Source: Escherichia coli
GTDB taxonomy: Bacteria > Pseudomonadota > Gammaproteobacteria > Enterobacterales > Enterobacteriaceae
Reading direction: 5' to 3' (one strand)
Length of the DNA stretch: 64,000 nucleotides
NCBI RefSeq assembly: GCF_003018235.1
Contig: NZ_CP027437.1
Shown here: piece after piece, positions 1-64,000 of the stretch
How positions within the stretch are numbered: the first letter of the stretch is position 1
Layout of the letters: each line of letters opens with the position of its first letter
Made by a program: the position numbers and the translations under genes
The notes under the pieces: generated by a model
The model's database searches: none
What the model was told of the DNA's origin: nothing
Seen by the model: only the letters and a program-made list of their open reading frames with translations

Positions 1-1007
1 AAGTTGCCCGCCAGCGCGCGGTGTTTACCGATCACATTACCATGATGGATGCGGTGAACGCCGAAGAAGTGGTGTGCATTGAAACCGGGCAGGCCTTTCG
101 TGACCATTTCGGCGGCCCTTACGCGGTGATCCACCGGGTTGATATTCACGCCTCGGTGTGGGAAGCGGTACTGACGCATCCGGACGTGGAATATCACACC
201 TCCACCAACGTCGTGGATATTCGCGAGACGGAAGACGATGTCACCGTGTTTGACGATCGCGGCAATAGCTGGACCGGCGATATTCTGATTGGCTGTGACG
301 GCGTGAAGTCAGTGGTGCGCCAGAGCTTATTGGGCGATGCGCCGCGTGTCACCGGACATGTTGTCTACCGTGCGGTTATCGATCGTGCCGATATGCCGGA
401 AGATTTGCGCATTAACGCACCGGTACTGTGGGCGGGGCCACATTGTCACTTGGTGCATTACCCTTTGCGCGGCGGCAAGCAGTATAACCTGGTGGTAACA
501 TTCCACAGCCGCCAGCAGGAAGAGTGGGGCGTGAAGGATGGTAGTAAAGAGGAAGTGCTCTCTTACTTTGAAGGGATTCACCCCCGTCCGCGCCAGATGT
601 TGGATAAACCGACTTCATGGCGACGCTGGTCAACCGCTGACCGTGAACCGGTGGCGAAGTGGGGAACGAAGCGCATAACGCTTGTGGGCGATTCGGCCCA
701 TCCGGTGGCGCAATATATGGCGCAGGGAGCCTGTATGGCGCTGGAAGATGCAGTAACGCTGGGTAAGGCGCTGGCGCAGTGTGAGGGTGATGCGGCGCAG
801 GCCTTTGCGCTGTATGAGTCGGTACGAATTCCGCGCACCGCGCGCATCGTCTGGTCGACCCGTGAAATGGGGCGGGTTTACCACGCCGCAGGGGTAGAAC
901 GCCAGGTACGTAATCTGCTGTGGAAAGGGAAATCGCAGGCAGAATTTTATCGCGGCATGGAGTGGTTGTACGGCTGGAAAGAAGATAACTGTTTGCAACC
1001 ACGCTGA
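1..1007 (+). CDS. FAD-dependent aromatic-ring monooxygenase (salicylate / 3-hydroxybenzoate hydroxylase family), C-terminal portion; 5' end lies outside the window
   Basis: ORF track 21..1007; the same frame stays open back to position 1. Contains the flavoprotein hydroxylase motif VGDSAHPVAQYMAQGACMALEDA (GD-AH...G-G). Not part of the K-12 dusC neighbourhood as I recall it. Confidence 0.75.
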   Translation, partial: VARQRAVFTDHITMMDAVNAEEVVCIETGQAFRDHFGGPYAVIHRVDIHASVWEAVLTHPDVEYHTSTNVVDIRETEDDVTVFDDRGNSWTGDILIGCDGVKSVVRQSLLGDAPRVTGHVVYRAVIDRADMPEDLRINAPVLWAGPHCHLVHYPLRGGKQYNLVVTFHSRQQEEWGVKDGSKEEVLSYFEGIHPRPRQMLDKPTSWRRWSTADREPVAKWGTKRITLVGDSAHPVAQYMAQGACMALEDAVTLGKALAQCEGDAAQAFALYESVRIPRTARIVWSTREMGRVYHAAGVERQVRNLLWKGKSQAEFYRGMEWLYGWKEDNCLQPR

Positions 1008-1034
1008 GCACTTCTTCACCCAATCAGGCGCACG

Positions 1035-1080
1035 GGCGGTCCCCTCGCCCCTTCGGGAGAGGGTTAGGGTGAGGGTAAAA
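1035..1080. repeat. G/C-tract imperfect palindrome (cccctcgcccc-ttc-gggagaggg ... gggtgaggg)
   Basis: Read directly from sequence; resembles small GC-rich intergenic palindromes of enterobacteria. Family assignment not possible without a search. Confidence 0.3.
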
Positions 1081-1125
1081 ATCTTGCCCGAATTAATCAG
1101 TAAGTCAGTTTGTCTGCAAACACAG

Positions 1126-1154
1126 GAGGCGCTAACATAGCGCCTCATTTTTTT
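1126..1154 (+). terminator. Intrinsic terminator-like hairpin: perfect 8-bp stem gaggcgct/agcgcctc, loop aacat, followed by T7
   Basis: Seen in sequence; lies downstream of the monooxygenase gene and only about 12 nt upstream of the dusC start codon. Confidence 0.6.
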
Positions 1155-1166
1155 GCGGGTGATGAT

Positions 1167-2117
1167 ATGCGTGTGTTACTGGCACCGATGGAGGGAGTGC
1201 TTGACTCTCTGGTGCGTGAATTGCTGACCGAAGTTAACGACTACGATCTGTGCATCACCGAGTTCGTCCGCGTGGTGGATCAACTGCTGCCGGTAAAAGT
1301 CTTTCATCGCATTTGCCCTGAGCTACAAAACGCCAGCCGGACACCATCCGGTACGCTGGTGCGCGTGCAGTTGTTGGGTCAGTTCCCACAATGGCTGGCA
1401 GAGAACGCCGCCCGTGCGGTGGAATTAGGTTCCTGGGGCGTGGATCTCAATTGCGGCTGCCCGTCGAAAACGGTCAACGGCAGCGGTGGTGGGGCAACGT
1501 TACTCAAAGATCCTGAACTCATCTACCAGGGTGCAAAAGCGATGCGCGAAGCTGTACCGGCGCATTTGCCCGTCAGCGTGAAAGTGCGTCTGGGCTGGGA
1601 CAGCGGTGAGAAGAAATTTGAAATCGCCGATGCGGTTCAACAGGCTGGTGCTACGGAGCTGGTGGTGCATGGACGGACAAAAGAGCAGGGTTACCGCGCG
1701 GAGCATATTGACTGGCAGGCGATTGGCGAGATTCGCCAGCGGCTGAATATTCCGGTGATTGCCAACGGCGAAATCTGGGACTGGCAGAGCGCGCAACAAT
1801 GCATTGCGATCAGCGGCTGCGACGCAGTGATGATTGGTCGCGGGGCGCTCAATATTCCCAACCTGAGCCGGGTAGTAAAATATAACGAACCGCGAATGCC
1901 GTGGCCGGAGGTGGTTGCTTTGCTGCAAAAATATACCCGTCTGGAAAAGCAGGGCGATACCGGGTTATATCACGTAGCGCGGATTAAACAGTGGTTGAGT
2001 TATTTGCGTAAAGAATACGATGAAGCAACGGAATTATTTCAGCATGTTCGGGTGTTGAATAATTCCCCTGATATTGCAAGGGCTATTCAGGCAATTGATA
2101 TCGATAAGCTGCGATAA
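1167..2117 (+). CDS. dusC: tRNA-dihydrouridine synthase C
   Basis: ORF 1110..2117; start chosen at ATG 1167 ([20 protein letters not shown]...), matching the remembered DusC N-terminus; Dus-family TIM barrel (NCGCP motif). Confidence 0.93.
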
Positions 2118-2219
2118 TAGTGGAATCGCAGTTTATCAGAGACAATGAATCGCTTATTCAGCGTCATCATCTTGTTGCGCTCCTTTCATGAGCTAAGCCA
2201 CATATTGCCACTGGCGCAA

Positions 2220-2420
2220 GGAGCGCGCAGGGGGAGGACAATCGCCTCCTCCCCCTGCCCCCCCGGGCTCTGGCGAACAAAATCGCCGCTGCGCGGTACC
2301 TTCAGCTTATCCCCTTCGGCTACCGGGTCGGGCGCGAGGAAACGTCCTTGTAAGACGCGCCCTCAGCCCACATCCATGTGGGCTGCCCCGGCCTTCGGGG
2401 AACGCTTCAGCGATTTTGAC
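2220..2420. other. GC-rich structured intergenic element with several hairpins (perfect 12-bp stem gcagggggagga/tcctccccctgc at 2226-2256; 10-bp stem cagcccacat/atgtgggctg at about 2354-2377)
   Basis: Seen in sequence. The 107-aa ORF 2145..2468 across it has no convincing RBS and is probably not coding. Confidence 0.3.
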
Positions 2421-2504
2421 GCCACCAACACCGGAGCTGTTTGCAAATCAAGTACACAAAATATCTAGTTCCTGACCTGACAACTTATATGCCATATCTG
2501 ATTT

Positions 2505-2588
2505 TTAAAATATCATCTTAAATACGCCAGTCACCACCAGTAGCCCAATCAGGAAAATAATCAATACAGCCCAGAGTATAATTTTCAT
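2505..2588 (-). CDS. yohP: Small hydrophobic membrane peptide YohP (27 aa, MKIILWAVLIIFLIGLLVVTGVFKMIF)
   Basis: Translated by hand from the minus strand (ATG complement at 2586-2588, TAA complement at 2505-2507); below the 60-aa cutoff of the ORF track; matches the remembered K-12 small protein. Confidence 0.8.
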   Translation of the reverse strand: MKIILWAVLIIFLIGLLVVTGVFKMIF

Positions 2589-2811
2589 TGGCGTTCCTTT
2601 ATTTGTGAGTGCTGAATAAGTATAGGAAAAAACGAAGCCCTTTGCCGTTATCCATAAACGATTAAGATAAATCGGAAGATATCATTCACTTAGTGTATAT
2701 TTTTCTGGATATGTCGTTTTATTGCTACTGATGTATTGCCACGCGGAACTAAAAAATATATCGCAACACACGGTAATCTCCGCGCACCTTTTCTTACCTG
2801 ATTATTCCCCC

Positions 2812-4248
2812 ATGAATCGTGATTCCTTTTATCCAGCCATCGCCTGTTTTCCGCTGTTACTGATGCTGACCGGGTGTGCGCCTATGCATGAAACCCGCCA
2901 GGCGTTAAGCCAGCAAACGCCCGCTGCACAAGTTGACACCGCATTACCCACGGCGCTGAAAAATGGTTGGCCAGACAGCCAATGGTGGCTGGAGTATCAC
3001 GATAATCAACTCACTTCATTAATTAACAATGCACTACAGAACGCACCGGATATGCAGGTGGCTGAACAGCGCATTCAGCTAGCTGAAGCCCAGGCGAAGG
3101 CAATTGCCACTCAGGATGGTCCGCAGATCGACTTTTCTGCGGATATGGAGCGGCAAAAAATGTCGGCAGAAGGGCTAATGGGGCCGTTTGCTCTGAACGA
3201 TCCGGCCGCAGGTACGACCGGTCCGTGGTACACCAACGGAACTTTTGGCTTAACGGCGGGCTGGCATCTCGATATCTGGGGAAAGAATCGGGCGGAGGTT
3301 ACTGCCCGCCTGGGTACGGTTAAAGCACGGGCGGCGGAACGCGAGCAAACCCGCCAATTGCTGGCTGGCAGCGTAGCCCGCCTGTACTGGGAGTGGCAAA
3401 CCCAGGCGGCGTTAAACACGGTCTTGCAGCAAATAGAAAAAGAGCAGAACACCATTATCGCGACCGATCGTCAGCTATATCAGAACGGGATTACTTCTTC
3501 AGTTGAAGGTGTGGAAACCGATATTAATGCCAGCAAAACCCGGCAGCAGCTCAACGATGTCGCGGGGAAAATGAAAATTATTGAGGCACGGTTAAGCGCA
3601 CTTACAAATCACCAGACAAAGTCATTGAAGCTTAAACCGGTCGCGTTGCCGAAAGTGGCAAGCCAGCTTCCTGATGAACTGGGGTACTCCTTACTGGCCC
3701 GGCGGGCAGATTTGCAGGCGGCGCACTGGTACGTTGAGTCATCGCTAAGCACTATTGATGCGGCAAAAGCGGCATTTTATCCTGACATCAACCTGATGGC
3801 CTTCCTGCAACAGGATGCGTTGCACTTAAGCGATCTGTTCCGTCATTCCGCGCAGCAAATGGGCGTTACGGCAGGCCTGACGCTACCCATTTTCGATAGT
3901 GGTCGTCTTAACGCCAATCTCGATATCGCAAAAGCCGAAAGCAACTTGTCTATCGCCAGCTACAACAAAGCGGTGGTTGAAGCGGTGAATGACGTGGCGC
4001 GGGCAGCCAGTCAGGTTCAGACACTGGCGGAGAAAAACCAGCATCAGGCGCAAATTGAGCGCGATGCCTTGCGTGTGGTAGGTCTTGCGCAGGCCCGCTT
4101 TAACGCGGGCATCATTGCTGGTTCCCGCGTCAGCGAAGCCAGAATCCCCGCGCTGCGTGAGCGGGCCAATGGCCTGTTATTGCAAGGGCAGTGGCTGGAT
4201 GCCTCCATTCAACTCACTGGTGCGTTGGGCGGGGGTTACAAACGCTGA
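2812..4248 (+). CDS. mdtQ: Outer-membrane efflux lipoprotein (OMF/NodT family); appears intact here
   Basis: ORF 2722..4248; start chosen at ATG 2812 (MNRDSFYPAIACFPLLLMLTGCAP) giving a lipobox LTGC; uninterrupted 478 codons. Confidence 0.85.
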   Translation: MNRDSFYPAIACFPLLLMLTGCAPMHETRQALSQQTPAAQVDTALPTALKNGWPDSQWWLEYHDNQLTSLINNALQNAPDMQVAEQRIQLAEAQAKAIATQDGPQIDFSADMERQKMSAEGLMGPFALNDPAAGTTGPWYTNGTFGLTAGWHLDIWGKNRAEVTARLGTVKARAAEREQTRQLLAGSVARLYWEWQTQAALNTVLQQIEKEQNTIIATDRQLYQNGITSSVEGVETDINASKTRQQLNDVAGKMKIIEARLSALTNHQTKSLKLKPVALPKVASQLPDELGYSLLARRADLQAAHWYVESSLSTIDAAKAAFYPDINLMAFLQQDALHLSDLFRHSAQQMGVTAGLTLPIFDSGRLNANLDIAKAESNLSIASYNKAVVEAVNDVARAASQVQTLAEKNQHQAQIERDALRVVGLAQARFNAGIIAGSRVSEARIPALRERANGLLLQGQWLDASIQLTGALGGGYKR

Positions 4249-4300
4249 TGATATGTGACTTCTATACTTAACGTTTATTCAGCGTTAAGTGGAGAACTCG

Positions 4301-5062
4301 ATGGCACAGGTAGCGATTATTACCGCCTCCGATTCGGGGATCGGCAAAGAGTGCGCGTTATTACTGGCGCAGCAAGGGTTTGATATTGGCATTACCTGGC
4401 ACTCAGATGAAGAAGGGGCAAAAGATACCGCGCGTGAGGTAGTTAGCCACGGCGTACGTGCGGAGATTGTGCAGCTGGATCTCGGTAAACTGCCAGAAGG
4501 TGCGCAGGCGCTGGAGAAACTCATTCAACGGCTGGGGCGTATTGATGTGCTGGTGAATAATGCTGGCGCAATGACCAAAGCGCCGTTTCTTGATATGGCT
4601 TTCGATGAGTGGCGCAAGATTTTTACCGTTGATGTCGATGGTGCATTTTTATGCTCACAAATTGCGGCCCGCCAGATGGTGAAACAAGGGCAGGGCGGTC
4701 GCATCATCAACATTACGTCGGTACATGAACATACGCCGCTGCCGGATGCCAGCGGCTACACAGCCGCTAAACATGCGCTCGGTGGGTTAACCAAAGCGAT
4801 GGCGCTGGAGCTGGTCAGGCATAAGATTTTGGTGAACGCAGTCGCGCCTGGGGCGATCGCCACGCCAATGAATGGCATGGATGACAGCGACGTGAAGCCC
4901 GACGCGGAGCCTTCGATTCCTCTGCGGCGTTTTGGCGCAACGCATGAGATTGCCAGCCTGGTAGCGTGGCTGTGCTCAGAGGGCGCAAATTACACCACCG
5001 GGCAGTCGTTGATAGTGGATGGCGGCTTTATGTTGGCGAATCCGCAGTTCAACCCAGAATAG
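4301..5062 (+). CDS. yohF: Short-chain dehydrogenase/reductase family oxidoreductase
   Basis: ORF 4289..5062; start at ATG 4301 (MAQVAIITASDSGIGKE); Rossmann TASDSGIG and SDR motifs. Confidence 0.9.
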   Translation: MAQVAIITASDSGIGKECALLLAQQGFDIGITWHSDEEGAKDTAREVVSHGVRAEIVQLDLGKLPEGAQALEKLIQRLGRIDVLVNNAGAMTKAPFLDMAFDEWRKIFTVDVDGAFLCSQIAARQMVKQGQGGRIINITSVHEHTPLPDASGYTAAKHALGGLTKAMALELVRHKILVNAVAPGAIATPMNGMDDSDVKPDAEPSIPLRRFGATHEIASLVAWLCSEGANYTTGQSLIVDGGFMLANPQFNPE

Positions 5063-5102
5063 CGCAGTGAGGTGCGTGGTTATTTCAATGGGTAAAATTT
5101 TG

Positions 5103-5124
5103 GTAGGCATGATAAGACGCACAA
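5103..5124. repeat. Left half of a REP palindromic unit (gtaggcatgataagacgc) split by the IS insertion
   Basis: Together with 6562..6576 (gcgtcgcatcaggca) it reconstitutes a REP-type palindrome once the IS and one ACAA copy are removed. Confidence 0.65.
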
Positions 5125-5654
5125 TGAACTGCACCCCAAATGTTGGACATAATCTGACATCTGAAGGTGCAGTTTATGAAACATTCATTTGAAGTAAAAC
5201 TTGCCGCTGTAAATCATTACCTGGCCGGTCATGCAGGCATCATTTCTACGGCAAAACTCTTTCAACTTTCTCACACCAGCCTCTCACACTGGATTAATCT
5301 TTTTCTTCTTCACGGTCCTCGGGCACTGGATTGCAGACACAAGCGTAGCTATTCTCCTGAAGATAAACTTTGCGTGGTTCTTTATGCTCTCGGGCATTCT
5401 GAGTCTCTACCCCGGGTAGCTGCCCGGTTTAACATTCCCAGCCACAACACGGTTAAAAACTGGATAAAAGGCTACCGCAAATCTGGTAATGAGGTCTTTA
5501 TCAGGCGCAGGAAGGAGAAAAGCATGACCCGTTCTGATGATACCCATGAAAACGAGGCAAACATGACGCCGGAAGAGATGAAGAATGAGCTGCGTTATCT
5601 TCGCGCAGAAAATGCATATCTGAAAGCCATGCAGGAGCATCTCCTGGAAAAAAA

Positions 5655-6556
<902 letters not shown>

Positions 6557-6557
6557 A

Positions 6558-6619
6558 CAAGCGTCGCATCAGGCATGGTGCCCCGGATGTCGGATGCGGC
6601 GCGAACGCCTTATCCAGGG
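6558..6619. repeat. REP/BIME palindromic units (right half of the interrupted unit plus a second unit ccggatgtcggatgcggcgcgaacgccttatccagg)
   Basis: Seen in sequence; canonical REP-like GCCGGATGCGGCG...CTTATCC motifs. Confidence 0.6.
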
Positions 6620-6627
6620 CAATGGTT

Positions 6628-7206
6628 TTACGCCTGATTATCCGGCTTTTTCTTCCCGCGTCGTTTCAGCCACCAGCGCACGCCTACCACCAGAACCACG
6701 ACCAGAATCAACCAGACCCAGTGCTTCAAATGCTGGTCGAGATTGTGCAACCACGGCGCAATCACCTGACCACCAGCGTAACCGATAGTGGTAAAAATCA
6801 ACGCCCAGGCAAATGCGCCGAGAATATTAAGCGGCAGAAAGATTTTCGGCGGCAGCTGGCTGGCACCAATCAGCGTCGGGCCAATCACCCGAAAGCCATA
6901 CATAAAGCGCGTACCAATGACAAACAGATACGGATGGCGTTGGATCAGTTTCTGCGCCCGCTCAATTTTATCCTGATGTTTCGAGAAACGGCGTAACAGC
7001 TTGCCGCCAAACCGCCGCCCGCACAGATAGAGCACCTGGTCGCCAATCATGCCGCCAAGCGCTACAGAAAGTACCACCAGCGGGAACTTTAATAGCCCCT
7101 GATGTGCCGCAACGCCTCCCAGCAAAGTCACGGTTTCACCTTCCGCCAGGCTACCGATAACCAGCGCGGCATAACCATATTGTGAGATGAGTGTATTGAG
7201 ATCCAT
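6628..7206 (-). CDS. yohD: DedA-family inner membrane protein
   Basis: ORF 6628..7242; start chosen at ATG complement 7204-7206 (MDLNTLISQYGYAALVIGSL). Confidence 0.9.
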   Translation of the reverse strand: MDLNTLISQYGYAALVIGSLAEGETVTLLGGVAAHQGLLKFPLVVLSVALGGMIGDQVLYLCGRRFGGKLLRRFSKHQDKIERAQKLIQRHPYLFVIGTRFMYGFRVIGPTLIGASQLPPKIFLPLNILGAFAWALIFTTIGYAGGQVIAPWLHNLDQHLKHWVWLILVVVLVVGVRWWLKRRGKKKPDNQA

Positions 7207-7375
7207 AGGCCAGTCTGTCTCCCTTTGGTTGCCTGTAAGCATACACCCTGTGAATCATTCACGCTGAAAAAGGACGTACATCAGACGGTGCAAATTACAT
7301 GGGCGAACAAAAAATAATCACAAGCTGACTTATACTTGAACTGTCAGGTTCATGAACTCACAACAAGGGGGCGGT

Positions 7376-7963
7376 ATGAGCCATGTCTGGGGACTGTTTT
7401 CCCATCCCGATCGTGAAATGCAGGTGATTAATCGCGAAAACGAAACGATTTCTCACCATTACACCCACCACGTTTTGCTGATGGCGGCGATTCCGGTGAT
7501 TTGCGCCTTCATTGGCACTACACAGATTGGCTGGAATTTTGGCGATGGCACTATCCTGAAGTTATCCTGGTTTACCGGACTGGCGCTGGCTGTCCTGTTT
7601 TATGGCGTTATGCTCGCTGGGGTCGCGGTGATGGGGCGGGTCATCTGGTGGATGGCGCGTAATTATCCGCAGCGTCCGTCACTTGCGCACTGCATGGTCT
7701 TCGCGGGCTACGTTGCAACTCCGCTGTTTTTAAGCGGTCTGGTGGCGCTTTATCCGCTGGTCTGGTTGTGTGCGCTGGTCGGCACGGTGGCACTGTTTTA
7801 CACCGGTTACCTACTTTACCTTGGTATTCCGAGCTTCCTGAATATCAACAAAGAGGAAGGCCTTAGCTTCTCCAGTTCGACGCTGGCGATTGGCGTGCTG
7901 GTACTGGAAGTGCTGCTCGCCCTTACCGTTATACTATGGGGCTACGGGTATCGTTTGTTCTAG
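7376..7963 (+). CDS. yohC: Yip1-family inner membrane protein
   Basis: ORF 7352..7963; start at ATG 7376 (MSHVWGLFSHPDREMQ); multiple transmembrane segments. Confidence 0.9.
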   Translation: MSHVWGLFSHPDREMQVINRENETISHHYTHHVLLMAAIPVICAFIGTTQIGWNFGDGTILKLSWFTGLALAVLFYGVMLAGVAVMGRVIWWMARNYPQRPSLAHCMVFAGYVATPLFLSGLVALYPLVWLCALVGTVALFYTGYLLYLGIPSFLNINKEEGLSFSSSTLAIGVLVLEVLLALTVILWGYGYRLF

Positions 7964-8136
7964 AAAGTTCTTTTGCGCTGCATTGCTGGCGTAAATGTCA
8001 GCAATGCAGCATTTCCTCACGATTCTCCTTTGACGATCGCACTTTTTGCTCGTTATGATGGCGTCGCTAGCCTCAGTAAATCCTTACTCCGGCGGTGCGC
8101 AACCCGTGCGCGTGAACCACTATCTGAATGCTCATC

Positions 8137-9069
8137 ATGCCGAAATTTCGAGTTTCTTTATTTAGCCTGGCCCTGATGCTGGCTGTGCCTTTTGCACCGC
8201 AGGCCGTTGCGAAAACGGCAGCCGCTACTACCGCTTCACAGCCGGAAATTGCTTCCGGTAGCGCGATGATTGTTGATCTGAATACCAACAAAGTGATCTA
8301 TTCGAACCACCCGGATCTGGTGCGTCCGATTGCGTCTATCAGCAAATTAATGACCGCGATGGTTGTGCTGGATGCGCGACTGCCGCTGGATGAAAAACTA
8401 AAAGTGGATATCAGCCAGACGCCGGAGATGAAAGGGGTCTATTCGCGCGTACGACTGAACAGCGAAATCAGCCGTAAAGATATGCTGTTGCTGGCGTTGA
8501 TGTCTTCAGAAAACCGCGCGGCGGCAAGCCTTGCGCACCATTATCCCGGTGGTTACAAATCCTTTATTAAGGCGATGAATGCGAAAGCGAAATCGCTCGG
8601 AATGAACAACACGCGCTTTGTTGAACCGACCGGATTGTCGGTGCATAACGTTTCAACTGCCCGTGACTTAACCAAACTGCTCATTGCCAGCAAACAATAT
8701 CCGTTGATCGGGCAGTTAAGTACCACCCGGGAAGATATGGCAACCTTCTCTAACCCGACGTATACGCTGCCGTTCCGCAATACTAACCATCTGGTGTATC
8801 GTGATAACTGGAATATTCAGTTAACCAAAACCGGTTTTACCAATGCGGCGGGCCATTGTCTGGTGATGCGTACGGTTATCAATAATAAACCGGTGGCACT
8901 GGTAGTGATGGACGCGTTTGGCAAATATACCCATTTTGCCGATGCCAGCCGCCTGCGTACCTGGATTGAGACCGGTAAAGTGATGCCTGTTCCGGCAGCA
9001 GCGTTGAGCTATAAAAAACAAAAAGCCGCCCAGATGGCGGCGGCGGGGCAGACGGCACAGAACGATTAA
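8137..9069 (+). CDS. pbpG: D-alanyl-D-alanine endopeptidase (penicillin-binding protein 7)
   Basis: ORF 8128..9069; start at ATG 8137 ([25 protein letters not shown] signal peptide); SxxK active site (ASISKLMT). Confidence 0.93.
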
Positions 9070-9074
9070 GTGAA

Positions 9075-9104
9075 TTACGGATGGCGATACTCTGCCATCC
9101 GTAA
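9075..9104. terminator. Bidirectional terminator-like hairpin (ttacggatggc...gccatccgtaa) followed by a T-run, between convergent pbpG and dld
   Basis: Seen in sequence. Confidence 0.5.
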
Positions 9105-9107
9105 TTT

Positions 9108-10823
9108 TTACTCCACTTCCTGCCAGTTTTTCCGCTTACTGGTTTTACCGATCCCCGGATTCATACTGTTGGTCGGATCGTTCTCGCGATAAAACTTCTG
9201 CAACGTCTCCGGTGCTTTATACAAATGACCGACGTTATGTTCGGCAGGGTATTGCGCGCCGCGCTGCTGTAGCAGTTCCAGCATCTGTTCTTTCAACGCA
9301 TGCACATCCACGCCTTTTTTAACGATGTAATCCTGATGGAAGACATAGCACATAAAATGGCCGTAATAGAGCTTGTGCACCAGCTGGCTGTCGATCTCCG
9401 GCGGTAAATGCTCATACCACTCGGTGTCGTTACGCCGCAGAGCGATATCCAGCGCCAGAATGTCTTCGACTTCATCGGAATGCACCGCCTGATAACGAAT
9501 TGCTGCGCCCGCAGCGGCGAAACGGTGTAAAAACGCTTTGCTGCCTTCCTCCGGCGTACAGACAAAGAAATCGCCCTCGGCCTGTTTGAAATAATCCACC
9601 AGCCACGATTTGGCTTCACCAACGCCATCGCCCGCCATTTTTAACAGCAGATGATGCTCGTATTTATCGCGCCAGTTTTTCATGCGCGGCGGTAAATGGC
9701 TGGGGAACAGGTGACCGAATTTTTGCATCGCACGGTCAGTAAAATGCGGACGGAAGAATTTCACTTTCTCCAGCATCGCATCGGTGCGTCCCTTGAGATT
9801 AAAGAAGAACGGCATCTTGTCGGTGCCTAACTTATCAATCATCAGGAAGGTGTCTTTGCCGTATTTTTCCGCAATATCGTAGATATCCCGGTGCATATAT
9901 TCCCCGGCAACCGGCAGATTTTCAAAGTTAGCCAGAATATGACGGCGGATTTCGGTCAGCACTTCCGGCTGGTTGGTGCCGATATAAAACACTTGCTGAT
10001 TTTTTTCCGCTTCGAAGGTATCAAGACGTACTGCAAAGACGGCCAGCTTCCCGGCGCAACCAGAAGATTCAAATAACCGATCCGGATCGGCGTTATAACG
10101 TGCGGGCGTGTCGGCTTCAATATCACGAACGCGGTGGACATAGTCATAATCGTGGGCGTGACGACCATCGTGACGCACATCGTCATCTTTGATGCGATCG
10201 TCATCCAGCTTGCTAAGGATCTGCTCCGGCGTTTCGCCCAGATCAATCCCCAGATGGTTCACCAGCGTCAGTTTGCCATCTTCATTTATACGCGCGAATA
10301 ACGACATTTCGGTATACGCCGGGCCACGCTGCACCAGCGAGCCGCCGGAGTTGTTACAAATACCGCCGATGACCGATGCGCCTATACACGATGATCCAAT
10401 CACCGAGTGCGGTTCGCGTCCCAGCGGTTTGAGGGCTTTTTCCAGCGAATAAAGCGTGGTGCCCGGATAGGCCAGCACCTGTTCGCCCTTGCCGAGAACG
10501 TGCAGCTTGTCGAGACGCAGGGTGCTGATGATCACGATATCGCGATCATAATCGTTACCGTTTGGCGTCGATCCTTCGGTCAGGCCTGTATTGGCAGCCT
10601 GCATCAGAATAATTTTGTCGGCGGTGACGCAGGCTTTCAGCACCCGCCACAATTCCAGTAGTGAGCCAGGGAAAACGACAGCCAGCGCGTCGCCCTGACC
10701 AGAACGGAAGCCCTTGCGATAGCGGGCCGTTTTTGCGGGATCGGTGAGCAGGTGTGAATGACCGACCAGACGGGCAAGTTCATTCAAAAAGGCTTTATTA
10801 TCAGTTGTTGTCATGGAAGACAT
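9108..10823 (-). CDS. dld: FAD-dependent D-lactate dehydrogenase (membrane-associated)
   Basis: ORF 9108..10856; start chosen at ATG complement 10821-10823 (MSSMTTTDNKAFLNELARLVG), 571 aa. Confidence 0.95.
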   Translation of the reverse strand: MSSMTTTDNKAFLNELARLVGHSHLLTDPAKTARYRKGFRSGQGDALAVVFPGSLLELWRVLKACVTADKIILMQAANTGLTEGSTPNGNDYDRDIVIISTLRLDKLHVLGKGEQVLAYPGTTLYSLEKALKPLGREPHSVIGSSCIGASVIGGICNNSGGSLVQRGPAYTEMSLFARINEDGKLTLVNHLGIDLGETPEQILSKLDDDRIKDDDVRHDGRHAHDYDYVHRVRDIEADTPARYNADPDRLFESSGCAGKLAVFAVRLDTFEAEKNQQVFYIGTNQPEVLTEIRRHILANFENLPVAGEYMHRDIYDIAEKYGKDTFLMIDKLGTDKMPFFFNLKGRTDAMLEKVKFFRPHFTDRAMQKFGHLFPSHLPPRMKNWRDKYEHHLLLKMAGDGVGEAKSWLVDYFKQAEGDFFVCTPEEGSKAFLHRFAAAGAAIRYQAVHSDEVEDILALDIALRRNDTEWYEHLPPEIDSQLVHKLYYGHFMCYVFHQDYIVKKGVDVHALKEQMLELLQQRGAQYPAEHNVGHLYKAPETLQKFYRENDPTNSMNPGIGKTSKRKNWQEVE

Positions 10824-11018
10824 TTTCCACTCCTTGTGGTGGCGAAAAAATATCACAAACTAGAATAGCGCCTTGTATGACAATTCAGCGAGTGAATATT
10901 TTGAAAATTCAGACAATAAACTGAGCATTCTTTTTCTCTCTCCATCATGCTTATGGCAAACTACGGTTTTTGCACCATTTTCGCTGCCACGTCGGGCAAC
11001 AAAGGAAGAAAAATCCAT

Positions 11019-13316
11019 ATGAAATGGCTATGTTCAGTAGGAATCGCGGTGAGTCTGGCCCTGCAGCCAGCACTGGCGGATGATTTATTCGGTAACCATC
11101 CATTAACGCCTGAAGCGCGGGATGCGTTCGTCACCGAACTGCTTAAGAAAATGACAGTTGATGAGAAAATTGGTCAGCTGCGCTTAATCAGCGTCGGCCC
11201 GGATAACCCGAAAGAGGCGATCCGCGAGATGATCAAAGACGGTCAGGTTGGGGCGATTTTCAACACCGTAACCCGTCAGGATATCCGCGCCATGCAGGAT
11301 CAGGTGATGGAATTAAGCCGCCTGAAAATTCCTCTTTTCTTTGCTTACGACGTGCTGCACGGTCAGCGCACGGTGTTCCCGATTAGCCTCGGTCTGGCCT
11401 CGTCTTTTAACCTCGATGCAGTAAAAACGGTCGGACGTGTCTCTGCTTATGAAGCGGCAGATGATGGCCTGAATATGACCTGGGCACCGATGGTCGATGT
11501 CTCGCGCGATCCGCGCTGGGGACGTGCTTCCGAAGGTTTTGGCGAAGATACGTATCTCACCTCAATAATGGGTAAAACCATGGTGGACGCGATGCAGGGT
11601 AAAAGCCCGGCAGATCGCTACTCGGTGATGACCAGCGTCAAACACTTTGCCGCATACGGTGCGGTAGAAGGCGGTAAAGAGTACAACACCGTCGATATGA
11701 GTCCGCAGCGCCTGTTTAATGATTATATGCCGCCGTACAAAGCGGGGCTGGACGCAGGCAGCGGCGCGGTGATGGTGGCGCTGAACTCGCTGAACGGCAC
11801 GCCAGCCACCTCCGATTCCTGGCTGCTGAAAGATGTTCTGCGCGACCAGTGGGGCTTTAAAGGCATCACCGTTTCCGATCACGGTGCAATCAAAGAGCTG
11901 ATTAAACATGGCACGGCGGCAGACCCGGAAGATGCGGTGCGCGTGGCGCTGAAATCCGGAATCAACATGAGTATGAGCGACGAGTACTACTCGAAGTATC
12001 TGCCTGGGTTGATTAAATCCGGTAAAGTGACGATGGCAGAGCTGGACGATGCTGCCCGCCATGTACTGAACGTTAAATATGATATGGGGTTGTTTAACGA
12101 CCCATACAGCCATCTCGGTCCGAAAGAGTCTGACCCGGTGGATACCAATGCCGAAAGCCGCTTGCACCGCAAAGAAGCGCGTGAAGTGGCGCGTGAAAGC
12201 CTGGTGTTGCTGAAAAACCGTCTCGAAACGTTACCGCTGAAAAAATCCGCAACCATTGCGGTGGTTGGCCCGCTGGCAGACAGCAAGCGTGACGTGATGG
12301 GAAGCTGGTCGGCGGCAGGTGTTGCAGATCAATCCGTGACCGTGCTGACCGGGATTAAAAATGCCGTCGGTGAAAACGGTAAAGTGCTGTACGCCAAAGG
12401 GGCGAACGTCACCAGTGACAAAGGCATTATCGATTTCCTGAATCAGTATGAAGAAGCGGTCAAAGTCGATCCGCGTTCGCCGCAAGAGATGATTGATGAA
12501 GCGGTGCAGACGGCGAAACAATCTGATGTGGTGGTGGCTGTAGTCGGTGAAGCACAGGGGATGGCGCACGAGGCCTCCAGCCGTACCGATATTACTATTC
12601 CGCAAAGTCAACGTGACTTGATTGCGGCGCTGAAAGCCACCGGTAAACCGCTGGTGCTGGTGCTGATGAACGGGCGTCCGCTGGCGCTGGTGAAAGAAGA
12701 TCAGCAGGCTGATGCGATTCTGGAAACCTGGTTTGCGGGGACTGAAGGCGGTAATGCAATTGCCGATGTATTGTTTGGCGATTACAACCCGTCCGGCAAG
12801 CTGCCGATGTCCTTCCCGCGTTCTGTCGGGCAGATCCCGGTGTACTACAGCCATCTGAACACCGGTCGTCCGTATAATGCCGACAAGCCGAACAAATACA
12901 CTTCGCGTTATTTTGATGAAGCTAACGGGGCGCTTTATCCGTTCGGCTATGGTCTGAGCTATACCACTTTCACCGTCTCTGATGTGAAACTTTCTGCGCC
13001 GACCATGAAGCGTGACGGCAAAGTGACGGCCAGCGTGCAGGTGACGAACACCGGTAAACGCGAAGGGGCCGCGGTAGTGCAGATGTACTTGCAGGATGTG
13101 ACGGCTTCCATGAGCCGTCCAGTGAAGCAGCTGAAAGGCTTTGAGAAAATCACCCTGAAGCCGGGCGAAACTCAGACCGTCAGCTTCCCGATTGATATCG
13201 AGGCGCTGAAGTTCTGGAATCAACAGATGAAATATGACGCCGAGCCTGGCAAGTTCAATGTCTTTATCGGCACTGATTCCGCACGCGTTAAGAAAGGCGA
13301 GTTTGAGTTGCTGTAA
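11019..13316 (+). CDS. bglX: Periplasmic beta-glucosidase (glycoside hydrolase family 3)
   Basis: ORF 10947..13316; start at ATG 11019 (MKWLCSVGIAVSLALQPALA signal peptide), 765 aa. Confidence 0.95.
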   Translation: MKWLCSVGIAVSLALQPALADDLFGNHPLTPEARDAFVTELLKKMTVDEKIGQLRLISVGPDNPKEAIREMIKDGQVGAIFNTVTRQDIRAMQDQVMELSRLKIPLFFAYDVLHGQRTVFPISLGLASSFNLDAVKTVGRVSAYEAADDGLNMTWAPMVDVSRDPRWGRASEGFGEDTYLTSIMGKTMVDAMQGKSPADRYSVMTSVKHFAAYGAVEGGKEYNTVDMSPQRLFNDYMPPYKAGLDAGSGAVMVALNSLNGTPATSDSWLLKDVLRDQWGFKGITVSDHGAIKELIKHGTAADPEDAVRVALKSGINMSMSDEYYSKYLPGLIKSGKVTMAELDDAARHVLNVKYDMGLFNDPYSHLGPKESDPVDTNAESRLHRKEAREVARESLVLLKNRLETLPLKKSATIAVVGPLADSKRDVMGSWSAAGVADQSVTVLTGIKNAVGENGKVLYAKGANVTSDKGIIDFLNQYEEAVKVDPRSPQEMIDEAVQTAKQSDVVVAVVGEAQGMAHEASSRTDITIPQSQRDLIAALKATGKPLVLVLMNGRPLALVKEDQQADAILETWFAGTEGGNAIADVLFGDYNPSGKLPMSFPRSVGQIPVYYSHLNTGRPYNADKPNKYTSRYFDEANGALYPFGYGLSYTTFTVSDVKLSAPTMKRDGKVTASVQVTNTGKREGAAVVQMYLQDVTASMSRPVKQLKGFEKITLKPGETQTVSFPIDIEALKFWNQQMKYDAEPGKFNVFIGTDSARVKKGEFELL

Positions 13317-13325
13317 TGCTTTAGC

Positions 13326-13353
13326 AAGGGCGCGACGTTTGCGCCCTTTGCCT
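13326..13353 (+). terminator. Terminator-like hairpin after bglX (gcaagggcgcgacgtttgcgccctttgc)
   Basis: Seen in sequence. Confidence 0.5.
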
Positions 13354-13390
13354 GATGTTCATATCTTAACTTGCTGAATTTTCGCCCTTT

Positions 13391-13425
13391 GTAGGCCGGA
13401 TAAGGCGCTCGCGCCGCATCCGGCA
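13391..13425. repeat. REP element (gtaggccggataaggcgctcgcgccgcatccggca)
   Basis: Canonical REP motif read from sequence. Confidence 0.6.
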
Positions 13426-13567
13426 GGAAACGCCGGACCAAATATGCCTCTTAAGTATTTATCTGATTCTGCAACTGAATCCGTCCGCTCAGGCTAATCC
13501 CGCCATTATCAACTATTCTTTTCTCTTAATTCGCTGAAAACAACAGTAAAAGAATGAGGAAAGCATC

Positions 13568-14485
13568 ATGCCACTCTCAAAGGTCTGGGCAGGTTCACTG
13601 GTTTTGTTGGCAGCCGTGAGCCTGCCGCTGCACGCGGCTTCCCCCGTTAAAGTCGGTTCAAAAATCGATACCGAAGGCGCGCTGCTCGGCAATATCATTT
13701 TGCAAGTACTGGAAAGCCACGGCGTACCGACGGTCAATAAAGTGCAACTCGGAACGACTCCTGTGGTGCGCGGGGCGATTACTTCCGGTGAACTGGATAT
13801 CTATCCGGAATATACCGGTAATGGCGCTTTCTTCTTTAAAGATGAGAACGATGCGGCATGGAAAAACGCGCAGCAAGGTTACGAGAAAGTCAAAAAACTC
13901 GATGCAGAGCAAAACAAGTTAATCTGGCTGACGCCCGCACCAGCGAATAACACCTGGACCATCGCCGTGCGTCAGGATGTGGCAGAGAAAAACAAACTCA
14001 CTTCGCTTGCTGACCTGAGTCGTTATCTGAAAGAGGGCGGCACCTTCAAACTGGCAGCCTCGGCAGAGTTTATCGAACGCGCCGATGCCTTACCCGCGTT
14101 TGAAAAAGCCTATGGCTTTAAGCTCGGTCAGGATCAGTTGCTGTCACTGGCTGGTGGCGACACGGCGGTGACGATCAAAGCCGCTGCCCAGCAAACCTCT
14201 GGCGTTAATGCCGCAATGGCTTACGGCACCGACGGCCCGGTCGCGGCGCTGGGGCTACAAACCTTAAGCGATCCGCAAGGCGTGCAACCTATCTACGCGC
14301 CTGCGCCAGTGGTGCGTGAGCCGGTGTTGAAAGAGTATCCGCAAATGGCACAGTGGCTACAGCCAGTCTTCGCCAGCCTCGATGCAAAAACATTGCAGCA
14401 ACTGAATGCCAGCATTGCAGTGGAAGGACTGGATGCCAAAAAAGTGGCTGCCGACTACCTGAAACAAAAAGGGTGGACGAAGTAA
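13568..14485 (+). CDS. osmF: Periplasmic substrate-binding protein of the osmoprotectant (glycine betaine family) ABC transporter
   Basis: ORF track 13568..14485, 305 aa with signal peptide; first gene of a four-gene ABC transporter operon. Confidence 0.92.
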   Translation: MPLSKVWAGSLVLLAAVSLPLHAASPVKVGSKIDTEGALLGNIILQVLESHGVPTVNKVQLGTTPVVRGAITSGELDIYPEYTGNGAFFFKDENDAAWKNAQQGYEKVKKLDAEQNKLIWLTPAPANNTWTIAVRQDVAEKNKLTSLADLSRYLKEGGTFKLAASAEFIERADALPAFEKAYGFKLGQDQLLSLAGGDTAVTIKAAAQQTSGVNAAMAYGTDGPVAALGLQTLSDPQGVQPIYAPAPVVREPVLKEYPQMAQWLQPVFASLDAKTLQQLNASIAVEGLDAKKVAADYLKQKGWTK

Positions 14486-14491
14486 TTTCCC

Positions 14492-15649
14492 GTGACTTAT
14501 CTACGTATTAATCCTGTTCTGGCGCTGCTGCTGTTGCTGACGGCAATCGCAGCAGCGCTGCCGTTTATCAGCTACGCGCCTAATCGTTTAGTCTCGGGTG
14601 AAGGGCGACATCTCTGGCAGCTGTGGCCGCAAACGATCTGGATGCTGGTGGGCTTTGGTTGCGCCTGGCTGACAGCCTGTTTTATTCCCGCTAAAAAAGG
14701 CAGCATTTTTGCACTCATTCTGGCGCAATTCGTCTTCGTATTGCTGGTGTGGGGAGCTGGAAAGGCGGCGACCCAACTGGCGCAAAATGGCAGTTCGCTG
14801 GCGCGTACCAGCCTCGGCAGTGGTTTCTGGCTGGCTGCGGCGCTGGCATTGCTGGCCTGTAGCGATGCCATCCGCCGAATCTCCACGCATCCGCTGTGGC
14901 GCTGGTTGTTGCATATGCAGATTGCCATTATTCCGCTGTGGTTGCTGTACTCCGGCACGCTTAACGATCTCTCACTAATGAAAGAATACGCCAACCGTCA
15001 GGATGTGTTTGACGACGCGCTGGCACAACATCTGACGTTGCTGTTTGGTGCGGTGCTGCCTGCGTTAGTGATTGGTGTGCCGTTGGGCATCTGGTGCTAC
15101 TTTTCCACCGCGCGGCAGGGGGCGATTTTTTCTCTGCTCAATGTCATTCAGACCGTGCCTTCGGTGGCGCTCTTTGGCCTGCTGATTGCGCCGCTTGCCG
15201 GACTGGTTACGGCCTTTCCGTGGCTGGGGAAGCTTGGCATAGCAGGAACCGGAATGACACCCGCACTGATTGCGCTGGTGCTCTATGCCTTGCTGCCGCT
15301 GGTGCGCGGCGTGGTAGTCGGCTTGAACCAGATCCCGCGCGATGTGCTGGAGAGCGCCAGAGCGATGGGCATGAGCGGGGCGCAGCGTTTCCTGCATGTT
15401 CAGTTACCGCTGGCGTTACCGGTATTTCTGCGCAGCCTGCGGGTGGTGATGGTGCAAACTGTAGGCATGGCGGTGATTGCGGCGTTAATCGGCGCAGGCG
15501 GTTTTGGTGCGCTGGTTTTCCAGGGGCTGCTAAGCAGCGCCATTGATTTAGTGTTGCTGGGGGTGATCCCGGTAATTGTTCTGGCGGTGCTGATCGATGC
15601 GCTGTTCGATTTACTTATCGCACTGTTGAAGGTGAAACGTAATGATTGA
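14492..15649 (+). CDS. yehY: ABC transporter permease
   Basis: ORF track; polytopic membrane protein with ABC permease signature region. Confidence 0.92.
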
Positions 15650-16568
15650 ATTTAGCCATGTCAGCAAACTGTTCGGCGCACAAAAAGCCGTTAACGATCT
15701 CAATCTCAATTTTCAGGAAGGGAGTTTTTCGGTGCTGATTGGCACATCTGGCTCCGGCAAATCCACCACCCTGAAAATGATTAACCGCCTGGTGGAACAT
15801 GACAGCGGAGAGATCCGCTTTGCCGGAGAAGAAATTCGCTCGCTGCCAGTACTGGAGTTGCGCCGCCGTATGGGCTATGCCATTCAATCTATTGGCCTGT
15901 TTCCCCACTGGAGCGTGGCACAAAACATTGCCACCGTGCCGCAATTACAAAAATGGTCGCGGGCGAGGATTGACGATCGTATCGACGAATTAATGGCGCT
16001 ACTGGGGCTGGAGTCAAATTTGCGTGAGCGTTATCCGCATCAGCTTTCCGGTGGTCAGCAGCAACGTGTGGGAGTGGCGCGCGCACTGGCTGCCGATCCG
16101 CAAGTCTTACTGATGGATGAACCTTTTGGCGCACTGGACCCGGTAACGCGCGGCGCGTTGCAACAAGAGATGACGCGCATTCACCGTTTGCTGGGGCGTA
16201 CCATTGTGCTGGTCACTCATGATATTGATGAGGCGCTACGGCTGGCAGAACATCTGGTATTGATGGATCACGGTGAAGTGGTGCAGCAGGGCAATCCGCT
16301 GACGATGCTGACTCGTCCGGCGAATGATTTTGTCCGCCAGTTTTTTGGACGTAGTGAACTGGGTGTGCGCCTGCTTTCGTTACGTAGTGTGGCGGATTAT
16401 GTGCGTCGCGAAGAACGGGCAGAAGGTGAGGCGCTGGTAGAAGAGATGACGCTACGCGATGCGCTCTCCCTGTTTGTTGCGCGGGGATGTGAAGTGCTGC
16501 CGGTGGTGAACACGCAGGGCCAGCCTTGCGGCACGCTGCATTTTCAGGATCTGCTGGAGGAGGCGTAA
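15642..16568 (+). CDS. yehX: ABC transporter ATP-binding protein
   Basis: Walker [10 protein letters not shown], signature LSGGQQQR, Walker B LLMDEP; overlaps the yehY stop. Confidence 0.93.
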
Positions 16569-16572
16569 GCGT

Positions 16573-17304
16573 ATGAAGATGTTGCGCGATCCGCTGTTCT
16601 GGCTCATTGCTTTGTTTGTGGCACTGATTTTCTGGCTGCCTTACAGCCAGCCGCTGTTTGCTGCCTTGTACCCACAACTGCCACGACCCGTTTATCAGCA
16701 AGAAAGTTTTGCAGCTCTGGCACTGGCTCATTTCTGGCTGGTGGGAATTTCGAGTTTGTTTGCGGTGATCATTGGTACTGGTGCCGGAATTGCTGTCACT
16801 CGCCCGTGGGGCGCGGAATTTCGCCCACTGGTGGAAACTATTGCCGCCGTTGGACAGACTTTTCCGCCCGTCGCGGTGCTGGCGATCGCCGTTCCGGTGA
16901 TCGGGTTTGGTCTGCAACCAGCGATTATCGCCTTGATCCTTTACGGTGTGCTGCCCGTCCTGCAGGCGACACTTGCCGGGCTGGGAGCGATTGATGCCAG
17001 CGTGACAGAAGTTGCGAAAGGTATGGGAATGAGTCGTGGTCAGCGACTGCGTAAGGTCGAGCTACCGCTGGCGGCTCCGGTGATTCTGGCGGGCGTGCGA
17101 ACTTCGGTGATTATCAACATTGGTACGGCGACGATCGCCTCAACGGTAGGGGCCAGCACGCTGGGTACGCCCATCATCATCGGGCTTAGCGGATTTAATA
17201 CCGCGTATGTGATCCAGGGGGCGTTACTGGTGGCACTGGCGGCGATCATCGCAGACCGCCTGTTTGAAAGGCTGGTGCAGGCGCTTAGCCAGCACGCAAA
17301 ATAA
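16573..17304 (+). CDS. yehW: ABC transporter permease
   Basis: ORF track 16573..17304; membrane permease. Confidence 0.92.
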
Positions 17305-17392
17305 AGGTATAACCTGCGAGCATGACGCCACCAATTCCGCCTAACGCCATAAACAGGAACAGGGCGATGACCCCAATTTTAGCTATGCGCAT
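17285..17392 (-). CDS. yohO: Small membrane peptide YohO (35 aa, [35 protein letters not shown])
   Basis: Hand-translated from the minus strand; the 3' end overlaps the last 20 nt of convergent yehW; below the ORF-track cutoff. Confidence 0.8.
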
Positions 17393-17451
17393 AATGCACT
17401 CCTTATGTTAACGAAAGGATTGTACAGTAAAGCGCATTTGTTAACGAATCA

Positions 17452-18183
17452 TTAAATGCCGAGTGGGAAAATATCATAGCCTTGTTCTTGCCAACTGGTG
17501 AGTTGCTGTTGTTGGGCGGAGGTTCGATTTTCACCGCACCACACCAGCAATGTACGGCCTTCGAACAGTTCAGGGCGTAGTTGATTGAGCGAGTGGGCGA
17601 GGACATCAATGCGCCATCCTTGTTGACTGGCAATCCAGCCCTCCAGCCACAGACGGGTGGTATCGTGAATATTCCAGCCAACCACCAGCGCATCTTTACC
17701 CTGTTTTTTACGTGCCGAAGCCAGACAGATGGCGATGTAGTTGATCAGTACGCCGTCGAGGATCGCCAGCAGCGCCTGGAGAGTCGGTTGTTGGCACTGA
17801 AGCCGTCGGCGCAGAGGAATAAACAGATGCGTGGTGAGCGTCTGGGCGGGGTAATCCTGACCGCGCTCTTTGATCCACGTTCGCAGGCTATGCAGATTGC
17901 CGCTTTGCAAGTAAGTCAGTAATGTTTCTTGCTGATCGCGCCAGCCGTTCTGCACATCAACATTTTCATTACTGAGCAGCATTTTAACTTTGCTGACCTG
18001 CACGCCGTTGTCGATCCAGCGTTTGATCTCGCGGATCCGGTCAATATCGGCATCGTTGAACAGCCGATGACCGCCGTCTGTCCGTTGCGGTTTCAGCAAT
18101 CCGTAACGCCTCTGCCACGCGCGTAACGTGACAGGGTTAATATCACAAAGCAACGCCACTTCACCAATTGTGTAAAGCGCCAT
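17452..18183 (-). CDS. mlrA: MerR-family transcriptional regulator
   Basis: ORF track; N-terminal MerR helix-turn-helix (MALYTIGEVALLCDINPVTLRAWQRRYGLL). Confidence 0.92.
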   Translation of the reverse strand: MALYTIGEVALLCDINPVTLRAWQRRYGLLKPQRTDGGHRLFNDADIDRIREIKRWIDNGVQVSKVKMLLSNENVDVQNGWRDQQETLLTYLQSGNLHSLRTWIKERGQDYPAQTLTTHLFIPLRRRLQCQQPTLQALLAILDGVLINYIAICLASARKKQGKDALVVGWNIHDTTRLWLEGWIASQQGWRIDVLAHSLNQLRPELFEGRTLLVWCGENRTSAQQQQLTSWQEQGYDIFPLGI

Positions 18184-18404
18184 CGTCTCACCCTTGCTCG
18201 CGAGGTCCCGGTTTAACTTTAGACGCAGTTTTGCGAACCAGGTAGTTTTGCCCGTTTTTTGTGCATTTATAGGGTGATTTTATTTTTGCCAGGCGATTTT
18301 GAGTGATCGTACTCACGAATTCTCATTTTTCTGCAAGAGTTCAAAGAAAGTTAAACGCAGGCAATGTATGTTACGCGTTTTAAAGGGAAGTGTGGTTTGC
18401 GGGT

Positions 18405-20090
18405 ATGTACGATTTTAATCTGGTGTTGCTGCTGCTTCAGCAGATGTGCGTTTTTTTAGTCATTGCGTGGTTAATGAGTAAAACGCCATTATTCATACCG
18501 TTAATGCAGGTCACGGTTCGTCTGCCGCATAAATTTCTCTGCTACATCGTCTTTTCCATCTTCTGCATCATGGGCACCTGGTTTGGGTTGCACATTGACG
18601 ATTCTATTGCCAATACCCGTGCGATAGGCGCGGTAATGGGCGGCTTACTCGGCGGTCCGGTCGTCGGTGGGCTGGTTGGCCTGACCGGCGGGTTACATCG
18701 ATATTCGATGGGGGGCATGACCGCGCTAAGTTGCATGATCTCGACCATCGTTGAAGGATTGCTCGGCGGCCTGGTACACAGCATCCTGATCCGTCGCGGG
18801 CGCACTGATAAAGTCTTTAACCCCATTACCGCTGGTGCCGTCACGTTCGTCGCTGAAATGGTGCAAATGCTGATCATCCTGGCGATCGCCCGACCTTATG
18901 AAGATGCGGTGCGTCTGGTGAGTAATATTGCTGCGCCAATGATGGTCACCAATACCGTCGGCGCGGCGCTGTTTATGCGTATATTGCTCGATAAACGCGC
19001 GATGTTTGAAAAATACACTTCAGCTTTTTCTGCCACTGCGCTGAAAGTGGCGGCCTCGACGGAAGGCATTTTGCGCCAGGGATTTAACGAAGTGAACAGC
19101 ATGAAAGTGGCACAGGTGCTGTATCAGGAGCTGGATATTGGTGCAGTCGCGATTACCGATCGAGAGAAATTGCTGGCCTTTACCGGAATTGGTGACGACC
19201 ACCATTTACCCGGCAAACCGATTTCTTCGACTTACACCTTAAAAGCGATTGAAACCGGTGAAGTGGTCTACGCTGATGGCAACGAAGTACCTTATCGTTG
19301 CTCTTTGCATCCGCAATGCAAACTGGGGTCGACGCTGGTAATTCCGTTGCGTGGTGAAAATCAGCGGGTGATGGGCACCATCAAATTGTATGAAGCCAAA
19401 AACCGTTTATTTAGTTCAATCAACCGCACGCTGGGCGAGGGGATTGCGCAACTGCTTTCGGCGCAGATCCTCGCCGGGCAATATGAGCGGCAAAAAGCGA
19501 TGCTCACCCAGTCAGAGATCAAACTGCTTCACGCCCAGGTGAACCCCCATTTTTTGTTTAATGCGCTTAACACCATTAAAGCGGTGATCCGTCGCGACAG
19601 CGAACAGGCCAGCCAGCTGGTGCAGTATCTTTCCACTTTTTTCCGCAAAAACTTAAAGCGGCCTTCGGAGTTTGTTACTCTCGCCGACGAAATTGAACAT
19701 GTGAATGCTTATCTGCAAATTGAAAAGGCGCGCTTCCAGTCGCGGTTGCAGGTCAACATTGCTATTCCGCAAGAATTATCCCAGCAGCAATTGCCCGCGT
19801 TTACCCTGCAACCGATAGTGGAAAACGCCATTAAACATGGGACATCACAACTGCTGGATACAGGGCGAGTGGCAATCAGCGCCCGACGTGAGGGGCAACA
19901 TTTGATGCTGGAGATCGAAGACAATGCCGGTTTGTATCAACCGGTAACCAATGCCAGTGGGCTGGGGATGAATCTGGTGGATAAGCGTTTACGTGAACGG
20001 TTTGGCGATGACTATGGGATAAGCGTCGCCTGTGAGCCTGATAGTTACACCCGAATAACGTTACGACTACCATGGAGGGACGAGGCATGA
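18405..20090 (+). CDS. btsS: LytS-type sensor histidine kinase (5TM Lyt domain, GAF, HisKA_3, HATPase)
   Basis: ORF 18390..20090; start at ATG 18405 ([13 protein letters not shown]); NPHFLFN histidine motif. Confidence 0.92.
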
Positions 20091-20806
20091 TTAAAGTCTT
20101 AATTGTCGATGATGAACCGTTAGCACGGGAGAACCTGCGCGTATTTTTGCAGGAGCAGAGCGATATTGAAATCGTTGGTGAGTGTTCAAACGCCGTGGAA
20201 GGAATCGGCGCGGTGCATAAACTGCGCCCGGATGTGCTGTTTCTCGATATCCAGATGCCGCGCATCAGTGGTCTGGAAATGGTGGGGATGCTCGACCCGG
20301 AACATCGTCCGTATATTGTTTTTCTCACCGCGTTTGACGAATACGCTATTAAAGCCTTTGAAGAACATGCCTTTGACTATCTGCTGAAGCCAATTGATGA
20401 AGCGCGACTGGAGAAAACGCTGGCGCGTTTGCGTCAGGAACGCAGCAAGCAGGATGTTTCGCTGTTACCGGAAAATCAACAGGCGCTGAAATTTATCCCT
20501 TGTACGGGGCATAGTCGGATTTATTTGCTGCAAATGAAAGATGTGGCATTTGTAAGCAGTCGGATGAGCGGTGTCTACGTTACCAGCCACGAAGGGAAAG
20601 AGGGCTTTACCGAATTGACATTACGTACCCTGGAAAGTCGTACACCACTACTGCGCTGCCATCGTCAGTATCTGGTTAACCTCGCGCATTTACAGGAGAT
20701 TCGTCTGGAAGATAACGGTCAGGCCGAGTTGATTTTGCGTAATGGCTTAACCGTGCCGGTCAGCCGCCGTTATCTGAAAAGCTTAAAAGAGGCGATTGGC
20801 CTGTAA
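20087..20806 (+). CDS. btsR: LytTR-family response regulator
   Basis: ORF 20072..20806; start ATG 20087 overlaps the btsS stop (ATGA); receiver domain ([14 protein letters not shown]). Confidence 0.92.
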
Positions 20807-20852
20807 AAGACTGCTAAAATGGCTTTTTGCCTCATCAACACCTGAAGGCCTC

Positions 20853-21323
20853 ATGCTAAGTAACGATATTCTGCGCAGCGTGCGCTACATTTTGAAAGCC
20901 AATAATAATGACCTGGTGCGTATTCTGGCGCTGGGTAATGTCGAAGCCACTGCGGAACAGATCGCCGTCTGGCTACGTAAAGAAGACGAAGAGGGTTTTC
21001 AGCGTTGTCCGGACATTGTTTTGTCGTCATTCCTCAATGGCCTGATTTATGAAAAACGCGGCAAGGATGAGTCTGCTCCGGCACTGGAGCCGGAACGTCG
21101 CATTAATAACAACATCGTGCTGAAAAAATTACGCATCGCGTTTTCGCTGAAAACCGATGACATTCTGGCGATCCTCACCGAACAGCAGTTCCGCGTTTCG
21201 ATGCCGGAAATTACGGCGATGATGCGTGCACCGGATCATAAAAACTTCCGCGAATGCGGCGATCAATTTTTACGTTATTTTCTGCGTGGACTGGCAGCGC
21301 GCCAGCATGTGAAGAAAAGCTAA
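20853..21323 (+). CDS. yehS: DUF1456-family protein
   Basis: ORF 20796..21323; start at ATG 20853 (MLSNDILRSVRYILKAN), 156 aa. Confidence 0.88.
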   Translation: MLSNDILRSVRYILKANNNDLVRILALGNVEATAEQIAVWLRKEDEEGFQRCPDIVLSSFLNGLIYEKRGKDESAPALEPERRINNNIVLKKLRIAFSLKTDDILAILTEQQFRVSMPEITAMMRAPDHKNFRECGDQFLRYFLRGLAARQHVKKS

Positions 21324-21332
21324 GACGGGTAT

Positions 21333-21357
21333 GGCGGCCATGCGAAACATGGCCGCC
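21333..21357. terminator. Perfect 10-bp hairpin (ggcggccatg-cgaaa-catggccgcc) between convergent yehS and yehR; no strong T-run
   Basis: Seen in sequence. Confidence 0.4.
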
Positions 21358-21363
21358 GACAGA

Positions 21364-21825
21364 TTATTTCACTTCTTTAAAACCAGCGGCTTTCATCACC
21401 TGTTCCATTTGCGCCATAGTGATACCTTTTTTGGCATCTTCAGCAGAAACGTTGATTCCTGAAATACCCTGCAGGGCTTTAAAATCCACTTTTTCCATAT
21501 CGATAGTCACGTTTTCCTGCGCGTAGGTATCGGTATAGGTTAATTTTTCTTCAACACCCGCGATGTTTTTGTATTTGGCGCTTAACGGCTCAAGTGTCTT
21601 GGCAGCATCTTCTTTGGTGGTTGCACCAATGGAGGCAAATTGAATTTTGGTTTCAGAAGATTGCTTAAGCACCTTGTCACCTTTGTAGACATAGGTAATG
21701 GCAATTTCAGTGCCGTTCAGATTGGCGCTGAATTTCTTCGATTCTTCTTTGTCACCGCAGCCAGCAAGAGAGAAAACCAGAACAGATGCAACAACAAGGG
21801 AAAACAGCTTATTGAAAGCCTTCAT
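21364..21825 (-). CDS. yehR: Lipoprotein (DUF1307 family)
   Basis: ORF 21364..21837; start at MKAFNKLFSLVVASVLVFSLAGC (lipobox LAGC). Confidence 0.9.
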   Translation of the reverse strand: MKAFNKLFSLVVASVLVFSLAGCGDKEESKKFSANLNGTEIAITYVYKGDKVLKQSSETKIQFASIGATTKEDAAKTLEPLSAKYKNIAGVEEKLTYTDTYAQENVTIDMEKVDFKALQGISGINVSAEDAKKGITMAQMEQVMKAAGFKEVK

Positions 21826-21949
21826 GTAAAACTCCATTTTATTTAATCAAGGAACTGGTGACTCTCACCAGGGGCTATATAGGATATGCCTAATACCGTG
21901 GCGTGAGCAGTCCGGAACTGGAGTAGAACTCTTAGTAAAAAGCACTATT

Positions 21950-24232
<2,283 letters not shown>

Positions 24233-25913
24233 CCCAGGCACGAGTCTTTGTCATCATTACCTGTGGTTCCAGTGTCAATTGCCCATCAACAAAACTGACA
24301 AAGCCAGAAACCAGACACACGGGGTCGTCTGTTTGTTGCAAAAGCGCCGCCATGCGTTCAACGGCATAAGGCGCGCTGGCTGAGGCTGGCAGTGATAACG
24401 TCAGCAGATTATCTTCACCTTCGCCGCTGATTACCTGCGCATCCAGCGTCTGGCGGCTGCTATCCCAACCGAGCGAAATACACTCAGCGACCGGCAGAAT
24501 AAATAAGTTATCGACCTGATTAAGAGGCCGTATGCAGGCGGGGGGGCGCTGGTGTAAATATTCCCGCAAAGCCACAATGCCCGGCTGGCGTAACGGCGCG
24601 CTCAACATTTGCCAGGCAACAGGCGACAGCGGCACAACGCTGCTTAATCGGTTGCGGGTAGCTAACAGCAGCTCGCCATCGGCACTGCGTTTTGCTGCTT
24701 GTGAAATAATTTGCCCGCCCGCCAGTGCGCCAGCCTGAAAACTAAACAGCCGACGCGTAGCTGCCGGTGAGTTTTCCTGTTCACTTCGCGGCCAACTGCG
24801 CGAAAGGTGCAAAATACTGCCGGTGTCGGGATCGGTAAACCAGATGCGTAAACCATAATGCTCAATATCCTGCCAGCAACGCATACCTAAAGACACCAGC
24901 CGCAGATGATCAAGCTTTGCTTCTCCGGCAATGCCAGAGCCAACGACCGTGCGCCACGGCACAGGAGGAACTTCACCAACACTGTCGCGCCGGGCCATCT
25001 CTTGTGCGCAATTTAATCGACTGTTTAATGCCGCAAGCTGACGTAAGCATTCTCCGGTATGATAGTGGCTGGCGCGGGCGTGGAAGGCATCAACGCTGGC
25101 GCGCAGTTGCCGTAGCGATTCACTCACCCATCGCCAGTTGCAGCGTTCCGCTGCTTGCTGCGCGCGGCTGAAAGCGGCCTCGTAGTGAATAAGCGGCTGG
25201 CTGATGCCGCCCAGCCATAATGCCTGGCTTAGTTGCTGAACATATTGACGACACGTTTTGCCTTCTTCGCTGGCAAACGGATCGTCAGATGATGTGACGT
25301 GTTCGCTGCGCATCTGCCAGATTAAATGAGTCAATTCCGCTTGCTGCGCTTTTGCCTGGACAAAGGCCTGTACTGCCAGTACGACATGTTCGCAAAGTGT
25401 GCCTTCAATACAATCACAACGGGCGAAACGAATGCTGCTACGGGAATAAAAACGCACATCGCTCATCGGTAAGCGGGCAGAGGGAATTTCGCCCGGCGTA
25501 CAGAACAACTCAATGGTGATGCCTTTAGCGACCAGCGCCTGTGCGCGTTTGCGGGTGGTATCGGGCAGGGTAGCCAGTTCTTCCAGCCAGATTGCCGGAT
25601 CCCACTCTTCTTCTTTTTCCGTGGGCTGGACGGTGGCACAAAGTCGTTGATAACTTAACACCAGCATCACGCGATGACGGCACATGCCGCTGGCCCCGCA
25701 GGTGCACTGAGCCTCTTTCAGTGCCTGGCCGTTCGCCAGCTGGGTACGGACACCGTCACTGAAGGTGGCGATTAAAGCGCCGTTCTCATGGCTGATTTCC
25801 GGGACGTTGCCATTTTCCAGTTCCTTAAGGCTGCGCTTAACAAAACCGGCATTGCTTAACGCCGTCAGGGCCTGCGGTGTCAGTTCTAATAATTCCGGAC
25901 GTAGTGAATTCAT
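24233..25913 (-). pseudogene. yehQ: yehQ 5' portion (SWIM zinc-finger protein), truncated by the IS100-like insertion
   Basis: ORF 24213..25937; start ATG complement 25911-25913 overlaps the yehP stop (ATGA); SWIM-type Cys/His motifs CTCGASGMCRHRV and CDCIEGTLCEHV; the last six codons plus stop derive from the IS end. Confidence 0.8.
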
Positions 25914-27046
25914 GACTGAAGATTCTCCGCAAGCCATGATGCCAGTTCGCCCGGTGTCATGGCGGCTATTTGTGCGCCGACATTAACCAGCGCCTGGGCC
26001 GTATCGCGGTCATAGCAAGGCGTTGCTGTGCTATCGAGCGCTGCCAGTCCCAGCACTTTGATGCCGCTCTGGACACACTTTTTCACCTGATGCGTCAGCA
26101 ATGATGATGAACCTCCTTCATAAAAATCGCTCACGAGGATAATGACGCTTTTTGCTGGTTGTTCAATAAGTTGCCGACCATACTCCACGGCACTGGCGAT
26201 ATTGGTCCCGCCGCCCAACTGTACTTTCATTAATAACTCTACCGGATCGGCAACGTCTGCCGTGAGATCAACGACGCTTGTGTCAAACGCCACCAGATGG
26301 GTACGAATGCCGGGTAACTGCCACAAACAGGCCGCCATCACCGCAGAGTGGATCACCGAATCGACCATCGAGTCGCTTTGATCAACCAGTAAGACCAGTT
26401 GCCATTGTTCGCTTTGGCGTTTAATGCGGCTGTTAAAGCGGGGGGATTCGATATACAACTTGCCGTGTTGCGGGTGCCAGTGTTGCAGGTTGGCGCGCAG
26501 AGTACTTTTGAAATCAAAGTTTCGCGCCAGTGGAATAAATGAGCGGCGACGGCGATCGCGGACACCAGAAAAAGCCTGACGAACTTCCTTTGCCAGTCGA
26601 GCCATAATTTCTTCAACAACCTGGCGCACTATCCGGCGGGCGGCAGCCAGTACTTCGGGATTCATCAGATGTTTGGTGTGCAAAACGGCGCGTAGCAGGC
26701 TTTCAGAAGGCTGCATACGTTCCAGCACGTCGAGATTCGTCACCACATCTTCAATGCCATAGCGCAGTACGGCATCGCTTTCCAGCCGCTCAATCACCTG
26801 TTGCGGAAACAGCGTGTGAATACTGTTGATCCACTCAGGAGTGGTGAGATTTGAGCCACCTAATCCACCAGAGCGTTCACCACGCTGGAGCCGTTCAGGA
26901 TCGCGCCCATACAGCCACTCCAGCGCGTGGTCTATCTGCCGGGCGTTGTCATCCAGCCCACAAAGCGTCGTTTCTGCCGCTTCGCCAAGAATTAATCGCC
27001 AGCGTTGTAGCTCACGGGTGGTCAGAAGATCGTTCAGTTCAGACAT
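25910..27046 (-). CDS. yehP: von Willebrand factor A (VWA) domain protein
   Basis: ORF 25910..27274; start at MSELNDLLTTRELQRW, 378 aa; MIDAS-like motif LLVDQSDSM (DxSxS). Confidence 0.88.
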   Translation of the reverse strand: MSELNDLLTTRELQRWRLILGEAAETTLCGLDDNARQIDHALEWLYGRDPERLQRGERSGGLGGSNLTTPEWINSIHTLFPQQVIERLESDAVLRYGIEDVVTNLDVLERMQPSESLLRAVLHTKHLMNPEVLAAARRIVRQVVEEIMARLAKEVRQAFSGVRDRRRRSFIPLARNFDFKSTLRANLQHWHPQHGKLYIESPRFNSRIKRQSEQWQLVLLVDQSDSMVDSVIHSAVMAACLWQLPGIRTHLVAFDTSVVDLTADVADPVELLMKVQLGGGTNIASAVEYGRQLIEQPAKSVIILVSDFYEGGSSSLLTHQVKKCVQSGIKVLGLAALDSTATPCYDRDTAQALVNVGAQIAAMTPGELASWLAENLQS

Positions 27047-29318
27047 GGAAAACTCCCCAGTGTTGCAGCGATGCCAGTGCCTGCTGTTCGAGTTGTTGAT
27101 GATGTGCAATGGCTTGCGGAGGACAATGCAACGGCATTTGCAGCGCTGAAACAGGAAGCTGCGCAAGCTGGTAATGCTCAAGCACCTGATGCGCCAGTGT
27201 CCCGCGTTCTCGTGGCGGTAGCCAGGCCATCGCCGCGCGCAAATCGGGCAGGGCGTTAATAAAATCGTCGTCACTCAGTTGATTTAAATGACTACTGAAA
27301 CCGGCGATAAATGCTGGTTGGCAGGCCAGTTGATGACGGGCGAGCGCCAGCAAACCGTGCAGCGCCTCGCCGGATTGTGCCGGGGATAACTGCGCCAGCA
27401 TCGTCAGCGCCGCTTCGGCACTGGCGTTGGGATGTTCCAGACGCATCAGTGCGCCAAGAGCCGCGCCGCGATCCAGCGCCGGGACATGAATCGCCTGACT
27501 GCGTCGCTCCAGTAAGGCTACCGCCGCAGAAAGCGAAACGCCGGGTAAATTAACGCCGCTATGTAGATCGCGCAGGATATGGCAAAGCGCCTGCCAGCTA
27601 TGCAGGTGAGTGTGAAACTCCTTTTCATCTGGTCTGCCGTTAGATTCACACAGCCACAGCGTGCGATCGATAGCCGCGCATAACGTCGTTTGTAATATCT
27701 GCGCGCTTTGCATACCGCTAATTTCATCCAGCCGCCATAAGGCATATAGCACTTCCAGCGCCTGGCCCATTTCGGCAAATTGATTTTCCTGGGCGATTAA
27801 TAATGTGAGTTGCTCCAGTAATTGTTGACTGAAGGACGCCAGACCCGCTAACGCCGCCTGGCTTAGACATGCGGTAATGCTGCCGATTCCACCCGCGTCC
27901 AGCATATCGGCTTCTAATTTATTGCGTGCGGCTTCCTGGAGCGTGGCACCAAAGCAGGCGGCCTCAATTAATGCCGCATGCTGGCTAAGCGGGCGGGTTA
28001 ATTTCCAGCGTTCTTCACCGTTGCCTGCAAGTGTCAGTGTGCTTCCCTGCTGGCGTACAATCCCTGGGATCTCCAGTATTGCCAGCCGATGTAACACCTG
28101 ACTTTGCGCTAGTCCATTGGGGTTAAAGCGATTTAAGGTAAGCTCCGCCGGAAGGGAGATTGCGGTACGTTCCAGTTCGCAGGTGACATCTTTTGGCAGA
28201 GGCGGTTGTGGCGTAGAAGGGGCAAGTTTACCGAATCCGTCACCCGCTAATGTGTCTATCAACGTTAGCAGAATCGGATCGGTATCGGGATGAATAATGC
28301 CGCGATAGCTCCATGGCAACGGCGCATTCAGGGCTTCTTTAATCAGCGAGCCTGCTAAGGCATCCAGCCAGTCAGTGCGTAACGGCAGTGTATGACCGCG
28401 CAACTGTGCCAGCGCCATCGCATGCAGATGAGCGGCAGCCATATCCGCGGTCGAAGCAGGCAAGTGGTGTTGGCGCAAACGGGTAAGAACCGTTTTTAGC
28501 AGTTGTTCTCCCGCCTGCTGTAAGCCCCACTGCCAGCACCAGCTTTGCCAGACCGGGGCAGGCATTCCGGAAAGGTATCCTGCCAGCACATCAAGGCGCT
28601 TTTCACTGTAGGGTGTGAGATAACAACCTGTAACGGCATCTGCCAGCGACGGCAATTCTGGCGTGTTAATTTCCTGCGGACATTCGCGCCACATTTTTGC
28701 CAGTGCCGGAGCGTGCCAGCCACCGCAGACAACTAACACGTCGCCATTATTTTGCTGCACCGCCCATGCAATCCAGCGAGCCATAAAGGCTTCGCGCTGA
28801 CGATTGAGTGCATCGCCGGGGAAATCGCCCCGCAGTTGGGCAAAATAGTGTGCCAGTGCAGAGGGTAATGCAGTTTGCTGGCTTTCATCTTCGAACAAGT
28901 GATCCCACAGGGTATCGCTGTTATCCATGCGGGCGGCACGCAGCAGCAAGGTCTGGCTTTCCTCTTGCGTATCAGGCGAATCGTCCTCTTCTTCACTCTG
29001 TGCCCAGCAAGGCAAATCGATGAAGTAAGTTTGTGCCTGAATACGACGAGCGGCTTGTAGCGCCTGCCACTCCGGCGAAAATTCAGCAAATGGCGTCCAG
29101 GCACCACGCCCGGGGGCTGCACCGTCCTGATACTGGCAATAACTGTAAATAGCTACCGGAAGCTGGTGGGCTAAAAACAGTTCGTCTACCCGGTCATTAA
29201 AATCAGCCGGGCCTTCAATCAACACGTATCGTGGCCGCTGGCTTTCGATTAACGATTTCACCAGCCGGGCGCAGGCCGGGCTATGATGCCGGATGCCGAC
29301 AATTAACGGCTCGCTCAT
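27039..29318 (-). CDS. yehM: Large uncharacterised protein of the yehLMPQ cluster
   Basis: ORF 27039..29486; start at MSEPLIVGIRHHSPACARLV, 759 aa; overlaps the yehP start by 8 nt. Confidence 0.85.
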   Translation of the reverse strand: MSEPLIVGIRHHSPACARLVKSLIESQRPRYVLIEGPADFNDRVDELFLAHQLPVAIYSYCQYQDGAAPGRGAWTPFAEFSPEWQALQAARRIQAQTYFIDLPCWAQSEEEDDSPDTQEESQTLLLRAARMDNSDTLWDHLFEDESQQTALPSALAHYFAQLRGDFPGDALNRQREAFMARWIAWAVQQNNGDVLVVCGGWHAPALAKMWRECPQEINTPELPSLADAVTGCYLTPYSEKRLDVLAGYLSGMPAPVWQSWCWQWGLQQAGEQLLKTVLTRLRQHHLPASTADMAAAHLHAMALAQLRGHTLPLRTDWLDALAGSLIKEALNAPLPWSYRGIIHPDTDPILLTLIDTLAGDGFGKLAPSTPQPPLPKDVTCELERTAISLPAELTLNRFNPNGLAQSQVLHRLAILEIPGIVRQQGSTLTLAGNGEERWKLTRPLSQHAALIEAACFGATLQEAARNKLEADMLDAGGIGSITACLSQAALAGLASFSQQLLEQLTLLIAQENQFAEMGQALEVLYALWRLDEISGMQSAQILQTTLCAAIDRTLWLCESNGRPDEKEFHTHLHSWQALCHILRDLHSGVNLPGVSLSAAVALLERRSQAIHVPALDRGAALGALMRLEHPNASAEAALTMLAQLSPAQSGEALHGLLALARHQLACQPAFIAGFSSHLNQLSDDDFINALPDLRAAMAWLPPRERGTLAHQVLEHYQLAQLPVSALQMPLHCPPQAIAHHQQLEQQALASLQHWGVFHV

Positions 29319-29328
29319 GCATCTTTCC

Positions 29329-30417
29329 TCACGGCAGGCGGTGGCGGGCTTGATAATAAGCCTGCCAGTGAGCTTCTTTATGTGTGGCGACTCGCTGTTC
29401 GAAGTAACGGCGCAGACGAGCGCGATCTTCTTCGTTATCTTTGACGATGGTTCCGGCAATACAGTCCACCAGATCGGCTGGCTCACCTGCGCGATTCGCT
29501 AAAAACCAGGCGCGGACGCCCACAGCGTGGGCCACGTTCACGGCTTCAGCGGTGGACATAATCGCTGTTAGTGTATCCATTGACGTTTTCTTTTCGCCGT
29601 TGGCACGCAGATCGCGGAAGGTGCGGACCAGTAACTCCAGTACCGCGTCAGGCACTTTATGCGGAATACCGCTATGGGCCAGCAAACGCGCCGAAGCACT
29701 GGCGACAAGCTCCAGCTCCTGGGCGAAATCCATAATCGGAAAGACAGTTTCAAAATCGAAGCGACGCTTTAGCGCGGCACTCATCTCATTGACGCCACGA
29801 TCGCGCGTATTGGCAGTGGCAATAATATTAAAGCCTTCTCGCGCATAGAGCTGACTGGCTTCACCAGTGAGTTCCGGCACCGTCATCACCCTGTCAGAAA
29901 GCATACCTAACAGACAGTCTTGCACTTCCAGCGGTGTACGCGTTATCTCTTCAAAACGGACGATTTTGCCGTCGCGCATTCCCTGGTAAAGCGGGGCAGG
30001 GACCAGCGCTTCCGTTGATGGACCATGATTGATAAGCAGGGCGTAGTTCCAGCCGTACTTGATTTGATCTTCGGTAGTAGATGCGCCGCCCTGGATGGTT
30101 AACCCGGCATCGCCGCTAATAGCGGTTGCCAGTAATTCAGACAGGAGAGATTTTGCGGTGCCAGGTTCCCCCACCAACATCAAACCGCGTCCGGTGGCAA
30201 GAGTGACTAACATACGTTCGACAGCGGAGGGACTAATCACCACTTTACGGCTAATATTTTGCGCGCTATCGCCAAGGATAAAAGCACGGGCCGCAGGCAA
30301 ACTTAACTGCCAACCGGGCGGGCAAGGTGCGTTATCATTTTGTTTTAATTTTGCCAGTTCATCGGCGTATAACACAGCAGCAGGCGGACGCTGCAGATGA
30401 TTATTCTGCGGTGACAT
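29329..30417 (-). CDS. yehL: MoxR-type AAA+ ATPase
   Basis: ORF 29329..30483; start at MSPQNNHLQRPP, 362 aa; Walker A GEPGTAKS, Walker B-like region. Confidence 0.88.
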   Translation of the reverse strand: MSPQNNHLQRPPAAVLYADELAKLKQNDNAPCPPGWQLSLPAARAFILGDSAQNISRKVVISPSAVERMLVTLATGRGLMLVGEPGTAKSLLSELLATAISGDAGLTIQGGASTTEDQIKYGWNYALLINHGPSTEALVPAPLYQGMRDGKIVRFEEITRTPLEVQDCLLGMLSDRVMTVPELTGEASQLYAREGFNIIATANTRDRGVNEMSAALKRRFDFETVFPIMDFAQELELVASASARLLAHSGIPHKVPDAVLELLVRTFRDLRANGEKKTSMDTLTAIMSTAEAVNVAHAVGVRAWFLANRAGEPADLVDCIAGTIVKDNEEDRARLRRYFEQRVATHKEAHWQAYYQARHRLP

Positions 30418-30528
30418 ATATTCATCCCTGAAATGTATTAATGAAATAAACGATATTTTACGCGCAATAAATGTTTGGCGCATTAGTTGTTTGAGCGAAA
30501 AATATCTGGAAAGCAGATCACAGTAAAT

Positions 30529-30625
30529 AAAAAAACCTGCTGGTGAGGCAGGTTCTTTTATTTACTATTTTCAGGCCTAACACCACAGCCTGTGCAACAT
30601 CGTGTTCCAACGAACGAATTATAAC
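30529..30625 (-). ncRNA. orzO: Candidate Orz-like antitoxin sRNA (copy 1), ending in hairpin acctgcctcaccagcaggt + U7
   Basis: Minus-strand intrinsic terminator at 30529-30552; body contains about 20 nt (complement of gcaacatcgtgttccaacgaacg) able to pair with the leader of the adjacent toxin mRNA (30757-30782). 5' end not determined. Confidence 0.5.
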
Positions 30626-30849
30626 CACGGCTGGACCCCGTTGCAATTAAGATAATGAGATTTATAATCCAGACCGTTGGGACGTTGCGCCGGATCGAAC
30701 CTATTTCAAGTCCTGGCTACCGGACGGGTGGTGCTGCAGGTGGTGCCCTGATCCGGGGTGCAACATCGTGGTCCAACATACGTAAACCAGTATCGACAGG
30801 CAGTGTAAGGGTAAGGTGCTGGTGTTGCGCTCCTTAATAAGAAGAGCGG

Positions 30850-30939
30850 ATGGACACGCTGACACAAAAGTTAACCGTGCTCATTGCTGTACTGGAGCTA
30901 TTAGTGGCTCTGTTACGGTTGATTGATTTGTTGAAGTAA
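30850..30939 (+). CDS. zorO: Type I toxin, Zor family: 29-aa hydrophobic peptide MDTLTQKLTVLIAVLELLVALLRLIDLLK
   Basis: Hand-translated; SD-like AAGAG upstream; followed by terminator hairpin; sequence matches my memory of ZorO from E. coli O157:H7. Assignment of O versus P to a given copy is arbitrary. Confidence 0.75.
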   Translation: MDTLTQKLTVLIAVLELLVALLRLIDLLK

Positions 30940-30960
30940 CGGGCAAATTGAAACGCATCT

Positions 30961-30989
30961 AAGGGGGAAAACCGCTTCCCCCTTTAATA
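30961..30989 (+). terminator. Intrinsic terminator after the toxin gene (aagggggaaaaccgcttccccctt + T-rich)
   Basis: Seen in sequence. Confidence 0.55.
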
Positions 30990-31134
30990 AAATGATTACT
31001 GTTTTTATTAATTCATCATATAACTCATTTTTATTTATAAATTCATCGATTTTATATTCAACGCACCATTTGACCGGGATGTGAATATTTATGGTGGGCT
31101 ATTGGCAAAAAATATCTGGAAAGTAGATCGCAGA

Positions 31135-31230
31135 AAATAAAAAAACCTGCTGGTGAGGCAGGTTCTTTTATTTACTACAGTGACGCTAACTTGCTGATTG
31201 TGCAACATTTCGTACCAACGAATAAATTAT
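31135..31230 (-). ncRNA. orzP: Candidate Orz-like antitoxin sRNA (copy 2), same terminator as copy 1
   Basis: Terminator at 31135-31164; pairing segment (complement of gcaacatttcgtaccaacgaata) matches the leader of toxin copy 2 (31367-31391) but differs from copy 1. Confidence 0.5.
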
Positions 31231-31457
31231 AACCATATCCACACTCCATTGCAATTCAGTGAGTGAGATTTATAATCCTGCCCGTTGGGAGGTTGTGCCG
31301 GATCGGACCAATTTTAAGTCCTGGCTGCCGGACGGGTGGTGCCGCAGGCGGTGCCCTGATCCGGAGAGCAACGTTTCGTACCAACATACGTAAACCAGTA
31401 TCGACAGGCAGTGTAAGGGTAAGGTGCTGGTGTTGCGCTCCTTAATAAGGAGAGCGG

Positions 31458-31547
31458 ATGGACACGCTGACACAAAAGTTAACCGTGCTCATTGCCGTAC
31501 TGGAGTTATTAGTGGCTCTGTTACGGTTGATTGATTTGTTGAAGTAA
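31458..31547 (+). CDS. zorP: Type I toxin, Zor family (second copy; identical 29-aa peptide with synonymous changes)
   Basis: Hand-translated; differs from copy 1 only at synonymous positions (GCT/GCC, CTA/TTA). Confidence 0.75.
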   Translation: MDTLTQKLTVLIAVLELLVALLRLIDLLK

Positions 31548-31568
31548 CGGGCAAATTGAAACGCATCT

Positions 31569-31597
31569 AAGGGGGAAAAACGCTTCCCCCTTTAATA
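31569..31597 (+). terminator. Intrinsic terminator after toxin copy 2 (aagggggaaaaacgcttccccctt)
   Basis: Seen in sequence. Confidence 0.55.
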
Positions 31598-31656
31598 AAG
31601 CTATACTCGTCATACTTCAAGTTGCATGTGCTGCGACTTGAATTATCTAGAGTATA

Positions 31657-31974
31657 TTATTCTATTTCTTGGTTGAATATATTCTGTAGTTCACGATTAA
31701 AAATTGCTATTACAGTTTCAGGTGATTCACCTCGTAATTTCCGCTCATCAATACACTCATCTCTTATATAAATCAACGCATCATTTATTAGCGGGTCAGC
31801 ATCTTCTCGATCACGTTGATGAAATGTTGGATGTAGCCGGAATCGCTCCAGTCGATAGACGGAACCTGTAAATAATTCAGAGCATTTATGGATCTCAAGT
31901 CTGAAGGAAAACGGATCTTCAGGTACAGGGACCTCATAATCGTAAATAGCAACCAGCTCTTTTTGCACGATCAT
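31657..31974 (-). CDS. yehK: Uncharacterised small protein (105 aa), AT-rich gene
   Basis: ORF track; position between yehI and the zor/orz units. Confidence 0.8.
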   Translation of the reverse strand: MIVQKELVAIYDYEVPVPEDPFSFRLEIHKCSELFTGSVYRLERFRLHPTFHQRDREDADPLINDALIYIRDECIDERKLRGESPETVIAIFNRELQNIFNQEIE

Positions 31975-32034
31975 CGCTTTCCCCGCTGGTAAGTCGTGTT
32001 GATAACGGGCAGTTGCATCACTGCCCGCTGTGTT

Positions 32035-35000
32035 TTAATGGAAAATGACGTCAGGTGCGCTTAACGCCTCACTCAAATCAAACACATCAAGTTCGGCAAA
32101 AGTGACGGATTTATTGTCACGGTACACTCGAAGAGAACGGAAGCTCATTAGCGCTTTGCTATCAACATTGTAGTGGTTAAAACCGGGTGAAAACTTAAGG
32201 ACCAGCCGGTACTCACCCAGGTCATAGACAAATGCGTCCTCATAGCCTGACTCCCAGCCTTTGTATCGCATTCCCATAAGTTGCCCAACGGTAGCGGATT
32301 TACCTTCCCAGCGAGTCAGGCTGTTACTGGTTGACTCGTCAGGTGTGAGCAGCACCGTGCGGCGCGACAACTGGCGAAAAGGCGGCATAATTTCGTAATC
32401 GGCAAAAAGCTGTGCAAATTCACTGCGCATTTCTGCTGTCATTTCTAACGGGTGGGCAATGCCAATCAGAGCATCCGCAGGAAGGTCAATGGGCTCATCC
32501 TGCGCATTGCAGAACTCCCCCTCTGCGGCCACACGAAAGGCGTTGAGTAAACGACGCGGTTCATTTGCCGGATAAACCCCCCATATTAATCGCTGGGTAA
32601 CCAGGCGGGTAAAGGGATGATTAACAAACAGAGAATGAAAATCTGCCAGCGACCAGCGTCGGGTGGTACGTAGGGCAGCTTCAAGACGCGGGAGCAGGTT
32701 TTTGCTCACCTGAGTAGCATCTTTTTTTAGCCCTTTTAGTCGGGCCAGTGCCTCGGGCGCTTTTAGTTGATCGTCATCGGCACGCAACCGGGGAACGCTT
32801 TTCTGGCGAACGTTTTGTTGATCAAAGGTAACCGGGTTGAGGTTTTCATCGAAGCGAACGGTAAACTGCCGGGGACCAAAATCAAAAATCAACGCCTGCG
32901 GATCATCAAGACCCAGTGTTGGGACTAATCTGTCCGCTAACTCTTCCTGGCTTAGCCCGCGATTTTCTGCGACCACCTGAAGAAATTCCGCTGCGTTTTC
33001 ACGTAATGAAGAGGATTTCGCCCGTTGTGATACATGATGCAGCTGTATCAGCGCCATATCATTATTCATCAAGGTAAGTATATTCAGACCAATGACAGCA
33101 CGGGCAGATTTGCCTTCTTGTGGCCAGGCGAGGATCTGTGTCGTCAGATCCCGAGCCGTGCTTTCGTCACCAAAGAGACTTAACGCCAGAAATGCCCAGT
33201 TGTCTTTTGCGGGGGCACCAGCTTGTTGCCACGCAGTGAAGAGATCCCAGGCAAAAGCGGCCAGCGTTTGTGGCTGGCAAAACGTTTTCAGTTGTTCCAG
33301 ACCGCTATAAAAACGTCCGCCCTGGGTAAAGCGCAGCATTTCGCCGATAATTTCCAGAGCGTCATCGGTAACAGGCTGATTATTAGTGATAAGTCGCGGC
33401 CTGGACCACATTGCCGGATGCCAGAAATCAGGGGCTTTTGGAATGCGTGCCGGGTAAATGTCCATTGGACCCTGTTTAAGCAACTGCTCCAGGGCAGGCC
33501 ATACATCAGCGCGTTGCCAGCGGTTTGCCACGGTTTGCAGCAACTCGCCATGTCCCTGTTCGTACAGTAAACGCAGGGCAAGTAATGCGGCTTCGCTATT
33601 ATCGCTGGGTTTGGTAAAGACAAGAGGGATAAGTGCAGTAGCCGTATGTTCCGGCCATTGTAAAATCCACTGGCGAGCCAGATCACGCTGCACCGCGAAA
33701 CGTCGCCAGACGCGGGCAACGGGCAGGGCCAGTTCTGTTGCGCCAAAATTTAAAATTAACGGAAATGTTTCTTTTGGACGATGTAAAAAAGCCAACATCA
33801 GACCTGGTAGCGCATCCAACCCGAGGATACTGAGAAAATAGTCCTCACCCGCGAACAGATGTTTTTTCTCATTGATACGCAGCCAGAAGGTCAAAGCCAT
33901 CTCACGCGGCAACTGTGCCAATAAATACAGGTTCCAGACACTCTTTTCCGGACGATAACGTGAGTAGTTGTCATTTTCCCATATGTTAATTAACGCTTCT
34001 TCGTGACCGCTGCGAAGCGCCTGTTCTGCTAATTGTGCTTCCGGGGAGTTCCAGCCATTCAGGATCTCTTCAACCCGTCCCTGGTAGTAATGCCACTGAA
34101 CAATGAGTGAATTGCGTGCAGCATCCAGTTTTCCGGGGAGTATATAATTCAGAAACAGCCATACATCATCCCCAAAACCCAGTTCCTGTAATACAACTCG
34201 TCCACTTTTTTGTTCCATGCGTTCCGCAAGAGATTCCGTGCTGAAATAACGGGCAGACTCAGTGGCGGCAAGCCTCTCTTGTTCGCCTGGTTGCCAGTAA
34301 ACTTGCGGGGTTAATTCGAGCGGTGCCAAATCAAGACGTGGAGCTGTCATTTTTTTCTTACTACGCCACGGTGGTGAAACGAGGATTTCAGGCAGATTGC
34401 TGTTATCGGTGCCATCAATAACCGGTTTGGGCGGTGCCAATAAATAACTATTCAGTACTGCCCGGGCTTGAGTACTTAACCACTGCATCACCTCTTCTGC
34501 CAGTTGTGTCTGCGATGCCATCAGCGTTTGTAACAACGTACGCCAGTATTCATCTCGAGCTTTTTGCTGGGCAGGCAGCTTTTTGTCTTCGATGATTGGA
34601 TAACCAGGGCGGGCTGGTGGTTCTTTTAACGCCAGCAGTTCTGCCAGTGCCGCGAGCGTCGCGTGGGGGAAGTTTTTACTGTATTTAGCCACACGTTGCA
34701 GGCTGGGTTTGTTTTTATCAGCAACTAACAGCAAGGTGCGGATGACTTGCGGATGGTTAATTTGTACCAGCAGACTGCCGCAATCTTCTTTATGGGCATA
34801 TATCGCGAGGCGCGGAACGACTGCCAGTCCTTGTTCGCGCAAAAGGGCAGCGCAGGCCGCGTAGCCGAAGTGGTTTTCATGCGACATGTAGCTGGCTTCT
34901 CGATCGCTAAATATATCCTGGCTCCAGTAGCGTTCGAGTTTTCTCACCGCTTTGGGGTCAGTAGCAACAACTTTTAACCACTCCTTAGAATGAAAATGAG

Positions 35001-35667
35001 TCCGCGGGCATTCAAGGCTTACCAACTCATTGGCGATTTCTGGTTTTTCGGGGAGGATCAGCGCAATAAAAGGGCGGCGAACTTTGGTTATTCCTGGCAG
35101 TGCGGCAATGAGTTTGTCGGCGCAACGCTGCCAGCAGCTTTCCTCTGCCAGAGAGAGGTGTTTACGCAGTCGGAGATCGAATTCGTTATAGGTTTCTGAG
35201 CGATAACCATAGCCATAGTCCTCGTTCTGATACTGCAATGTGACTACCAGAGGATCACTCTCATAACACCGTGCAATAAACTGGCGTGCAATCACCACCT
35301 CAGTCGCATATTCCAGCCCCTCTTGTTGGACGATTTCGTCGAGCAACTGTTGGCTGTCATTTTGCGCGATACAGGCTAGCGCCGCCATTGTGCGGGCCGG
35401 GACTGAGGGTTTGTGTTCGCCGATCAAGTTGATGGCCTGCGTAATGGCGGACTGCCACTCCAGTGAAAAATTTTCATAACGCCAGACAATGTTTTTTTTC
35501 TTCTCAGCTTTTTGTAGCAATTCATCACCCAGTGTCTGAATGATGCTTTCAGTGATAACAGGCACCGGTTCGCCCGGCCATTTGCGATGACTGAGTGGTG
35601 TTTTGCCTTTTTTATATTTCAGTTCCAGTTGGGCGTTATCCGCCAGCCACGGTAATTCCTTGTCCAT
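32035..35667 (-). CDS. yehI: Giant uncharacterised protein (1210 aa), molR/yehI family (DUF4132-like C-terminal region), lacks the N-terminal WGR domain
   Basis: ORF track 32035..35667; paralogous to the two upstream genes over most of its length. Confidence 0.88.
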   Translation of the reverse strand: MDKELPWLADNAQLELKYKKGKTPLSHRKWPGEPVPVITESIIQTLGDELLQKAEKKKNIVWRYENFSLEWQSAITQAINLIGEHKPSVPARTMAALACIAQNDSQQLLDEIVQQEGLEYATEVVIARQFIARCYESDPLVVTLQYQNEDYGYGYRSETYNEFDLRLRKHLSLAEESCWQRCADKLIAALPGITKVRRPFIALILPEKPEIANELVSLECPRTHFHSKEWLKVVATDPKAVRKLERYWSQDIFSDREASYMSHENHFGYAACAALLREQGLAVVPRLAIYAHKEDCGSLLVQINHPQVIRTLLLVADKNKPSLQRVAKYSKNFPHATLAALAELLALKEPPARPGYPIIEDKKLPAQQKARDEYWRTLLQTLMASQTQLAEEVMQWLSTQARAVLNSYLLAPPKPVIDGTDNSNLPEILVSPPWRSKKKMTAPRLDLAPLELTPQVYWQPGEQERLAATESARYFSTESLAERMEQKSGRVVLQELGFGDDVWLFLNYILPGKLDAARNSLIVQWHYYQGRVEEILNGWNSPEAQLAEQALRSGHEEALINIWENDNYSRYRPEKSVWNLYLLAQLPREMALTFWLRINEKKHLFAGEDYFLSILGLDALPGLMLAFLHRPKETFPLILNFGATELALPVARVWRRFAVQRDLARQWILQWPEHTATALIPLVFTKPSDNSEAALLALRLLYEQGHGELLQTVANRWQRADVWPALEQLLKQGPMDIYPARIPKAPDFWHPAMWSRPRLITNNQPVTDDALEIIGEMLRFTQGGRFYSGLEQLKTFCQPQTLAAFAWDLFTAWQQAGAPAKDNWAFLALSLFGDESTARDLTTQILAWPQEGKSARAVIGLNILTLMNNDMALIQLHHVSQRAKSSSLRENAAEFLQVVAENRGLSQEELADRLVPTLGLDDPQALIFDFGPRQFTVRFDENLNPVTFDQQNVRQKSVPRLRADDDQLKAPEALARLKGLKKDATQVSKNLLPRLEAALRTTRRWSLADFHSLFVNHPFTRLVTQRLIWGVYPANEPRRLLNAFRVAAEGEFCNAQDEPIDLPADALIGIAHPLEMTAEMRSEFAQLFADYEIMPPFRQLSRRTVLLTPDESTSNSLTRWEGKSATVGQLMGMRYKGWESGYEDAFVYDLGEYRLVLKFSPGFNHYNVDSKALMSFRSLRVYRDNKSVTFAELDVFDLSEALSAPDVIFH

Positions 35668-35676
35668 GCTCTTTCC

Positions 35677-38600
35677 TTATTCAAACAGGGCTTCAATATC
35701 GTTAATTAGCTCGCTGGCGGTGATGGCATCGAGTACGGAGAACTGCGCTTCCTGTGTTGAATTACTCCCCCAGCCATAGCTTTCCGCTTTGCCTTCCCAT
35801 AGCCACAGCTTGCTTAAGAGCTGCTCAGCGCTAAGTTCGGCTGGTGACATACCCACCGCAAAACCTTCGTCGATTTCCATGATTAACGACCAGCGACCGA
35901 GAGGTTTGATCATCCAGCCGATCCAGCCTCCATCCTGCGGGGTGCCCTTTATCCAGCCTTTATTCGCCAGCCCCATTACCCGACCGCTCGGGCATTTTCT
36001 GCCTGCCCAGCGGGTCAGTTCGCTGGCATTGCGCTCGGTTTCTGTCAGGGCGTAACTGTTACGGTCGAGCTGGCGGAACGGCGGTAGCAGTTCGTAGTCG
36101 GCAAAAAGCTGCCCAAATGCGGCGGCATCCGTCGGTGATATTTCCAGAACGTGAGGAATACCAACAGAGATATCGCCTTCCGGCAGGGTGAAAAGATCAT
36201 CGTCAGCGGTGCTGTAGCTGTTATCTTCCGCTACCCGGAAACAGGCCAGTAGCTGGTTGTCGGCGCTATAAACGCCCCAAATCAGACGGCGGGTTAAGTG
36301 GCGAACCAGCGGATGCACAACCAGGAAGAGTTGGAAGTTTTCCGGCGACCAGCGGCGGCGCAGGCACATGGCGGATTCAAGCCTTGCCACCTGCTGGGCG
36401 GCGACGGTACGCGCATCTTTTTTCAGCAGTTTGTAGCGGTTAACAGCATCGTTCGCCTGTGATTCATCATCGCTTTTGTTTGGTTTGGGCAGGTCTTTCA
36501 GACGGCTGCCGGAAGCGTCACGCACAAACGGTTTTAAGGTTTCATCAAAGCTGACGGTGAACTGGCGTGGGCCGAAATCCAGCAGCAACGAACCGTTATC
36601 ATCCAGACCGAGATCTGGTGCTAACTGATCTTCAAGCTCCGCCACCGTGAGTTCGCGACTTTCAGCAATGTCGGCAATTTTTTCTTTCGCCCGCTCCTGT
36701 AAAGCTTTGAATTTCAGTTTCTGAGCAATGCCGTTAAGCTGCATCAGAGCGATATCACTACCGATAGCGGCGAGGATATCAAGCCCGACGGTGGCGCGTT
36801 TATGCTGGGATTCACCAGGCCAGGCGCGTATTAATGGCGTCAGTTTGCGGGCGGTGTCATCGTTACCAAGAACGCCTAACGCAGCGAACGCCCAACTCTC
36901 TTTCGACGGCGCGCCCGCAGTCAGCCAGGCGGTAAACAGATCCCAGGCAAATTCAGCCAGTGAGTCGGCGGTACAGGCATCTTTCACCTGCAATAATCCC
37001 GGATACAGTGCCTCTTCCTGAGGGAAGCGGAGCATTTCACCGAGGTGCTGGAGTGCGCTATCGGGCAGTGATTGGGCGTTTGCTTTTAATACCGGGCGCG
37101 TCCAGAGCGATGGCTGATAAAAGGCCGGAAGAGTGGGGATTTTTGTCGGGTGATTATCTAAGGGATCGAGCGCAAGCAGAGCGTTCATCGCGTCTGTTAC
37201 TTCCGGCTGGTTATAACGCCGGGCGATTTCTTGCAGTAATGGCTGATGACCGTTTTCGCTAAGCATACGCAAGGCAGCGCGGGCGTTATCCTGTGCTTCA
37301 CCGGCTTTGCCGAGCGCGGCAGGCAGCAGGCCGGTAATGGCGTGTTCCGGGTATTTCAGCAGCCAGCTACGGGCGTCTTGTCGTAGGGTTTTGAGTTTGT
37401 TGAAGGCGCGGGCAATGAATGGAGCCAATTCGACAGCCGCGAAATATTGTGCCACGGGAAGAGCTTCCTGCGGATAGCGAGATGCTGAGTGGATAAAACC
37501 TGTTAAACCAGCAAGTCGAAGATGCAACATTACTTGTTTTGCACCTGTATGTGGTTCTTTACTAAGGATATTCCACATCTCAATAGCTTTATTTATGGGT
37601 AAAACATGGAGTGAAGAAAGCTTCCATTCGCCCTGATAAGGGGCGTTATAGGACTTAAAAGCATCGATCAAAGTTAAATAATCTTCACGCTGCCAAGCAT
37701 CCAACGCTATTTCTGGAATATCAATATAGCCTCTATGTTTGTTCCAATCCCAGCGGTCGAATCCCAGGGAATTCAGAAAACCTTTTTCTCCCTCTGCTTG
37801 CTGACGAGGTTGCCAATTATGCTGCACTTGAAGTCTTTTGCTTTTTGTTTCATTTATTGTACAGAAAGATTCCAGGGGTAATGGTGCTAAATCCAGCACT
37901 GGAATCGGCGATTTTTTCTTTTTAGCCTGCCACGGCGGTGAGACTAATACGGCAGGCAGCATATCGGCGTTCGCATAAACTGAAGGTTGTGTTAGTTGTT
38001 GCTGGCATGACTTAAGAACGGTAACTGTCGGGGCAGATAGCCAGGAGATCACCCCTTCTACTAATGTTGGTTGTGAGATAAGCATCGTCATTAGCATCAT
38101 GCGCCAGCGCTTTTCATCTTTTTGTGCCAGAAGTTCTGCTAATGCCGCCAGCGCTGCATGTGGAAAGCGAACGAAAGCCTTTGTCATGCGATCGTGGCAA
38201 CGCTTTCCCTGCTCACTTGCATGGATAAGTAGTGTAAGTGCTTGCGGGTGGTTGATATGCATCAACACTTCCCCACATGTGTCACCAGCAGCGTAAGGGG
38301 CAAAACGGGCCAACGCAGCGACACCTTGCTCCTTGAGTACTGTCGCACACCAGATTTTACCGCCGTAATAATCATCAAATACCTGCCCTGGCTGTCCTGG
38401 ATAGTATTACCCCAGTTCTGCCAATACCTGCTCGTCGGTGGTCGTCAGTTTTAGCCATTCCAGCGCATATACCCCTTTTTGTCCGCAAAGATGTCTGGCA
38501 ATCTCATGAGCTACTTCTGGTTTTTCCGGCAACAATAGTGCGACCAGCGGCTGGTTCCAGGCGGGCATGTTTCCGAGAGCGGCAATCAGTTTGTCGGCGC

Positions 38601-39435
38601 AGCGCTGCCATACATCGTCATTTGCAAGTGAGAGATGCTTACGCAGGCGCATTTCAACCGAAGCGAAGCGTGACAGATAGTCAGGCTGCTTGTTATCCGG
38701 GGTAAAAGTAATGAGGTGGGCATCATAATTCCAGTCAAATCGGATGAATTGCAATGCGATGACAACCTCAGTGGCATATTCCAGACCACCTTCCTGGACA
38801 ATTTGATCCATTAACTCTTCGTGATCGTTACGATTGAAGCCTTGCTCCAGCGCAACCAGTACCGCCAGAACCATCGGTAGTAGTGTGGTGCTAATCGGCG
38901 AGTCGATAAGGCCCACTGCTTGTGTAATCGCCTGCTGCCAGTCCAGTGAACAGGTGCTGTAATTGAAGGTGATCACCTTTTTAAAACGCCGGTGAGTATT
39001 CGCGGCGACGGAGCGTAGCAGGGTTAATTCATTCTCCTTTGGCACAGGATCGCCAGGCCAGCGTCGATGACTTAGTGTGGTTGGCGCAACCTCTGTCGGT
39101 AAAATGATTTGGGCGTCGTCTGCCAGCCAGGGGAGGTGGTCTCCAGTCAATGCTGGTTTGTCTTGTGGCAAAGGGGCTATTTCAGGGCATTCGATAACCT
39201 GGGTGGGTACAGATGTCGGTGTCATCACGGATACTTCTTCTACGTAGCCCTTTTTTGTTTTCTCCGCAATCAGCTTCAGTTCCGCTTTTTCCGCCGCCGC
39301 AGTATCTGCAAAGCTTTTTACCTGACTTTGCCCGTTAGTGCCAACTTTACCCCAGGTTATATGCAGTTCGTTTCTCTGCTGTTCCACCGCCCAGAATTTA
39401 TGTGATTTTTCGTCCTGATAAATATAGGTTTTCAT
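35677..39435 (-). pseudogene. molR/yehI-family paralog with N-terminal WGR domain, interrupted by a single in-frame TAA (complement of 38407-38409)
   Basis: ORFs 38407..39435 (342 aa) and 35677..38313 (878 aa) are in the same frame with no other stop between them; about 1252 codons if read through. Confidence 0.7.
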
Positions 39436-39447
39436 TGCTAAATCCTT

Positions 39448-42400
39448 TTAATCAAACAGTGATTCAATGTCGTTAATCAGCTCGCTGGCGGTGATGTCGT
39501 CGAGCACGGAGAAAGTGGGTGAGGATTGTTTACCATAGCGATCATAAGGGGCGGTGATTTTTACGCTTTCGACAGGCAGCAGGTCGCTATACCCCGTTTC
39601 GCCATAAATTAATGAAAAAGGTTCTGTTTCAAGTTCGAGAGCACCATAAGGGGTAAATTTGCGCATCGCATAGACGCTGCCGCTTTCTTCCAGACGTTGC
39701 CAGCCTCTGCGTTCCAGCCCGACAATGCGTCCGGCCTGGCAGAGACGTCCGTTCCAGCGTGACAATTCATGGACATTACGTTCGTTATCAGCAAGGTGGT
39801 AACTACCACGTTCGAGCTGTTGGAAAGGGGGAAGCAGTTCGTAATCAACGTAAATTTGCCTGAATGCAGCGGCGGATTCAGGGGGGATTTCCAGCACATG
39901 CGGTATACCGATGTTTCCTGCTGGCAGCGTGAATAACTCATCCTGCGCATCGCTGTAAGTGCTGTCTTCTGCCACGCGAAAACAGGTGATAAGAGCGTTT
40001 TCATCGTTATAAACCCCCCATAACAGCCGTCGGGTTAAGTGACGTACCAGCGGATGCTCCACCAGAAACAGGCGGAACTGCTCTGCCGTCCAGCGTCTGC
40101 GCTGGCACATAGCCTGTTCCAGACGATCAATCTGCTGGCTGGCTATGGCGCGTACATCTTTTTTCAACTGTTTGAAGAGATTAACCGCGTCAGTTGCCTG
40201 AGTTTTTTCATCGCTCTGGTTTGGTTTGGGCAAATCTTTCAGGACTTTGCCGTTTGCGTCGCGCACTACAGGTTTTAAAGTTTCGTTAAAACCAACGGTA
40301 AATTGACGTGGGCCGAAATCCAGTGTCAGCGAGCCACTGCTATCAAGCCCTAAATCCGGTGCCAGGCGGTCTTCCAGTTCAGCCATAGTCAGCCCACGGT
40401 TTTCAGCGACCATGTTGATTTTGTCGCTGGCATGTTCCTGCAATGCGGCGAATTTAATTTTTTGCGCAATGCCATTAAGCAGCATCAGCGCAATATCACT
40501 ACCGATACTGGCTAACACATCCAGCCCGTAAACCGCGCGTTTATGCTGGGATTCACCCGGCCAGGCGCGGATGAGCGGGGTTAGTTTACGCGCGGTGTCG
40601 TCATTGCCTAGAATCCCCAGCGAGGTAAATGCCCAGTTTTCTTTTGCGGGTGCGCCAGCTTCTGTCCATGCCGTGTAGAGATCCCAGCCAAAGTCAGCCA
40701 GTGATTCGCGGGTGAAGGTCTCTTTGATGATCGCCAGCCCAGCGTAGGAGGTAATGTCGCGTGGAAAGCTCAACATTGTGCCGAGGTGGCGCATAGCGTC
40801 ATCTGGCAGAGGCAGGTTGTTACTTTTAAGCCGAGGTCTGTGCCATAAGGTGAACTGATAAAAGCCGGGCAGTGGGGCGATTTTTGCAGGATATTCTTCC
40901 AGTGGGTCGCTATCAAATAATGTTGCCAGCGCAGCTAAAACATCAGGTTGATTATATCCTTGGGCGATTTCCTCAATCGTTTCTCGCTGGTTTAATTTCA
41001 CTAGCAGGAGGAGTGCCTGGCGGGAATATTCCCGATTTTGGCACGGTTTGCCCAGCGCCAAAGGTAGTAGCCCGGCGGCGGCATGGCGCGGGTTATTTGC
41101 CAGCCAATTAACGGCATCCTTGTAACCCATTTTTTTCTGTAACCGCTGCGCCATTGGTAAGGCTAGGTCACTGGCCCCAATAAAGAGGGTGAATATCCAC
41201 AGTCGTTGATGATCTCGTTGCAAGCAGGTCATAAACGCAGGAATGGCCGTACTGCCAAAAATCCCCAGAATCTCTTTCTCACCTGAATATCGCTCCTCAA
41301 TGATTATTTGGTTGAGAAATGAAATCGCCTGTTGTCCCGGTAAGTAACAAAGCGCAGATAGATTCCAGCTTTTGTTGGCATTGTTGTGATATTTCGCAAA
41401 CTCAACTTTTAGTGCTGGAAAATCAAAGCGCAACAAGGCATCAACAGCGCTTTGCGGTATATATTTTTTTTCATGTAAGTCATCTTCGCAATGCAGCCAT
41501 TCATTAAAACCTAATTGCCAAAGGATTTGTTGTTCTGGTGTAAAAGGAATGAAAGATGTCTCCCAGCTTTCTTTTTCAATTAGTGGCAGTTCGGTAAATA
41601 AGGTTTGCTGTGATGCCTGATATTGCGCGATTTCATAGAATCTGGATATGTCAGTATGACTGATTAACTCTGTAATTCCTGGTGTGATATCCGTGACGGC
41701 AGGGATGGGAAGTACCGGCAAATCAAATACGGGTATTACATTCTTTTTCTTATTTATTACCCACGGTGGAGCGACAAACAGCTCTGGCAACATATCCGCA
41801 GTGGCATATTCACATTCTTCAGCGACTGACTGCGGACGACATTCAGATAAGATGCCAGCGGCTTTGGCATTAACCCAGGGAATGACGTCGCATACTAACT
41901 CTGGCGTGATGGTAATCAGTTTGATAAGTGCGTTGCGCCACTGTGCATCTTCATGTATTGCCAGCAAAGTTGCATAAGCGGCAATAGCCGCAGCGGGATG
42001 TTTTTGGCAGGCTTTGCTTAAGTATTCCAGGTGCTTTTTCTTGCCATTTACACCGAGGATCAGAATCTGAATCGCATCCGGGTGATTCGTTTTCCATAGC
42101 CATTTGACAAGATTTTCAGTCTCGCTGTTGCGCTCGAAAAGATAAGTGGGATTGTCAGAATGCTCTTCCGTAAACTCAAGAAGGATCTGGCTTACACCCC
42201 GAATTCCATTATTCGCCAGCAACATTGCCAGATAAGCGCGAAAATTACGAAAATCACGATACAACGGTGGGAAGTCGTATTTTTCCACTGTAGTCAGAGC
42301 AGTATCATCGGTTATCACCAGTCTTAACCAGGTCATCGCCGGAACGTTTTGATCTGCATAATGTAGCGCCATAGCATTGGCGATATCCGGGCGTTCAGGG

Positions 42401-43254
42401 ATCAGTAACGCCGCAAAAGGTTGCCGTGCTGGGGATAGCGAGGGAATAGCCGCGAGTACCTTATCTACACAGCGTTGCCACTCATCTTCTGAAGCGAGTG
42501 AAAGATGATGACATAGACGTTGATGCCAGTTCGGTAGCGATTCTGCTTTGAGATCAGGGGGAATGATGGTGGTGACGTCGGCTTTTACTGGTTTATATCT
42601 AAGTTGAAGAGCGAGAAGGGCAATTTCAACGGCACTTTCCAGACCACAGCGAATGACTAAGTCATCGACCAGTTCATCTGCAGAGTAAGAGTTCCAGAAA
42701 CTCCAGAGCAATGCTGCATCAGATTGCACACTCCCTGTCTGTTGATTACCCTGAACTCGCATTTGTAACTCAGCAAAAGCCTGCTGCCAGTTTTCTGGAT
42801 AAGAACGGTAATTGTTGGCGGGATCATATGCTCTGGTGTTATTCGCGATGAGCTGCCATATTTGACCATCTTTGTGCAGATAATTGATCTCTCTGGGGCG
42901 AGAGCGATGAGGAAAAGCAAATCGATTAATATCGTCAGTTAGCCGAATGACCGCATCATCAGCCAGCCAGGGGCGTTGGTTTTTACTCTCAGGGGAAGTT
43001 TCAACTTCAGGAGTGGCTTTGGTAATGGGGGGGATATGCACGTTTGCTGAAGCATTTTCCACATAGCCTTTTTTCGTTTTCTCCGCGATAAGATTCAGTT
43101 TCGCTTTTTCCGCTGCTGCAACATCAGCAAAATTTTTTACCTGGCTTTGCCCTTGGGTACCAACTTTTCCCCAGCTGATATGCAACTCGTTTCCCTGCTG
43201 CTCCACCGCCCAGAATTTATGTGATTTTTCGTCCTGATAGATATAACTCTTCAT
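39448..43254 (-). CDS. molR: Giant WGR-domain protein (1268 aa), molR family; appears intact
   Basis: ORF track; N-terminus MKSYIYQDEKSHKFWAVEQQGNELHISWGKVGTQGQ (WGR-like). The K-12 counterpart is remembered as a pseudogene. Confidence 0.8.
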   Translation of the reverse strand: MKSYIYQDEKSHKFWAVEQQGNELHISWGKVGTQGQSQVKNFADVAAAEKAKLNLIAEKTKKGYVENASANVHIPPITKATPEVETSPESKNQRPWLADDAVIRLTDDINRFAFPHRSRPREINYLHKDGQIWQLIANNTRAYDPANNYRSYPENWQQAFAELQMRVQGNQQTGSVQSDAALLWSFWNSYSADELVDDLVIRCGLESAVEIALLALQLRYKPVKADVTTIIPPDLKAESLPNWHQRLCHHLSLASEDEWQRCVDKVLAAIPSLSPARQPFAALLIPERPDIANAMALHYADQNVPAMTWLRLVITDDTALTTVEKYDFPPLYRDFRNFRAYLAMLLANNGIRGVSQILLEFTEEHSDNPTYLFERNSETENLVKWLWKTNHPDAIQILILGVNGKKKHLEYLSKACQKHPAAAIAAYATLLAIHEDAQWRNALIKLITITPELVCDVIPWVNAKAAGILSECRPQSVAEECEYATADMLPELFVAPPWVINKKKNVIPVFDLPVLPIPAVTDITPGITELISHTDISRFYEIAQYQASQQTLFTELPLIEKESWETSFIPFTPEQQILWQLGFNEWLHCEDDLHEKKYIPQSAVDALLRFDFPALKVEFAKYHNNANKSWNLSALCYLPGQQAISFLNQIIIEERYSGEKEILGIFGSTAIPAFMTCLQRDHQRLWIFTLFIGASDLALPMAQRLQKKMGYKDAVNWLANNPRHAAAGLLPLALGKPCQNREYSRQALLLLVKLNQRETIEEIAQGYNQPDVLAALATLFDSDPLEEYPAKIAPLPGFYQFTLWHRPRLKSNNLPLPDDAMRHLGTMLSFPRDITSYAGLAIIKETFTRESLADFGWDLYTAWTEAGAPAKENWAFTSLGILGNDDTARKLTPLIRAWPGESQHKRAVYGLDVLASIGSDIALMLLNGIAQKIKFAALQEHASDKINMVAENRGLTMAELEDRLAPDLGLDSSGSLTLDFGPRQFTVGFNETLKPVVRDANGKVLKDLPKPNQSDEKTQATDAVNLFKQLKKDVRAIASQQIDRLEQAMCQRRRWTAEQFRLFLVEHPLVRHLTRRLLWGVYNDENALITCFRVAEDSTYSDAQDELFTLPAGNIGIPHVLEIPPESAAAFRQIYVDYELLPPFQQLERGSYHLADNERNVHELSRWNGRLCQAGRIVGLERRGWQRLEESGSVYAMRKFTPYGALELETEPFSLIYGETGYSDLLPVESVKITAPYDRYGKQSSPTFSVLDDITASELINDIESLFD

Positions 43255-43394
43255 CCGCGTTCCCTGTATTTATATCCAGTTATAAGCGGATGCTAGCAGT
43301 TAATGAAAAAAATTAAGAGCGTTGAACAAACAAGAAAACAACTTTAGGAATTTATAAAGAAAAGGCGCTGTCGATGCAGCGCCTTGAAGGGGGA

Positions 43395-45428
43395 TTATTT
43401 CACCTGATGACCCGGTTTAGCACCGGCATCCGGGCTTAGCAGGAAAATATCTTTCCCGCCAGGACCGGCAGCCATCACCATGCCTTCAGAGATACCGAAG
43501 CGCATTTTACGTGGTGCCAGGTTAGCCACCATAATGGTGTGACGGCCAATCAGTGCCTGCGGATCCGGGTAAGCAGAACGAATGCCGGAGAAGACATTGC
43601 GTTTTTCACCGCCGAGATCCAGCGTCAGGCGTAGCAGTTTGTCAGAACCTTCAACAAACTCTGCGTTTTCAATCAGCGCCACGCGCAGGTCAACTTTGGC
43701 GAAGTCGTCAAAGGTGATGGTTTCCTGAATCGGATCATCTGCCAGTGGGCCAGTAACTGGCGCGGCAGCTGCTTTCACTTCTTCTTTAGACGCTTCCACC
43801 AGTGCTTCAACCTGCTTCATATCGATGCGGTTATACAGCGCTTTGAACGGATTCACTTTGTGGCCCAGCAGCGGTTGCTGGATACCATCCCAGGTCAGTT
43901 CCGTATTTAGGAATGCTTCTGCGCGCTCGGTCAGTTTCGGCAGTACCGGCTTCAGGTAAGTCATCAGCACGCGGAACAGGTTTATGCCCATCGAGCAAAT
44001 TGCCTGCAGGTCAGCATCGCGGCCTTCCTGTTTCGCCACCACCCACGGAGCCTGTTCATCGACATAGCGGTTAGCCAGATCAGCCAGCGCCATGATTTCG
44101 CGCACTGCTTTACCAAATTCGCGGCTTTCCCACGCTTCACCAATCACTTCAGCGGCATCAGTGAAGGTTTTGTACAACTGCGGGTCAGCCAGTTCGCTTG
44201 CCAGCACGCCGTCAAAACGCTTGTTGATAAAGCCCGCATTACGAGAGGCCAGGTTAACCACTTTGTTAACGATATCGGCATTCACGCGCTGAACGAAATC
44301 TTCCAGGTTGAGATCGATATCATCAATGCGCGAAGAGAGTTTCGCAGTGTAGTAGTAACGCAGGCTGTCGGCGTCAAAATGATTCAGCCAGGTGCTGGCT
44401 TTAATAAAGGTACCGCGAGACTTAGACATCTTCGCGCCGTTCACCGTCACATAGCCATGAACAAACAGGTTGGTCGGCTTACGGAAGTTGCTGCCTTCCA
44501 GCATTGCTGGCCAGAACAGACTGTGGAAGTAAACAATATCTTTACCGATGAAGTGGTACAGCTCGGCGGTGGAGTCTTTCTTCCAGTATTCATCGAAGCT
44601 TACGCTGTCGCCGCGCTTGTCGCACAGATTCTTGAAAGAACCCATATAGCCAATCGGCGCATCTAGCCAGACGTAGAAATATTTACCCGGCGCGTTCGGA
44701 ATTTCAAAACCGAAGTACGGCGCGTCGCGGGAGATATCCCACTGTTGCAGGCCGGATTCAAACCACTCCTGCATTTTATTTGCCACCTGCTCCTGCAACG
44801 CACCGCTGCGGGTCCATGCCTGCAACATTTCGCTGAAAGAGGGCAGATCAAAGAAGAAGTGTTCAGAATCACGCATTACCGGCGTAGCGCCAGAAACCAC
44901 CGATTTCGGCTCGATCAATTCAGTCGGGCTGTAGGTCGCGCCGCAGACTTCGCAGTTATCGCCGTATTGATCCGGGGATTTACATTTCGGGCAGGTGCCT
45001 TTCACAAAACGGTCCGGCAGGAACATGCCTTTTTCCGGATCGTACAGCTGAGAGATGGTGCGGTTTTTAATAAAACCGTTTTCTTTCAAGCGAGTATAGA
45101 TAAGCTCAGACAACTGGCGGTTCTCTTCGCTGTGCGTCGAGTGATAGTTGTCATAGCTGATGTTAAAGCCTGCGAAATCAGTCTGATGCTCCTGACTCAT
45201 TTCGCCAATCATCTGCTCCGGGGTGATACCAAGCTGCTGAGCTTTCAGCATGATCGGTGTACCGTGGGCATCGTCGGCGCAGATGAAGTTGACCTCGTGG
45301 CCGCGCATTCGCTGGTAACGGACCCAGACATCAGCCTGGATGTGCTCCAGCATATGGCCGAGGTGGATTGAGCCGTTAGCGTACGGCAGTGCGCACGTCA
45401 CCAGAATTTTCTTCGCGACTTGAGTCAT
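43395..45428 (-). CDS. metG: Methionyl-tRNA synthetase
   Basis: ORF 43395..45437; start at [25 protein letters not shown] (HIGH motif), KMSKS present, 677 aa. Confidence 0.97.
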
Positions 45429-45559
45429 AGTAGGCATTACTTCTTAATAGTGAAAAGGGGTTAGATAGTACCAAATGGGAAAATGTTAAGTAAGTACTTC
45501 TCTATATTCTTCAGGTAAACTATCAGCTGATGGTTTATCTATACAAAAAAGGAGTCGGG

Positions 45560-46669
45560 ATGAACGAACAATCCCAGGCCAAATCACCAGAAGCCTTGCG
45601 CGCAATGGTCGCCGGGACACTGGCCAATTTTCAGCACCCAACCCTGAAGCATAACCTCACCACGCTGAAAGCGTTGCACCATGTCGCCTGGATGGACGAC
45701 ACGTTGCATGTGGAACTGGTTATGCCATTCGTCTGGCATAGCGCGTTTGAAGAGTTAAAAGAGCAATGTAGCGCCGAACTGCTGCGTATCACCGGGGCGA
45801 AAGCTATCGACTGGAAACTGTCGCACAATATCGCCACCTTAAAACGCGTGAAGAATCAGCCGGGTATTAATGGCGTGAAGAACATCATTGCGGTCAGTTC
45901 CGGTAAAGGCGGCGTGGGTAAATCCTCCACGGCGGTAAACCTGGCGCTGGCACTGGCGGCGGAAGGGGCGAAAGTCGGCATTCTGGACGCCGATATCTAC
46001 GGCCCATCAATTCCCACCATGCTGGGCGCAGAAAATCAGCGTCCAACTTCGCCGGACGGTACCCATATGGCACCGATTATGTCTCATGGCCTGGCAACCA
46101 ATTCAATTGGTTATCTGGTCACTGACGACAATGCGATGGTGTGGCGTGGACCGATGGCGAGCAAGGCGTTAATGCAGATGTTGCAGGAAACCTTGTGGCC
46201 GGATCTCGACTATCTGGTGCTTGATATGCCGCCAGGCACCGGTGACATTCAATTGACGCTGGCGCAAAACATTCCAGTAACTGGTGCAGTCGTGGTCACC
46301 ACCCCGCAGGACATCGCGTTGATCGATGCGAAAAAAGGCATTGTGATGTTCGAGAAAGTCGAGGTTCCGGTGCTCGGTATTGTCGAGAACATGAGTGTGC
46401 ATATTTGCAGTAACTGTGGTCACCATGAACCGATTTTCGGTACCGGTGGTGCAGAGAAACTGGCTGAAAAATACCACACACAGCTGCTGGGGCAGATGCC
46501 GTTACACATCTCCTTACGTGAGGATCTCGATAAAGGCACGCCAACGGTTATTAGCCGTCCGGAGAGCGAATTTACCGCTATCTACCGCCAGCTGGCTGAC
46601 CGCGTTGCAGCTCAGCTCTACTGGCAGGGTGAAGTCATTCCAGGCGAGATTTCCTTCCGCGCGGTCTAA
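45560..46669 (+). CDS. mrp: Fe-S cluster carrier ATPase (Mrp/ApbC/NBP35 family)
   Basis: ORF 45530..46669; start at MNEQSQAKSPEALRAM; P-loop SGKGGVGKS; CxxC motif. Confidence 0.95.
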   Translation: MNEQSQAKSPEALRAMVAGTLANFQHPTLKHNLTTLKALHHVAWMDDTLHVELVMPFVWHSAFEELKEQCSAELLRITGAKAIDWKLSHNIATLKRVKNQPGINGVKNIIAVSSGKGGVGKSSTAVNLALALAAEGAKVGILDADIYGPSIPTMLGAENQRPTSPDGTHMAPIMSHGLATNSIGYLVTDDNAMVWRGPMASKALMQMLQETLWPDLDYLVLDMPPGTGDIQLTLAQNIPVTGAVVVTTPQDIALIDAKKGIVMFEKVEVPVLGIVENMSVHICSNCGHHEPIFGTGGAEKLAEKYHTQLLGQMPLHISLREDLDKGTPTVISRPESEFTAIYRQLADRVAAQLYWQGEVIPGEISFRAV

Positions 46670-56947: not shown

Positions 56948-57694
56948 ATGGAACAAGCGCATACCCAGCTGATTGCCCAACTGAACGAGCGTATTTTAGC
57001 GGCGGATAACACGCCGCTTTATATTAAGTTTGCCGAAACGGTAAAAAATGCCGTGCGCAGCGGGGTGCTGGAGCATGGCAATATTTTGCCCGGTGAGCGT
57101 GATTTAAGTCAGTTAACCGGCGTTTCGCGCATTACGGTGCGCAAGGCGATGCAGGCGCTGGAAGAAGAGGGCGTGGTGACGCGTTCGCGTGGTTACGGCA
57201 CGCAGATCAACAACATCTTCGAATACTCGTTGAAAGAAGCGCGAGGTTTTTCTCAGCAGGTGGTATTGCGCGGGAAAAAGCCCGATACGCTATGGGTTAA
57301 CAAGCGTGTCGTGAAATGTCCCGAAGAAGTCGCGCAGCAGCTGGCGGTCGAAGCGGGAAGTGATGTCTTTTTGCTTAAGCGTATTCGCTATGTCGATGAA
57401 GAAGCGGTATCGATTGAGGAATCGTGGGTTCCGGCGCATTTAATTCATGATGTTGATGCCATCGGAATTTCTCTTTATGACTATTTCCGCAGCCAGCACA
57501 TTTACCCACAACGTACACGTTCCCGCGTTAGCGCCCGGATGCCAGATGCCGAGTTTCAGTCACATATTCAGTTAGATAGCAAAATACCGGTGCTGGTGAT
57601 CAAGCAAGTGGCGCTTGACCAACAGCAACGGCCTATTGAATACAGCATTAGCCACTGTCGCAGCGATCTATACGTTTTTGTGTGCGAGGAGTAG
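56948..57694 (+). CDS. yegW: GntR-family transcriptional regulator (HTH + UTRA domain)
   Basis: ORF track; 3' end overlaps convergent yegV. Confidence 0.88.
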   Translation: MEQAHTQLIAQLNERILAADNTPLYIKFAETVKNAVRSGVLEHGNILPGERDLSQLTGVSRITVRKAMQALEEEGVVTRSRGYGTQINNIFEYSLKEARGFSQQVVLRGKKPDTLWVNKRVVKCPEEVAQQLAVEAGSDVFLLKRIRYVDEEAVSIEESWVPAHLIHDVDAIGISLYDYFRSQHIYPQRTRSRVSARMPDAEFQSHIQLDSKIPVLVIKQVALDQQQRPIEYSISHCRSDLYVFVCEE

Positions 57695-58633
57695 TTCTTC
57701 GCGCGTTGGCGCACAATCACCGCCCCGATGCCCGACAACCCACGACGCCACTGCATTGCCCAGTAATACGGCATCCGCCAGTGGCAGACCAGAGGCCAGC
57801 CCGGAAAGTACGCCACCGGCATGACTGTCGCCCGCCCCAATGGTGTCGACAACTTGCGTTGGAAATGCCGGAATGCAGCCAGAAGCGTCGTTGCTGAAAT
57901 ACCATGCGCCCTCTTTATCGAGACGAATGATCAACGGCGCGGCAAATTTCTCCTGCCATTGCTTGCCAAGTGTTGTTATCTCTGCGGATAAAGCAAAACG
58001 TTCGGCGGCAATCTCAGCCTCCTGACGATTGAGTGACACTAAAGGTCGACAGGCCATGATCCGCGCCAGTAATGCGTCCGGGATATCGCCAATACGTGGG
58101 CCAAAATCGATAAACGGCGTCACGTCTTGCAGCTTTTCCAGCCATTCCACTAACAATTCGCCGCAGGGCGAGGCCAGTTGATAACCGGAAAAATAGAGCA
58201 GGCTGCCAGGCGCAACGGTTAATCGCGCCAGCCACTGGCGATTCCACTGATTTTCCACACCGCTGAATGACATAAAAGTACGTTCGCCATCCGGCTCAAC
58301 CAGCGCCAGACACCAGCCGTTATCGCCTTCGGCGTTATCGATCAGGCTGATTAAGCCCTCTTTTGCCATCCGGTTGCGAATAATCTCCGCCCACACGCCC
58401 TGACCGAGCGGCAAGGCGTTACCCGCTTCGATGCCGAGGCGCTTTAACGCCACGGCAATATTCAGTGCGCAGCCGCCAACGTTAACGCTCTGCTGTTTCA
58501 GTTCGATATCGCACCCACGCCAGGGGAGGGCATAAGCGTCGGCGATCACATCAATGACCGCCGCGCCGACGACCATCACCGGCTGACGCGAGGTTAATTC
58601 AGGCAGCAGCGTGTGTAATCGAGCGCCGCTCAT
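57668..58633 (-). CDS. yegV: PfkB-family sugar/nucleoside kinase
   Basis: ORF track; GAGD motif (DTIGAGDSHAGG). Confidence 0.88.
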   Translation of the reverse strand: MSGARLHTLLPELTSRQPVMVVGAAVIDVIADAYALPWRGCDIELKQQSVNVGGCALNIAVALKRLGIEAGNALPLGQGVWAEIIRNRMAKEGLISLIDNAEGDNGWCLALVEPDGERTFMSFSGVENQWNRQWLARLTVAPGSLLYFSGYQLASPCGELLVEWLEKLQDVTPFIDFGPRIGDIPDALLARIMACRPLVSLNRQEAEIAAERFALSAEITTLGKQWQEKFAAPLIIRLDKEGAWYFSNDASGCIPAFPTQVVDTIGAGDSHAGGVLSGLASGLPLADAVLLGNAVASWVVGHRGGDCAPTREELLLAHKNV

Positions 58634-59634
58634 ACCGCCTCCCGTTGTTGACGATATTTCGCCAGCGCTGTGGCATAGCGGTTGAAATCAAGCTGATTTA
58701 CCGCATCCAGTTCCGCCTTTAATGCAGGATCGATAGCGTTAATGCCATGCAACGCGCCGCAAATTGCCGTCGCCATAGCACCGATGGTGTCTGTGTCGCC
58801 GCCAAGGTTAGCGCACAGGACGGCGCAACGGTTCGGGTCGGTTTGTGCCAGTTCAACCAGCGCAATGGCGCACGGAACGGACTCAATAGTGCTGGTACCT
58901 GCGCCAACGACCTGGTAAAGCTGTTCGCTGGCGGATTCGGTGCCGTCGGCATTGCGCACAATTTTCAGCGCAATCTCCAGCTGTGCCGCCAGTGAGGCGC
59001 TGAAGGTGGTGATGCGTTTTTGCTGGGCATGTCGGGCAATTGAAGGCAGTGAATCAACAATCGCTGACCAGCTTTCTCCGTCAATGGCACGAGAAATCGC
59101 CCATGCGATGACTACCGCGCCTGCAACCGCCAGATCGGATTTATGGGTCGGGCTGGACGCCAGGGCCACATCATCAATAAAGGAATCAACATCGTGCGCC
59201 GGAAGCAAACAACCTAATGGCGAGACGCGCATCGCTGCGCCGTTGGTCACGCCATTGTTTTCCAGTTCAGCAACGGGTTTACCGTCGCGAATGGCGTTGA
59301 GAGCAATCTTCGAGGTCGGACCTAGTACGTTTTTGTTAAAGGCGTCGAAACGCAGCGCCCAGTCGAGAATATTACGCCCAATCAGATCCGGATCGATCTT
59401 GCCTTTACGTTCCAGCAACGCATCCGCCAGACACAGCGCCATCGAGGTATCGTCGGTGAATTCGGCGCGGTTAAAATAACAGGCCGCGTTATTCTCCTTT
59501 GGTCCAGGCAGAAAACGGTCAATCCAGCCAAAGTGTGCTTTAACACGGCTGCGTGGCCAAAGCTCGGAGGGCATCCCCATCGCATCCCCTAACGCCTGCC
59601 CATAAAGAGCACCGAGAATACGTTCTGTTTTCAT
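58630..59634 (-). CDS. yegU: ADP-ribosylglycohydrolase family protein
   Basis: ORF track; overlaps the yegV start. Confidence 0.88.
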   Translation of the reverse strand: MKTERILGALYGQALGDAMGMPSELWPRSRVKAHFGWIDRFLPGPKENNAACYFNRAEFTDDTSMALCLADALLERKGKIDPDLIGRNILDWALRFDAFNKNVLGPTSKIALNAIRDGKPVAELENNGVTNGAAMRVSPLGCLLPAHDVDSFIDDVALASSPTHKSDLAVAGAVVIAWAISRAIDGESWSAIVDSLPSIARHAQQKRITTFSASLAAQLEIALKIVRNADGTESASEQLYQVVGAGTSTIESVPCAIALVELAQTDPNRCAVLCANLGGDTDTIGAMATAICGALHGINAIDPALKAELDAVNQLDFNRYATALAKYRQQREAV

Positions 59635-60908
59635 TTAACTTCCCCTTGTGTCAACGCAATATCGCGATCATCGACCTTGATAGCCGTAATTTCGTTGTCG
59701 GATTCGCGGAAAAAAATCATGAACAGCACGGCGATAATGGCAATCATCACCGCGCCAAAAGTCCACATCCCGGACCAGTTGAAAGTCAGTCCGTTTACCG
59801 GTTCCTGATAAGCGAACATCTTTTCCATCATCACACCGCCAAGACGATAGCCGAGCAAACTGCCGAAGCCCTGGCAGCAGAGCGTGATCAGCCCCTGCGC
59901 GGCGGTACGCATATGCACGGGGGCTTTTTTATCGACATAGATGTAAGCGGTAACGTAGTAAAAATCGTAACTTACGCCGTGCAGCAAAATGCCGAGGAAC
60001 AGTAACGCGTAGGTGAAATATTCATCCGCACTACCGTAAATAAAGAAGCCATAGCGGATCGCAGCGGTGATCAGACCAAGCGATAATACCTTTTTGATAC
60101 CAAAGCGTTTGGTGAAAAACGGCAATGCCAGCATAAAGAATATTTCAGAGAACTGGCCGAGCGTCATCCAGCCAGTGGCGTTTTTCATACCGACTTCGGT
60201 CAGATAACCGTTGGCAAAGATGTAATAGAACGCCAGTGGCATCGCAAACAGGAATGAACAGAAGAAAAAGACGAGGAAGTTTTTATCGCGCAGCAGGATC
60301 AGCGCATCCAGGCCGAGCATGACTTTAATGTCCATTTTGCCGGTGCTTTTTGGCGGCGTGTCGGGCAGGAAAAACGCAAACACACCGAGCAGAGCAGAAC
60401 TTCCGGCGGTAATCAGCAGCGGGATGTTAGTCGGTGAGATATCGGCATACCCCAGCATTTGCGGCAAGAAACCACATGCCAGACCAGAGGCAATCCAGCC
60501 GATAGTGCCCATCACACGAATGCGCGGGAAATCACGCTCCACATCCGGCACGTTGGCAAAAGCGATACTGTTAGTCAGCGCAATGGTCGGCATATAGGTT
60601 AGCGAGTAGGCCAACAGTAACGGGAAGAACCCGGCAAAAGTGGTCTGTTGCGCAGCGAAATACATCAGTACCGCGCCAGCGAACATCAATACCGCCAGCA
60701 CTTTCTGCGCCGAGAAAAAGCGGTCAGTGATGGAGCCAACCAGAATCGGCGACAGGATCGCCGCAATGGCTGTGCAGGCATACGACCAGCCAATTTCTCC
60801 GGCACTAAAACCGCTTTTACTTAACCACAACCACAATGGCACAAACCACGCGCCCCAGATAAACCATTCAACAAACATCATGAACGACAGCTTTGCTGTT
60901 GTTTTCAT
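59631..60908 (-). CDS. yegT: Nucleoside permease (MFS, NHS family)
   Basis: ORF track; 425 aa polytopic membrane protein; first gene of a yegT-yegU-yegV operon. Confidence 0.88.
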   Translation of the reverse strand: MKTTAKLSFMMFVEWFIWGAWFVPLWLWLSKSGFSAGEIGWSYACTAIAAILSPILVGSITDRFFSAQKVLAVLMFAGAVLMYFAAQQTTFAGFFPLLLAYSLTYMPTIALTNSIAFANVPDVERDFPRIRVMGTIGWIASGLACGFLPQMLGYADISPTNIPLLITAGSSALLGVFAFFLPDTPPKSTGKMDIKVMLGLDALILLRDKNFLVFFFCSFLFAMPLAFYYIFANGYLTEVGMKNATGWMTLGQFSEIFFMLALPFFTKRFGIKKVLSLGLITAAIRYGFFIYGSADEYFTYALLFLGILLHGVSYDFYYVTAYIYVDKKAPVHMRTAAQGLITLCCQGFGSLLGYRLGGVMMEKMFAYQEPVNGLTFNWSGMWTFGAVMIAIIAVLFMIFFRESDNEITAIKVDDRDIALTQGEVK

Positions 60909-61164
60909 CTTTTAATTCCTTCATGACAGGTAATGTAAGGTACGCGATGACAATACCACTTAATAATACCTTTTAAATACCTTTGCGGTGAAAACTTGAC
61001 CGCGCTAACATTTTTTCTGATGAATCGAGCCAACAGAAAACGCTGAAAAAACATCCAAAAGATGGAAAAACTCGCCCGTAACGACCAGGATTATGATTGC
61101 CCGCAAAAGGCGGGCCAGGACAATCCATAGCCGATATCCAATCGGAATTTACGGGAGCATAGTA

Positions 61165-62217
61165 ATGACAGATATTGCGCAGTTGCTTGGCAAAGACGCC
61201 GACAACCTTTTACAGCACCGTTGTATGACTATTCCTTCTGACCAGCTTTATCTCCCCGGATATGACTACGTAGACCGCGTGATGATTGACAATAATCGCC
61301 CGCCTGCGGTGTTACGTAATATGCAGACGTTGTACAACACCGGGCGTCTGGCTGGCACAGGATATCTTTCTATTCTGCCCGTTGACCAGGGCGTTGAGCA
61401 CTCTGCCGGAGCTTCATTTGCCGCTAACCCGCTCTACTTTGACCCGAAAAACATTGTTGAACTGGCGATCGAAGCGGGCTGTAACTGTGTGGCGTCAACT
61501 TACGGCGTGCTGGCGTCGGTATCGCGGCGTTACGCGCATCGCATTCCATTCCTCGTCAAACTTAATCACAACGAGACGCTAAGTTACCCGAACACCTACG
61601 ATCAAACGCTGTATGCCAGCGTGGAGCAGGCGTTCAACATGGGTGCGGTGGCGGTTGGTGCGACTATCTATTTTGGTTCGGAAGAGTCACGTCGCCAGAT
61701 TGAAGAAATTTCTGCGGCTTTTGAACGTGCACACGAGCTGGGCATGGTGACAGTGCTGTGGGCCTATTTGCGTAACTCCGCCTTTAAGAAAGATGGCGTT
61801 GATTACCATGTTTCCGCCGACCTGACCGGTCAGGCGAACCATCTGGCGGCGACCATTGGCGCGGACATCGTCAAACAGAAAATGGCGGAAAATAACGGCG
61901 GCTATAAAGCGATTAATTACGGTTACACCGACGATCGTGTTTACAGCAAATTGACCAGCGAAAACCCGATTGATCTGGTGCGTTATCAGTTAGCTAACTG
62001 CTATATGGGCCGGGCCGGGTTGATAAACTCCGGCGGTGCTGCAGGCGGTGAAACTGACCTCAGCGATGCAGTGCGTACTGCGGTTATCAACAAACGCGCT
62101 GGCGGAATGGGGCTGATTCTTGGACGTAAGGCGTTCAAGAAATCGATGGCTGACGGCGTGAAACTGATTAACGCCGTGCAGGACGTTTATCTCGATAGCA
62201 AAATTACTATTGCCTGA
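61165..62217 (+). CDS. fbaB: Class I fructose-bisphosphate aldolase
   Basis: ORF 61093..62217; start at [16 protein letters not shown], 350 aa. Confidence 0.93.
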
Positions 62218-62253
62218 TACGCCTCATACGAACAGCACCACCCCGTAGGACGG

Positions 62254-62373
62254 ATAAGGCGTTTACACTGCATCCGGCAACCTATGCCTGATGCGACGCG
62301 GAAGCGTCTTATCATGCCTACGCAGCGCTGCCACATATGTTTACGCCGCATCCGGCATAAAAACACGCACACT
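62254..62373. repeat. Cluster of REP palindromic units (BIME)
   Basis: Three REP-like motifs (ggataaggcg...gcatccggca; gcctgatgcgacgc...gcgtcttatcatgcctac; gccgcatccggca). Confidence 0.6.
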
Positions 62374-62387
62374 TCGTTACGGCTTCC

Positions 62388-62418
62388 CCTGGGAGGCCGT
62401 TTTTTTTGCCTGTCATTC
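62388..62418 (+). terminator. Hairpin followed by T8, downstream of fbaB
   Basis: Seen in sequence. Confidence 0.5.
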
Positions 62419-62468
62419 TGGCTTAATTTTCATATTGTCGTTTTTGTGATCGTTATCTCGACATTTAA

Positions 62469-64000
<1,532 letters not shown>

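Follow-up and report, generated by a model that had tools for sequence, protein, structure and literature searches.

The 3' part of mhbM, encoding a putative 3-hydroxybenzoate 6-hydroxylase, upstream of dusC in an Escherichia coli genome: the end of a probably ancestral operon

The closest described system is the mhb operon of Klebsiella pneumoniae M5a1, which has the organisation mhbRTDHIM and is controlled by MhbR, a LysR-type activator (PMC3572157). For Salmonella, too, metabolism of m-hydroxybenzoate through gentisate has been reported (Goetz and Harmuth, 1992, as cited in PMC3572157). In the 3-hydroxybenzoate 6-hydroxylase (3HB6H) of Rhodococcus jostii, His213 and Tyr217 bind the substrate and direct hydroxylation (PMC5472690); in the Klebsiella enzyme Arg169 is essential, according to the title of a work cited in both PMC5472690 and PMC6043778. 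For E. coli itself, a “salicylate hydroxylase” and a gentisate dioxygenase reaction are among the EHEC-specific entries of metabolic models (PMC3229490), and O157 grown in bovine rumen was found to contain GtdA protein (PMC9135228). The searchable literature yielded no enzymatic or growth data on E. coli MhbM, and nothing specific on the phylogroup distribution of the mhb cluster in E. coli or on growth tests of it. Descriptions already exist of mhbM and its family, and of the operon and pathway to which it belongs; the protein is correctly named in RefSeq.

The window considered here is a stretch of 64,000 nt from E. coli contig NZ_CP027437.1. Its first 1,007 nt are very probably the 3' part of mhbM, the gene for an NADH- and FAD-dependent 3-hydroxybenzoate 6-hydroxylase and the last gene of a probably ancestral operon (Table 1). 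The coding sequence runs past the left window edge: 334 codons are inside (residues 64-397 of 397 aa), while the 63 N-terminal codons, including those for the GGGIGG FAD-binding motif (residues 11-16 of full-length MhbM), lie before the window start. A “328 aa” open reading frame listed at 21-1007 is mechanical, beginning at the first in-frame GTG (nt 21), and is not the true mhbM coding sequence. Every residue of the encoded fragment agrees with WP_000170147.1 (397 aa; 100% identity over residues 64-397), a protein of E. coli O157:H7, among other strains, that RefSeq annotates as 3-hydroxybenzoate 6-monooxygenase. From position 1 to 1166, the window is one base apart from the closest complete genome, a synonymous difference at nt 440. 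When positions 1-25000 were compared by megablast with 5,426 complete E. coli genomes, no genome matched along the full length, the best covering 92%.

Table 1. Features at the left end of the window (positions in nt from the first base of the window).
Feature	Position	Strand	Remarks
mhbM, 3' 84% (3-hydroxybenzoate 6-monooxygenase)	1-1007	+	reading frame 3, open from nt 3 (first complete codon); codons 64-397 at nt 3-1004; stop (TGA) at 1005-1007
Tyr103 codon	120-122	+	mhbM
DG motif (CDGVKS)	294-311	+	class A flavoprotein monooxygenase fingerprint
Arg169 codon	318-320	+	mhbM
His212 codon	447-449	+	mhbM
Tyr216 codon	459-461	+	mhbM
GD motif (GDSAHP)	687-704	+	class A flavoprotein monooxygenase fingerprint
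Gln300 codon	711-713	+	mhbM
Allele-specific segment after the mhbM stop	1014-1126		in the window/O157-type allele; absent from K-12 and from the second native-site allele (L006)
Dispersed GC-rich repeat copy, ~55 bp	1026-1080		median of 16 places per E. coli genome
Intrinsic-terminator-like hairpin, GAGGCGCT-AACAT-AGCGCCTC then ATTTTTTT	1126-1154	+	ends 12 nt before the dusC ATG
Interval with recombination breakpoint	1151-1196		haplotype switch, start of dusC
dusC (tRNA dihydrouridine(16) synthase)	1167-2117	+	core gene, right flank of the mhb cluster

In related complete genomes, a 6.19-kb cluster, whose native site is between yohJ and dusC, ends with mhbM. A divergent LysR regulator gene (mhbR) is followed by mhbT-gtdA(mhbD)-mhbH-maiA(mhbI)-mhbM, encoding the MFS transporter MhbT, a gentisate 1,2-dioxygenase, an FAA-family fumarylpyruvate hydrolase, a zeta-GST isomerase and the hydroxylase. 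The six-gene order was seen in every relative examined; the corresponding DNA of the present genome falls outside the window. The relatives' dioxygenase matches the TIGR02272 gentisate_1_2 equivalog (597.6 bits vs. 442) and the E. coli O157:H7 enzyme whose structure has been solved (2D40, E=2.8e-241), and their maleylacetoacetate/maleylpyruvate isomerase matches the TIGR01262 maiA equivalog (307.7 bits vs. 171).

Among 5,426 complete E. coli genomes, 612 carry mhbM, and 611 of these have at least 80% of the 6.19-kb cluster, the level at which the whole cluster was counted as present; dusC is found in 5,424. The original prediction was of a gene missing from K-12, possibly the last of an accessory aromatic catabolic cluster lying before the window, with ring-cleavage dioxygenase or isomerase genes to be looked for upstream. 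K-12 MG1655 indeed lacks mhbM, its yohJ and dusC being adjacent with 238 bp between them; the position of mhbM at the end of such a cluster agrees with every relative examined and with the 611 genomes, and genes of both kinds were found 5' of mhbM, in relatives. The gene is neither isolated nor universal in E. coli. The word “accessory” fits the cluster as to its presence and absence, but not as to its origin, which looks ancestral: the cluster is syntenic in Salmonella and Klebsiella.

Alignment with K-12 shows 126 bp standing for 6,189 bp. Homology with this and other mhb-less genomes begins at window nt 1127, where the 6.19-kb cluster has its right edge. When the K-12-type junction is probed with 231 bp spanning it, at least 80% of the probe is covered in 4,918 complete E. 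coli genomes, so nearly all E. coli without the cluster have one junction in common. Subtraction puts the cluster at the native site in about 500 genomes and at other places in about 100.

In Salmonella enterica, the six mhb genes are found between yohJ and dusC with order and orientation unchanged, and Klebsiella aerogenes has the six genes at the same site; a Serratia genome has the cluster as well, at another site. Comparison of the six genes of E. coli with those of Salmonella gives identities of 78-82% (nucleotide) and 85-94% (protein), which cannot be told apart from the 74-85% and 80-94%, respectively, of 12 core genes in the flanks. The native site also has a second allele in E. coli (L006; about 95% identical to that of the window), without the 113-bp allele-specific segment; in it the mhbM stop is directly followed by TTTAATCCGCTGACCAT, and exactly this sequence forms the end of the K-12 scar. 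Because the site is shared with Salmonella and Klebsiella, the divergence is like that of the flanks, and TTTAATCCGCTGACCAT stands at the end of the K-12 scar, the common ancestor of Escherichia, Salmonella and Klebsiella most likely already had the operon at the yohJ-dusC site. The K-12 state would then be a loss, since the cluster is syntenic in the other two genera: to judge from these sequences, one old deletion most likely removed the operon and left the 126-bp scar in the allele now found in about 90% of E. coli, K-12 among them. The spacer between yohJ and dusC in K-12 is, most likely, a deletion scar and not the primitive state.

The scar itself lies in the dusC-yohJ spacer (4387-4624 of the K-12 locus retrieved, L003) and contains a perfect inverted repeat with an 11-bp stem, AGAGGGATTGC ... 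GCAATCCCTCT. Most of it has no counterpart in mhb-positive alleles. A BLAST search (word size 11) for remnants of mhb genes inside it gave only chance matches of 12-14 nt, and the sole true piece that scar and mhb locus have in common is 17 nt long and adjoins the mhbM stop in the second allele.

An origin of the native-site cluster as an integrative element was also considered. The annotated records have no mobility gene between yohJ and dusC, and no flanking repeat was seen at the cluster borders on reading the junction sequences, so this candidate was dropped.

From position 1 to 1195, the window is 1-3 nt from the O157-type mhb-positive loci retrieved. From 1196 to 5124, it is 1-1.5% from every mhb-positive locus retrieved, but differs at just 2 nt in about 3.9 kb (3 nt when counted from 1127) from a genome without mhb (L022) that has the K-12-type scar. 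This switch marks a recombination breakpoint at the start of dusC and the edge of the cluster, somewhere between about 1151 and 1196. It shows that alleles with and without mhb are swapped between backgrounds by homologous recombination. Presence and absence of the operon have most likely been shuffled among lineages in this way since the deletion, with the operon also being copied onto IS-flanked islands and plasmids.

Examples of both kinds of copy were found. In an O145 strain (NZ_CP035767.1), the cluster is in an IS-flanked chromosomal island beside remnants of IS66, IS3 and ISEc60; other O145 genomes, and O103 genomes, have this island allele type, with equal match limits. PLSDB contains 12 E. 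coli plasmid records with the cluster and one from Escherichia sp. The plasmid allele is distinct, about 95.5% identical (just 93% in one record). The large E. coli plasmids that carry it are from cattle, pigs and food, and are mostly typed as conjugative. The plasmid examined (NZ_AP042660.1) has, besides the mhb cluster, genes for a heat-stable enterotoxin (sta1) and enterohemolysin (ehxCA); at least one mhb-bearing plasmid is a virulence plasmid.

One way to put these observations together is to regard yohJ|dusC as an old polymorphism with two alleles, mhb and the 126-bp scar, which are selected by niche and moved by recombination, the operon being regained at times from plasmids or islands and the window being one of the recombinants. 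The niche might be, for instance, plant phenolics in herbivore guts, and crossovers would take place at the conserved terminator and the 5' end of dusC. We offer this tentatively, as an account that falls a little short of an even chance of being right.

As another possibility, the cluster could have been acquired horizontally in this lineage, either by homologous recombination through the core flanks or from a plasmid or island copy. The sharp mosaic just described, O157-type up to 1195 and nearly identical to an mhb-negative genome thereafter, would be expected from such an event, and the existence of the island (O145/O103) and plasmid copies points the same way, as does a G+C content of 55% in the cluster against 51-52.5% in the flanks. 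However, the breakpoint is explained equally well if a relative without mhb was the recipient, of the scar allele; and the plasmid copies are a different allele, their identity of only about 95.5% arguing that plasmids were not the source of the copy in the window. Salmonella and Klebsiella, moreover, have the cluster at an identical native site, with identical gene order and orientation, and its divergence matches that of the flanks. Acquisition would in any case be a recent event in a single lineage, and would not conflict with an operon ancestral to the species. It seems unlikely, if far from negligible; the higher G+C and the mobility of the cluster in other contexts leave some room for acquisition over retention. 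Our preferred reading remains that of an operon ancestral at this site, lost by deletion from most E. coli.

The intergenic region between mhbM and dusC (1008-1166) includes the allele-specific segment. The GC-rich repeat within it is the only copy in the window, and appears to resemble boxC. Next comes the terminator-like hairpin, with a 9-bp stem (1126-1146) followed by ATTTTTTT, 20 nt upstream of the dusC ATG. Two stems with T-runs of this pattern were found in this stretch, against 0.3 expected. The hairpin is placed just 5' of dusC, and is probably the end of the mhbTDHIM transcript. It is kept in E. coli without mhb, such as K-12, and a similar form is found in Salmonella. No sigma-70-like promoter was detected between 900 and 1300, and an Rfam scan of 900-2800 gave nothing above noise.

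Other differences from K-12 and related loci were seen further into the window. Between dusC and yohP, a small block of about 280 bp rich in inverted repeats (2157-2433, with GC palindromes) is colinear with O157-type genomes, but has to be inverted to match K-12 and the L006-type strain (~88% identity). The mdtQ gene (2812-4248) is intact, with 478 codons; in K-12 MG1655 it is annotated as a pseudogene. The yohF-yohD spacer contains a 1,432-bp IS3-family element (5125-6556) that neither K-12 nor any related locus retrieved has; among 20 loci encoding exactly the DusC or MdtQ protein of the window, none has the IS insertion after yohF. This element matches an IS1397-family element of NZ_CP026755.1, which is there at bglX-osmF. 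A 1,954-bp IS21-family element (22279-24232), with IstA-like (340 aa) and IstB-like (260 aa) reading frames on the minus strand, splits yehQ; presumably it is IS100-like. K-12 has nothing colinear with about 0.9 kb near yehK (30707-31637), in which there is a diverged second copy (81%) of a 216-bp K-12 segment. The region from 37480 to 43057, about 5.6 kb with two minus-strand reading frames (878 and 1,268 aa), corresponds to about 1.8 kb in K-12 (the yehF/yehH pseudogene region), and is probably the undegraded form of that locus. From there to 51293 (yehF-metG-mrp-yehEDCB in K-12), identity to K-12 is about 90%, compared with about 98% elsewhere.

With a complete cluster before the window, this genome could be expected to encode the following pathway. 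An operon mhbT-mhbD(gtdA)-mhbH-mhbI(maiA)-mhbM would be expressed under the control of MhbR, the divergently transcribed LysR regulator. MhbT would import 3-hydroxybenzoate, and MhbM would convert it to gentisate (2,5-dihydroxybenzoate) using NADH and FAD. By analogy with the enzyme family, binding of the substrate would let NADH reduce the FAD of MhbM, and the reduced flavin would react with O2 to form a C4a-hydroperoxyflavin, which would hydroxylate the ring para to the 3-hydroxyl group. Gentisate 1,2-dioxygenase would then open the ring to give maleylpyruvate, a glutathione-dependent isomerase would convert this to fumarylpyruvate, and the hydrolase would split it into fumarate and pyruvate.

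This pathway presupposes that mhbM is not simply a non-functional remnant, with its own 5' part or the rest of the operon broken or deleted just beyond the window. Such damage does occur: the complete genome of NCTC9100 has mhbM reduced to a 240-bp remnant, and the window itself has two IS insertions relative to K-12 (in the yohF-yohD spacer and inside yehQ). Against this, nearly every genome with mhbM (all but one of the 612) has at least 80% of the whole cluster, and no damage is seen in the 334 codons that the window contains, which differ from the reference by the one synonymous change, so the gene does not have the look of decay. A remnant is therefore improbable here, and the upstream cluster is likely to be intact.

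As to the enzyme, the original prediction had been of a class A flavoprotein monooxygenase, similar to salicylate or 3-hydroxybenzoate hydroxylases. The class is borne out by the DG and GD motifs and by a match to Pfam FAD_binding_3 (PF01494, E=3.5e-14); of the two proposed specificities, the sequence clearly favours the second over the first. Despite its truncation, the protein scores 636.7 bits (E=1.5e-191) against the NCBIfam equivalog for 3-hydroxybenzoate 6-monooxygenase (NF006021, cut-off 459), covering model positions 65-397 of 398. Its score of 96.1 bits against the salicylate 1-monooxygenase model (TIGR03219) is well below the cut-off of 446.35, placing it outside that family. In R. 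jostii numbering, Tyr105, His213, Tyr217, Gln301 and Gln49 are all kept in E. coli MhbM, which also has an Arg at position 169. The E. coli equivalents His212, Tyr216, Tyr103 and Gln300, along with Arg169, are all encoded within the window. Tyr105 and Gln301 are, we assume, the positions mutated in deposited variants of the R. jostii enzyme.

A different aromatic acid as substrate, for example in a salicylate 1- or 5-hydroxylase, is suggested by older names (the “salicylate hydroxylase” reaction of the EHEC metabolic models (PMC3229490), the same term among the database names of several MhbM homologs, and the title of PDB entry 4BJY, “probable salicylate monooxygenase”), but is very improbable indeed in view of the two model scores, the retention of the 3HB6H-specific His213 and Tyr217, the location of mhbM together with mhbT and gentisate pathway genes, as in the Klebsiella mhb operon (PMC3572157), and the fact that 4BJY, whatever its title, is the characterised R. 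jostii 3HB6H (PMC5472690).

What follows for the strain is modest. Going by its gene content, this genome would be among the roughly 11% of E. coli expected to use 3-hydroxybenzoate and gentisate for growth; these phenolic acids of the herbivore gut come from plants and lignin. O157:H7 has the trait as well. The older label of “salicylate hydroxylase” is corrected. Practical value is limited, and no new question is opened.

Compared with known systems, the best match among solved structures is 3HB6H of R. jostii RHA1 (4BJY, 4BJZ, 5HYM), which aligns with MhbM over residues 5-393 (E=2.7e-77) but is only 38.8% identical to it. Arg350 of the R. jostii enzyme, near the phospholipid phosphate, is kept in E. 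coli, while Lys385 is replaced by Arg (PMC5472690). Salicylate 1-monooxygenases of the NahG family have the class A flavoprotein monooxygenase fold (Pfam FAD_binding_3) in common with MhbM, but differ in regiochemistry and substrate, as is reflected in the score far under the cut-off for their model (96 vs. 446 bits). The gentisate pathway of E. coli O157:H7 is represented by the dioxygenase of the relatives' cluster (2D40), whose genes neighbour mhbM outside the window, and that of Salmonella by the syntenic mhb cluster. The nearest counterparts are in Klebsiella. The K. aerogenes ortholog, at the same yohJ|dusC site, is about 90% identical to E. coli MhbM, a comparison made with this ortholog and not with the characterised enzyme of K. 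pneumoniae M5a1. The M5a1 MhbM (EC 1.14.13.24) resembles the E. coli protein in its length of 397 aa and in having Arg at position 169, and the M5a1 mhbRTDHIM operon in having mhbM last, after mhbT-D-H-I, with a divergent LysR regulator (PMC3572157).

Follow-up and report, generated by a model that had tools for sequence, protein, structure and literature searches.

What is the short G- and C-rich near-palindrome that lies between a monooxygenase gene and dusC in this Escherichia coli chromosome segment, and does it have a function of its own? The window analysed here is a stretch of 64,000 nucleotides, whose first part (1 to ~2.4 kb) is 99.3-99.4% identical to O157:H7 and related genomes; around the element, 66 bases agree at 100% with many O157 records. 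The element is intergenic, with the stop codon of the monooxygenase gene (1005-1007) on one side and the dusC ATG (1167) on the other. The upstream gene is annotated in RefSeq as 3-hydroxybenzoate 6-monooxygenase and is the final gene of an mhbT-gtdA-FAH-maiA-monooxygenase cluster; the element begins 34 nt past its stop codon. It shares its orientation with the mhb (3-hydroxybenzoate/gentisate) operon and with dusC and, from this arrangement, may be co-transcribed with both.

The letters on which the original prediction was based are present as quoted at 1041-1075 (+), where the sequence reads CCCCTCGCCCC (1041-1051), TTC (1052-1054), GGGAGAGGG (1055-1063), TTA (1064-1066) and GGGTGAGGG (1067-1075). 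The imperfect hairpin is also there: the first two blocks (1042-1050/1055-1063) pair over 9 bp, with one G.A mismatch and a loop of 4 nt. The element had been described as this hairpin followed by ttagggtgaggg, but the latter is an integral third block, which the description missed. With it, the core at 1042-1075 (+) is CCCTCGCCC-CTTC-GGGAGAGGG-TTA-GGGTGAGGG, and it acquires a three-block, triplex-capable architecture together with a G-quadruplex-type motif.

BoxC, the PIT element and the "triplex motif" TMECO of E. coli are one family (Holder et al. 2015, PMC4666352), with the consensus 5'-CCCTCNCCC N3-6 GGGNGAGGG N3 GGGNGAGGG-3' (PMC4666352). A search of the window with this consensus returned one exact match, at 1042-1075 (+), in which all 24 specified bases are fitted, and 0 in 100 shuffles; sub-patterns of the element likewise gave one match each in the window and 0 in 100 dinucleotide-preserving shuffles. 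TMECO copies are type A when their second loop is TTA and type B when it is CCG (PMC4666352). That of the window copy, at 1064-1066, is TTA, hence type A, and the opposition of G1047 and A1058 places the copy in the "mm" subclass. Type A "mm" is the commonest class in K-12, with 13 of the 23 copies (PMC4666352), all listed in Table 1 of that paper. The window copy is near-identical to entries of this table, for instance CCCTCGCCCCTTTGGGGAGAGGGTTAGGGTGAGGGG, and the flanks GCGCAC..CGGTC and GAAAA are common to it and to eight K-12 copies.

Copy number points in the same direction. A 66-nt query found matches by blastn in 5424 of 5426 complete E. coli genomes, at a median of 19 places per genome and at 15 places in each O157 record among the matches listed. 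The element is therefore a dispersed repeat and not a single-copy sequence, an issue that the original prediction had proposed to settle by a genome-wide search. Nearly all of the 95,190 places are chromosomal, and only 67 are on plasmids; an E. coli chromosome has about 15-20 copies. BoxC has been listed at 56 bp and 32 copies (PMC2267715). The BoxC/PIT/TMECO family as a whole has some 20-30 copies per E. coli genome, always intergenic, as is this one between the stop at 1007 and the dusC start at 1167. Within the 64-kb window no further copy was found with sub-patterns allowing up to 3 mismatches, with the full consensus or with a repeat finder.

The element is thus, almost certainly, one copy of the BoxC repeat (PIT, TMECO), of type A with one mismatched layer ("A mm"). 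Its resemblance to small GC-rich intergenic repeats had been recognized from the start and is borne out by the genome counts; the family name (BoxC/PIT/TMECO) had not been given. It is a real but ordinary member of an already described family, without novelty. The opposite reading, a near-palindrome that arose by chance and belongs to no family, would sit well with the unremarkable thermodynamic z-scores given below, but it is refuted by the exact match to 24 specified bases, the family flanks and the median of 19 places per genome, and we accord it practically no credence. A search for more recent functional studies of BoxC/TMECO retrieved only reviews citing Holder et al.

The limits of the unit were drawn from an alignment of ten copies: the window copy, the copy of strain EC42405 and the eight solo K-12 copies at coordinates from Table 1 of PMC4666352. 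Their consensus, gCGCACggaCGGTC ... GAAA, reaches past the triplex core. The conserved 5' flank of the window copy, GCGCACGGGCGGTC (1028..1041, +), includes CGGTC just before the core in 9-10 of 10 copies and GCGCAC further upstream in 5-8 of 10. Block 1, the pyrimidine strand CCCTCGCCC (1042..1050, +), fits CCCTCNCCC of the TMECO consensus and pairs with block 2 with the one G.A mismatch at 1047/1058. Loop 1, CTTC (1051..1054, +), is inside the consensus N3-6; the canonical EC42405 allele of the same locus has CTTTG here, which gives a tenth base pair. Block 2, the purine strand GGGAGAGGG (1055..1063, +), fits GGGNGAGGG and is the centre strand of the proposed triplex, and loop 2, TTA (1064..1066, +), is that of type A as defined in PMC4666352. 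Block 3, the third strand GGGTGAGGG (1067..1075, +), also fits GGGNGAGGG; set antiparallel to block 2 it gives seven C-G*G layers, one T-A*T layer and one mismatched G-A*A layer, and it can alternatively pair with block 1 through G-T/G-U wobble. The 3' flank, TAAAA (1076..1080, +), corresponds to a family consensus GAAAA (G in 9 of 10 copies, then A in 8, 8 and 5 of 10). With these conserved flanks, the full unit of 5' flank, core and 3' flank extends over about 1028-1080, in agreement with the BoxC unit length of 50-56 nt (PMC2267715). Of the span first proposed, 1035-1080, the 3' end was right and the 5' start moves outwards by about 7 nt, to ~1028.

Canonical copies have the form CCCTCGCCCC-TTT-GGGGAGAGGG-TTA-GGGTGAGGGG with ten layers, and EC42405 has exactly such a form between mhbM and dusC. 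In comparison, the window copy lacks one G at the start of block 2 and another at the end of block 3, with T in its 3' flank where canonical copies have the G of the tenth triplet layer. Both missing Gs belong to the same layer in the fold-back geometry, the one adjoining loop 1, and this leaves a nine-layer copy of the composition given above. Read from its sequence, the window copy is a slightly eroded BoxC with nine rather than ten triplet layers; as one event only, the loss of this layer is without statistical weight.

REP sequences and BIMEs were considered as candidates and rejected: direct comparison with REP-like arms in the window revealed no likeness to the GCCGGATGCGGCG...CCTTATCCGGCCTAC-type consensus. 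This agrees with the original prediction, which had seen no match to REP, and the element is indeed unlike the REP copies in the window such as that at 6585-6615.

Could the element act on the mhb operon as RNA, either as a terminator or as a 3' stem-loop shielding the mRNA from exonucleases as some REPs do? Its position 34 nt past the last gene of the operon and its sense orientation would suit such a role, block 1 can find a partner in either of the other two blocks inside a local RNA fold of -29 kcal/mol, and five of the eight solo K-12 copies fetched sit between convergent genes, that is, at 3' ends. An intrinsic terminator was nevertheless rejected, as the BoxC hairpin is followed by TAAAAATC and not by a T-run. 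The terminator scan left it uncalled because it has no T-tract, and called only a separate hairpin at 1126-1146 followed by ATTTTTTT, a run of seven Ts. The fold has a z-score of only -0.8, and the K-12 copy between pstA and pstB is antisense to its operon. Moreover, earlier experiments on PIT elements (Hoyne and Maher, as cited in PMC4666352) found neither promoter nor terminator activity and saw RNA polymerase unaffected; earlier work likewise found conjugation unaffected. Rfam covariance models run on 900-1300 at a permissive E-value gave only four weak matches, with E of at least 0.4 and scores far under the gathering scores; at the gathering threshold, in a search of the whole window, no match fell at the BoxC site. 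We judge a role at the RNA level improbable.

The separate terminator-like hairpin, at 1126-1154 on the dusC strand, consists of GAGGCGCT-AACAT-AGCGCCTC followed by ATTTTTTT and stops 13 nt short of the dusC ATG. After the variable segment described below, it is the first sequence kept in all E. coli, K-12 included. In K-12 the gene upstream of it, yohJ, is divergent, which leaves the hairpin without an evident transcript to terminate; it may act as a leader or attenuator of dusC. A simple scan of 900-1300 for a sigma-70-like promoter found none.

Neither strand and neither parameter set gives the BoxC fold exceptional stability: z is -0.8 (RNA, +) and -0.1 (RNA, -), and -0.8 and -0.7 for DNA folding of 53 nt; the bare 22-nt hairpin has z = -2.0, and the value of -0.8 holds across 53-81 nt of context. 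Thermodynamics alone leaves the site unremarkable and what exceeds chance is the sequence itself. The triplet table of the window copy, with eight canonical layers and one mismatched, is compatible with a triplex, a structure whose triplets ViennaRNA cannot model. In vitro, single-stranded TMECO oligonucleotides form a stable purine-motif triplex, with a Tm of 74 C for type A mm (CD, NMR and melting; PMC4666352), and primer extension shows a polymerase stop in front of the motif (PMC4666352). The published type A mm oligonucleotides differ from the window copy only in loop 1 and in the last base. Double-stranded TMECO DNA stays duplex in vitro, and in vivo DMS footprinting detected no triplex (PMC4666352).

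Blocks 2 and 3 overlap a G-quadruplex-type motif with four G3 runs and 3-nt loops (1055..1075, +), the sole (G3+N1-7)x4 match on either strand of the 64-kb window. The active form, in DNA or in the transcript, might then be a G-quadruplex rather than a triplex: GGGAGAGGGTTAGGGTGAGGG fits the canonical (G3N1-7)x4 pattern, and purine-motif triplexes are impossible in RNA (PMC4666352), so that a structure at the RNA level would be a hairpin or a G-quadruplex. However, Holder et al. weighed this option and their NMR imino spectra of the full oligonucleotide favour the triplex over a three-tetrad G-quadruplex (PMC4666352), the conserved C-rich block 1 would be left unexplained and would compete by base pairing, and one such motif per 64 kb is close to the mononucleotide-shuffle mean of 1.1. 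We regard the G-quadruplex as a poor candidate, marginally less credible even than a role as RNA.

The surroundings of the element vary between strains. K-12 has neither the mhb cluster nor a BoxC between yohJ and dusC, and the homology of island-free genomes with the window restarts at 1127, 51 bp past the BoxC core; the left island junction, from the LysR regulator to yohJ, contains no BoxC. The strain-variable segment that includes BoxC, at the right edge of the mhb/gentisate island, covers 1011..1126, no strand being assigned to it; in a short allele these 116 nt are represented by 18 nt of K-12-type sequence.

The 3' end of the monooxygenase gene is present in 612 genomes, and the allelic forms come from these. 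The O157 form seen in the window is present in 366 genomes with at least 80% coverage. A second, canonical allele, in EC42405, has the full ten-layer BoxC, and a third, in EC1515, has a deletion of 8 nt, GGCGCACG, in the BoxC 5' flank. In a fourth, in O157:H7 strain TR01, K-12-type DNA begins 10 nt past the element. The fifth is the short allele of isolate 362 and NT1W25, where the stop codon is followed directly by the 18 nt of K-12-type sequence in a 61-bp spacer devoid of BoxC. It probably explains, as far as the sequences tell, the gap between two genome counts, 504 and 366. The sixth, in CM2010, belongs to a relocated mhb cluster beside sslE/glc: homology ends at ~1062, inside block 2, and leaves a decayed half-element with its 5' flank kept. 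O145 and O103 strains have the same 163-nt, 91.4% match as CM2010. Finally, the copies of the cluster on plasmid records end in the last 25 nt of the monooxygenase gene, at ~984-1001. On E. coli chromosomes the mhb/gentisate cluster has at least two locations, in addition to plasmids: one between yohJ and dusC, the other (NZ_CP087564.1) beside the glc operon and an sslE pseudogene, where remnants of the CbtA toxin also lie.

There are, then, at least six alleles among island carriers, with breakpoints from inside the element to ~60 bp away. This series suggests that BoxC goes with the 3' end of the mhb cluster, and that the junction around it has been remodelled repeatedly. Such a history would fit the published observation that, across 56 E. 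coli strains, the local sequence of TMECO loci, over the few hundred bp around the element, has changed more than that of control intergenic sites or of random hairpins (PMC4666352). The association seen here is a correlation at one locus, and island edges and 3' intergenic regions vary anyway.

Variable presence also raises the question of mobility. BoxC could be a selfish, MITE-like mobile unit copied by some enzyme, as RAYT transposases copy REPs, and the present copy a neutral passenger. The repeat is a discrete unit of ~55 nt with conserved ends, dispersed through intergenic DNA; the presence of copies varies among strains, and the same three blocks are present more than 100 times in Mitsuaria chitosanitabida and recur in genomes of Methylomirabilota and Contendobacter, often as inverted pairs. 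Filled and empty alleles, however, differ by replacement, of 116 by 18 nt between mhbM and dusC and of 155 by 51 nt between adk and hemH, with neither target-site duplication nor precise 55-nt insertion at either locus, which argues against a simple mechanism of this kind. In addition, plasmids harbour just 67 of the 95,190 places, and Holder et al. found no link of the family to transposons, phages or plasmids, and most copies at fixed loci across strains (PMC4666352). We consider a mobile unit unlikely, if somewhat less so than the alternatives already discussed.

The K-12 copy between adk and hemH is missing in roughly half of the E. coli genomes, including an O157-like strain. In the minus allele a 155-nt segment, comprising BoxC and a terminator-like hairpin, has given way to another hairpin-containing segment of 51 nt right after the adk stop codon. 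In the zntA-tusA spacer of APEC17, a BIME-like REP pair of ~170 nt is inserted ~30 nt upstream of an otherwise intact BoxC.

The distribution outside E. coli was assessed by a scan of representative genomes for the exact three-block pattern, a measure of breadth only, in which the matches listed are dominated by one Mitsuaria genome and include none that is enterobacterial. These matches come from a Methylomirabilota MAG, a Contendobacter MAG, another unclassified MAG and Mitsuaria chitosanitabida (Burkholderiales; more than 100 copies). This breadth agrees with the report of the TMECO motif in "more than 260 genomes" (Holder et al., PMC4666352). One copy of the Contendobacter MAG differs very little from E. 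coli type A mm; among the matches listed, loops and flanks are taxon-specific outside E. coli and inverted pairs are frequent. Mitsuaria copies have a fixed first loop, GCTTGC, and a 3' flank of TCTTCGGG, and in Mitsuaria chitosanitabida and the Methylomirabilota MAG, where the motif is very abundant, copies are often arranged in inverted pairs with a separation of 30-150 nt, a hint of larger composite units.

A more speculative idea, to which we give little weight, is that BoxC is a module recognized in single-stranded form by a dedicated protein, such as a RAYT-like/HUH copying enzyme or a replication or recombination factor. If true, this would account for the retention of the three 9-nt blocks, while loops and flanks are free, across Enterobacteria, Burkholderiales and Methylomirabilota, as well as for the repeated remodelling beside BoxC of island junctions such as that between mhbM and dusC.

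The best explanation of the locus as a whole, and in our judgement quite a probable one, is that it holds a slightly eroded BoxC copy in strain-variable DNA. How such a repeat would act is a more tentative matter: it would be structure-prone and without a dedicated regulatory job, and folding and destabilization of nearby DNA is a possible mode of action, favoured over each of the others but far from assured. When the G-rich + strand is single-stranded, block 1 would pair with block 2 and block 3 would fold back onto the purine strand, giving a purine-motif intrastrand triplex or, alternatively, a hairpin of blocks 1 and 3. The + strand of the window has a GC skew of +0.036, a leading-strand composition (G>C), which would make the parental + strand the lagging-strand template. 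It is also the non-template strand for mhb and dusC transcription, so that the triplex-capable strand may be transiently single-stranded in both processes. Once folded, it could stall polymerases, and stalling could result in slippage, small deletions and illegitimate joins nearby, leaving flanking intergenic DNA unusually variable; BoxC would then travel with the mhb 3' end and mark a zone of repeated remodelling of the island junction. Between adk and hemH, as between mhbM and dusC, what separates BoxC-plus from BoxC-minus alleles is the replacement of an entire intergenic segment from the stop codon onwards; at adk-hemH there are no lesions centred on the element. The pattern of segment replacement would be equally allowed by recombinational exchange of divergent intergenic alleles.

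In practical terms, the proper annotation for the stretch is a BoxC/TMECO repeat; it is no candidate for a new RNA or a regulatory hairpin. With BoxC lying 51 bp inside the right edge of the island, the locus offers a modest illustration of the published claim that such motifs occur in unstable intergenic DNA. The question of what, if anything, the family does dates from the 1990s, and to it the mhbM-dusC copy brings no new answer, only a convenient natural allelic series.

Several other features of the window were recorded. The dusC-yohP spacer (2120-2720), especially its G/C-rich part at ~2215-2400, holds another dispersed repeat, single in the window, with a median of 4 places per E. coli genome by megablast; at least 80% of the stretch is present in only 1999 genomes. 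The 107-aa ORF at 2145-2468 is probably spurious. Two Rfam matches to the OrzO-P antitoxin RNA, at 30529-30604 and 31139-31212 (-), lie within a 608-bp direct duplication and constitute a tandem zorO/orzO-type type I toxin-antitoxin pair. Further Rfam matches are a Peptidase-S11 RNA motif at 8052-8132 (+), ~2 kb downstream of the place of pbpG (near 6.7 kb, from an annotated O157 record), and a TPP riboswitch at 54297-54393 (+). A tandem array with a 9-nt period (AAGCAGAAA / AAGCAGCAA ...) occupies 63741-63944 and would, if coding, specify a Lys/Ala/Glu-rich repeat.

How does the element compare with known systems? Like the REP (PU) sequences and BIMEs, BoxC copies are short, GC-rich, imperfect palindromes, present in many copies, intergenic and often located at the 3' ends of genes. 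There is no sequence similarity between the two (compare GGATGTCGGATGCGGCGCGAACGCCTTATCC at 6585-6615), REPs have two arms where BoxC has three blocks, and REPs have a known mobilizing enzyme family and protein partners whereas none are known for BoxC. With Rho-independent terminators it shares a G/C-rich stem-loop 3' of a gene, but not the T-tract. H-DNA or mirror-repeat triplexes and G-quadruplex motifs resemble it in their purine-rich G tracts, in forming polymerase-stalling non-B structures and in their link to instability. H-DNA, however, is a mirror repeat in supercoiled duplex, while BoxC needs one strand folding back twice, and a G-quadruplex reading leaves out the conserved C block. 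The likeness to the BoxC/PIT/TMECO family itself extends to the consensus, the TTA loop, the "mm" G.A layer, the flanks, the intergenic site, the copy-number range and the strain-variable surroundings. The differences are minor: a first loop of CTTC and a 3' base T, which cost both G strands the layer next to loop 1 and leave nine layers instead of ten. Relative to the 23 K-12 copies of Table 1, the mhbM-dusC copy is an addition, absent from that list because the locus does not exist in K-12.

Follow-up and report, generated by a model that had tools for sequence, protein, structure and literature searches.

The dusC Locus and Its Upstream Hairpin

The window is the whole stretch of Escherichia coli DNA that was analyzed, 64,000 nucleotides in length. 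Near its start, the 3' part of mhbM is followed by dusC (Table 1). The TGA stop codon of mhbM lies at 1005-1007, 119 nt upstream of a hairpin, and the gene is co-directional with dusC. In the annotated O157:H7 record, mhbM is the last gene of a co-directional mhbT-gtdA-FAH-maiA-mhbM operon, and the gene of a LysR regulator is divergent. The window is 99.4% identical to O157:H7 over 900-1400. The spacer behind mhbM contains a GC-rich palindrome at approximately 1042-1063 by folding.

The hairpin, read from the + strand, is GAGGCGCTA-ACA-TAGCGCCTC and is followed by A1147 and a run of seven T's. The T-run is followed by GCGGGTGATGAT, leaving 12 nt between its end and the dusC ATG. Six of the nine pairs in the stem are G-C, and the loop is 3 nt. 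The predicted folding energy is -15.9 kcal/mol (z = -5.5), and none of 200 shuffled sequences was equally stable. The hairpin was also picked up by a terminator scan of the window. A strict scan for perfect stems of at least 8 bp, with at least 5 G-C pairs and at least 6 T in 8, found 4 distinct sites in the 64-kb window, compared to a mean of 0.03 in 30 first-order Markov resamples. The hairpin is confirmed as real and non-random. The first-pass annotation had described a perfect 8-bp GC-rich stem followed by T7; the hairpin, the T7 tract, and the 12-nt gap are confirmed, and the stem is 9 bp rather than 8. An Rfam scan of positions 1-3000 returned no match at the hairpin and two sub-threshold chance matches elsewhere.

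Table 1. Features of the mhbM-dusC region, in window coordinates.
Feature	Position	Strand	Basis or remark
mhbM (3-hydroxybenzoate 6-monooxygenase), 3' part	1-1007	+	ORF 21-1007; RefSeq annotation of a 99.4%-identical O157:H7 record
Spacer, 118 bp, O157-type arrangement	1008-1125		In 366 of 5426 E. coli genomes, once each
-35-like element TTGTCT	1110-1115	+	4 of 6 consensus matches; 17 bp upstream of the -10 element
Hairpin, 9-bp stem with ACA loop; proposed terminator stem-loop for mhb transcripts	1126-1146	+	Scan, fold
-10 element TAACAT, sigma-70	1133-1138	+	Covers the loop, two 5'-arm bases before it, and one 3'-arm base after it
Discriminator AGCGCC, GC-rich, most of the 3' arm	1139-1144	+	Conservation of 3'-arm columns
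dusC transcription start, Cappable-seq in O157:H7 EDL933	1145	+	PMC10469882, supplementary file 6; 22 nt before the ATG
T7 tract	1148-1154	+	Proposed U-tract for incoming transcripts; positions +4 to +10 of dusC mRNA
Equivalent of the K-12 RegulonDB/Raghavan 2011 start (MG1655 2230395)	1157	+	10 nt before the ATG; Reg-Seq supplementary files 1 and 11
Shine-Dalgarno-like GGGTGA, weak	1157-1162	+	Sequence; central G of the block 98% conserved
dusC CDS, tRNA-dihydrouridine(16) synthase	1167-2117	+	ORF and RefSeq; same ATG in 80 orthologues

Distribution of the Hairpin in E. coli

The dusC-proximal part of the query, which includes the hairpin, was found by megablast in 5424 of 5426 complete E. 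coli genomes. The homology in most E. coli starts at about 1127, given as the first base of the stem. In contrast, mhbM is present in 612 of the 5426 genomes, and in the ~89% that lack it, yohJ is divergent from dusC. The K-12 and Nissle genomes have dusC and yohJ in divergent orientation with 238 bp between them, and the hairpin, the T7 tract, and the 12-nt gap are unchanged. Where K-12 has 126 bp, island strains have the 6.2-kb mhb island, with exact junctions on both sides. Judged from these genome comparisons, the hairpin belongs to the core genome and not to the island. The first-pass annotation had placed a terminator between the monooxygenase gene and dusC. The flanking genes agree with RefSeq. 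For the window the description is reasonable, and it is incomplete because nearly all E. coli carry the hairpin and most lack mhbM. For a "terminator" in a divergent intergenic region, another explanation is needed.

Other mhbM-bearing strains (locus L007, Citrobacter) are without the 118-bp spacer, and their mhbM stop codon lies ~30 nt before the hairpin. Among the complete genomes searched, sequence similar to mhbM (window 500-1007) also occurs at 26 places on plasmids; of the 617 records matching this segment, 219 are only 90-95% identical. The plasmid copies and this level of identity suggest several island lineages.

The 126 bp of K-12-type sequence, absent from the window, contains an 11-bp-stem hairpin, AGAGGGATTGC-N8-GCAATCCCTCT, and a 25-codon ORF (~2375-2500 of locus L001). 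A small RNA or leader peptide ending at the dusC hairpin in K-12 was considered and rejected, as no 3' end is found there and the 25-codon ORF is absent from island strains. The yohJ ORF contains another hairpin, ATGCCTGCCTGTATGCAGGCAT with TTTCATT behind it, located ~82 nt into the ORF (L001 2226-2247, on the minus strand). It coincides with a Term-seq 3' end classed as internal to yohJ (MG1655 ~2230706, + strand; Adams 2021).

Published Mapping of dusC Transcription

Two published data sets bear on where dusC transcription begins. In Reg-Seq, 160 bp were mutagenized around the assumed dusC start at MG1655 2230395, minus strand. A "-35" footprint was reported at -48 to -42 in 9 of 11 conditions and a "-10" footprint at about -30 to -18 (PMC7567609). 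These coordinates were converted using the K-12 dusC ATG at 2230385. The "-35" footprint corresponds to 2230443-437, a C followed by TTTAAT. The "-10" footprint corresponds to 2230425-413 and includes TAACAT at 2230419-414, which is the hairpin loop plus one or two flanking bases on each side. Both footprints are 12 nt farther upstream than usual, which places the true K-12 start near 2230407.

The second data set is from Cappable-seq in EDL933, an island-bearing lineage. Its table contains the row "dusC 10 16150 22 12" (PMC10469882, supplementary file 6). According to the methods of that study, the columns are the distance from start codon to transcription start in K-12 (RegulonDB), the EDL933 locus number, the EDL933 distance, and the difference. 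The EDL933 start corresponds to T1145 of the window. This base is exactly 7 nt downstream of TAACAT, and the 3' foot of the stem is two bases away. No second dusC start within 250 bp is listed in this comparison table. The K-12 RegulonDB start, at 10 nt, is off by 12 nt from the EDL933 start and also misfits the Reg-Seq footprints; an additional start, RNA processing, or limited resolution could account for it. With starts mapped at or 3' of the stem foot, dusC mRNA is without the hairpin.

Published data show that dusC is transcribed from its own promoter, which overlaps the hairpin and gives a 22-nt leader. The first-pass annotation had allowed for read-through, anti-termination, or a promoter overlapping the hairpin. 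The overlapping promoter is borne out by the footprints and the EDL933 start, and the other two routes are unnecessary. A 5'-end mapping had been proposed as a check; the published starts lie at the stem foot in EDL933 and beyond it in K-12, and neither lies upstream of the hairpin. The Reg-Seq footprints are also reconciled with a dusC start 12 nt upstream of that in RegulonDB.

Genomic SELEX found the dusC/yohJ spacer bound by the sigma-70 holoenzyme. An RpoS SELEX peak that names dusC was set aside, as it sits on the other side of the gene. In K-12 Term-seq, neither dusC nor the interval 2230300-2230499 has a 3' end. These data are uninformative on termination, because transcription from upstream does not reach the site in K-12.

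The dusC Promoter

In the window, TTGTCT-17-TAACAT has T-12, A-11, and T-7 of a sigma-70 promoter, with the -35 element 17 bp upstream, inside the usual 16-18 bp. TTGTCT aligns column for column with the K-12 TTTAAT in the MAFFT alignment, and the -35 element of the window lineage is supplied by the O157-type spacer. The hexamers match consensus at 8 of 12 positions in the window and 7 of 12 in K-12, as in a weak promoter. A promoter scan requiring at least 9 of 12 matches called none at the dusC site in the window or in K-12, since the dusC promoter is below this threshold. The promoter prediction suggested in the first-pass annotation came back empty in that sense, and the 8-of-12 promoter was instead read from the sequence, the alignment, and Reg-Seq.

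Between the -10 element and the start lies AGCGCC(TC), a GC-rich discriminator with a near-invariant GCGC core, as in stringent promoters. GC-rich discriminators typify promoters controlled by ppGpp/DksA (PMC4408793). By analogy, the dusC promoter looks growth-rate or stringent-controlled. This suggestion agrees with the listing of dusC among genes under growth-rate-dependent control, alongside ribosomal protein genes (PMC6390033). The 5' end of dusC mRNA is UCAUUUUUUUGCGGGUGAUGAU-AUG, with a U-rich leader of 22 nt.

Conservation Across Enterobacterales

A sample of 80 DusC loci from across Enterobacterales was compared, and 66 share a block of elements within 60 nt upstream of the ATG. The block is composed of a CTTnnn -35-like element, a 16-18 bp spacer, TAnnAT, a GC block, a T-run, and a weak Shine-Dalgarno sequence. 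The GC block is 8 nt, [A/T/G][G/T]CGC[C/G]TC. Every one of the 66 loci has a run of 5-8 T's, whether or not it has a hairpin. Loss of the hairpin leaves the T-run invariant, so its role must lie in the promoter or the leader. Its position before a weak Shine-Dalgarno sequence is presumably that of a U-rich translational enhancer, which we take to be the plain reading.

The 59 distinct leaders were aligned using MAFFT. The T, A, and final T of TAnnAT, the CG..TC core, three T's of the run, and the ATG are invariant. Position 5 of the -10 element is A in 95% of leaders. The invariant hexamer positions (1, 2, and 6) are the most important ones of a sigma-70 -10 element.

The two arms of the stem differ in conservation. 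The seven 3'-arm-specific columns (GCGCCTC, 1140-1146) carry 1.81 bits per column vs 1.03 for the seven 5'-arm-specific columns. Two or more changes are observed in the 3'-arm-specific columns of 1 leader vs the 5'-arm-specific columns of 23. The single worst stem pair is broken in up to 25 of the 59 sequences. A covariation test of the nine pairs in these leaders gave 81.2% paired cells vs 80.1% in shuffles, with only 4 compensatory cells. Across the family, the 3' arm is conserved as sequence and not as structure. In the 66 loci, the 5' arm drifts without compensation, and the -10 element, discriminator, and T-run are near-invariant. Serratia, Rahnella, and Winslowiella possess the promoter motif without any hairpin, which suggests that the promoter came first and the complementary 5' arm arose later.

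Several lineage-specific variants were also observed. The same 5'-arm G-to-A change (GAGGCGCTA to GAGACGCTA or GAGACGTTA) recurs in Citrobacter, Kosakonia, and Kluyvera that lack mhbM (L011, L012, L015, L020, L021, L047, L050, and L057, at ~2960-2975 in each). It could be due to shared ancestry, allele exchange, or a favored spacer variant. In Serratia ureilytica (L078, 2120-2160), the discriminator is TGCGGGTC vs TGCGCGTC in other Serratia. It pairs with an upstream ACCCGTA and forms a lineage-specific 7-bp hairpin (-10.4 kcal/mol) before the T-run. In Escherichia albertii (L006, 72-141), the same position is taken by another GC-rich hairpin, CCTCCGGC-tat-GCCGGAGG, with ATATTTATTT behind it. 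It precedes an identical GCGGGTGATGATATG, and the contig ends 141 nt upstream.

Genomic Context and Proposed Transcription Termination

The anatomy of the site in the window is that of a canonical terminator. A stable GC-rich stem-loop has a U-tract directly 3' of it and a co-directional unit upstream, and the hairpin is the first site of this kind after the mhbM stop codon. Based on this layout, the hairpin and U7 would terminate transcripts of the mhb operon.

The strongest indirect argument for termination comes from comparing stem strength with the upstream neighbor. In 20 loci with mhbM co-directional upstream, the stem energy (kcal/mol) ranges from -12.3 to -14.7 with a median of -14.6, and all 20 are at -12 or stronger. 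In 23 loci with yohJ divergent upstream, it ranges from -0.2 to -14.7 with a median of -7.5, and 10 are at -12 or stronger. Another 23 loci have other upstream neighbors, a range of -2.2 to -14.7, and a median of -5.5, with 2 at -12 or stronger. The stem is intact in 20/20 mhbM-adjacent loci vs 12/46 others. The mhbM-adjacent loci belong to six genera: Escherichia, Citrobacter, Salmonella, Klebsiella, Raoultella, and Pseudocitrobacter. The association has a Mann-Whitney p of 3e-8, a value that ignores phylogeny, and the link is confounded by shared ancestry. Within Citrobacter, the stem is perfect in 7/7 mhbM-adjacent loci and carries the stem-breaking G-to-A in 5/5 mhbM-less loci.

There are counter-examples in both directions. 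Good stems are retained in island-free Escherichia, K. pneumoniae, and R. ornithinolytica, and in island-free E. coli, which has no co-directional gene upstream, the 8-9 bp stem is perfect. Conversely, stems are weak in Enterobacter, Leclercia, and Serratia, where the upstream genes are co-directional. Bidirectional termination was considered as an account of the site and rejected. The minus-strand tail is T-poor and differs between arrangements, and there is no converging gene.

Another strong terminator in the window, CCCCCTCATAATGAGGGGG followed by CATTTTTTTA (52405-52433), separates a fimbrial gene on the + strand from rcnB, which converges on it. It has a -10-like CATAAT across the loop, a GC-rich 3' arm, and A+T7 (52405-52423) and was used as a negative control. 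It was rejected as a second terminator/promoter example; between convergent genes no promoter is needed, and the site is a plain terminator. As it mimics the dusC layout, the layout alone is not evidence.

A Proposed Dual-Use Module Upstream of dusC

The best explanation, with a probability of roughly two in three, is that 1126-1154 is a dual-use module, a terminator for the mhb operon and a promoter for dusC. As DNA, the module is the core of the dusC promoter, made up of TTGTCT, a 17-bp spacer that contains the 5' arm, TAACAT across the loop, a GC-rich discriminator formed by the 3' arm, and a start at T1145. The dusC mRNA begins at the stem foot without the hairpin and requires neither read-through nor anti-termination, as the published data show. 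As RNA made from the mhb operon, the same bases would fold into a 9-bp GC-rich hairpin followed by U7 and probably act as an intrinsic terminator. Termination here would insulate dusC, which serves housekeeping tRNA modification, from a 3-hydroxybenzoate-inducible catabolic operon. The promoter half would be older and always constrained, and the 5' arm would stay intact where mhbM is co-directionally upstream and tend to decay elsewhere. Initiation at T is uncommon and is counted against this explanation.

One alternative is that the site is only a promoter. The palindrome would be a by-product of promoter sequence and history, mhb transcripts would not be usefully terminated, and dusC would receive read-through on mhb induction. 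The lack of covariation, the hairpin-free motifs of Serratia, Rahnella, and Winslowiella, and the persistence of the stem in island-free E. coli with nothing to terminate all favor it, as does the absence of a 3' end at the site in K-12. However, the K-12 data are silent either way, as no upstream transcript enters the site. A 9-bp stem with 6 G-C pairs and U7 is near that of a textbook terminator and rare in the window. Moreover, the stem is kept next to mhbM in six genera and broken in mhbM-less Citrobacter. This alternative is considered unlikely.

The inverted repeat AGGCGCTA-N3-TAGCGCCT could instead be a putative operator of a dimeric repressor that overlaps the -10 element. Reg-Seq reported a repressor-like region at -43 to -16 (2230438-411) in six conditions, without a matching factor (PMC7567609), and both half-sites are conserved in Escherichia. 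Across the wider set, however, the half-sites are unequally conserved, with two or more changes in 23 sequences on the left vs 1 on the right. In a weak promoter, mutations that raise expression are expected anyway, either toward consensus or toward a less GC-rich spacer, and no factor was recovered by Reg-Seq mass spectrometry. An operator is improbable.

The remaining alternative, that dusC transcripts start upstream of the hairpin and depend on read-through, regulated anti-termination, or a 5'-leader attenuator, draws on the hairpin and T7 lying only 12 nt before the ATG and on the TCAACA-18-CATCAT promoter proposed ~200 nt upstream in K-12 in the genomic-SELEX paper, but it is largely refuted and very improbable, as mutational footprints locate the functional -35 and -10 at the hairpin and its surroundings, starts map to the stem foot (22 nt, EDL933) or beyond (10 nt, K-12) with no other within 250 bp in EDL933, the site has no 3' end in K-12 and no Rfam family, and in island strains the TCAACA-18-CATCAT hexamers point into the LysR gene ~6 kb from dusC. 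In an attenuator or riboswitch, transcription starts upstream of the hairpin; the mapped dusC starts lie at its foot or beyond, which contradicts this reading.

Returning to the dual-use module, its history and consequences can be taken further, although this extension is quite unlikely as a whole. The terminator would have been built on an older, stringent-type dusC promoter. The GC block and T-run would have been co-opted as 3' arm and U-tract, and the complementary 5' arm would have evolved in the spacer once mhb lay upstream. The T-run might also make initiation UTP-sensitive via slippage. Release of the mhb transcript would take place at +4 to +10 of the dusC promoter, so polymerase could re-initiate at dusC on the DNA or occlude the promoter. 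If true, expression of a tRNA-modification gene would be tied mechanically, through re-initiation or occlusion, to induction of a catabolic operon.

Relation to Known Systems

Like E. coli intrinsic terminators, the dusC site has a GC-rich stem-loop and a U-tract after the last gene of an operon, and both -15.9 kcal/mol and U7 are typical. Unlike them, the loop and 3' arm of the dusC hairpin encode the -10 element and discriminator of the next gene. The 3' arm is also conserved as sequence and not by pairing, and termination at this site is predicted from sequence.

An overlap of the frd terminator with the ampC attenuator in E. coli was reportedly described by Grundstrom and Jaurin in 1982. 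In both cases, one hairpin serves two adjacent transcription units across a very short intergenic space. The ampC promoter, however, is upstream of the hairpin, which leads to attenuation, whereas dusC starts at the 3' foot and its mRNA escapes the hairpin.

Stringent sigma-70 promoters, e.g., rrn P1 and rplY, share with dusC the sub-consensus -35 and -10 elements and a GC block between the -10 element and the start (PMC4408793). They also share a role in the translation apparatus, and dusC expression is reported to be growth-rate-dependent (PMC6390033). The dusC promoter differs in its 17-bp spacer and in its initiating T, behind which lies a long T-run.

Reiterative initiation is favored by homopolymeric tracts, 3 nt or longer, in the vicinity of +1 (PMC8812562, PMC12709180). 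The dusC promoter may resemble the reiterative promoters of pyrBI, codBA, and upp in this respect, with T7 beginning at +4 of the transcript. It differs from them in that the tract is from +4 and not +1 to +3, and dusC is not a gene of pyrimidine metabolism. By this analogy, slippage at the dusC T-tract is possible.

The site is best read as an overlap of terminator and promoter, compact and built of ordinary parts. It is a new example with a small evolutionary twist, and current understanding is not overturned. A textbook terminator hairpin directly before a start codon does not equal attenuation or read-through, as the same bases can be the next promoter. The comparative signature of a fixed 3' arm and T-run, with a 5' arm that is free unless a co-directional gene is upstream, could flag other terminator/promoter overlaps. 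The site would also represent a natural 45-bp insulator-plus-promoter module.

Other Features of the Region

The gap between dusC and mdtQ (2145-2720) is long, GC-rich, and repeat-like. It contains a sub-threshold Rfam match to TwoAYGGAY (E = 0.51) that is probably due to chance. The gene for the small membrane protein YohP lies in this gap on the minus strand at ~2505-2588, a position taken by offset from the O157 annotation. Downstream, the mdtQ frame is intact in the window (2722-4248, 508 codons from an upstream TTG); in the K-12 annotation, mdtQ is a frameshifted pseudogene.

Follow-up and report, generated by a model that had tools for sequence, protein, structure and literature searches.

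The TRIP1 repeats of Escherichia coli (TRIP1a to TRIP1e) were named by Rudd (Res Microbiol 1999) and have since been surveyed in 6725 genomes (Li et al. 2024, Genes 15:236, PMC10888264). According to the survey they occupy five fixed loci across thousands of genomes, and 156 rearrangements between copies are reported. TRIP1c is the copy located 43-44 bp downstream of yohI/dusC, where both orientations are on record (2952 forward and 2789 reverse), and TRIP1b is described as a deletion derivative (PMC10888264).

In K-12, two repeats of 222 bp, RRS-dusC and RRS-lysO, have been characterized as the "replication risk sequences" of E. coli (Pham et al. NAR 2023, PMC10287960; NAR 2024, PMC11194060; Kusi-Appauh et al. 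bioRxiv 2026). The authors of this work equate the RRS with the TRIP1 repeats of the 1999 screen, TRIP1a being RRS-lysO and TRIP1c being RRS-dusC. In K-12 the pair forms inverted copies ~650 kb either side of dif, and the strand containing the G-quadruplex (G4) is located on the lagging-strand template, where it blocks polymerases and gives rise to post-replication gaps (Pham 2023, 2024). In vitro the RRS acts as a block to Pol I, II and IV; in vivo it biases the replication of M13, and it is also active at ectopic sites (Pham). The lagging-strand gaps, bound by RecA and SSB and extending over ~0.3-2 kb, are lost on deletion of the RRS, and both copies could be deleted only along with a 200-kb amplification (Pham). 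In an engineered inverted RRS the RecA/SSB peak is absent and complementation is kept, while deleting or inverting both copies alters genome-wide supercoiling; the authors hypothesize that the gaps serve as "topological relief valves" at the borders of the Ter macrodomain (Pham). In a single-molecule preprint, the G4 on the lagging template produced a gap at essentially every passage of the replisome, whereas on the leading template the gap frequency was ~66% and the gap size 328 nt, as opposed to 698 nt on the lagging template (Kusi-Appauh 2026).

The stretch of DNA analysed here, hereafter the window, comprises 64,000 nucleotides (64 kb) of E. coli sequence. It contains the convergent genes dusC and yohP, both correctly named in the first-pass annotation, which are separated by a spacer of 387 bp; mdtQ lies farther along, past the repeat described below and yohP. 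The strand of the repeat that carries the G-run is called the G strand. The main features of the locus are the following:

1167-2117, plus strand: dusC, tRNA-dihydrouridine(16) synthase, the upstream neighbour of the repeat.
2145-2468, plus strand: a chance open reading frame of 107 amino acids, not a gene.
2157-2466, no strand assigned: the repeat in its full extent (TRIP1c with extended ends), delimited by the blastn core and by the megablast match of 2164-2466 to the K-12 aqpZ-lysO copy.
2209-2428, minus strand (the G4-bearing "sense" strand): the equivalent of the K-12 222-bp RRS-dusC, 202 of 220 positions identical (92%), reversed relative to dusC.
2245-2264, minus strand: the G-run GGGGGGGCAGGGGGAGGAGG, identified with G4Hunter, counterpart of the K-12 G-quadruplex sequence GGGGGTGCAGGGGGCGGCGG.
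2505-2588, minus strand: yohP, encoding a 27-amino-acid membrane protein, the convergent neighbour, co-directional with the G strand of the repeat.

The GC-rich stretch that follows dusC is, with high confidence, the known E. coli repeat TRIP1c, identical with RRS-dusC, that is, a DNA element acting at replication and not a gene. The 273-bp TRIP1c of K-12 aligns to positions 2174-2428 of the window with 227 of 255 positions identical, and 2164-2466 is 90.5% identical to TRIP1a of K-12 over 303 bp, the extended ends of the window copy being nearer to K-12 TRIP1a than to K-12 TRIP1c. These values were read against a similarity of ~84-94% to K-12 TRIP1a/c over ~266-273 bp and a TRIP1c locus ~44 bp downstream of yohI/dusC and upstream of yohG/mdtQ. 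In the window the repeat starts 40-57 bp after the end of dusC, at the locus published for TRIP1c. It agrees with the TRIP1 family also in its length of ~270 bp, its G+C content of 62-65% and its very stable, multi-branched "double-Y" fold; nothing essential differs, and its orientation is opposite to that in K-12. The comparison sequence for RRS-dusC was taken as K-12 nucleotides 58-281 downstream of dusC, following the definition of the RRS in PMC11194060, and the window copy is likewise a 222-bp-type GC-rich repeat adjoining dusC that has kept the G-run and all hairpins.

The recurrence of the element points the same way. When the spacer was searched by megablast in 5426 complete genomes of E. 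coli, ~302 bp of it proved to be repeated, with a median of 3 places per genome (range 1-8); the family is present in 5425 of the 5426. The BLASTN search for further copies proposed in the first-pass annotation thus leads to the published TRIP1 family. Further copies lie in the aqpZ-lysO, putP-efeU and alx-sstT spacers, in agreement with the published loci; the putP-efeU copy, TRIP1b, is missing the central 125 bp. No second copy was found within the 64-kb window.

The G+C content is 58% at 2145-2470 and 63% in the core (2172-2445), compared with 50.6% for the whole window, which bears out the GC-richness remarked upon in the first-pass annotation. That annotation had offered three readings. 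A repeat family proved correct, a "remnant" did not, both full copies being experimentally characterized RRS, and a structured RNA or 3' UTR element received no support. TRIP1c/RRS-dusC has already been named twice and has an experimentally supported mechanism at the DNA level; the finding is a rediscovery. The parts worth keeping are the natural polymorphisms in orientation and occupancy, set against the orientation-dependent model, and a putative architectural link to repeats of the TwoAYGGAY type. RefSeq is blank at the repeat in the E. coli records examined, although in K-12 it is a conditionally essential element of chromosome structure.

Two groups of bacterial elements invite comparison. 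The pilE-associated G-quadruplex of Neisseria gonorrhoeae, the sole precedent according to the RRS authors, is also a bacterial G4 with a strand-dependent effect on replication and gaps. However, its sequence is unrelated, its function is in the antigenic variation of pilin, and it consists of one short G4 and not of a 270-bp repeat with multiple hairpins. The REP/BIME, boxC and ERIC elements are, like TRIP1, intergenic, palindromic and multi-copy, and REP and boxC are also GC-rich, but TRIP1 is five to eight times longer, is found in 1-8 copies per genome at fixed loci and contains no REP consensus. A search of the whole 64-kb window allowing up to 3 mismatches gave 0 matches to the REP consensus; its absence had been correctly noted earlier, and a REP/BIME identity was rejected.

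The G-run, the part of the repeat to which the published block is attributed, was compared with the K-12 G4 sequence given by Pham 2024 (PMC11194060). The G4Hunter score over 25 nt is 2.2 on the minus strand (2240-2264), the highest on either strand in 64 kb, and the corresponding K-12 value is 1.84; the maximum on the plus strand of the window is 1.24. As in the RRS, a single run with predicted potential to form a G-quadruplex is therefore present on one strand. The G-run of the window differs from that of K-12 at three positions, and it carries the GGAGGAGG variant.

The spacer is predicted to fold with energies of -147 and -178 kcal/mol, corresponding to z scores against dinucleotide shuffles of -6.0 for the plus strand and -7.2 for the minus strand, and 0 of 100 shuffles were as good. 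The two perfect stems reported in the first-pass annotation were both recovered, a 12-bp stem in which GCAGGGGGAGGA (2227-2238) pairs with TCCTCCCCCTGC (2247-2258) across an 8-nt loop, and a 10-bp stem in which CAGCCCACAT (2364-2373) pairs with ATGTGGGCTG (2376-2385). The structural elements are arranged along the repeat as follows:

2177-2226, no strand assigned: arm hairpin GCGCTCCTT...AAGGAGCGC at the dusC-proximal end, in which alignment positions 228-234 pair with 272-278, two of the pairs being compensatory.
2227-2258, no strand assigned: the 12-bp hairpin with the 8-nt loop; the arm overlapping the G-run is the 3' one on the plus strand and the 5' one on the G strand.
2272-2428, no strand assigned: the central domain, with a closing stem of ~20 bp (2272-2296 with 2403-2428) round hairpins 1 and 2, deleted in TRIP1b.
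2330-2362, minus strand: hairpin 2 of the central domain, reading GGGCGCG..UACAAGGACGU..CGCGCCC on the G strand and aligned to the second hairpin of RF01731.
2364-2385, minus strand: hairpin 1 of the central domain, reading CAGCCCACA-UGGA-UGUGGGCUG on the G strand, with the loop word ACAUGGAUGU, aligned to the first AYGGAY hairpin of RF01731.

Covariation was assessed in an alignment of ten full copies, comprising the a, c and d types of E. coli in both orientations and two copies from E. albertii. The consensus contains 81 pairs, 12 of which show compensatory double changes. In the 12-bp hairpin, two such changes separate the window from K-12 (GGAGGA/TCCTCC as opposed to GGCGGC/GCCGCC, pairs 204:219 and 207:216). 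Hairpin 1 differs in TRIP1d by three compensatory pairs with the loop unaltered, and in hairpin 2 the pair 93:113 changes from G-C to A-U in the same copy. The two GGA loops are kept in the alignment while their stems covary. The compensatory changes indicate that the structure is maintained by selection, and with recurrence and covariation both present, the counter-evidence envisaged in the first-pass annotation did not appear. Several G-U pairs, valid only on the G strand, are invariant across the ten copies, and the G strand is the stabler one in all ten, by 11-30 kcal/mol with RNA parameters and by 3-8 kcal/mol with DNA parameters. The greater stability of the G strand matches the published stronger block by this strand, and it fits equally well an RNA made from it.

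By analogy with K-12, the element would act when the duplex is unwound at the replication fork and the RRS strands are free to fold into the G-quadruplex and several long hairpins. The folded RRS would block the polymerase, the replisome would skip ahead, and a post-replication single-strand gap would be left on the lagging strand, to be loaded with SSB and RecA, a course of events demonstrated experimentally for K-12 in the published papers. The ~300-bp repeat may in addition serve as a substrate for homologous recombination between copies.

The orientation of the window copy is where it departs from this scheme. The K-12 dusC spacer matches the window only on the opposite strand, with 88% identity, and the two alleles have only ~30-40 bp beside each gene in common. 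The GC skew of the plus strand of the window is positive throughout, which corresponds to leading-strand composition and points to the minus (G) strand as the leading-strand template. The G4 strand of the window copy is thus not placed on the lagging-strand template as it is in wild-type K-12, and this allele, known from its sequence, resembles the engineered inverted RRS. According to the published data such an allele would be expected to give fewer and smaller gaps, by way of the weaker C strand, and its RecA/SSB peak would be absent in vivo. Location on the lagging-strand template is a trait of the K-12 arrangement and not of the sequence family, and the engineered inverted RRS is still called an RRS.

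The flipped arrangement is widespread. Among the 5426 complete genomes, the dusC-yohP spacer carries the repeat in the K-12-like orientation in 3318 and in the flipped orientation, that of the window allele, in 1999; for the aqpZ-lysO spacer the counts are 4028 and 945. Similar numbers were obtained by Li et al. (PMC10888264). In ECNB21-M121, a close relative, the window allele at dusC is found together with a flipped lysO copy, so that by GC skew both G strands would be located on leading-strand templates; its two RRS copies are mutually inverted and 1.41 Mb apart. Both flipped alleles are found in O157:H7 genomes, in different strains, and a flipped lysO copy occurs without the window-type allele at dusC in two strains (L005 and L006). 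By reasoning, a flip in place cannot be derived from the 1.3-Mb inversion that is known to join TRIP1a with TRIP1c, because exchange between these copies keeps the orientation of each relative to its outer flank.

The orientation that has been called active is not conserved in nature, which weighs against a simple functional model. About 37% of complete genomes for RRS-dusC and ~17% for RRS-lysO carry the orientation that abolishes the RecA/SSB peaks in engineered K-12. Since both orientation and occupancy are polymorphic, natural isolates represent ready-made tests of the effects of RRS orientation and position.

Occupancy also varies outside E. coli. The dusC-yohP spacer is 43 bp long in E. 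fergusonii and 103 bp in two Citrobacter lineages (L134 and L135), while in a third (L136) the DNA contains a spacer of ~40 bp and the yohP gene was not called. TRIP1 is absent from the spacers of E. fergusonii and these three Citrobacter DusC lineages, which hold a plain hairpin or REP, and the position of the repeat is therefore not conserved throughout the family, a second point against a simple functional model. Empty sites of this kind, with a plain terminator or REP instead of the repeat, are what would be expected of a MITE-like relic that once moved or spread horizontally, without host function and serving only as a recombination substrate, its replication effects being a structural by-product. 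The polymorphic presence at 1-8 places per genome, the deletion derivative TRIP1b and the 156 published inter-copy rearrangements (PMC10888264) agree with such an origin, as do the occurrence of the repeat in either orientation at one intergenic site, with differing junction sequences, and the multi-copy families with the same core architecture in many Gammaproteobacteria. However, a comparison of filled sites in both orientations with the empty E. fergusonii and Citrobacter sites revealed no termini, inverted ends or target duplication; the termini are not definable because the flanks have diverged too far. There is no association with a transposase, and the repeat is confined to the five loci across thousands of genomes (PMC10888264). 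The compensating amplification needed for the double deletion in K-12 and the compensatory changes, which place the structure under selection, also speak for a function. A functionless relic is unlikely, and a DNA element acting at replication is the preferred reading.

An additional role at the RNA level, judged unlikely, was considered next to that in replication. The G strand, located in the 3' UTR of yohP (of dusC in K-12), would form a three-way junction similar to TwoAYGGAY (RF01731; Weinberg 2010), and a single CsrA dimer would be bound by its loops ACAUGGAUGU and ACAAGGACGU, whereby the neighbouring mRNA would be connected with the Csr system or CsrA would be titrated. No terminator consensus separates either dusC or yohP from the repeat, and both strands are therefore probably transcribed as 3' ends. 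The invariant loops with covarying stems and the conserved G-U pairs, which suit only the G strand, would be in line with such an RNA, as would the gain of 11-30 kcal/mol of this strand when it is folded as RNA.

In an Rfam scan at permissive thresholds, one of the checks proposed in the first-pass annotation, nothing exceeded a family threshold. The sole matches, all on the G strand, were to TwoAYGGAY, with 25.9 bits for the window and 30.6-30.9 bits for the K-12 copies against a gathering threshold of 43; the remainder was eukaryotic snoRNA and miRNA noise. A true Psychromonas member scores 68.4 bits. TRIP1 shares with TwoAYGGAY the long closing stem (P1), here of ~20 bp, round two hairpins, and the 4-nt loops with GGA closed by CA/UG. 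The same loop words are found in the original Psychromonas TwoAYGGAY alignment. Loop 1, AUGGAU, fits AYGGAY, whereas the second TRIP1 loop has the form A(A/G)GGA(C/U): it is AAGGAC in the window and AGGGAU, AGGGAC or AGGAC in other copies, with a purine or a gap at the position of Y. In addition, TRIP1 scores 26-31 bits against the required 43, is GC-rich, and contains an extra internal stem and ~130 further bases, comprising the G-run and the arm hairpins.

For TwoAYGGAY itself, binding of CsrA has been suggested before (Gardner and Eldai 2015). The two GGA loops of the repeat are 18 nt apart on the G strand and could, as far as the sequence indicates, provide the two sites for a dimer. The hairpin consensus of CsrA/RsmE is (A/U)CANGGANG(U/A), which both TRIP1 loops fit.

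A scan for the two-loop pattern ACATGGATGT-N12-40-ACANGGANGT, with one genome per species, retrieved the TRIP1 copies of E. albertii together with flagellin leaders, arrays resembling sponge RNAs of the CsrB/Rsm type, and strongly clustered multi-copy families. The flagellin leaders are similar to the classical two-site CsrA target (hag). The multi-copy two-hairpin families are found in at least Shewanella, Arenimonas, Lysobacter, Stenotrophomonas, Pseudoxanthomonas, Marinobacter, Acinetobacter and a Firmicutes MAG, and have a closing stem of 20-30 bp round the two hairpins. Among the matches listed, the Psychromonas locus alone passes the Rfam threshold. Such widespread two-GGA-hairpin repeats have so far been read as candidate sRNAs.

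In a search with a covariance model (R1) built from the central domain of TRIP1, the E. albertii copies scored 196 and 146 bits and some GC-rich two-hairpin elements from other genera only 17-35 bits; the bona fide Psychromonas TwoAYGGAY was not retrieved, so that the reciprocal model search gives no link between the two. It is a speculative proposal that TRIP1/RRS represents the enterobacterial branch of a wider multi-copy "two-GGA-hairpin" class, which would include TwoAYGGAY and the families of Shewanella, Xanthomonadales, Marinobacter, Acinetobacter and the Firmicutes MAG. If it held, either the G strand of the RRS would have a CsrA-related RNA role besides that in replication, or those repeats would be replication-gap elements like the RRS. 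The frequent flipping of one or both RRS in nature would in that case imply a conserved property other than a G4 on the lagging strand.

The CsrA role of the repeat is itself doubtful. In the CsrA integrated-transcriptomics tables of Potts 2017, dusC and ybjE are both marked "No" in each of four flag columns. In K-12 the G strand runs antisense to aqpZ/lysO, and its orientation is polymorphic at both loci, so that it has no fixed relation to a host transcript. The stability of the G strand and the covariation of the stems would be expected equally for single-stranded DNA.

A role of the repeat as a transcription stop or 3'-end stabilizer for dusC and yohP, in place of the bidirectional terminator of relatives, is quite improbable. 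It is true that at this site a short hairpin (one with a T-run) stands in place of the repeat in E. fergusonii and Citrobacter, that no terminator consensus was found between dusC and yohP in the window, and that the flipped lysO allele is without the aqpZ terminator that is present in the K-12 allele. However, no U-run follows any of the stems, 300 bp far exceeds what a terminator needs, and other copies are located upstream of genes (lysO, sstT, efeU). A search in and beside the repeat for promoter and terminator consensus sequences gave none inside it and one weak promoter-like site near yohP, fewer than in shuffles. A terminator would also leave the conserved loops and the replication phenotype unexplained.

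That the ATG-initiated open frame of 107 amino acids spanning the region encodes a protein can be practically dismissed, as it has no Pfam family, its frame is not kept among the copies and its ATG lies in unique flank outside the repeat, the repeat is inverted in K-12, the frame is unannotated in the RefSeq genomes examined, and long open frames are expected at 63% G+C. The limits of 2145-2470 given to the element in the first-pass annotation are those of this chance frame; the repeat lies inside them, with homology extending from 2157 or 2164 to 2466. The "proline-like codon runs" described there do exist, and are explained as C-runs of the C-rich strand.

The position of the RRS is not strictly conserved in enterobacteria, since the dusC-yohP spacer, which carries RRS-dusC (TRIP1c) in E. 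coli, is an “empty site” in both E. fergusonii and Citrobacter. In Citrobacter the empty site contains either a palindrome resembling REP or a hairpin, GGCCACCGGAGTGGCC, with a T-run.

Empty dusC-yohP sites
E. fergusonii (L132/L133), 3440-3482: spacer of 43 bp with one hairpin
Citrobacter (L134/L135), 3446-3548: spacer
Citrobacter (L136), 3452 to ~3490: spacer

In strain ES2 (H43, NZ_CM184352.1 1675041-1676478), an IS1A element is inserted in a K-12-type dusC-yohP stretch carrying RRS-dusC, somewhere between yohP and the dusC 3' portion.

The alleles of the aqpZ-lysO spacer, which harbors the copy RRS-lysO (TRIP1a), diverge across the entire spacer, beyond the repeat alone. The intrinsic terminator of aqpZ, present in K-12, is absent from the flipped allele, whose repeat is oriented oppositely to that of K-12, and this allele is accompanied by a different AqpZ protein accession, WP_000488716.1.

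Flipped aqpZ-lysO allele
ECNB21-M121 (L010), 16963-17420
L005/L006, 2363-2818

In some genomes the aqpZ-lysO spacer is ~140 bp shorter than either allele (H88-H90, e.g. NZ_CP172140.1 1282293-1282812), which may represent a partial or deleted RRS-lysO.

Plasmid-borne matches to TRIP1 are few, at 8-14 places in the genome collection. The 243-kb plasmid pEC16-AU-EG1 (L007, NZ_CP194962.1, ~200-210 kb) bears a chromosomal putA-putP-TRIP1b-efeUOB segment.

The region upstream of dusC in the window contains a gene of an accessory gentisate-type cluster and a second intergenic repeat.

Features upstream of dusC
21-1007: 3-hydroxybenzoate 6-monooxygenase gene
1026-1080: intergenic repeat between this gene and dusC, sequence GGTCCCCTCGCCCCTTCGGGAGAGGGTTAGGGTGAGGG

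In K-12 and strain 104 the place of the monooxygenase gene is taken by yohJ. In Citrobacter, dusC is preceded by the same genes for the FAD monooxygenase, GST and FAA-hydrolase. A match covering 80% or more of window 1-2600 is seen in only 497 of the 5426 complete E. coli genomes. The ~55-bp repeat has no kinship with the dusC-yohP element and occurs in E. coli at a median of 11 places in each genome (maximum 20); it may belong to the 56-bp boxC family.

Two nearby CsrA-type GGA hairpin loops, searched for as a pattern in one genome per species, occur in other bacteria in multi-copy repeat families and in tandem arrays, among other settings, the taxa named being those among the matches listed.

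Matches to the two-loop pattern
L069-L087, L053-L056, L091-L094, L111-L113, L034/35/88/89, L045-L052: multi-copy repeat families (Shewanella electrodiphila, Arenimonas soli, Lysobacter sedimenti, Pseudoxanthomonas, Stenotrophomonas, Acinetobacter, a Firmicutes MAG)
L022-L024, L040, L043-L044, L121-L123, L129-L130: tandem ACAUGGAUGU hairpin arrays (Colwellia, Cognaticolwellia, Alteromonadaceae, Kangiella, Woeseia, Endozoicomonas)

Each multi-copy family has a 20-30-bp closing stem enclosing two hairpins whose loops read ACAUGGAUGU / ACANGGAYGU, and comparison with Rfam gave no match above threshold, only weak ones to Ysr224. The tandem arrays, frequently located immediately 3' of a terminator, look like sponge RNAs of the CsrB/Rsm type. 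The top match outside Escherichia to the TRIP1 model, a covariance model of the TRIP1 central domain, is a hairpin pair in Pseudomonas fluorescens (L124, 4656-4739, 35 bits) with the loops CAAGGAUG and CAGGGAUG; this pair may represent either an RNA of the Rsm type or a further two-GGA element.

The pattern also retrieved an Oceanobacillus locus (L061, 593-660) that is a Bacillaceae-1 RNA (56.3 bits), encoded on the opposite strand from the match, in keeping with the suggestion, already made in the literature, that the reverse complement of Bacillaceae-1 RNA carries CsrA motifs.

Follow-up and report, generated by a model that had tools for sequence, protein, structure and literature searches.

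We conclude with high confidence that positions 2812–4248 of the window (the 64,000-nucleotide stretch of Escherichia coli DNA analyzed here) carry mdtQ, a core gene of E. coli, in its ordinary wild-type and intact form, and that the pseudogene of K-12 is a young lesion of the laboratory lineage rather than the ancestral state. A megablast search recovered the surrounding locus (2600–4400) from 5423 of the 5426 complete E. coli genomes, with mdtQ annotated in more than 5400; the exact 478-residue protein of the window is already public under the name MdtQ on at least 1000 contigs, and the 90% cluster to which it belongs holds 11156 members, E. albertii included. Both the intact state outside K-12 and the core status of the gene are already known from RefSeq annotation and from a 2025 review, which counts mdtQ among the core genes of E. 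coli although it is annotated as a pseudogene.

The mdtQ reading frame and its family

The mdtQ (yohG) coding sequence occupies 2812–4248 on the plus strand, and both the ORF listing and the raw sequence give a frame without interruption from an ATG start to a TGA stop (1437 nt, 478 codons plus stop). The encoded protein matches the MdtQ equivalog model NF008524 (NCBIfam HMM) from end to end, with residues 1–478 on model positions 1–478 of 478 and a score of 1023.3 bits against a curated cut-off of 650 bits; the initial annotation, which had named the gene mdtQ and described an uninterrupted frame of 478 codons, was therefore correct. This end-to-end match, together with a dN/dS of 0.08, led us to reject a chance ORF. 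The ATG at 2812 is also the start used for the same gene in RefSeq and in the NCBIfam model. An alternative TTG start at 2722, which appears in some database entries and would yield a product of 508 aa, was rejected as it would bury the signal peptide.

Every sequence criterion that we tried places the gene in the MdtQ equivalog, the NodT subfamily and the OMF family. Against the NodT subfamily model TIGR01845 the window protein reaches 274.7 bits, above the cut-off of 210.05, and it falls under the cut-off of each of the NCBIfam models for MdtP, CusC-type proteins, AdeK and TolC. Pfam OEP (outer membrane efflux protein, PF02321; E = 2.6e-30) matches two stretches of MdtQ, the best-scoring repeat spanning 3016–3609 on the plus strand (residues 69–266) and the second lying further C-terminal, giving the tandem repeat that marks membership of the OMF family (TC 1.B.17). 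A search of PDB sequences aligned residues ~51–477 with the solved OMF homologues VceC (E = 1.5e-39), OprM (E = 5e-23), CmeC, CusC (E = 3e-21), SilC, OprN, MtrE and OprJ, so that the OMF-family features first noticed in the sequence are confirmed by Pfam, by both NCBIfam models and by homology to proteins of solved structure.

At the N-terminus (MNRDSFYPAIACFPLLLMLTGCAP), a basic residue (R3) and a hydrophobic core precede the lipobox L19-T20-G21-C22, defining a predicted lipoprotein signal peptide at 2812–2877 on the plus strand (codons 1–22, with the Cys22 codon at 2875–2877). A regular-expression test against a PROSITE-type lipobox pattern matched MNRDSFYPAIACFPLLLMLTGC with Cys22 as the lipobox cysteine, in agreement with the LTGC signal originally proposed. 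Under the Lol sorting rule an Asp at position +2 acts as an inner-membrane retention signal; in MdtQ the residue after Cys22 is Ala and the Asp signal is absent.

The Thr of this lipobox is encoded by an A at 2869, and both K-12 and the other ten sampled alleles read LAGC at the same place. Such a minority residue raises the question of whether the allele is open yet crippled by missense change, T20 above all, through impaired lipidation or sorting. We regard this as highly improbable: Thr is permitted at lipobox position −2 (PROSITE PS51257 rule) and passes the pattern test described above, and an exact search for T20 with identical flanks hit 194 of 5406 complete genomes, whose hosts include humans, cattle, dogs and poultry; it is therefore no private defect. 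The remaining residues of the protein either match sampled alleles or are conservative polymorphisms. Judged by this distribution, T20 is a minority yet established polymorphism, and it is the one noteworthy trait of this allele.

The K-12 lesion and the distribution of intact alleles

Comparison with K-12 bears directly on the statement, in the initial annotation, that the K-12 allele is a pseudogene. This proved accurate: mdtQ of MG1655 (b2139, 1436 nt) carries pseudogene annotation, and that of the K-12 derivative ET12567 is noted in RefSeq as "frameshifted". Alignment of the window with the orthologous b2139 locus shows 13 substitutions over 1437 nt and one gap, the gap falling in an A5 homopolymer run (2959–2963, plus strand, codons K50–N51) that is A4 in K-12; the window does not carry this lesion. 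This 1-bp deletion is the sole disabling lesion of the K-12 gene, causing a −1 frameshift after codon 50 that runs into a premature stop ~20 codons downstream. Three of the 13 substitutions are nonsynonymous (T20A, I98V and H267N, window to K-12), and beyond the deletion the shifted K-12 frame, which meets no further interruption before the normal stop, departs from the window protein at just two residues (I98V and H267N). Since the frame has not otherwise decayed, the lesion is best described as a single, young homopolymer slip. We also looked for an internal deletion or rearrangement of the window gene relative to intact orthologs, and rejected it: the sequence is colinear with K-12 and with 11 other alleles, with point differences only, and the gene stays intact.

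The distribution of the two states of the A-run was followed with 85-nt probes centered on the run, counting as an exact match a hit of 99% or better in complete E. coli genomes. The A5 probe matched 3054 genomes and the K-12 A4 probe 355 of 5411; among the A4 matches listed, 60 of 60 were K-12 laboratory strains or derivatives, including MG1655, DH5alpha, DH1, C600, J53, NCM3722, RR1, HST04 and AG100. The ~2000 remaining genomes have an SNP in the flank of the run and fall outside this A4/A5 classification, and frame intactness across the 5426 genomes is therefore approximated by the 85-nt allele searches together with a spread sample. For the latter, 12 matches were fetched, 11 of them picked from an even-step sample so as to span its identity range of 97.3–99.9% over an 1801-bp query and the twelfth, OkiPb01703, chosen because its match already showed an IS421 transposase. 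The ten intact non-K-12 alleles sampled (O157:H7, B, C8, O8:H8, S1-CHI-01-A, EC-16-526, SF-173, EC-14-2-9, 536 and N17) are, without exception, 1437 nt long, encode 478 aa and are annotated mdtQ. Intact mdtQ is thus the usual state in E. coli, and outside the laboratory lineage of K-12 the frameshift is essentially absent.

Two independent natural lesions were met among the fetched genomes. In E. coli A8 (positions 413–1888 of the segment fetched from NZ_CP028766.1) the gene has lost 1 bp close to its 3′ end, so that the final residues are replaced and the product is lengthened to 491 aa; RefSeq still annotates it as an intact MdtQ despite its altered C-terminus. In OkiPb01703 (positions 413–3198 of the segment fetched from NZ_AP042616.1) the gene is split by an IS421 insertion. 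Sporadic, recurrent truncation of the gene is also on record for some Typhi and Paratyphi A strains of Salmonella (PMC9241588), and occasional natural inactivation of this kind indicates that the gene is dispensable.

Among known E. coli MdtQ sequences, that of strain 104 (chicken, China; WP_001078172.1) is one nucleotide away from the window, at 3680, and differs by one amino acid, the window carrying the common residue, Leu290, at this site. An allele of O157:H7, whose MdtQ is represented in UniProt by Q8X659, has 478 aa and lies four amino acids from the window. Both share with the window the locus order yohP–mdtQ–yohF and the length of the protein.

Twelve intact alleles (the window, strain 104 and the ten sampled) were compared pairwise by the Nei–Gojobori method, giving a median dN/dS of 0.08 (range 0.03–0.17; 64 pairs with dS > 0.02) and, among polymorphic codons, 63 with synonymous changes only versus 18 that change an amino acid. 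MdtQ bears the signature of purifying selection across E. coli phylogroups. We infer from full-length homology and from this strong selection, the latter being the best computational support, that mdtQ of the window is probably functional. The earlier suggestion that the strain may keep a functional channel stands to this extent, with an intact gene, full-length homology and purifying selection on its side; what does not stand is the unusual state that it implied, as intactness is the norm of the species.

Locus context and expression signals

The order dusC–yohP–mdtQ–yohF is common to the window, K-12, strain 104 and 11 other genomes. Upstream of mdtQ lie dusC (about 1167–2117, plus strand) and yohP (2505–2588, minus strand), the latter divergent from mdtQ and encoding a small membrane protein of 27 aa (MKIILWAVLIIFLIGLLVVTGVFKMIF and stop); every fetched genome has yohP annotated in the corresponding place. 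The dusC–yohP intergenic region contains a TRIP1c repeat (about 2160–2449); a 107-aa ORF at 2145–2468 is probably spurious. TRIP1c has been placed 43 bp past the dusC/yohI stop and 363 bp ahead of the mdtQ/yohG start, and mediates occasional chromosomal rearrangements (PMC10888264). Downstream, yohF (4301–5062, plus strand), encoding an oxidoreductase of the SDR family, is co-directional with mdtQ and begins 52 nt 3′ of it, followed by IS1397 (5125–6556), yohD (6628–7242, minus strand), yohC (7352–7963, plus strand) and pbpG (8128–9069, plus strand). No adaptor or pump gene adjoins mdtQ among yohP, dusC, yohF, IS1397, yohD, yohC and pbpG, and mdtQ is therefore an orphan OMF rather than part of a linked tripartite system; the 2025 review likewise describes it as encoded independently.

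Several features of the flanks are observations in their own right. Immediately left of dusC, where K-12 and strain 104 have yohJ/yohK, the window holds the 3′ portion of a gene for 3-hydroxybenzoate 6-monooxygenase (21–1007, plus strand), and the monooxygenase–dusC junction is common to only 590 of 5426 genomes; this suggests an accessory aromatic-catabolism island of the gentisate type inserted between yohJ and dusC. To the right, the IS3-family element IS1397 (~1.43 kb, with orfA at 5167–5697 and orfB at 5802–6524, both on the plus strand) lies within the loop of the REP-like palindrome GACGC-ACAA-GCGTC, where the 4 bp ACAA appear to be duplicated. IS1397 is known to target palindromic units. 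Among the 5426 complete E. coli genomes, none reached a coverage of 80% over window positions 4900–6900, and the IS1397 site thus appears private to the source strain. An Rfam scan of 1–9000 gave nothing in or upstream of mdtQ; it did detect a full-length Peptidase-S11 RNA motif (RF03039, 72.8 bits) at 8052–8132 on the plus strand, just upstream of pbpG and overlapping its start, which is the cis-regulatory position expected of this motif.

Signals for expression of mdtQ itself are sparse in the regions scanned. The 20 nt before the ATG (2792–2811, cttacctgattattccccc) contain no Shine–Dalgarno-like purine run, and translation of mdtQ may be weak or dependent on another mechanism. A clear GGAG Shine–Dalgarno sequence precedes yohF, at 4291–4294. 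A sigma-70 promoter scan of 2100–5200 returned two sites against 2.9 expected from shuffled sequence, and a terminator scan of the same interval five terminator-like sites against 3.7 expected. No terminator-like site lies in the mdtQ–yohF spacer (4249–4300), so that co-transcription of mdtQ with yohF is possible.

The lack of a Shine–Dalgarno motif and of promoter sites beyond the shuffled expectation would fit a gene that is intact but cryptic, silent under ordinary conditions and giving the strain no working channel. The 2025 review, in which the mdtQ promoter is described as lacking experimental confirmation and the function of MdtQ as "not elucidated", would fit it too, as would the fact that K-12 lives without mdtQ. 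We nevertheless consider a cryptic gene unlikely. A dN/dS of ~0.08 across phylogroups reflects selection on the protein, and there must therefore be conditions under which MdtQ is made. That almost every genome keeps the locus (5423/5426) also speaks against silence, as does the Klebsiella orthologue YohG (479 aa), which is among the proteins identified in outer-membrane and exoprotein proteomics (PMC4404324).

A proposed export duct and its relatives

Homology to OprM, VceC and CusC allows a route to be proposed for the MdtQ protein. The precursor would be exported by Sec, Cys22 of the LTGC motif would receive diacylglyceryl, and cleavage by signal peptidase II and N-acylation would follow; with Ala at +2, the mature lipoprotein would then be carried to the outer membrane by the Lol system and assemble as a trimer, with a 12-stranded β-barrel and a long periplasmic α-barrel forming an exit duct of the TolC/OprM type, and this duct would dock on a periplasmic adaptor and an inner-membrane pump. 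These partners would be encoded elsewhere, because mdtQ is an orphan without adjacent pump genes. Lipidation, the trimeric channel and a role in efflux are all predicted here by homology. The proposed outer-membrane location draws indirect support from the listing of Klebsiella YohG in the proteomic study cited above, and an AlphaFold comparison has been published in the 2025 review.

What such a duct might carry is a separate matter. MdtQ could be a working channel for something other than drugs, serving ABC, MFS or RND export of an endogenous metabolite, a peptide or a metal, with "multidrug" in its name a legacy of weak K-12 phenotypes. The gene is an orphan with no linked pump, beside and possibly co-transcribed with the SDR oxidoreductase gene yohF; MdtQ and MdtP are described in the 2025 review as divergent proteins whose functions may be distinct, and the reported drug phenotypes are slight (2025 review, PMC9241588). 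No result points to any particular non-drug substrate, however, and the closest solved homologues (VceC, OprM and CmeC) are drug-efflux ducts. We consider a non-drug role possible but less likely than not.

As the K-12 gene is frameshifted, MdtQ has been missing from almost all laboratory studies of E. coli efflux. The yohG deletion phenotypes are said to come from Sulavik 2001 and reportedly stem from experiments in K-12, whose copy carries the frameshift; if that background holds, they are hard to interpret. More generally, a single slip in the A-run makes K-12 exceptional at this locus, and K-12 results on OMFs, those phenotypes included, are therefore not directly transferable to natural isolates. 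We tentatively suggest, while thinking it rather less probable than its opposite, that wild strains use the conserved intact channel as a second exit duct for some adaptor and pump, either condition-specific or a partial substitute for TolC. If true, natural isolates would hold a transport capacity, or a receptor surface for phages or colicins, that K-12-based studies have missed.

Among known systems other than MdtQ itself, the protein resembles the NodT-type OMFs VceC of Vibrio cholerae (PDB 1yc9), OprM (1wp1) and CusC (3pik), to which it is homologous over residues ~51–477 and with which it shares an N-terminal lipoprotein signal and two OEP repeats. These proteins are encoded with their own pumps (VceAB, MexAB and CusFBA, respectively), whereas mdtQ has no linked adaptor or pump. 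The resemblance to E. coli TolC is more distant, at ~12% sequence identity: TolC is not a lipoprotein, whereas MdtQ has a predicted lipoprotein signal, and TolC serves AcrAB and other pumps as their main duct, while no pump has been assigned to MdtQ.

Follow-up and report, generated by a model that had tools for sequence, protein, structure and literature searches.

Conservation, control region and tail-to-tail overlap with yehW of the small membrane peptide gene yohO of Escherichia coli

Introduction

In Escherichia coli, KdpF, AcrZ, MgtS and CydX are small membrane proteins that modulate larger membrane proteins. YohO, the product of the small gene analyzed here, resembles these proteins in its size class (30–50 amino acids), in its single transmembrane helix, which in the case of YohO is predicted, and in a conserved face of small residues suited to helix packing. 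In contrast, none of the four shows sequence similarity to YohO, and yohO, unlike the genes for KdpF and CydX, is no part of a candidate partner's operon.

A second group of described systems with which the yohO locus can be compared is that of the convergent excludons. Like these, yohO and its neighbour yehW converge and their transcripts overlap, and a catalogue of 165 convergent excludons, each detected in 50% or more of 58 RNA-seq samples of E. coli MG1655, explicitly names the pair (ExcludonFinder 2025, PMC12288877). The functional outcome that defines an excludon is mutually exclusive expression, brought about by interference or by RNase III, whereas the yohO–yehW pair is known here by its transcript overlap, and yohO occurs without this partner in three lineages.

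The gene itself, the translation of its product and the overlap of its transcript with that of yehW have all been described publicly, and these features therefore have to be regarded as already known. Our comparative analysis adds modest refinements, namely a phase-locked overlap in 105 of the 106 species listed, a junction apparently lacking a conserved hairpin, a promoter-like block with two repeats upstream of yohO, and the occurrence of yohO without the yeh operon. These results leave the current understanding unchanged; by pointing to purifying selection, to a conserved control region belonging to yohO itself and to independence from the neighbouring transporter operon, they narrow the options for YohO function and could guide targeted work on it. 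The account that we consider very probable combines a known gene, yohO, encoding a translated membrane helix, with transcription from its own promoter, packing of the helix against another one, and an overlap that results from two fixed reading frames.

Results and Discussion

The open reading frame at 17285–17392 is yohO

The window analyzed here is a 64-kb stretch (64,000 nucleotides) of E. coli DNA, in which an ORF listing, the NCBIfam model NF010225 and the RefSeq entry WP_001216963.1 all place a coding sequence of 35 codons plus a TAA stop at positions 17285–17392 of the minus strand. As read from the sequence, it starts with ATG and its stop codon occupies positions 17287–17285. According to the ORF listing and the RefSeq annotation, it converges with yehW (16573–17304, plus strand; TAA stop read at 17302–17304), the last gene of osmF-yehYXW, whose product of 243 amino acids is a glycine betaine ABC transporter permease (EcoCyc transporter table). 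The upstream neighbour, mlrA (17452–18183, ORF listing and RefSeq), lies on the same strand as yohO.

Because as many as 75 ORFs of at least 20 amino acids cross the interval 15000–20000, an ORF of 35 codons is unremarkable by its size, and the case for yohO accordingly rests on the NCBIfam equivalog, the RefSeq annotation and coding-type conservation. The translation product matches the NCBIfam equivalog NF010225 (“protein YohO”) over profile positions 1–35 of 35 with 80.1 bits (E = 8.8e-23), the curated cutoff of this model being 57 bits. A Pfam search with YohO assigned no family, and its sole match was a sub-threshold one to B12D. At the nucleotide level, the 701-nt region 17000–17700 was compared with 5426 complete E. 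coli genomes and matched 5423 of them, with 100% identity to strain 300709 and 99.3% to K-12; among the matches listed, yehW and yohO are annotated under every one, and mlrA wherever it is spanned. The RefSeq annotations of K-12 MG1655 and of strain 300709 contain the same yohO coding sequence under the same accession (WP_001216963.1), and the gene order is likewise the same in these two genomes, with osmF-yehY-yehX-yehW on one strand and yohO-mlrA on the opposite one, followed by btsS-btsR.

Taken together, the equivalog match, the annotated 701-nt matches and the accession identical to that of K-12 identify the window as E. coli chromosome and the ORF at 17285–17392 as yohO, a known conserved gene of the Enterobacteriaceae. 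An earlier note on this DNA had read this minus-strand ORF of 35 amino acids as the small membrane peptide gene yohO, which converges with yehW and overlaps the last 20 nt of it; the ORF listing, the NF010225 score and RefSeq bear out the assignment, and positions 17285–17304 are indeed common to both coding sequences. Compared with the YohO of K-12 (NF010225/PRK13681), the peptide has an identical amino-acid sequence, the gene has the same position between mlrA and yehW and the overlap has the same 20 nt, so that there is no difference at the protein level. The peptide thus has the features of its family: an HMM score above the cutoff, a length of about 35 amino acids with one predicted helix bearing the common core, and the orthologous mlrA–yehW position.

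The literature also speaks for a translated product, so that the absence of a translation signal over 17285–17392, named in the earlier note as a counter-indication, is not borne out. Ribo-seq coverage of yohO has been reported (as given in a secondary citation), and native YohO was detected by top-down mass spectrometry in a 2025 proteomics study, with a sequence coverage below 50%. YohO is furthermore cited as membrane-bound (Hemm 2008, as relayed by a secondary citation). In the genome-reduced strain DGF-298, yohO is removed by a deletion of 29 kb and is hence dispensable there.

YohO is a conserved, predicted single-helix peptide

Relatives of YohO were collected by two routes. A HMMER search over 1.84 billion representative proteins (E ≤ 0.001) yielded just 17 relatives, all of which have a common 11-residue core and several of which are frameshifted or chimeric gene calls. 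Genome contigs were also searched with a degenerate DNA pattern for G-I-x-G-V-M-L-A-G-Y, which returned at least 120 loci, 118 of them, among the matches listed, from Enterobacterales. Two pattern matches, in Pedococcus (L070) and in Spirochaetes (L088), were dropped as chance hits inside large unrelated ORFs. Among the matches listed, yohO is found in Escherichia, Salmonella, Citrobacter, Enterobacter, Klebsiella, Raoultella, Kluyvera and Kosakonia, in Leclercia, Lelliottia, Siccibacter, Franconibacter, Mangrovibacter, Erwinia and Sodalis, and in other genera.

The ORF has a length of 34–38 codons in at least 114 species, whose 114 genes all differ in DNA sequence and encode 71 different proteins. 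When the codons fixed by the search pattern were left out, the column entropy at codon positions 1, 2 and 3 was 0.87, 0.33 and 1.29 (114 matches listed). Among the matches listed, pN/pS amounted to 0.43 for codons 2–18 and to 0.25 for codons 29–32, values to be read with synonymous sites near saturation, and the substitutions replace hydrophobic residues by hydrophobic ones. These observations show the YohO peptide to be under purifying selection.

In an alignment of 27 YohO sequences, the residues G19, I20, G22, V23, M24, L25, G27 and Y28 are invariant, an invariance that arises partly by ascertainment since 26 of the 27 sequences stem from the pattern search; the same core was obtained in the independent HMMER search. 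The N-terminus is short and basic (M-R/K-x-x-K), and the GRAVY value of the peptide is 1.58. With the 27-sequence alignment as input, AlphaFold2 returned one helix spanning residues 3–34 (mean pLDDT 87.9), and YohO is thus predicted to be a single hydrophobic helix. A search of the PDB returned no chain matching YohO. The invariant small-residue face (G18/G19, G21/G22, A26/G27) would, judged from sequence only, pack against another transmembrane helix, which could belong to YohO itself or to a larger membrane protein modulated by YohO; such a partner is probably not specific to YehW.

A promoter-like block with two direct repeats precedes yohO

To compare the region upstream of yohO across genera, we aligned the window with 28 genome loci (29 sequences in total). 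A Shine-Dalgarno sequence, AAGGAG, is read at 17399–17404 (minus strand), 6 nt upstream of the ATG, and its AGGAG is conserved in 80% or more of the 29 sequences of this alignment; yohO is translated from this strong site. Within the 59-nt gap between mlrA and yohO, the alignment reveals a −10-like hexamer, TACAAT (17419–17424, minus strand), which reads TATAAT in most genera. A two-hexamer promoter scan called no promoter for yohO, and this hexamer was missed because no good −35 hexamer lies at a distance of 16–18 nt.

The −10-like hexamer is flanked by a direct repeat, TTCGTTAACA, which was identified by repeat search and alignment. Its upstream copy (17439–17448, minus strand) lies over the −35 region and its downstream copy (17406–17415, minus strand) between the −10-like hexamer and the Shine-Dalgarno sequence, the two 10-nt copies being 100% identical and 33 nt apart. 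Only three exact copies of TTCGTTAACA are present in the 64-kb window, two of which are these upstream of yohO, and the TTAACA core of the repeat is conserved at both positions across genera. The repeats may represent a candidate operator for some regulator. In the majority of genera, the upstream copy also falls within a palindrome, TTAATG-N3-CATTAA.

In Shigella flexneri, yohO mRNA is reported to be decreased by log2 2.96 (about 8-fold) without oxygen, the columns for the fnr mutant containing no listed value. Connecting yohO with an oxygen-responsive regulator, for instance ArcA, is speculation, and our literature search retrieved no paper tying yohO to ArcA in bacteria.

The promoter-like block is kept in Superficieibacter, Entomohabitans, Intestinirhabdus and Mangrovibacter, in which mlrA is not upstream, and this retention of a −10-type block suggests that yohO is most likely transcribed from a promoter of its own within the 59 nt that follow mlrA. 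A different reading puts yohO second, after mlrA, in a common operon, with yohO expression following that of mlrA, as the common strand, the short distance of 59 nt and the lack of a strong terminator call after mlrA would allow. The TATAAT-type −10 sequence kept in the gap and the persistence of yohO together with the block in genera without an upstream mlrA make this operon reading distinctly unlikely, and mlrA read-through is a possible extra source of yohO transcript besides the proposed promoter.

Two further observations concern this region. Positions 17397–17422 form an imperfect palindrome (CACTCCTTATGTTAAC / GTTAACGAAAGGATTG), in which an upstream UCCUU could pair in RNA with the AAGGA of the yohO Shine-Dalgarno sequence. 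This pairing would be limited to transcripts starting upstream of the proposed promoter, as in the case of mlrA read-through, and the upstream UCCUU is partially conserved across genera. In addition, a genomic SELEX study reports a binding peak of the RpoE holoenzyme in the yehW region, at K-12 W3110 coordinate 2214150, given as “inside a gene” with the neighbours yohO > yehW < yehX (PMC5493296).

The overlap with yehW has a constant phase across Enterobacteriaceae

According to the ORF coordinates, the coding sequences of yohO and yehW overlap tail to tail by 20 nt, stop codons included (17285–17304, both strands). We measured this overlap at loci with a near-complete yehW (L003–L122) after extending both genes to their stop codons. 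Among the matches listed, it amounts to 17, 20, 23 or 26 nt, with one relative phase throughout, in 105 of 106 species, the 26-nt class being the most frequent (61 species), followed by the 20-nt (38 species), 23-nt (5 species) and 17-nt (one species) classes. The sole exception among these matches is Sodalis, where a gap of 10 nt separates the two genes. Given the constant phase, insertions and deletions within the overlap have occurred in multiples of three, and the tail-to-tail arrangement is ancestral to the Enterobacteriaceae.

As deduced from the coordinates, the wobble base of each gene is the second codon base of the other. Mean pairwise identity of YohO inside the overlap is 0.76 in the 20-nt class and 0.96 in the 26-nt class; for YehW, the corresponding values are 0.62 and 0.66. 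Immediately ahead of the overlap, the conservation of YehW is lower still (0.54 and 0.45, respectively). Those within the overlap are hence more conserved than those just upstream, as if hitch-hiking on the coding constraint of YohO.

As the YohO tail is more conserved than that of YehW in this segment, the most economical interpretation is that the overlap sequence is held by selection on YohO while a tolerant YehW tail rides along, which would explain the persistence of the overlap. The overlap would then mainly be kept by two fixed frames, a strongly selected YohO C-terminus and, across from it, the tolerant end of YehW. A phase-locked and nearly universal overlap could alternatively reflect selection on the overlap itself.

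We also asked how transcription might end at this junction. A promoter and terminator consensus scan gave no convincing site for either yohO or yehW and none at the junction. A terminator-like match inside yohO (17375–17360) was rejected, its score falling within the range of shuffled sequences. With regard to a terminator at the overlap that would be common to both genes or act in both directions, the hairpin formed by the E. coli sequence around the stop codon of yohO is weak and lacks a U-tract, and folds of the two strands of the junction gave z-scores of −0.96 and −1.68, not better than those of shuffled sequences. RNAalifold consensus folds of the 20-nt and 26-nt classes reached just −2 to −5 kcal/mol; those of the 23-nt class (5 sequences) reached −14 to −18 kcal/mol, with no common hairpin at the junction. 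From these folds, the junction appears to be free of a conserved terminator hairpin, in which case the yohO and yehW mRNAs would each have to run into the other gene, making some transcriptional interference or antisense pairing likely when both genes are on.

yohO is retained without its neighbours

Among the matches listed, yohO adjoins yehW in nearly all Enterobacteriaceae sampled, and our synteny table places mlrA upstream of yohO in most genera, though not in all. In Superficieibacter, Mangrovibacter, Entomohabitans, Intestinirhabdus and Klebsiella spallanzanii, mlrA was not found upstream and the yohO–yehW pair is intact (the loci lacking mlrA are L007, L010, L036, L038, L096, L102, L106 and L121), indicating that the association of yohO with yehW is closer than that with mlrA.

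At the level of the fetched loci, yohO occurs without an adjacent osmF-yehYXW in three lineages (L066, L064 and L069). In Escherichia sp. MOD1-EC7003 (L066, locus 2120–5880), dld and bglX are followed by yohO and mlrA, osmF-yehYXW being missing; bglX ends at 4483, yohO and mlrA come directly after it, and the YohO peptide is identical. This arrangement has the appearance of a natural deletion that took away the overlapping partner of yohO. In a Cedecea-like group, yohO converges with bglX at a distance of about 230 nt, and the Erwinia gene is flanked by a lipoprotein-like gene on one side and an MFS transporter gene on the other. The promoter-like block, which was aligned for L064 and L069 only, is largely kept in the former and not evident in the latter. 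Judged at this locus level, yohO appears to be independent of the neighbouring transporter operon.

These findings bear on the idea that YohO specifically serves the OsmF-YehYXW ABC transporter as an accessory subunit or a regulator, in the manner of KdpF for KdpABC or AcrZ for AcrB, so that synteny would reflect a physical partnership with the permeases YehW or YehY. The retention of yohO beside yehW in Superficieibacter, Mangrovibacter, Entomohabitans and Intestinirhabdus, even without mlrA, is what such a partnership would lead one to expect. Against it, yohO lies on the opposite strand and has a separate promoter-like block, and it is thus not co-transcribed with the yeh operon; it is kept without an adjacent yeh operon in Escherichia sp., where the peptide is identical, in the Cedecea-like group and in Erwinia; and the PDB search offers no matching chain. 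The locus thus shows neither the operon co-transcription of a KdpF-type subunit nor, among the fetched loci, a strict co-occurrence with adjacent osmF-yehYXW, and we consider a dedicated transporter subunit very unlikely.

Does the overlap couple the two genes?

The earlier note had further suggested that the antisense overlap could couple the expression of yohO and of the osmoprotectant transporter operon. Because the two coding sequences share 20 nt, full-length yohO and yehW mRNAs must overlap, and the pair has the structure of a convergent excludon, i.e. convergent neighbours with overlapping transcripts. The part of the suggestion that holds is the arrangement: transcript overlap is on record, the overlap is conserved in phase and the junction apparently lacks a conserved terminator hairpin. 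The retention of yohO without the yeh operon speaks against an obligatory connection, and coupling of yohO and transporter-operon expression is plausible but unproven.

In its stronger form, coupling would make the locus a functional excludon, in which yohO and osmF-yehYXW are reciprocally regulated via convergent transcription or via RNase III cleavage of paired 3′ ends, strong expression of one gene reducing that of the other. The entry of the pair in the ExcludonFinder list, the same-phase overlap in 105 of the 106 species (matches listed) and the apparent lack of a conserved terminator hairpin between the genes are all compatible with this possibility. The listing criterion, however, is transcript overlap only, which physically overlapping coding sequences satisfy almost automatically, and in the literature we found neither an expression test nor anticorrelated expression reported for the yohO–yehW pair. 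In addition, the peptide is kept in L066, L064 and L069 with no adjacent yeh operon, and constraint on the YohO tail accounts for conservation of the overlap. A functional excludon is therefore, in our view, unlikely.

A broader alternative would have the overlap itself selected, with yohO and osmF-yehYXW tuning each other through convergent transcription or 3′-end pairing or, alternatively, with YohO acting on YehW or YehY, and with an oxygen-responsive regulator exerting control through the conserved TTCGTTAACA repeats; we regard this combination as quite improbable. Under the preferred reading of two fixed reading frames, the overlap may still lead to a degree of interference between the two genes during simultaneous transcription, any regulatory use of which would go beyond the present data.

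A short and very hydrophobic peptide, predicted to form a single helix and covered at the 3′ end of its gene by an antisense transcript, also calls to mind a type I toxin-antitoxin-like module, in which a toxic peptide, small and hydrophobic, is kept in check through an antisense RNA that overlaps and controls its mRNA. The yohO locus is unlike hok, ldr, ibs and tisB in several respects. No Rfam antitoxin or small-RNA family was found in 16500–18500 at E ≤ 1, and the antisense partner is no dedicated small RNA: the antisense strand carries the yehW coding sequence, and the transcript in question is the end of the protein-coding yehW mRNA. Moreover, yohO is single-copy and syntenic over many genera, with signs of purifying selection, its strong Shine-Dalgarno sequence is unobstructed, and native YohO is detectable in growing cells. 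A toxin-antitoxin function is thus extremely improbable.

Finally, in Kluyvera genomosp. 3, Leclercia adecarboxylata NCTC13032 and one Trabulsiella strain (L076, L079 and L091), the tblastn match to YehW is partial, which suggests that yehW has been disrupted or rearranged in these genomes beside an intact yohO.

Follow-up and report, generated by a model that had tools for sequence, protein, structure and literature searches.

The yehL-yehM-yehP-yehQ block of Escherichia coli supplies the motor and the adaptor at the core of an ATP-driven MoxR/VWA machine that is widespread and built from five families, the fifth of which consists of WGR/DUF4132 proteins. The function of this machine is quite possibly the remodeling of complexes in the DNA-damage response. 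In the genome analyzed here, yehQ is broken by an IS100 element, a feature missing from the preliminary description, and the system is probably crippled. The window, i.e., the whole 64,000-nucleotide stretch of DNA that was analyzed (from NZ_CP027437.1, GCF_003018235.1), contained all four yeh genes on the minus strand, laid out as follows.

29329 to 30417, minus strand: yehL, 362 aa, MoxR-type AAA+ ATPase of the YehL subfamily, with Walker A at 30148-30171
27039 to 29318, minus strand: yehM, 759 aa, DUF5682 protein
28599 to 29318, minus strand: N-terminal ~240 residues of yehM, predicted TraB/ChaN/TIKI-like alpha/beta domain
25910 to 27046, minus strand: yehP, 378 aa, CoxE-type VWA protein with a complete MIDAS, DQSDS at 26369-26383
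26173 to 26188, minus strand: +1 frameshift cassette of yehP, GTGGAGTATGGTCGGC, exact match in the window
24233 to 25913, minus strand: 5' part of yehQ, codons 1-560, with SWIM1 at 25674-25706, SWIM2 at 25386-25418, a 4-helix bundle, and a tandem OB-like region at 24233-24923

The junctions on this strand agree with the preliminary description: a 10-nt gap between the yehL stop and the yehM start, an 8-nt overlap of yehM and yehP, and a common ATGA for yehP and yehQ. As judged from the sequence, such overlaps would fit translational coupling. Translation also recovered the motifs named earlier (Walker A GEPGTAKS, MIDAS DQSDS, and two SWIM signatures), and the AAA+ and VWA assignments were confirmed in Pfam; the SWIM motifs are present with a weak Pfam score. 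The extent given previously, 24233-30417, holds for yehL, yehM, and yehP, which are complete, but position 24233 is the IS100 junction and not the end of yehQ.

YehL matched the Pfam family AAA_5 (E = 2.6e-34) and carries the P-loop, Walker A and B, sensor, and arginine-finger residues of a MoxR AAA+ ATPase. Walker A GEPGTAKS, Walker B VRFEEITR (with EE instead of DE), TAN, and KRRF were at least 95% conserved among 86 homologs. The nearest solved structures by sequence were AAA modules of Midasin, and one of the seven MoxR subfamilies is named after YehL (PMC3893208). Its VWA partner gene is yehP, located two genes downstream, and the L-M-P order was found in ~90 loci. YehP matched VWA_CoxE over its full length (E = 2.4e-71), and its complete MIDAS (D222xS224xS226, T281, and D307) was at least 95% conserved among 83 homologs. 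The +1 frameshift site of yehP has been published (PMC2790909).

The same pairing of an AAA_5/MoxR ATPase gene with an adjoining MIDAS-bearing VWA gene is known from RavA-ViaA, NorQ-NorD, CbbQ-CbbO, and CoxD-CoxE, which act on an enzyme encoded nearby (NOR, Rubisco, CO dehydrogenase, or Nuo/Frd). In contrast to these chaperone pairs, the Yeh system has DUF5682, SWIM/OB, and WGR/DUF4132 partners and no conserved target enzyme. The eukaryotic Midasin/Rea1 resembles the Yeh pair in its logic, with an AAA_5 motor that pulls a substrate via a MIDAS and strips factors off a nucleoprotein particle; however, Midasin is one chain of 4,700 to 5,000 residues acting in ribosome biogenesis, whereas the Yeh system comprises separate subunits and DNA-type modules.

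YehM matched DUF5682 (E = 1.6e-99). Modeling suggests that residues 1-240 adopt the alpha/beta fold common to the TIKI/TraB/ChaN/erythromycin-esterase superfamily and that the following ~500 residues form a helical-repeat scaffold. The first domain contains the motifs G8-I-R-H11 and G199-G-W-H202, together with E35 and R175-E176, and was compared with what we take to be the superfamily signature, namely two GxxH motifs and a conserved Glu. H11, E35, R175, E176, G199, and H202 were invariant in 33 sequences; G8 was invariant in a closer set of 28 sequences and less than 90% conserved in the set of 33. Unlike the superfamily, the YehM domain showed no match to TraB or related Pfam families at E ≤ 10, and it appears to be fused to the helical scaffold. 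The predicted fold is of a hydrolase type, and YehM is a probable hydrolase.

YehQ carries two SWIM signatures of the pattern CxCx5CxH, CTCGASGMCRH (residues 70-80) and CDCIEGTLCEH (residues 166-176). Their Pfam scores were weak (E = 1.3e-3 and 0.21); among 17 sequences, with identity down to 18%, SWIM1 was invariant and SWIM2 was at least 90% conserved. The tandem OB module is predicted to be RPA70/HIN-like. The gene is interrupted by the following element.

22279 to 24232, minus strand: IS100 of the IS21 family, 1954 bp, delimited by BLAST against the intact locus
23124 to 24146, minus strand: istA of IS100, 340-aa ORF
22345 to 23127, minus strand: istB of IS100, 260-aa ORF
22279-22306 and 24205-24232: terminal inverted repeats of IS100, 28 nt, imperfect
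22273 to 22278 and 24233-24238: two copies of the 6-bp target-site duplication CCCAGG
21950 to 22272, minus strand: 3' remnant of yehQ, the last 107 codons (C-terminal helical bundle), in frame

The inserted element thus has istA, istB, terminal inverted repeats, and a target duplication, as expected of the IS21 family. Of the 667 residues of YehQ, the first 560 precede the insertion and are now followed by 6 IS-encoded residues. When the two parts of yehQ were joined and one duplication copy was removed, a 667-aa ORF was restored, compared with 666 aa in intact E. coli. Because the remnant is still in frame, the insertion is considered recent, and this insertion site was found in none of the 5,426 complete E. 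coli genomes. Another strain carries an independent IS100 in yehQ at a different site, which RefSeq labels IS100/IS100kyp. The system is probably crippled in the genome of the window because IS100 strips YehQ of its C-terminal helical bundle and because yehLMPQ is also parted from the putatively SOS-controlled molR-yehI-yehK unit. The latter separation is due to a 1.2-kb insertion with two zor/orz toxin-antitoxin modules and their terminators. The genes on the far side of this insertion are listed below.

31657 to 31974, minus strand: yehK, 105-aa ORF between the DUF4132 genes and yehL
32035 to 35667, minus strand: yehI, 1210 aa, DUF4132 (E = 3.1e-47) without WGR, the DUF4132 paralog nearest to yehL
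35677 to 39435, minus strand: second WGR-DUF4132 paralog, split in two (one ORF of 342 aa and one of 878 aa), probable pseudogene
39448 to 43254, minus strand: molR-like WGR-DUF4132 gene, 1268 aa, intact, first of the array
43264 to 43279, unstranded: LexA (SOS) box CTGGATATAAATACAG, 8-9 nt ahead of the start codon of molR

The yehLMPQ block itself lacks the conserved fifth partner, and the DUF4132 role is filled in the window by MolR, the molR pseudogene, and YehI, encoded further upstream. MolR matched both WGR (E = 3.3e-17) and DUF4132 (E = 5.4e-50) in Pfam, and its WGR region, a PARP-type domain, matched PDB 2ra8 (E = 1e-16). YehI is 31-38% identical to the two upstream DUF4132 paralogs, and the equivalent of the split gene is a pseudogene in the RefSeq annotation. 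YehK is probably outside the system, because it is missing from the contiguous operons of Klebsiella and Serratia.

Next, gene neighborhoods were compared using precomputed Pfam neighborhoods and our own HMM annotation of ~90 loci, which came from Proteobacteria, Myxococcota, and Actinomycetota. These loci share the order [WGR-]DUF4132 (1 to 3 copies), YehL, YehM, YehP, and YehQ, with the exact order WGR, DUF4132, YehL, YehM, YehP, and YehQ in 40 of them. The yehL-yehM-yehP-yehQ order of the preliminary description is kept across three phyla; its four-gene unit is incomplete, as comparative genomics defines five families including the upstream WGR/DUF4132 genes. In Klebsiella, six genes are contiguous, and fusion proteins of DUF5682 and VWA also exist. 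Between E. coli and Actinomycetota, the identities were 62% for YehL, 58% for YehP, 37% for YehM, and 27% for YehQ. The five-component system was present in at least 556 species-level genomes, and of 5,426 E. coli genomes, 5,336 (98%) carried the Yeh genes on the chromosome as single-copy core genes. Lineages of S. sonnei have yehM and yehL deleted.

Three unrelated DNA-damage regulators are linked to the system, namely LexA, DdrO/IrrE, and PafBC, the last by a promoter motif. Apart from the LexA box before molR, the 64 kb contain no AT-rich CTG-N10-CAG. The same box occupies the same position before molR in two Klebsiella species, and molR has been listed as a gene whose SOS box is known (PMC6590174). 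However, in the window this box is ~13 kb from yehL with two OrzO terminators between, which counts against the DNA-damage reading, and no LexA-type site was found in the window before yehI or yehL. Upstream of the operons of Serratia, Erwinia, Burkholderiales, and Xanthomonadales, no E. coli-type LexA box was detected. In 34 actinobacterial loci, a motif like what we take to be the RecA-NDp (PafBC-type) consensus gave 14 matches, compared with 1.6 ± 1.5 in dinucleotide shuffles. Twelve of the matches were on the operon strand, and each of these 12 lay between genes, immediately ahead of yehL or a WGR/DUF4132 gene; the motif occurred in only 11 of the 34 loci. In K-12, yehL and yehM are reported as silenced by H-NS/StpA and not as SOS induced, which counts against the DNA-damage reading (PMC3686432).

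The link to DdrO/IrrE comes from Deinococcus, in which the ddrTUVWX operon (ddr for DNA damage response) is radiation induced and belongs to the DdrO/IrrE radiation-desiccation regulon (PMC5552922, PMC6300522, PMC9510100). This five-gene operon likewise encodes SWIM, MoxR AAA+, DUF5682, and CoxE-type VWA proteins, with the AAA, DUF5682, and VWA genes in the same order, and full-length alignments were obtained for DdrV with YehL (1.6e-129), DdrW with YehM (1.5e-105), and DdrX with YehP (4.8e-112). In contrast to the Yeh system, the gene order is SWIM-DUF5691-AAA-DUF5682-VWA with a short SWIM protein first (DdrT, 466 aa, which matches YehQ weakly), the operon has no WGR protein, and its control is by DdrO through the RDRM, the DdrO operator motif, and not by LexA. 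DdrU is a DUF5691 protein where the Yeh system has DUF4132/WGR proteins, and similarity between DUF5691 of DdrU and DUF4132 was undetectable (hhalign probability < 4%). Because DUF5691 replaces DUF4132 and the SWIM protein is shorter, ddrTUVWX is considered a sister of the Yeh system, distinct from it. For E. coli, the preliminary description remains correct that the cluster lacks an assigned function in the searchable literature, where DUF5682 is mentioned in no paper and yehL, yehM, yehP, and yehQ appear solely in lists; even so, the cluster is less obscure than was claimed.

For the remodeling machine that we tentatively favor as a DNA-damage response, somewhat short of calling it probable, we infer the following mechanism. 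The machine would be brought to damaged or single-stranded DNA by its WGR/DUF4132 proteins together with YehQ, the SWIM/OB protein. There, a YehL hexamer, by analogy with Midasin, CbbQO, and NorQD, would pull on a complex of protein or nucleoprotein, with the MIDAS of YehP as the link. The assembly would have YehM as its scaffold, which might also hydrolyze the extracted target. That the system is a DNA-damage-induced segregase and protease, a prokaryotic functional counterpart of p97/Cdc48 with SPRTN/Wss1 shared by E. coli, actinomycetes, and Deinococcus, is a proposal we consider very improbable. Here, the WGR, SWIM, and tandem-OB modules would bring the YehL-YehP puller to lesions, and DNA-trapped proteins (e.g., DNA-protein crosslinks, poisoned topoisomerases, or stalled complexes) would be extracted and passed to the TIKI/TraB-like hydrolase of YehM. 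The yehLMPQ genes are among the larger functionally unassigned blocks of E. coli core genes, and the remodeling hypothesis is now testable. If true, it would introduce an ATP-driven activity new to the DNA-damage responses of bacteria, give a role to the orphan ddrTUVWX genes of Deinococcus, and explain molR, an unexplained member of the SOS regulon since 2000. The message at the level of the window is smaller: the operon is present, and yehQ is broken by IS100.

A conflict system of the MoxR-vWA "thresholding" type, directed against phages or mobile elements, would distribute the roles differently: WGR/DUF4132 proteins and YehQ would act as sensors of invading DNA, activation would be gated by the MoxR-VWA pair, the YehM hydrolase would be the effector, and DNA-damage induction would reflect prophage induction or an SOS alarm. 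The MoxR-vWA ternary conflict systems (Kaur, Burroughs, Iyer, and Aravind, 2020) resemble the Yeh system in joining extra conserved components to a pair derived from CoxD-CoxE, and they are enriched in multicellular bacteria and in actinomycetes and myxobacteria, in which the Yeh system is plentiful. The DUF4132 component is tandemly duplicated 1 to 3 times and fast diverging, the H-NS silencing of yehL and yehM is common for horizontally acquired genes, and YehL has a weak bpMoxR match (0.0021). However, in the ternary systems the third component is VMAP, iSTAND, FtsH, or a beta-propeller, with hypervariable effectors; the Yeh system has no such effectors, and Pfam found no VMAP, iSTAND, FtsH, or vWA-fused beta-propeller in the Yeh proteins, which argues against such a system. 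PADLOC models matched none of the seven proteins, no known anti-phage defense model fits, and Kaur et al. (2020) name neither SWIM nor YehL. In addition, E. coli and Klebsiella carry the genes as single-copy core genes with conserved synteny, their neighbors are housekeeping or metabolic genes and not a defense island, and almost none were found on phages or mobilizable plasmids. An identity of 58-62% between phyla in the motor pair is also unusual for arms-race genes. A conflict role is regarded as unlikely.

A maturation chaperone for metal or cofactor insertion, comparable to CoxD/CoxE/CoxF, NorQ/NorD, or the chelatases CobS/T/N and BchI/D/H, is a highly improbable alternative, with a target possibly tied to molybdenum metabolism, as the old name molR ("molybdate metabolism regulator" in the annotation) would imply. 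It draws on the full-length VWA_CoxE match of YehP, weak matches of YehP to cobaltochelatase and of YehL to GvpN/MadB, a match of YehL to a PHROG family labeled "porphyrin biosynthesis," and the likeness of the YehM N terminus to the heme-binding protein ChaN. No conserved metalloenzyme, CobN/BchH-like subunit, or cofactor-pathway gene was found beside the operon in the ~90 loci, and the conserved partners bear DNA-type modules (WGR, SWIM, and tandem OB). The linkage to three DNA-damage regulons also stands against a chaperone, as do the molybdenum genes of D. radiodurans, whose response did not accompany that of the WGR and DUF4132 genes. The cluster of the window may instead be a decaying, transcriptionally silent remnant with no present function, which would fit any ancestral function and is a distinctly unlikely account. 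The IS100 in yehQ, the independent IS100 in yehQ of the other strain, the split DUF4132 paralog, the H-NS/StpA silencing of yehL and yehM in K-12, and the loss of yehM and yehL in S. sonnei lineages all agree with decay, and no consensus promoter was found from the OrzO terminator to yehL. Nevertheless, no part of yehL, yehM, or yehP is missing and all their catalytic motifs are intact, the in-frame remnant of yehQ points to a recent insertion, and the operon is kept in nearly all complete E. coli genomes.

The yeh cluster itself is already known: annotations exist for its genes, and one of the MoxR subfamilies bears the name of YehL (PMC3893208). All four genes of the preliminary description are present, on the minus strand of the window.

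29329..30417, minus strand: yehL, 362 aa
27039..29318, minus strand: yehM, 759 aa
25910..27046, minus strand: yehP, 378 aa
start at 25913, minus strand: yehQ, interrupted by IS100

The close junctions previously described were confirmed, with an 8-nt overlap at yehM/yehP and an ATGA overlap at yehP/yehQ; 10 nt separate the yehL stop from the yehM start. Translation reproduced the Walker A (GEPGTAKS), MIDAS (DQSDS), and SWIM (CTCGASGMCRH and CDCIEGTLCEH) motifs, and a Pfam search gave AAA_5 (2.6e-34), DUF5682 (1.6e-99), and VWA_CoxE (2.4e-71) in YehL, YehM, and YehP, respectively. The SWIM matches in YehQ were weak (1.3e-3 and 0.21). NCBIfam gave only sub-threshold GvpN, MadB, McrB, and cobaltochelatase matches for the window proteins, and a PDB sequence search gave no match for YehM, YehP, or YehQ.

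The four genes had been taken as a whole unit, which the gene neighborhoods contradicted: the system is composed of five families, including WGR/DUF4132 proteins. Neighborhoods of YehM homologues were annotated with Pfam in Burkholderia, Serratia, Klebsiella, one metagenome, and actinobacterial contigs, and approximately 90 loci, drawn from a scan of species-representative genomes, were annotated with our own HMMs. The gene order was almost invariant, with a DUF4132 gene (with or without WGR, in one to three tandem paralogues) followed by yehL, yehM, yehP, and yehQ. A YehM relative was present in at least 556 species-representative genomes, and the taxa with the five-family unit include Enterobacterales, Burkholderiales, Xanthomonadales, Myxococcota, and Actinomycetota. 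This five-family definition appears to be unreported in the literature searched, in which no paper mentions DUF5682. DUF5682-VWA fusions also occurred among the neighborhoods inspected. One locus (L008, a GCA_022841245.1 contig, 3227-23468) carries two complete systems in tandem, the first with a DUF5682-VWA fusion of 1180 aa and the second preceded by a HEAT_2 protein in place of the DUF4132 protein. On an actinobacterial contig (L009, 1-8820), the system adjoins a Pup-proteasome cluster (Pup ligases, Pup, and proteasome ATPase) and a WYL-domain gene.

In the window, the fifth component is represented by three tandem DUF4132 paralogues (35677-43254 plus yehI) before yehK, which are 31-48% identical and separated by spacers of merely 12 and 9 nt.

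39448..43254: molR-like WGR-DUF4132 gene, intact
35677..39435: split WGR-DUF4132 paralogue, 342 + 878 aa, probable pseudogene
32035..35667: yehI, DUF4132 without WGR

The WGR domain of MolR was matched by Pfam (3.3e-17) and by PDB 2ra8 (1e-16). Tandem duplication of DUF4132 genes (one to three copies) was also found in Massilia, Lentzea, Glycomyces, and others. Klebsiella has a contiguous six-gene operon at the same chromosomal site (metG ... yehR, yehS, btsRS); the Escherichia locus has insertions between yehI and yehL, namely, yehK and a segment of 1.2 kb. The yehK-yehL spacer (30484-31656) consists of two tandem repeats of ~500 bp, 87% identical, each of which is a zor/orz type I toxin-antitoxin module. 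Klebsiella and Serratia, whose operons are contiguous, lack this segment.

30850-30939 and 31458-31547, plus strand: ZorO-like ORFs, identical 29 aa, MDTLTQKLTVLIAVLELLVALLRLIDLLK
30529-30604 and 31139-31212, minus strand: OrzO-P sRNAs, Rfam RF02083, 99.9 and 88.8 bits

Three types of DNA damage control were associated with the system. A LexA box, CTGGATATAAATACAG, precedes the molR start by 8-9 nt, and no other AT-rich CTG-N10-CAG occurs in the 64 kb; a published list of E. coli genes known to have an SOS box includes molR (PMC6590174). K. grimontii and K. aerogenes carry the same LexA box, CTGGATAAAAACACAG, at the same distance, and in both the operon extends without a break into the yehLMPQ homologues. 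No E. coli-type LexA box was found ahead of the operon in the relatives examined other than Escherichia and Klebsiella. The zor/orz insertion with its terminators is predicted to uncouple yehLMPQ transcriptionally from the SOS box in the window genome. In K-12, yehL and yehM are silenced by H-NS/StpA (PMC3686432).

A five-gene operon of Deinococcus deserti (SWIM, unknown, MoxR, unknown, and CoxE-VWA), named ddrTUVWX, is preceded by a DdrO operator and is strongly radiation induced in an IrrE-dependent manner (PMC5552922, PMC6300522, PMC9510100). In the D. taeanensis copy, DdrV, DdrW, and DdrX proved homologous over their full length to YehL, YehM, and YehP (E values of 1e-105 to 1e-129). DdrU is a DUF5691 protein and the SWIM protein DdrT is shorter, and ddrTUVWX is therefore regarded as a sister variant of the Yeh system; hhalign detected no relationship of DdrU and DdrT to DUF4132, YehQ, or YehM (probabilities of <4%). 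A palindrome-like TTACG-N7-CATAA site is located ~30 nt upstream of ddrT on D. taeanensis plasmid p_TS293_3 (L092, 4712-4728), between a TTGACA-like hexamer and the ddrT start codon, and resembles what we take to be the DdrO operator consensus.

In Actinomycetota, we searched 34 loci (700 kb) for the PafBC RecA-independent promoter motif, presumably TGTCRGTG-N8-TAnnnT, with no more than one mismatch permitted in the core. This assumed consensus occurred 14 times, compared with 1.6 ± 1.5 times in dinucleotide shuffles (maximum, 7). Twelve of the 14 occurrences were on the operon strand, and all 12 (12/12) were intergenic, located immediately before a WGR/DUF4132 gene or yehL. No paper in the literature searched links PafBC to SWIM, MoxR, or VWA genes; nor, apparently, has it been reported there that LexA, DdrO, and PafBC-type control converge on the Yeh system. 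In the L009 contig, motifs of this type (RecA-NDp-like; 6576-6597 and 15079-15100) also precede the adjacent HNH/DUF222 gene and the DUF4132 gene located after the SWIM gene.

YehL is exceptionally well conserved. The window protein is 62% identical to that of Actinomycetota, and over 150 of the 362 residues show ≥95% conservation among 86 sequences, including Walker A, Walker B, the sensor-1 TAN, and KRRF. Its Walker B, VRFEEITR (residues 153-160; 29938-29961, minus strand), contains Glu-Glu at ≥95% conservation in 86 homologues from three phyla, the usual Walker B pair being Asp-Glu. The closest solved relatives of YehL by sequence are the Midasin AAA modules. YehP is 58% identical across phyla, with the full MIDAS and an N-terminal region of ~150 residues conserved. 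A +1 programmed frameshift site has been reported in yehP (PMC2790909), and the published cassette, GTGGAGTATGGTCGGC, is unchanged at 26173-26188 (minus strand); the predicted frameshift product would end without the last MIDAS aspartate, D307.

Structure prediction gave models of YehM (pLDDT 84, pTM 0.77) and, from an intact orthologue, of YehQ (pLDDT 87.8, pTM 0.84). R10, H11, H12, E35, H51, E83, D101, R175, E176, G199, and H202 of YehM are invariant down to 29% identity. Its two GxxH motifs with partner glutamates match what we take to be the TIKI/TraB signature, and YehM is therefore regarded as a probable hydrolase. In the YehQ model, the two SWIM modules are accompanied by a four-helix bundle, a region rich in beta structure (331-561), and a helical bundle at the C terminus. 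Its best Foldseek matches were all tandem OB DNA binders (E values of 8.5e-4 to 1e-2, probabilities up to 1.00), namely, the HIN domains of p202 and MNDA (double-stranded DNA), RPA70 DBD-A/B (single-stranded DNA), Teb1, LEF-3, CST, and POT1. No earlier report of these model-based fold assignments of YehM and YehQ was found in the literature searched.

Altogether, these data establish the composition of the Yeh system, and its DNA damage role is moderately supported. Action on damaged or single-stranded DNA is suggested because the partners carry WGR, SWIM, and tandem-OB modules and expression is probably damage inducible, and the machine may remodel or extract DNA-bound protein. We infer pulling and cleaving steps: the YehL ring would use ATP to pull, as in the analogous Midasin, CbbQ-CbbO, and NorQ-NorD systems, on a substrate that the YehP MIDAS holds, and YehM would serve as a scaffold and possible hydrolase.

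The copy of the operon in the window is damaged. Compared with an intact E. coli locus, it contains a 1954-bp insertion (22279..24232), an IS100 element (IS21 family) that carries istA and istB. The terminal repeats of the element are imperfect and 28 nt long, and the duplicated target is the 6-bp sequence CCCAGG. The left edge of 24233 in the preliminary description is exactly the IS junction (minus strand), and yehQ continues beyond the insertion, which that description missed. The gene is cut after codon 560 of 667, which removes the C-terminal helical bundle of YehQ.

21950..22272: yehQ 3' remnant, in frame, last 107 codons

Because these 107 codons are still in frame, the insertion is considered recent; it probably disables the Yeh machine in the window genome. 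None of the complete E. coli genomes compared (n = 5,426) had the IS100/yehQ junction, and an exact look-up matched the truncated YehQ product only in read assemblies SRR18191694 and SRR13421124. A different strain carries a separate IS100 insertion at another yehQ site. The 566-aa Shigella flexneri entry P0334 was rejected as the same truncated product, being merely a partial sequence.

A decaying remnant would fit the window's own operon copy but does not fit the family, and we consider this explanation quite improbable. A single chromosomal copy of the yehL-yehP core was detected in 5,336 of the 5,426 complete E. coli genomes. No complete RefSeq E. coli genome reached ≥99% identity over 25910-30417 (best, 98.7%), and with the IS100/yehQ junction also missing from these genomes, the window may derive from a Shigella-like lineage or another Escherichia lineage not yet sampled. 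A defense or conflict system of the MoxR-vWA type, which would be favored by the sensor-like paralogues in tandem and by the system's enrichment among actinomycetes and myxobacteria, is possible but unlikely: PADLOC matched none of seven proteins, the defining third components of such conflict systems are missing, and the yeh genes are core and syntenic, have housekeeping neighbors, and are near-absent from phages and mobilizable plasmids. A cofactor-insertion chaperone would agree with the CoxE family membership of YehP and the ChaN-like fold of YehM but would be without any conserved target enzyme, and we regard it as very unlikely.

Matches to PHROG families were rejected as a sign of phage origin; these full-length, near-identical singleton families are host genes swept into prophage annotations. 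The sole match among 50,697 phage records was MT835988.1, which encodes a 27%-identical YehM relative (11208-12770). This record, from human feces, is a 14-kb "Bacteriophage sp." contig that lacks annotation and is possibly a mis-binned bacterial fragment.

Follow-up and report, generated by a model that had tools for sequence, protein, structure and literature searches.

A chromosomal zor-orz locus with two tandem type I toxin-antitoxin modules in Escherichia coli

The zor-orz locus and its genomic setting

Positions 30529-31593 of the analysed Escherichia coli DNA (a stretch of 64,000 nucleotides, referred to as the window) are almost certainly the chromosomal zor-orz locus, consisting of two tandem type I toxin-antitoxin modules. 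An earlier note, made from the sequence alone, had called the region zor/orz-like. The region is identified as the zor-orz locus itself by a toxin peptide identical to ZorO, antitoxin RNAs that pass the Rfam model RF02083, the V1 triplets of both published antitoxins, and an exact match of one sRNA in MG1655. All described elements occur at their published positions in both copies, with variants in the ribosome-binding site (RBS) and the EAP motif of copy 1. The comparison with the zor genes of O157:H7 that the note had proposed gave the ZorO peptide and a region 98.8% identical to that of the O157-like strain 28RC1; the zor-orz locus is not specific to O157:H7.

The two module copies share 88.5% identity in a global alignment and recur with a period of 608 bp (repeat units 30497-30988 and 31106-31596), in agreement with the initial description of near-identical units of about 500 bp lying some 610 bp apart. 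The spacer between them (30989-31105, about 117 bp, delimited by the unit alignment) is AT-rich and unique to the inter-copy junction, with no homology to the sequence 3' of copy 2. Annotated homologous records place the locus between yehL and yehK, as had been proposed, which is the chromosomal position of the zor-orz family in E. coli and Shigella. Both flanks are encoded on the minus strand: yehL, with its 3' part before 30420, adjoins zorP-orzP (copy 1), and yehK (31657-31974), which is followed by yehI, adjoins zorO-orzO (copy 2). Toxin ORFs and sRNAs are unannotated in this intergenic region of the RefSeq records examined, and the MG1655 record has no orzP gene there.

Toxin peptides

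The ORF list places zorP at 30850-30939 and zorO at 31458-31547, both on the plus strand. The two ORFs encode one and the same hydrophobic 29-aa peptide, MDTLTQKLTVLIAVLELLVALLRLIDLLK, as the earlier reading had recognized. The peptide is a 100% match to ZorO as printed in section 4.3 of PMC6669753 and contains all the charged residues D2, K7, E16, R23, D26 and K29 (PMC9860968); both ORFs thus qualify as 29-aa Zor peptides (ZorO, or its T3S or A20S variants). Residue 3 of copy 1 is T, as in ZorO, and not S as in the ZorP of EDL933, which is T3S relative to ZorO (PMC11264685); codon 3 in strain 28RC1 is TCG (Ser). T3 in copy 1 is nothing out of the ordinary, since 72.5% of all zor ORFs have the ZorO sequence (PMC11264685).

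The coding sequences of the two copies differ by two synonymous changes (codons 13 and 17) and no non-synonymous change, from which selection on the coding sequence had been proposed. This proposal stands only in part. The two synonymous changes are by themselves weak evidence of selection because the copies are equally alike in the non-coding leader from +103 on and in the 3' UTR (98-99%); published population data, in which 99.5% of loci have an intact 29-aa ORF (PMC11264685), do support it.

Divergent promoters

A promoter scan of 30400-31700 found exactly four sigma-70-like sites, all of them TTGCAA/TATAAT and each matching 10 of 12 consensus positions. Table 3 of PMC11264685 gives the same hexamers for zor and orz, and all four promoters of the locus, toxin and antitoxin alike, have them as their -35 and -10. 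In the divergent block of copy 1 (30618-30668), the orzP -10 TATAAT runs from 30623 to 30618 on the minus strand, the -35 TTGCAA occupies 30641-30646, and the zorP -10 TATAAT lies at 30663-30668 on the plus strand. The block of copy 2 (31226-31276) is laid out in the same way, with the orzO -10 at 31231 to 31226 (minus strand), the TTGCAA at 31249-31254 and the zorO -10 at 31271-31276 (plus strand).

Within each module a single palindromic TTGCAA thus acts as the -35 for both divergent promoters, separated by 17 bp from the -10 of orz and by 16 bp from that of zor. Since this one hexamer is common to both promoters, RNA polymerase binding for toxin and for antitoxin would be mutually exclusive on any one DNA molecule, a speculative idea drawn solely from the geometry and rather improbable. 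If true, it would add a transcriptional either/or switch to the known RNA-level repression and, in this strain, combine that switch with a naturally weakened copy-1 RBS. Promoter sharing was not found discussed in the text of PMC3919570 and PMC11264685.

Antitoxin RNAs and assignment of the copies

Divergently from each toxin gene, on the minus strand, lies one sRNA: orzP at 30529-30611 (83 nt) in copy 1 and orzO at 31139-31219 (81 nt) in copy 2. Both end in a terminator hairpin of 12-15 bp followed by U7, which bears out the opposite-strand short RNAs with a strong hairpin and U7 that had been noticed in each unit. The two RNAs match the OrzO-P RNA antitoxin family (Rfam RF02083) at full length and well above its gathering score of 60 in a scan repeated across the whole window (30529-30604, 99.9 bits; 31139-31212, 88.8 bits; both on the minus strand), and their folds comprise a 5' domain and a strong terminator (z = -3.6 for orzP and -3.1 for orzO). 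Sub-threshold Rfam matches on the hairpins (STnc370, Thr leader, Trp leader and isrH) were dismissed as terminator or repeat look-alikes. A segment of 86 nt that includes the copy-1 sRNA (30526-30611) is found exactly in MG1655, whose sRNA (OrzPmg) is 100% identical to EDL933 OrzP and has been detected by Northern blot (PMC11264685).

The copies can be told apart by the V1 triplet (+9 to +11 of the sRNA), which makes each Orz sRNA specific to its own toxin mRNA and is GAA in OrzO and ACG in OrzP (Wen et al. 2014, PMC3919570). The RNA starting at 30611 reads GUUGGAACACGAUGUUGC; its 5' end is GUUGGAACACGAUGUUGCAC and its V1 is ACG, with the orzP +1 deduced from the register of V1 and the distance to the -10. 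The RNA starting at 31219 has the 5' end GUUGGUACGAAAUGUUGC and GAA as V1. Copy 1 is therefore orzP-zorP and copy 2 orzO-zorO. This assignment fits the gene order yehK, z3289 (zorO), z3290 (zorP), yehL, an order deduced by combining the z-numbers with the arrangement of the genes in K-12.

Pairing between antitoxin and toxin mRNA

A complementarity of about 20 nt to the leader of the adjacent toxin had been noted for each sRNA, and it amounts to 18 nt in copy 2 and 19 of 20 nt in copy 1. The cognate OrzP-zorP duplex has the form 6(1)13, with an A/G pair as its single mismatch, and a predicted energy of -34.0 kcal/mol; within the first 18 nt it is 6(1)11, a pattern with which an engineered OrzO still represses zorO according to published work. 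The cognate OrzO-zorO duplex of 18 nt contains 17 Watson-Crick pairs and one G-U pair (-31.3 kcal/mol). Both cognate pairs reach the published threshold for functional pairing, which requires an uninterrupted stretch of 15 nt or more, or 17 nt if there is a single internal mismatch. The non-cognate duplexes have four mismatches each (OrzP with zorO, -20.1 kcal/mol; OrzO with zorP, -24.3 kcal/mol) and are predicted to be 7-14 kcal/mol weaker. An apparent conflict between the OrzP-zorP mismatch and the published "18 nt perfect complementarity" was discarded, as that phrase concerns OrzO-zorO and evidently includes the G-U pair.

Divergence between the copies is concentrated at the sites of RNA interaction: inter-copy identity is 65% in the 5' part of the sRNA, 75% in the promoter block and 74% in the target site, versus 98.6% in the leader from +103, 97.8% in the ORF and 98.0% in the 3' UTR. 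V1 and the target site thus covary between the copies, which demonstrates selection for cognate sRNA-mRNA pairing and hence a repression circuit that is maintained.

Copy 2 of strain EC10 carries a third pairing allele, GCAACATGGCATCTCAAC on the sRNA side and GCAACATGGCGACTCAAC on the target side. It was set aside as a novelty, being a candidate for a type already published (mSystems 2024).

Leaders, terminators and predicted transcripts

The zor start sites, G30676 and G31284, each 7 nt past the -10, were deduced from the published leader length. Counted from these positions, the long untranslated leader that had been described for each toxin measures 174 nt (30676-30849 for zorP and 31284-31457 for zorO, both on the plus strand). 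In the published zorO mRNA the leader is 174 nt, the RBS spans +164 to +169 and the EAP spans +73 to +102 (PMC5397157); with a 174-nt UTR, the RBS of the window likewise falls at +164 to +169 and the OrzO duplex ends exactly at +102. In zorP the EAP corresponds to 30748-30777, the OrzP target to 30758-30777 and the RBS, which reads AAGAAG, to 30839-30844. In zorO the EAP lies at 31356-31385 and contains GGAGAG, the OrzO target is 31368-31385 and the RBS AAGGAG occupies 31447-31452. The copy-2 target (+85 to +102) is within the region exposed after processing, and the 5' end of a processed (delta-28) zorO mRNA would fall at 31312. The Shine-Dalgarno sequence attributed to each copy is thus canonical in copy 2, where AAGGAG stands at the published position, whereas in copy 1 the position is kept and the sequence is the non-canonical AAGAAG.

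Minimum free energy folds show an intrinsic terminator for each toxin mRNA, as had been claimed: a 9-bp stem, AAGGGGGAA/UUCCCCCUU, with a 6-nt loop at 30961-30985 for zorP, and a 9-bp G/C-rich hairpin at 31569-31593 for zorO (both on the plus strand). Both hairpins are G/C-rich, and each is followed by a U tract of only 3 nt. The predicted mRNA is about 310 nt from start to terminator hairpin and about 282 nt without its first 28 nt, in agreement with the reported zor transcript bands of about 310 and 280 nt (PMC3919570). The full-length copy-1 mRNA does not fold significantly more stably than shuffled sequence (z = -1.3). Mechanically called ORFs of 60 aa (30655-30837 and 31263-31445) overlap the mapped untranslated leaders.

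Sequence variants of copy 1

The closest complete genome for the segment is PS10-3 (99.5% identity), with six single-base differences. One of them, at 30842, changes the copy-1 RBS from AAGGAG to AAGAAG. Among 2,439 loci, 99.8% have the conserved AAGGAG (PMC11264685), and the AAGAAG variant in its exact 50-nt context was found in one of 5,426 complete genomes, that of ET350, in which the shared -35 hexamer is mutated as well (TTACAA). The change lowers the predicted stability of the duplex with the anti-Shine-Dalgarno sequence (anti-SD) from -10.4 to -6.5 kcal/mol, and AAGAAG may thus reduce translation of copy 1. A second change, A-to-G at 30757, turns the conserved EAP motif GGAGTG of copy 1 into GGGGTG, a variant seen in none of the 5,426 complete genomes; these variant counts depend on the megablast word size. 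Through either change the toxin output of copy 1 may differ.

One reading of these variants is that only copy 2 is fully active and that copy 1 is attenuated or decaying through AAGAAG, as a step toward the antitoxin-only state of K-12. It draws on the near-invariance of AAGGAG, on the single occurrence of AAGAAG in a genome whose -35 is also mutated, on the weaker anti-SD duplex and on the precedent of about 30% of E. coli, in which the toxin has already been lost and orzP kept (PMC11264685). Copy 1 is, however, intact in its ORF, start codon, promoter, leader, target site and terminator. GGGGTG, moreover, retains or even improves complementarity to the anti-SD in a shifted register (-8.7 versus -6.6 kcal/mol); the idea of two independent translation-weakening mutations in copy 1 was therefore dropped, and because the EAP variant still pairs with the anti-SD, the RBS change is the only one that supports attenuation. 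The flanks, too, argue against giving rarity much weight: they are at most 97-98.5% identical to the complete genomes examined (2-3% off in the best matches to the zor-orz block), and no complete genome matches yehI at more than 98.5% identity, so rare single-base variants are to be expected. Attenuation of copy 1 is therefore a possible but doubtful explanation. Copy 1 is a naturally occurring module of the zorP type whose ORF specifies the ZorO peptide and whose RBS is a rare variant.

Mechanism and biological role

The functional statements made here are carried over from experiments on zorO-orzO of EDL933; zorP-orzP has been tested less. In EDL933, toxin overproduction arrests growth and the cognate sRNA rescues it, in a manner that depends on RNase III and is independent of Hfq (PMC3919570). 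Overproduced ZorO, an inner-membrane peptide, causes depolarisation, loss of ATP and growth stasis (PMC9860968, PMC6669753). The structured 174-nt leader of the zorO mRNA sequesters the RBS; loss of the first 28 nt opens the EAP (+73 to +102), a putative ribosome standby site, and translation rises (PMC5397157).

Transferred to the copies of the window by sequence likeness, these results would imply the same growth arrest, rescue and RNase III dependence, and we infer that both copies are expressed and function as the EDL933 pair does. The leader would limit zor translation until 5' processing opens the putative standby site; the Orz sRNA would pair at the EAP, block translation and trigger RNase III-dependent decay without Hfq. 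On overproduction, ZorO would act in the inner membrane through depolarisation and ATP depletion and stop growth.

The main role of the locus in vivo may be other than that of a toxin-antitoxin system (aminoglycoside tolerance, metabolic control or other targets of Orz), with toxicity an artefact of overexpression. Published work has linked the locus to aminoglycoside tolerance and to carbon source: ZorO R23L, although non-toxic, still gives better growth in kanamycin (PMC9860968), and carbon source affects how the locus is expressed according to the literature. In MG1655, which lacks the toxin, the orphan OrzP is furthermore conserved and expressed (PMC11264685). Such a role concerns the biology of the locus, however, and not the identity or the molecular mechanism of its parts, which are already established, and the covariation of V1 with its target in two copies indicates that the repression circuit itself has been under selection. 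A principal role of this other kind thus seems unlikely. That the units are an inert duplicated intergenic repeat with a fortuitous small ORF and hairpins can be dismissed with near certainty, for although 29-aa ORFs easily arise by chance, the sequences are identical to experimentally validated ones and conserved across thousands of genomes, the sRNA 5' end and its target show compensatory divergence between the copies, and published Northern blots, toxicity assays and rescue experiments have already refuted this reading.

Comparison with known systems

The closest relative of the toxin-antitoxin locus of the window is zorO-orzO/zorP-orzP of EDL933 (z3289 and z3290; Fozo 2010, Wen 2014, Wen 2017; RF02083), which also lies between yehK and yehL with its tandem modules in the same order. 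The two loci have identical ZorO peptides and OrzP sRNAs, the 5' pairing domain of OrzO has the published V1 GAA (OrzO matches that of strain 28RC1 in its 18 pairing nt), and there is agreement in the promoters, the leader length and the positions of the RBS and the EAP target. Copy 1 differs from its EDL933 counterpart in having T3 instead of S3, AAGAAG instead of AAGGAG at the RBS and GGGGTG instead of GGAGTG in the EAP. A small number of other single bases differ as well.

K-12 has an orzP-only locus (OrzPmg) at the same yehK-yehL site, with an sRNA identical to that of copy 1 and the same TTGCAA and TATAAT hexamers. It lacks the zor leader from about +28 on, and with it the target site and the toxin ORF, whereas both modules are complete in the window.

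Two other E. coli systems resemble zor-orz in design. In tisB-istR1, the sRNA is also divergent with short complementarity at its 5' end, 5' processing of the toxin mRNA uncovers a standby site that lies a long way upstream of the RBS, itself sequestered, and the antitoxin competes for the standby site and triggers RNase III cleavage. [quoted passage not shown] In shoB-ohsC, the genes are likewise divergent, complementarity is limited and the toxin is small and hydrophobic, but there is no sequence relationship and zorO cannot be repressed by wild-type OhsC (PMC3919570).

Distribution and significance

Some part of the query is matched in 5,424 of 5,426 complete E. coli genomes, and 3,389 of them (about 62% of the 5,426) cover at least 80% of it, which corresponds to one or two full modules. 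Many of the remaining genomes carry about 270 bp, the orz-only state seen in K-12. These counts agree with published proportions, in which 25% of genomes have one copy, 42% have two and about 30% have orz alone (PMC11264685). The K-12 remnant with a complete orz and no toxin was rejected as a new finding, having been described as OrzPmg and in "orz-only" strains (PMC11264685); antitoxin-only K-12, the third pairing allele and copy-number variation are all already published (mSystems 2024).

Earlier work describes the feature completely: prediction of the locus in 2010 was followed by validation in 2014 and by detailed dissection in 2017-2024, and Rfam has a family devoted to it. Its identification here is of value for annotation and carries little weight as a discovery. 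Copy 1 with its AAGAAG may nonetheless be a natural allele with which the contributions of the RBS and of the standby site to toxin translation could be weighed.

Conservation and variation of the zor-orz locus

The block carrying the two zor-orz modules is 99.5% identical to its best-matching genomes, whereas the flanking DNA (window 25815-35864) is only approximately 97.2 to 97.6% identical to the same genomes; the toxin-antitoxin locus is therefore better conserved than the DNA adjoining it. Across 5,426 complete E. coli genomes, the highest identity seen for the neighboring yehI gene (window 32035-35667) is 98.5%. Together, the yehI and flank identities point to a source lineage without a close representative among these genomes.

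K-12 (strains BW2952 and MG1655) retains orzP in the yehK-yehL intergenic region, identical to the small RNA (sRNA) of copy 1 in the window, together with approximately 28 nt of the zor leader and the promoter block, which differs from that of the window at a few bases. Both the antitoxin target site and the toxin are missing from this region. The orzP-only state of K-12 is already known, having been published as OrzPmg, and orzP is unannotated in the MG1655 RefSeq record for the intergenic region. The deletion that removed the toxin in K-12 has an endpoint inside the ERIC/IRU-type element that follows zorO.

In the window, this element is a short repeat immediately past the zorO terminator (31597-31660). 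It retains both ends, lacks the central core and gives a weak match to the Rfam isrH family; such repeats are found several times per genome. Strain E11 carries a full-length ERIC at the equivalent site (approximately 843-990 of its extracted locus), which agrees with the ERIC core consensus at 40 of 44 positions.

A third pairing-specificity allele was found in the second module of strain EC10 (approximately 940-1460 of its locus), with GCAACATGGCATCTCAAC on the sRNA side and GCAACATGGCGACTCAAC as the target. This allele is probably the published zorQ/orzQ type.

Two rare point variants distinguish copy 1 (zorP-orzP) of the window. The ribosome binding site (RBS; 30839-30844) reads AAGAAG in place of AAGGAG, a change present in its exact context in one of the 5,426 genomes, and the motif in the EAP, the leader region containing the antitoxin target, reads GGGGTG in place of GGAGTG (30754-30759), which occurs in none of them. 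Weaker ribosome binding is predicted for the RBS change only.

Other features of the window

A mechanically called 60-aa ORF (MRFII...CCAP) spans each zor leader on the plus strand (30655-30837 and 31263-31445) and is conserved between copies 1 and 2; possible small ORFs in the zor leader have been mentioned in the literature. Also on the plus strand are a Peptidase-S11 RNA motif (Rfam RF03039; 8052-8132; 72.8 bits, gathering score 34.8) and a TPP riboswitch (RF00059; 54297-54393; 71.2 bits, gathering score 54.3).

Promoter sharing within each module

In each module, a single palindromic TTGCAA hexamer (30641-30646 in copy 1 and 31249-31254 in copy 2) serves as the -35 element of both divergent promoters, with spacers of 16 bp for zor and 17 bp for orz. 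No discussion of this common element was found in the text of PMC3919570 and PMC11264685. As read from the sequence, a -35 element common to both promoters implies that zor and orz would compete for RNA polymerase.
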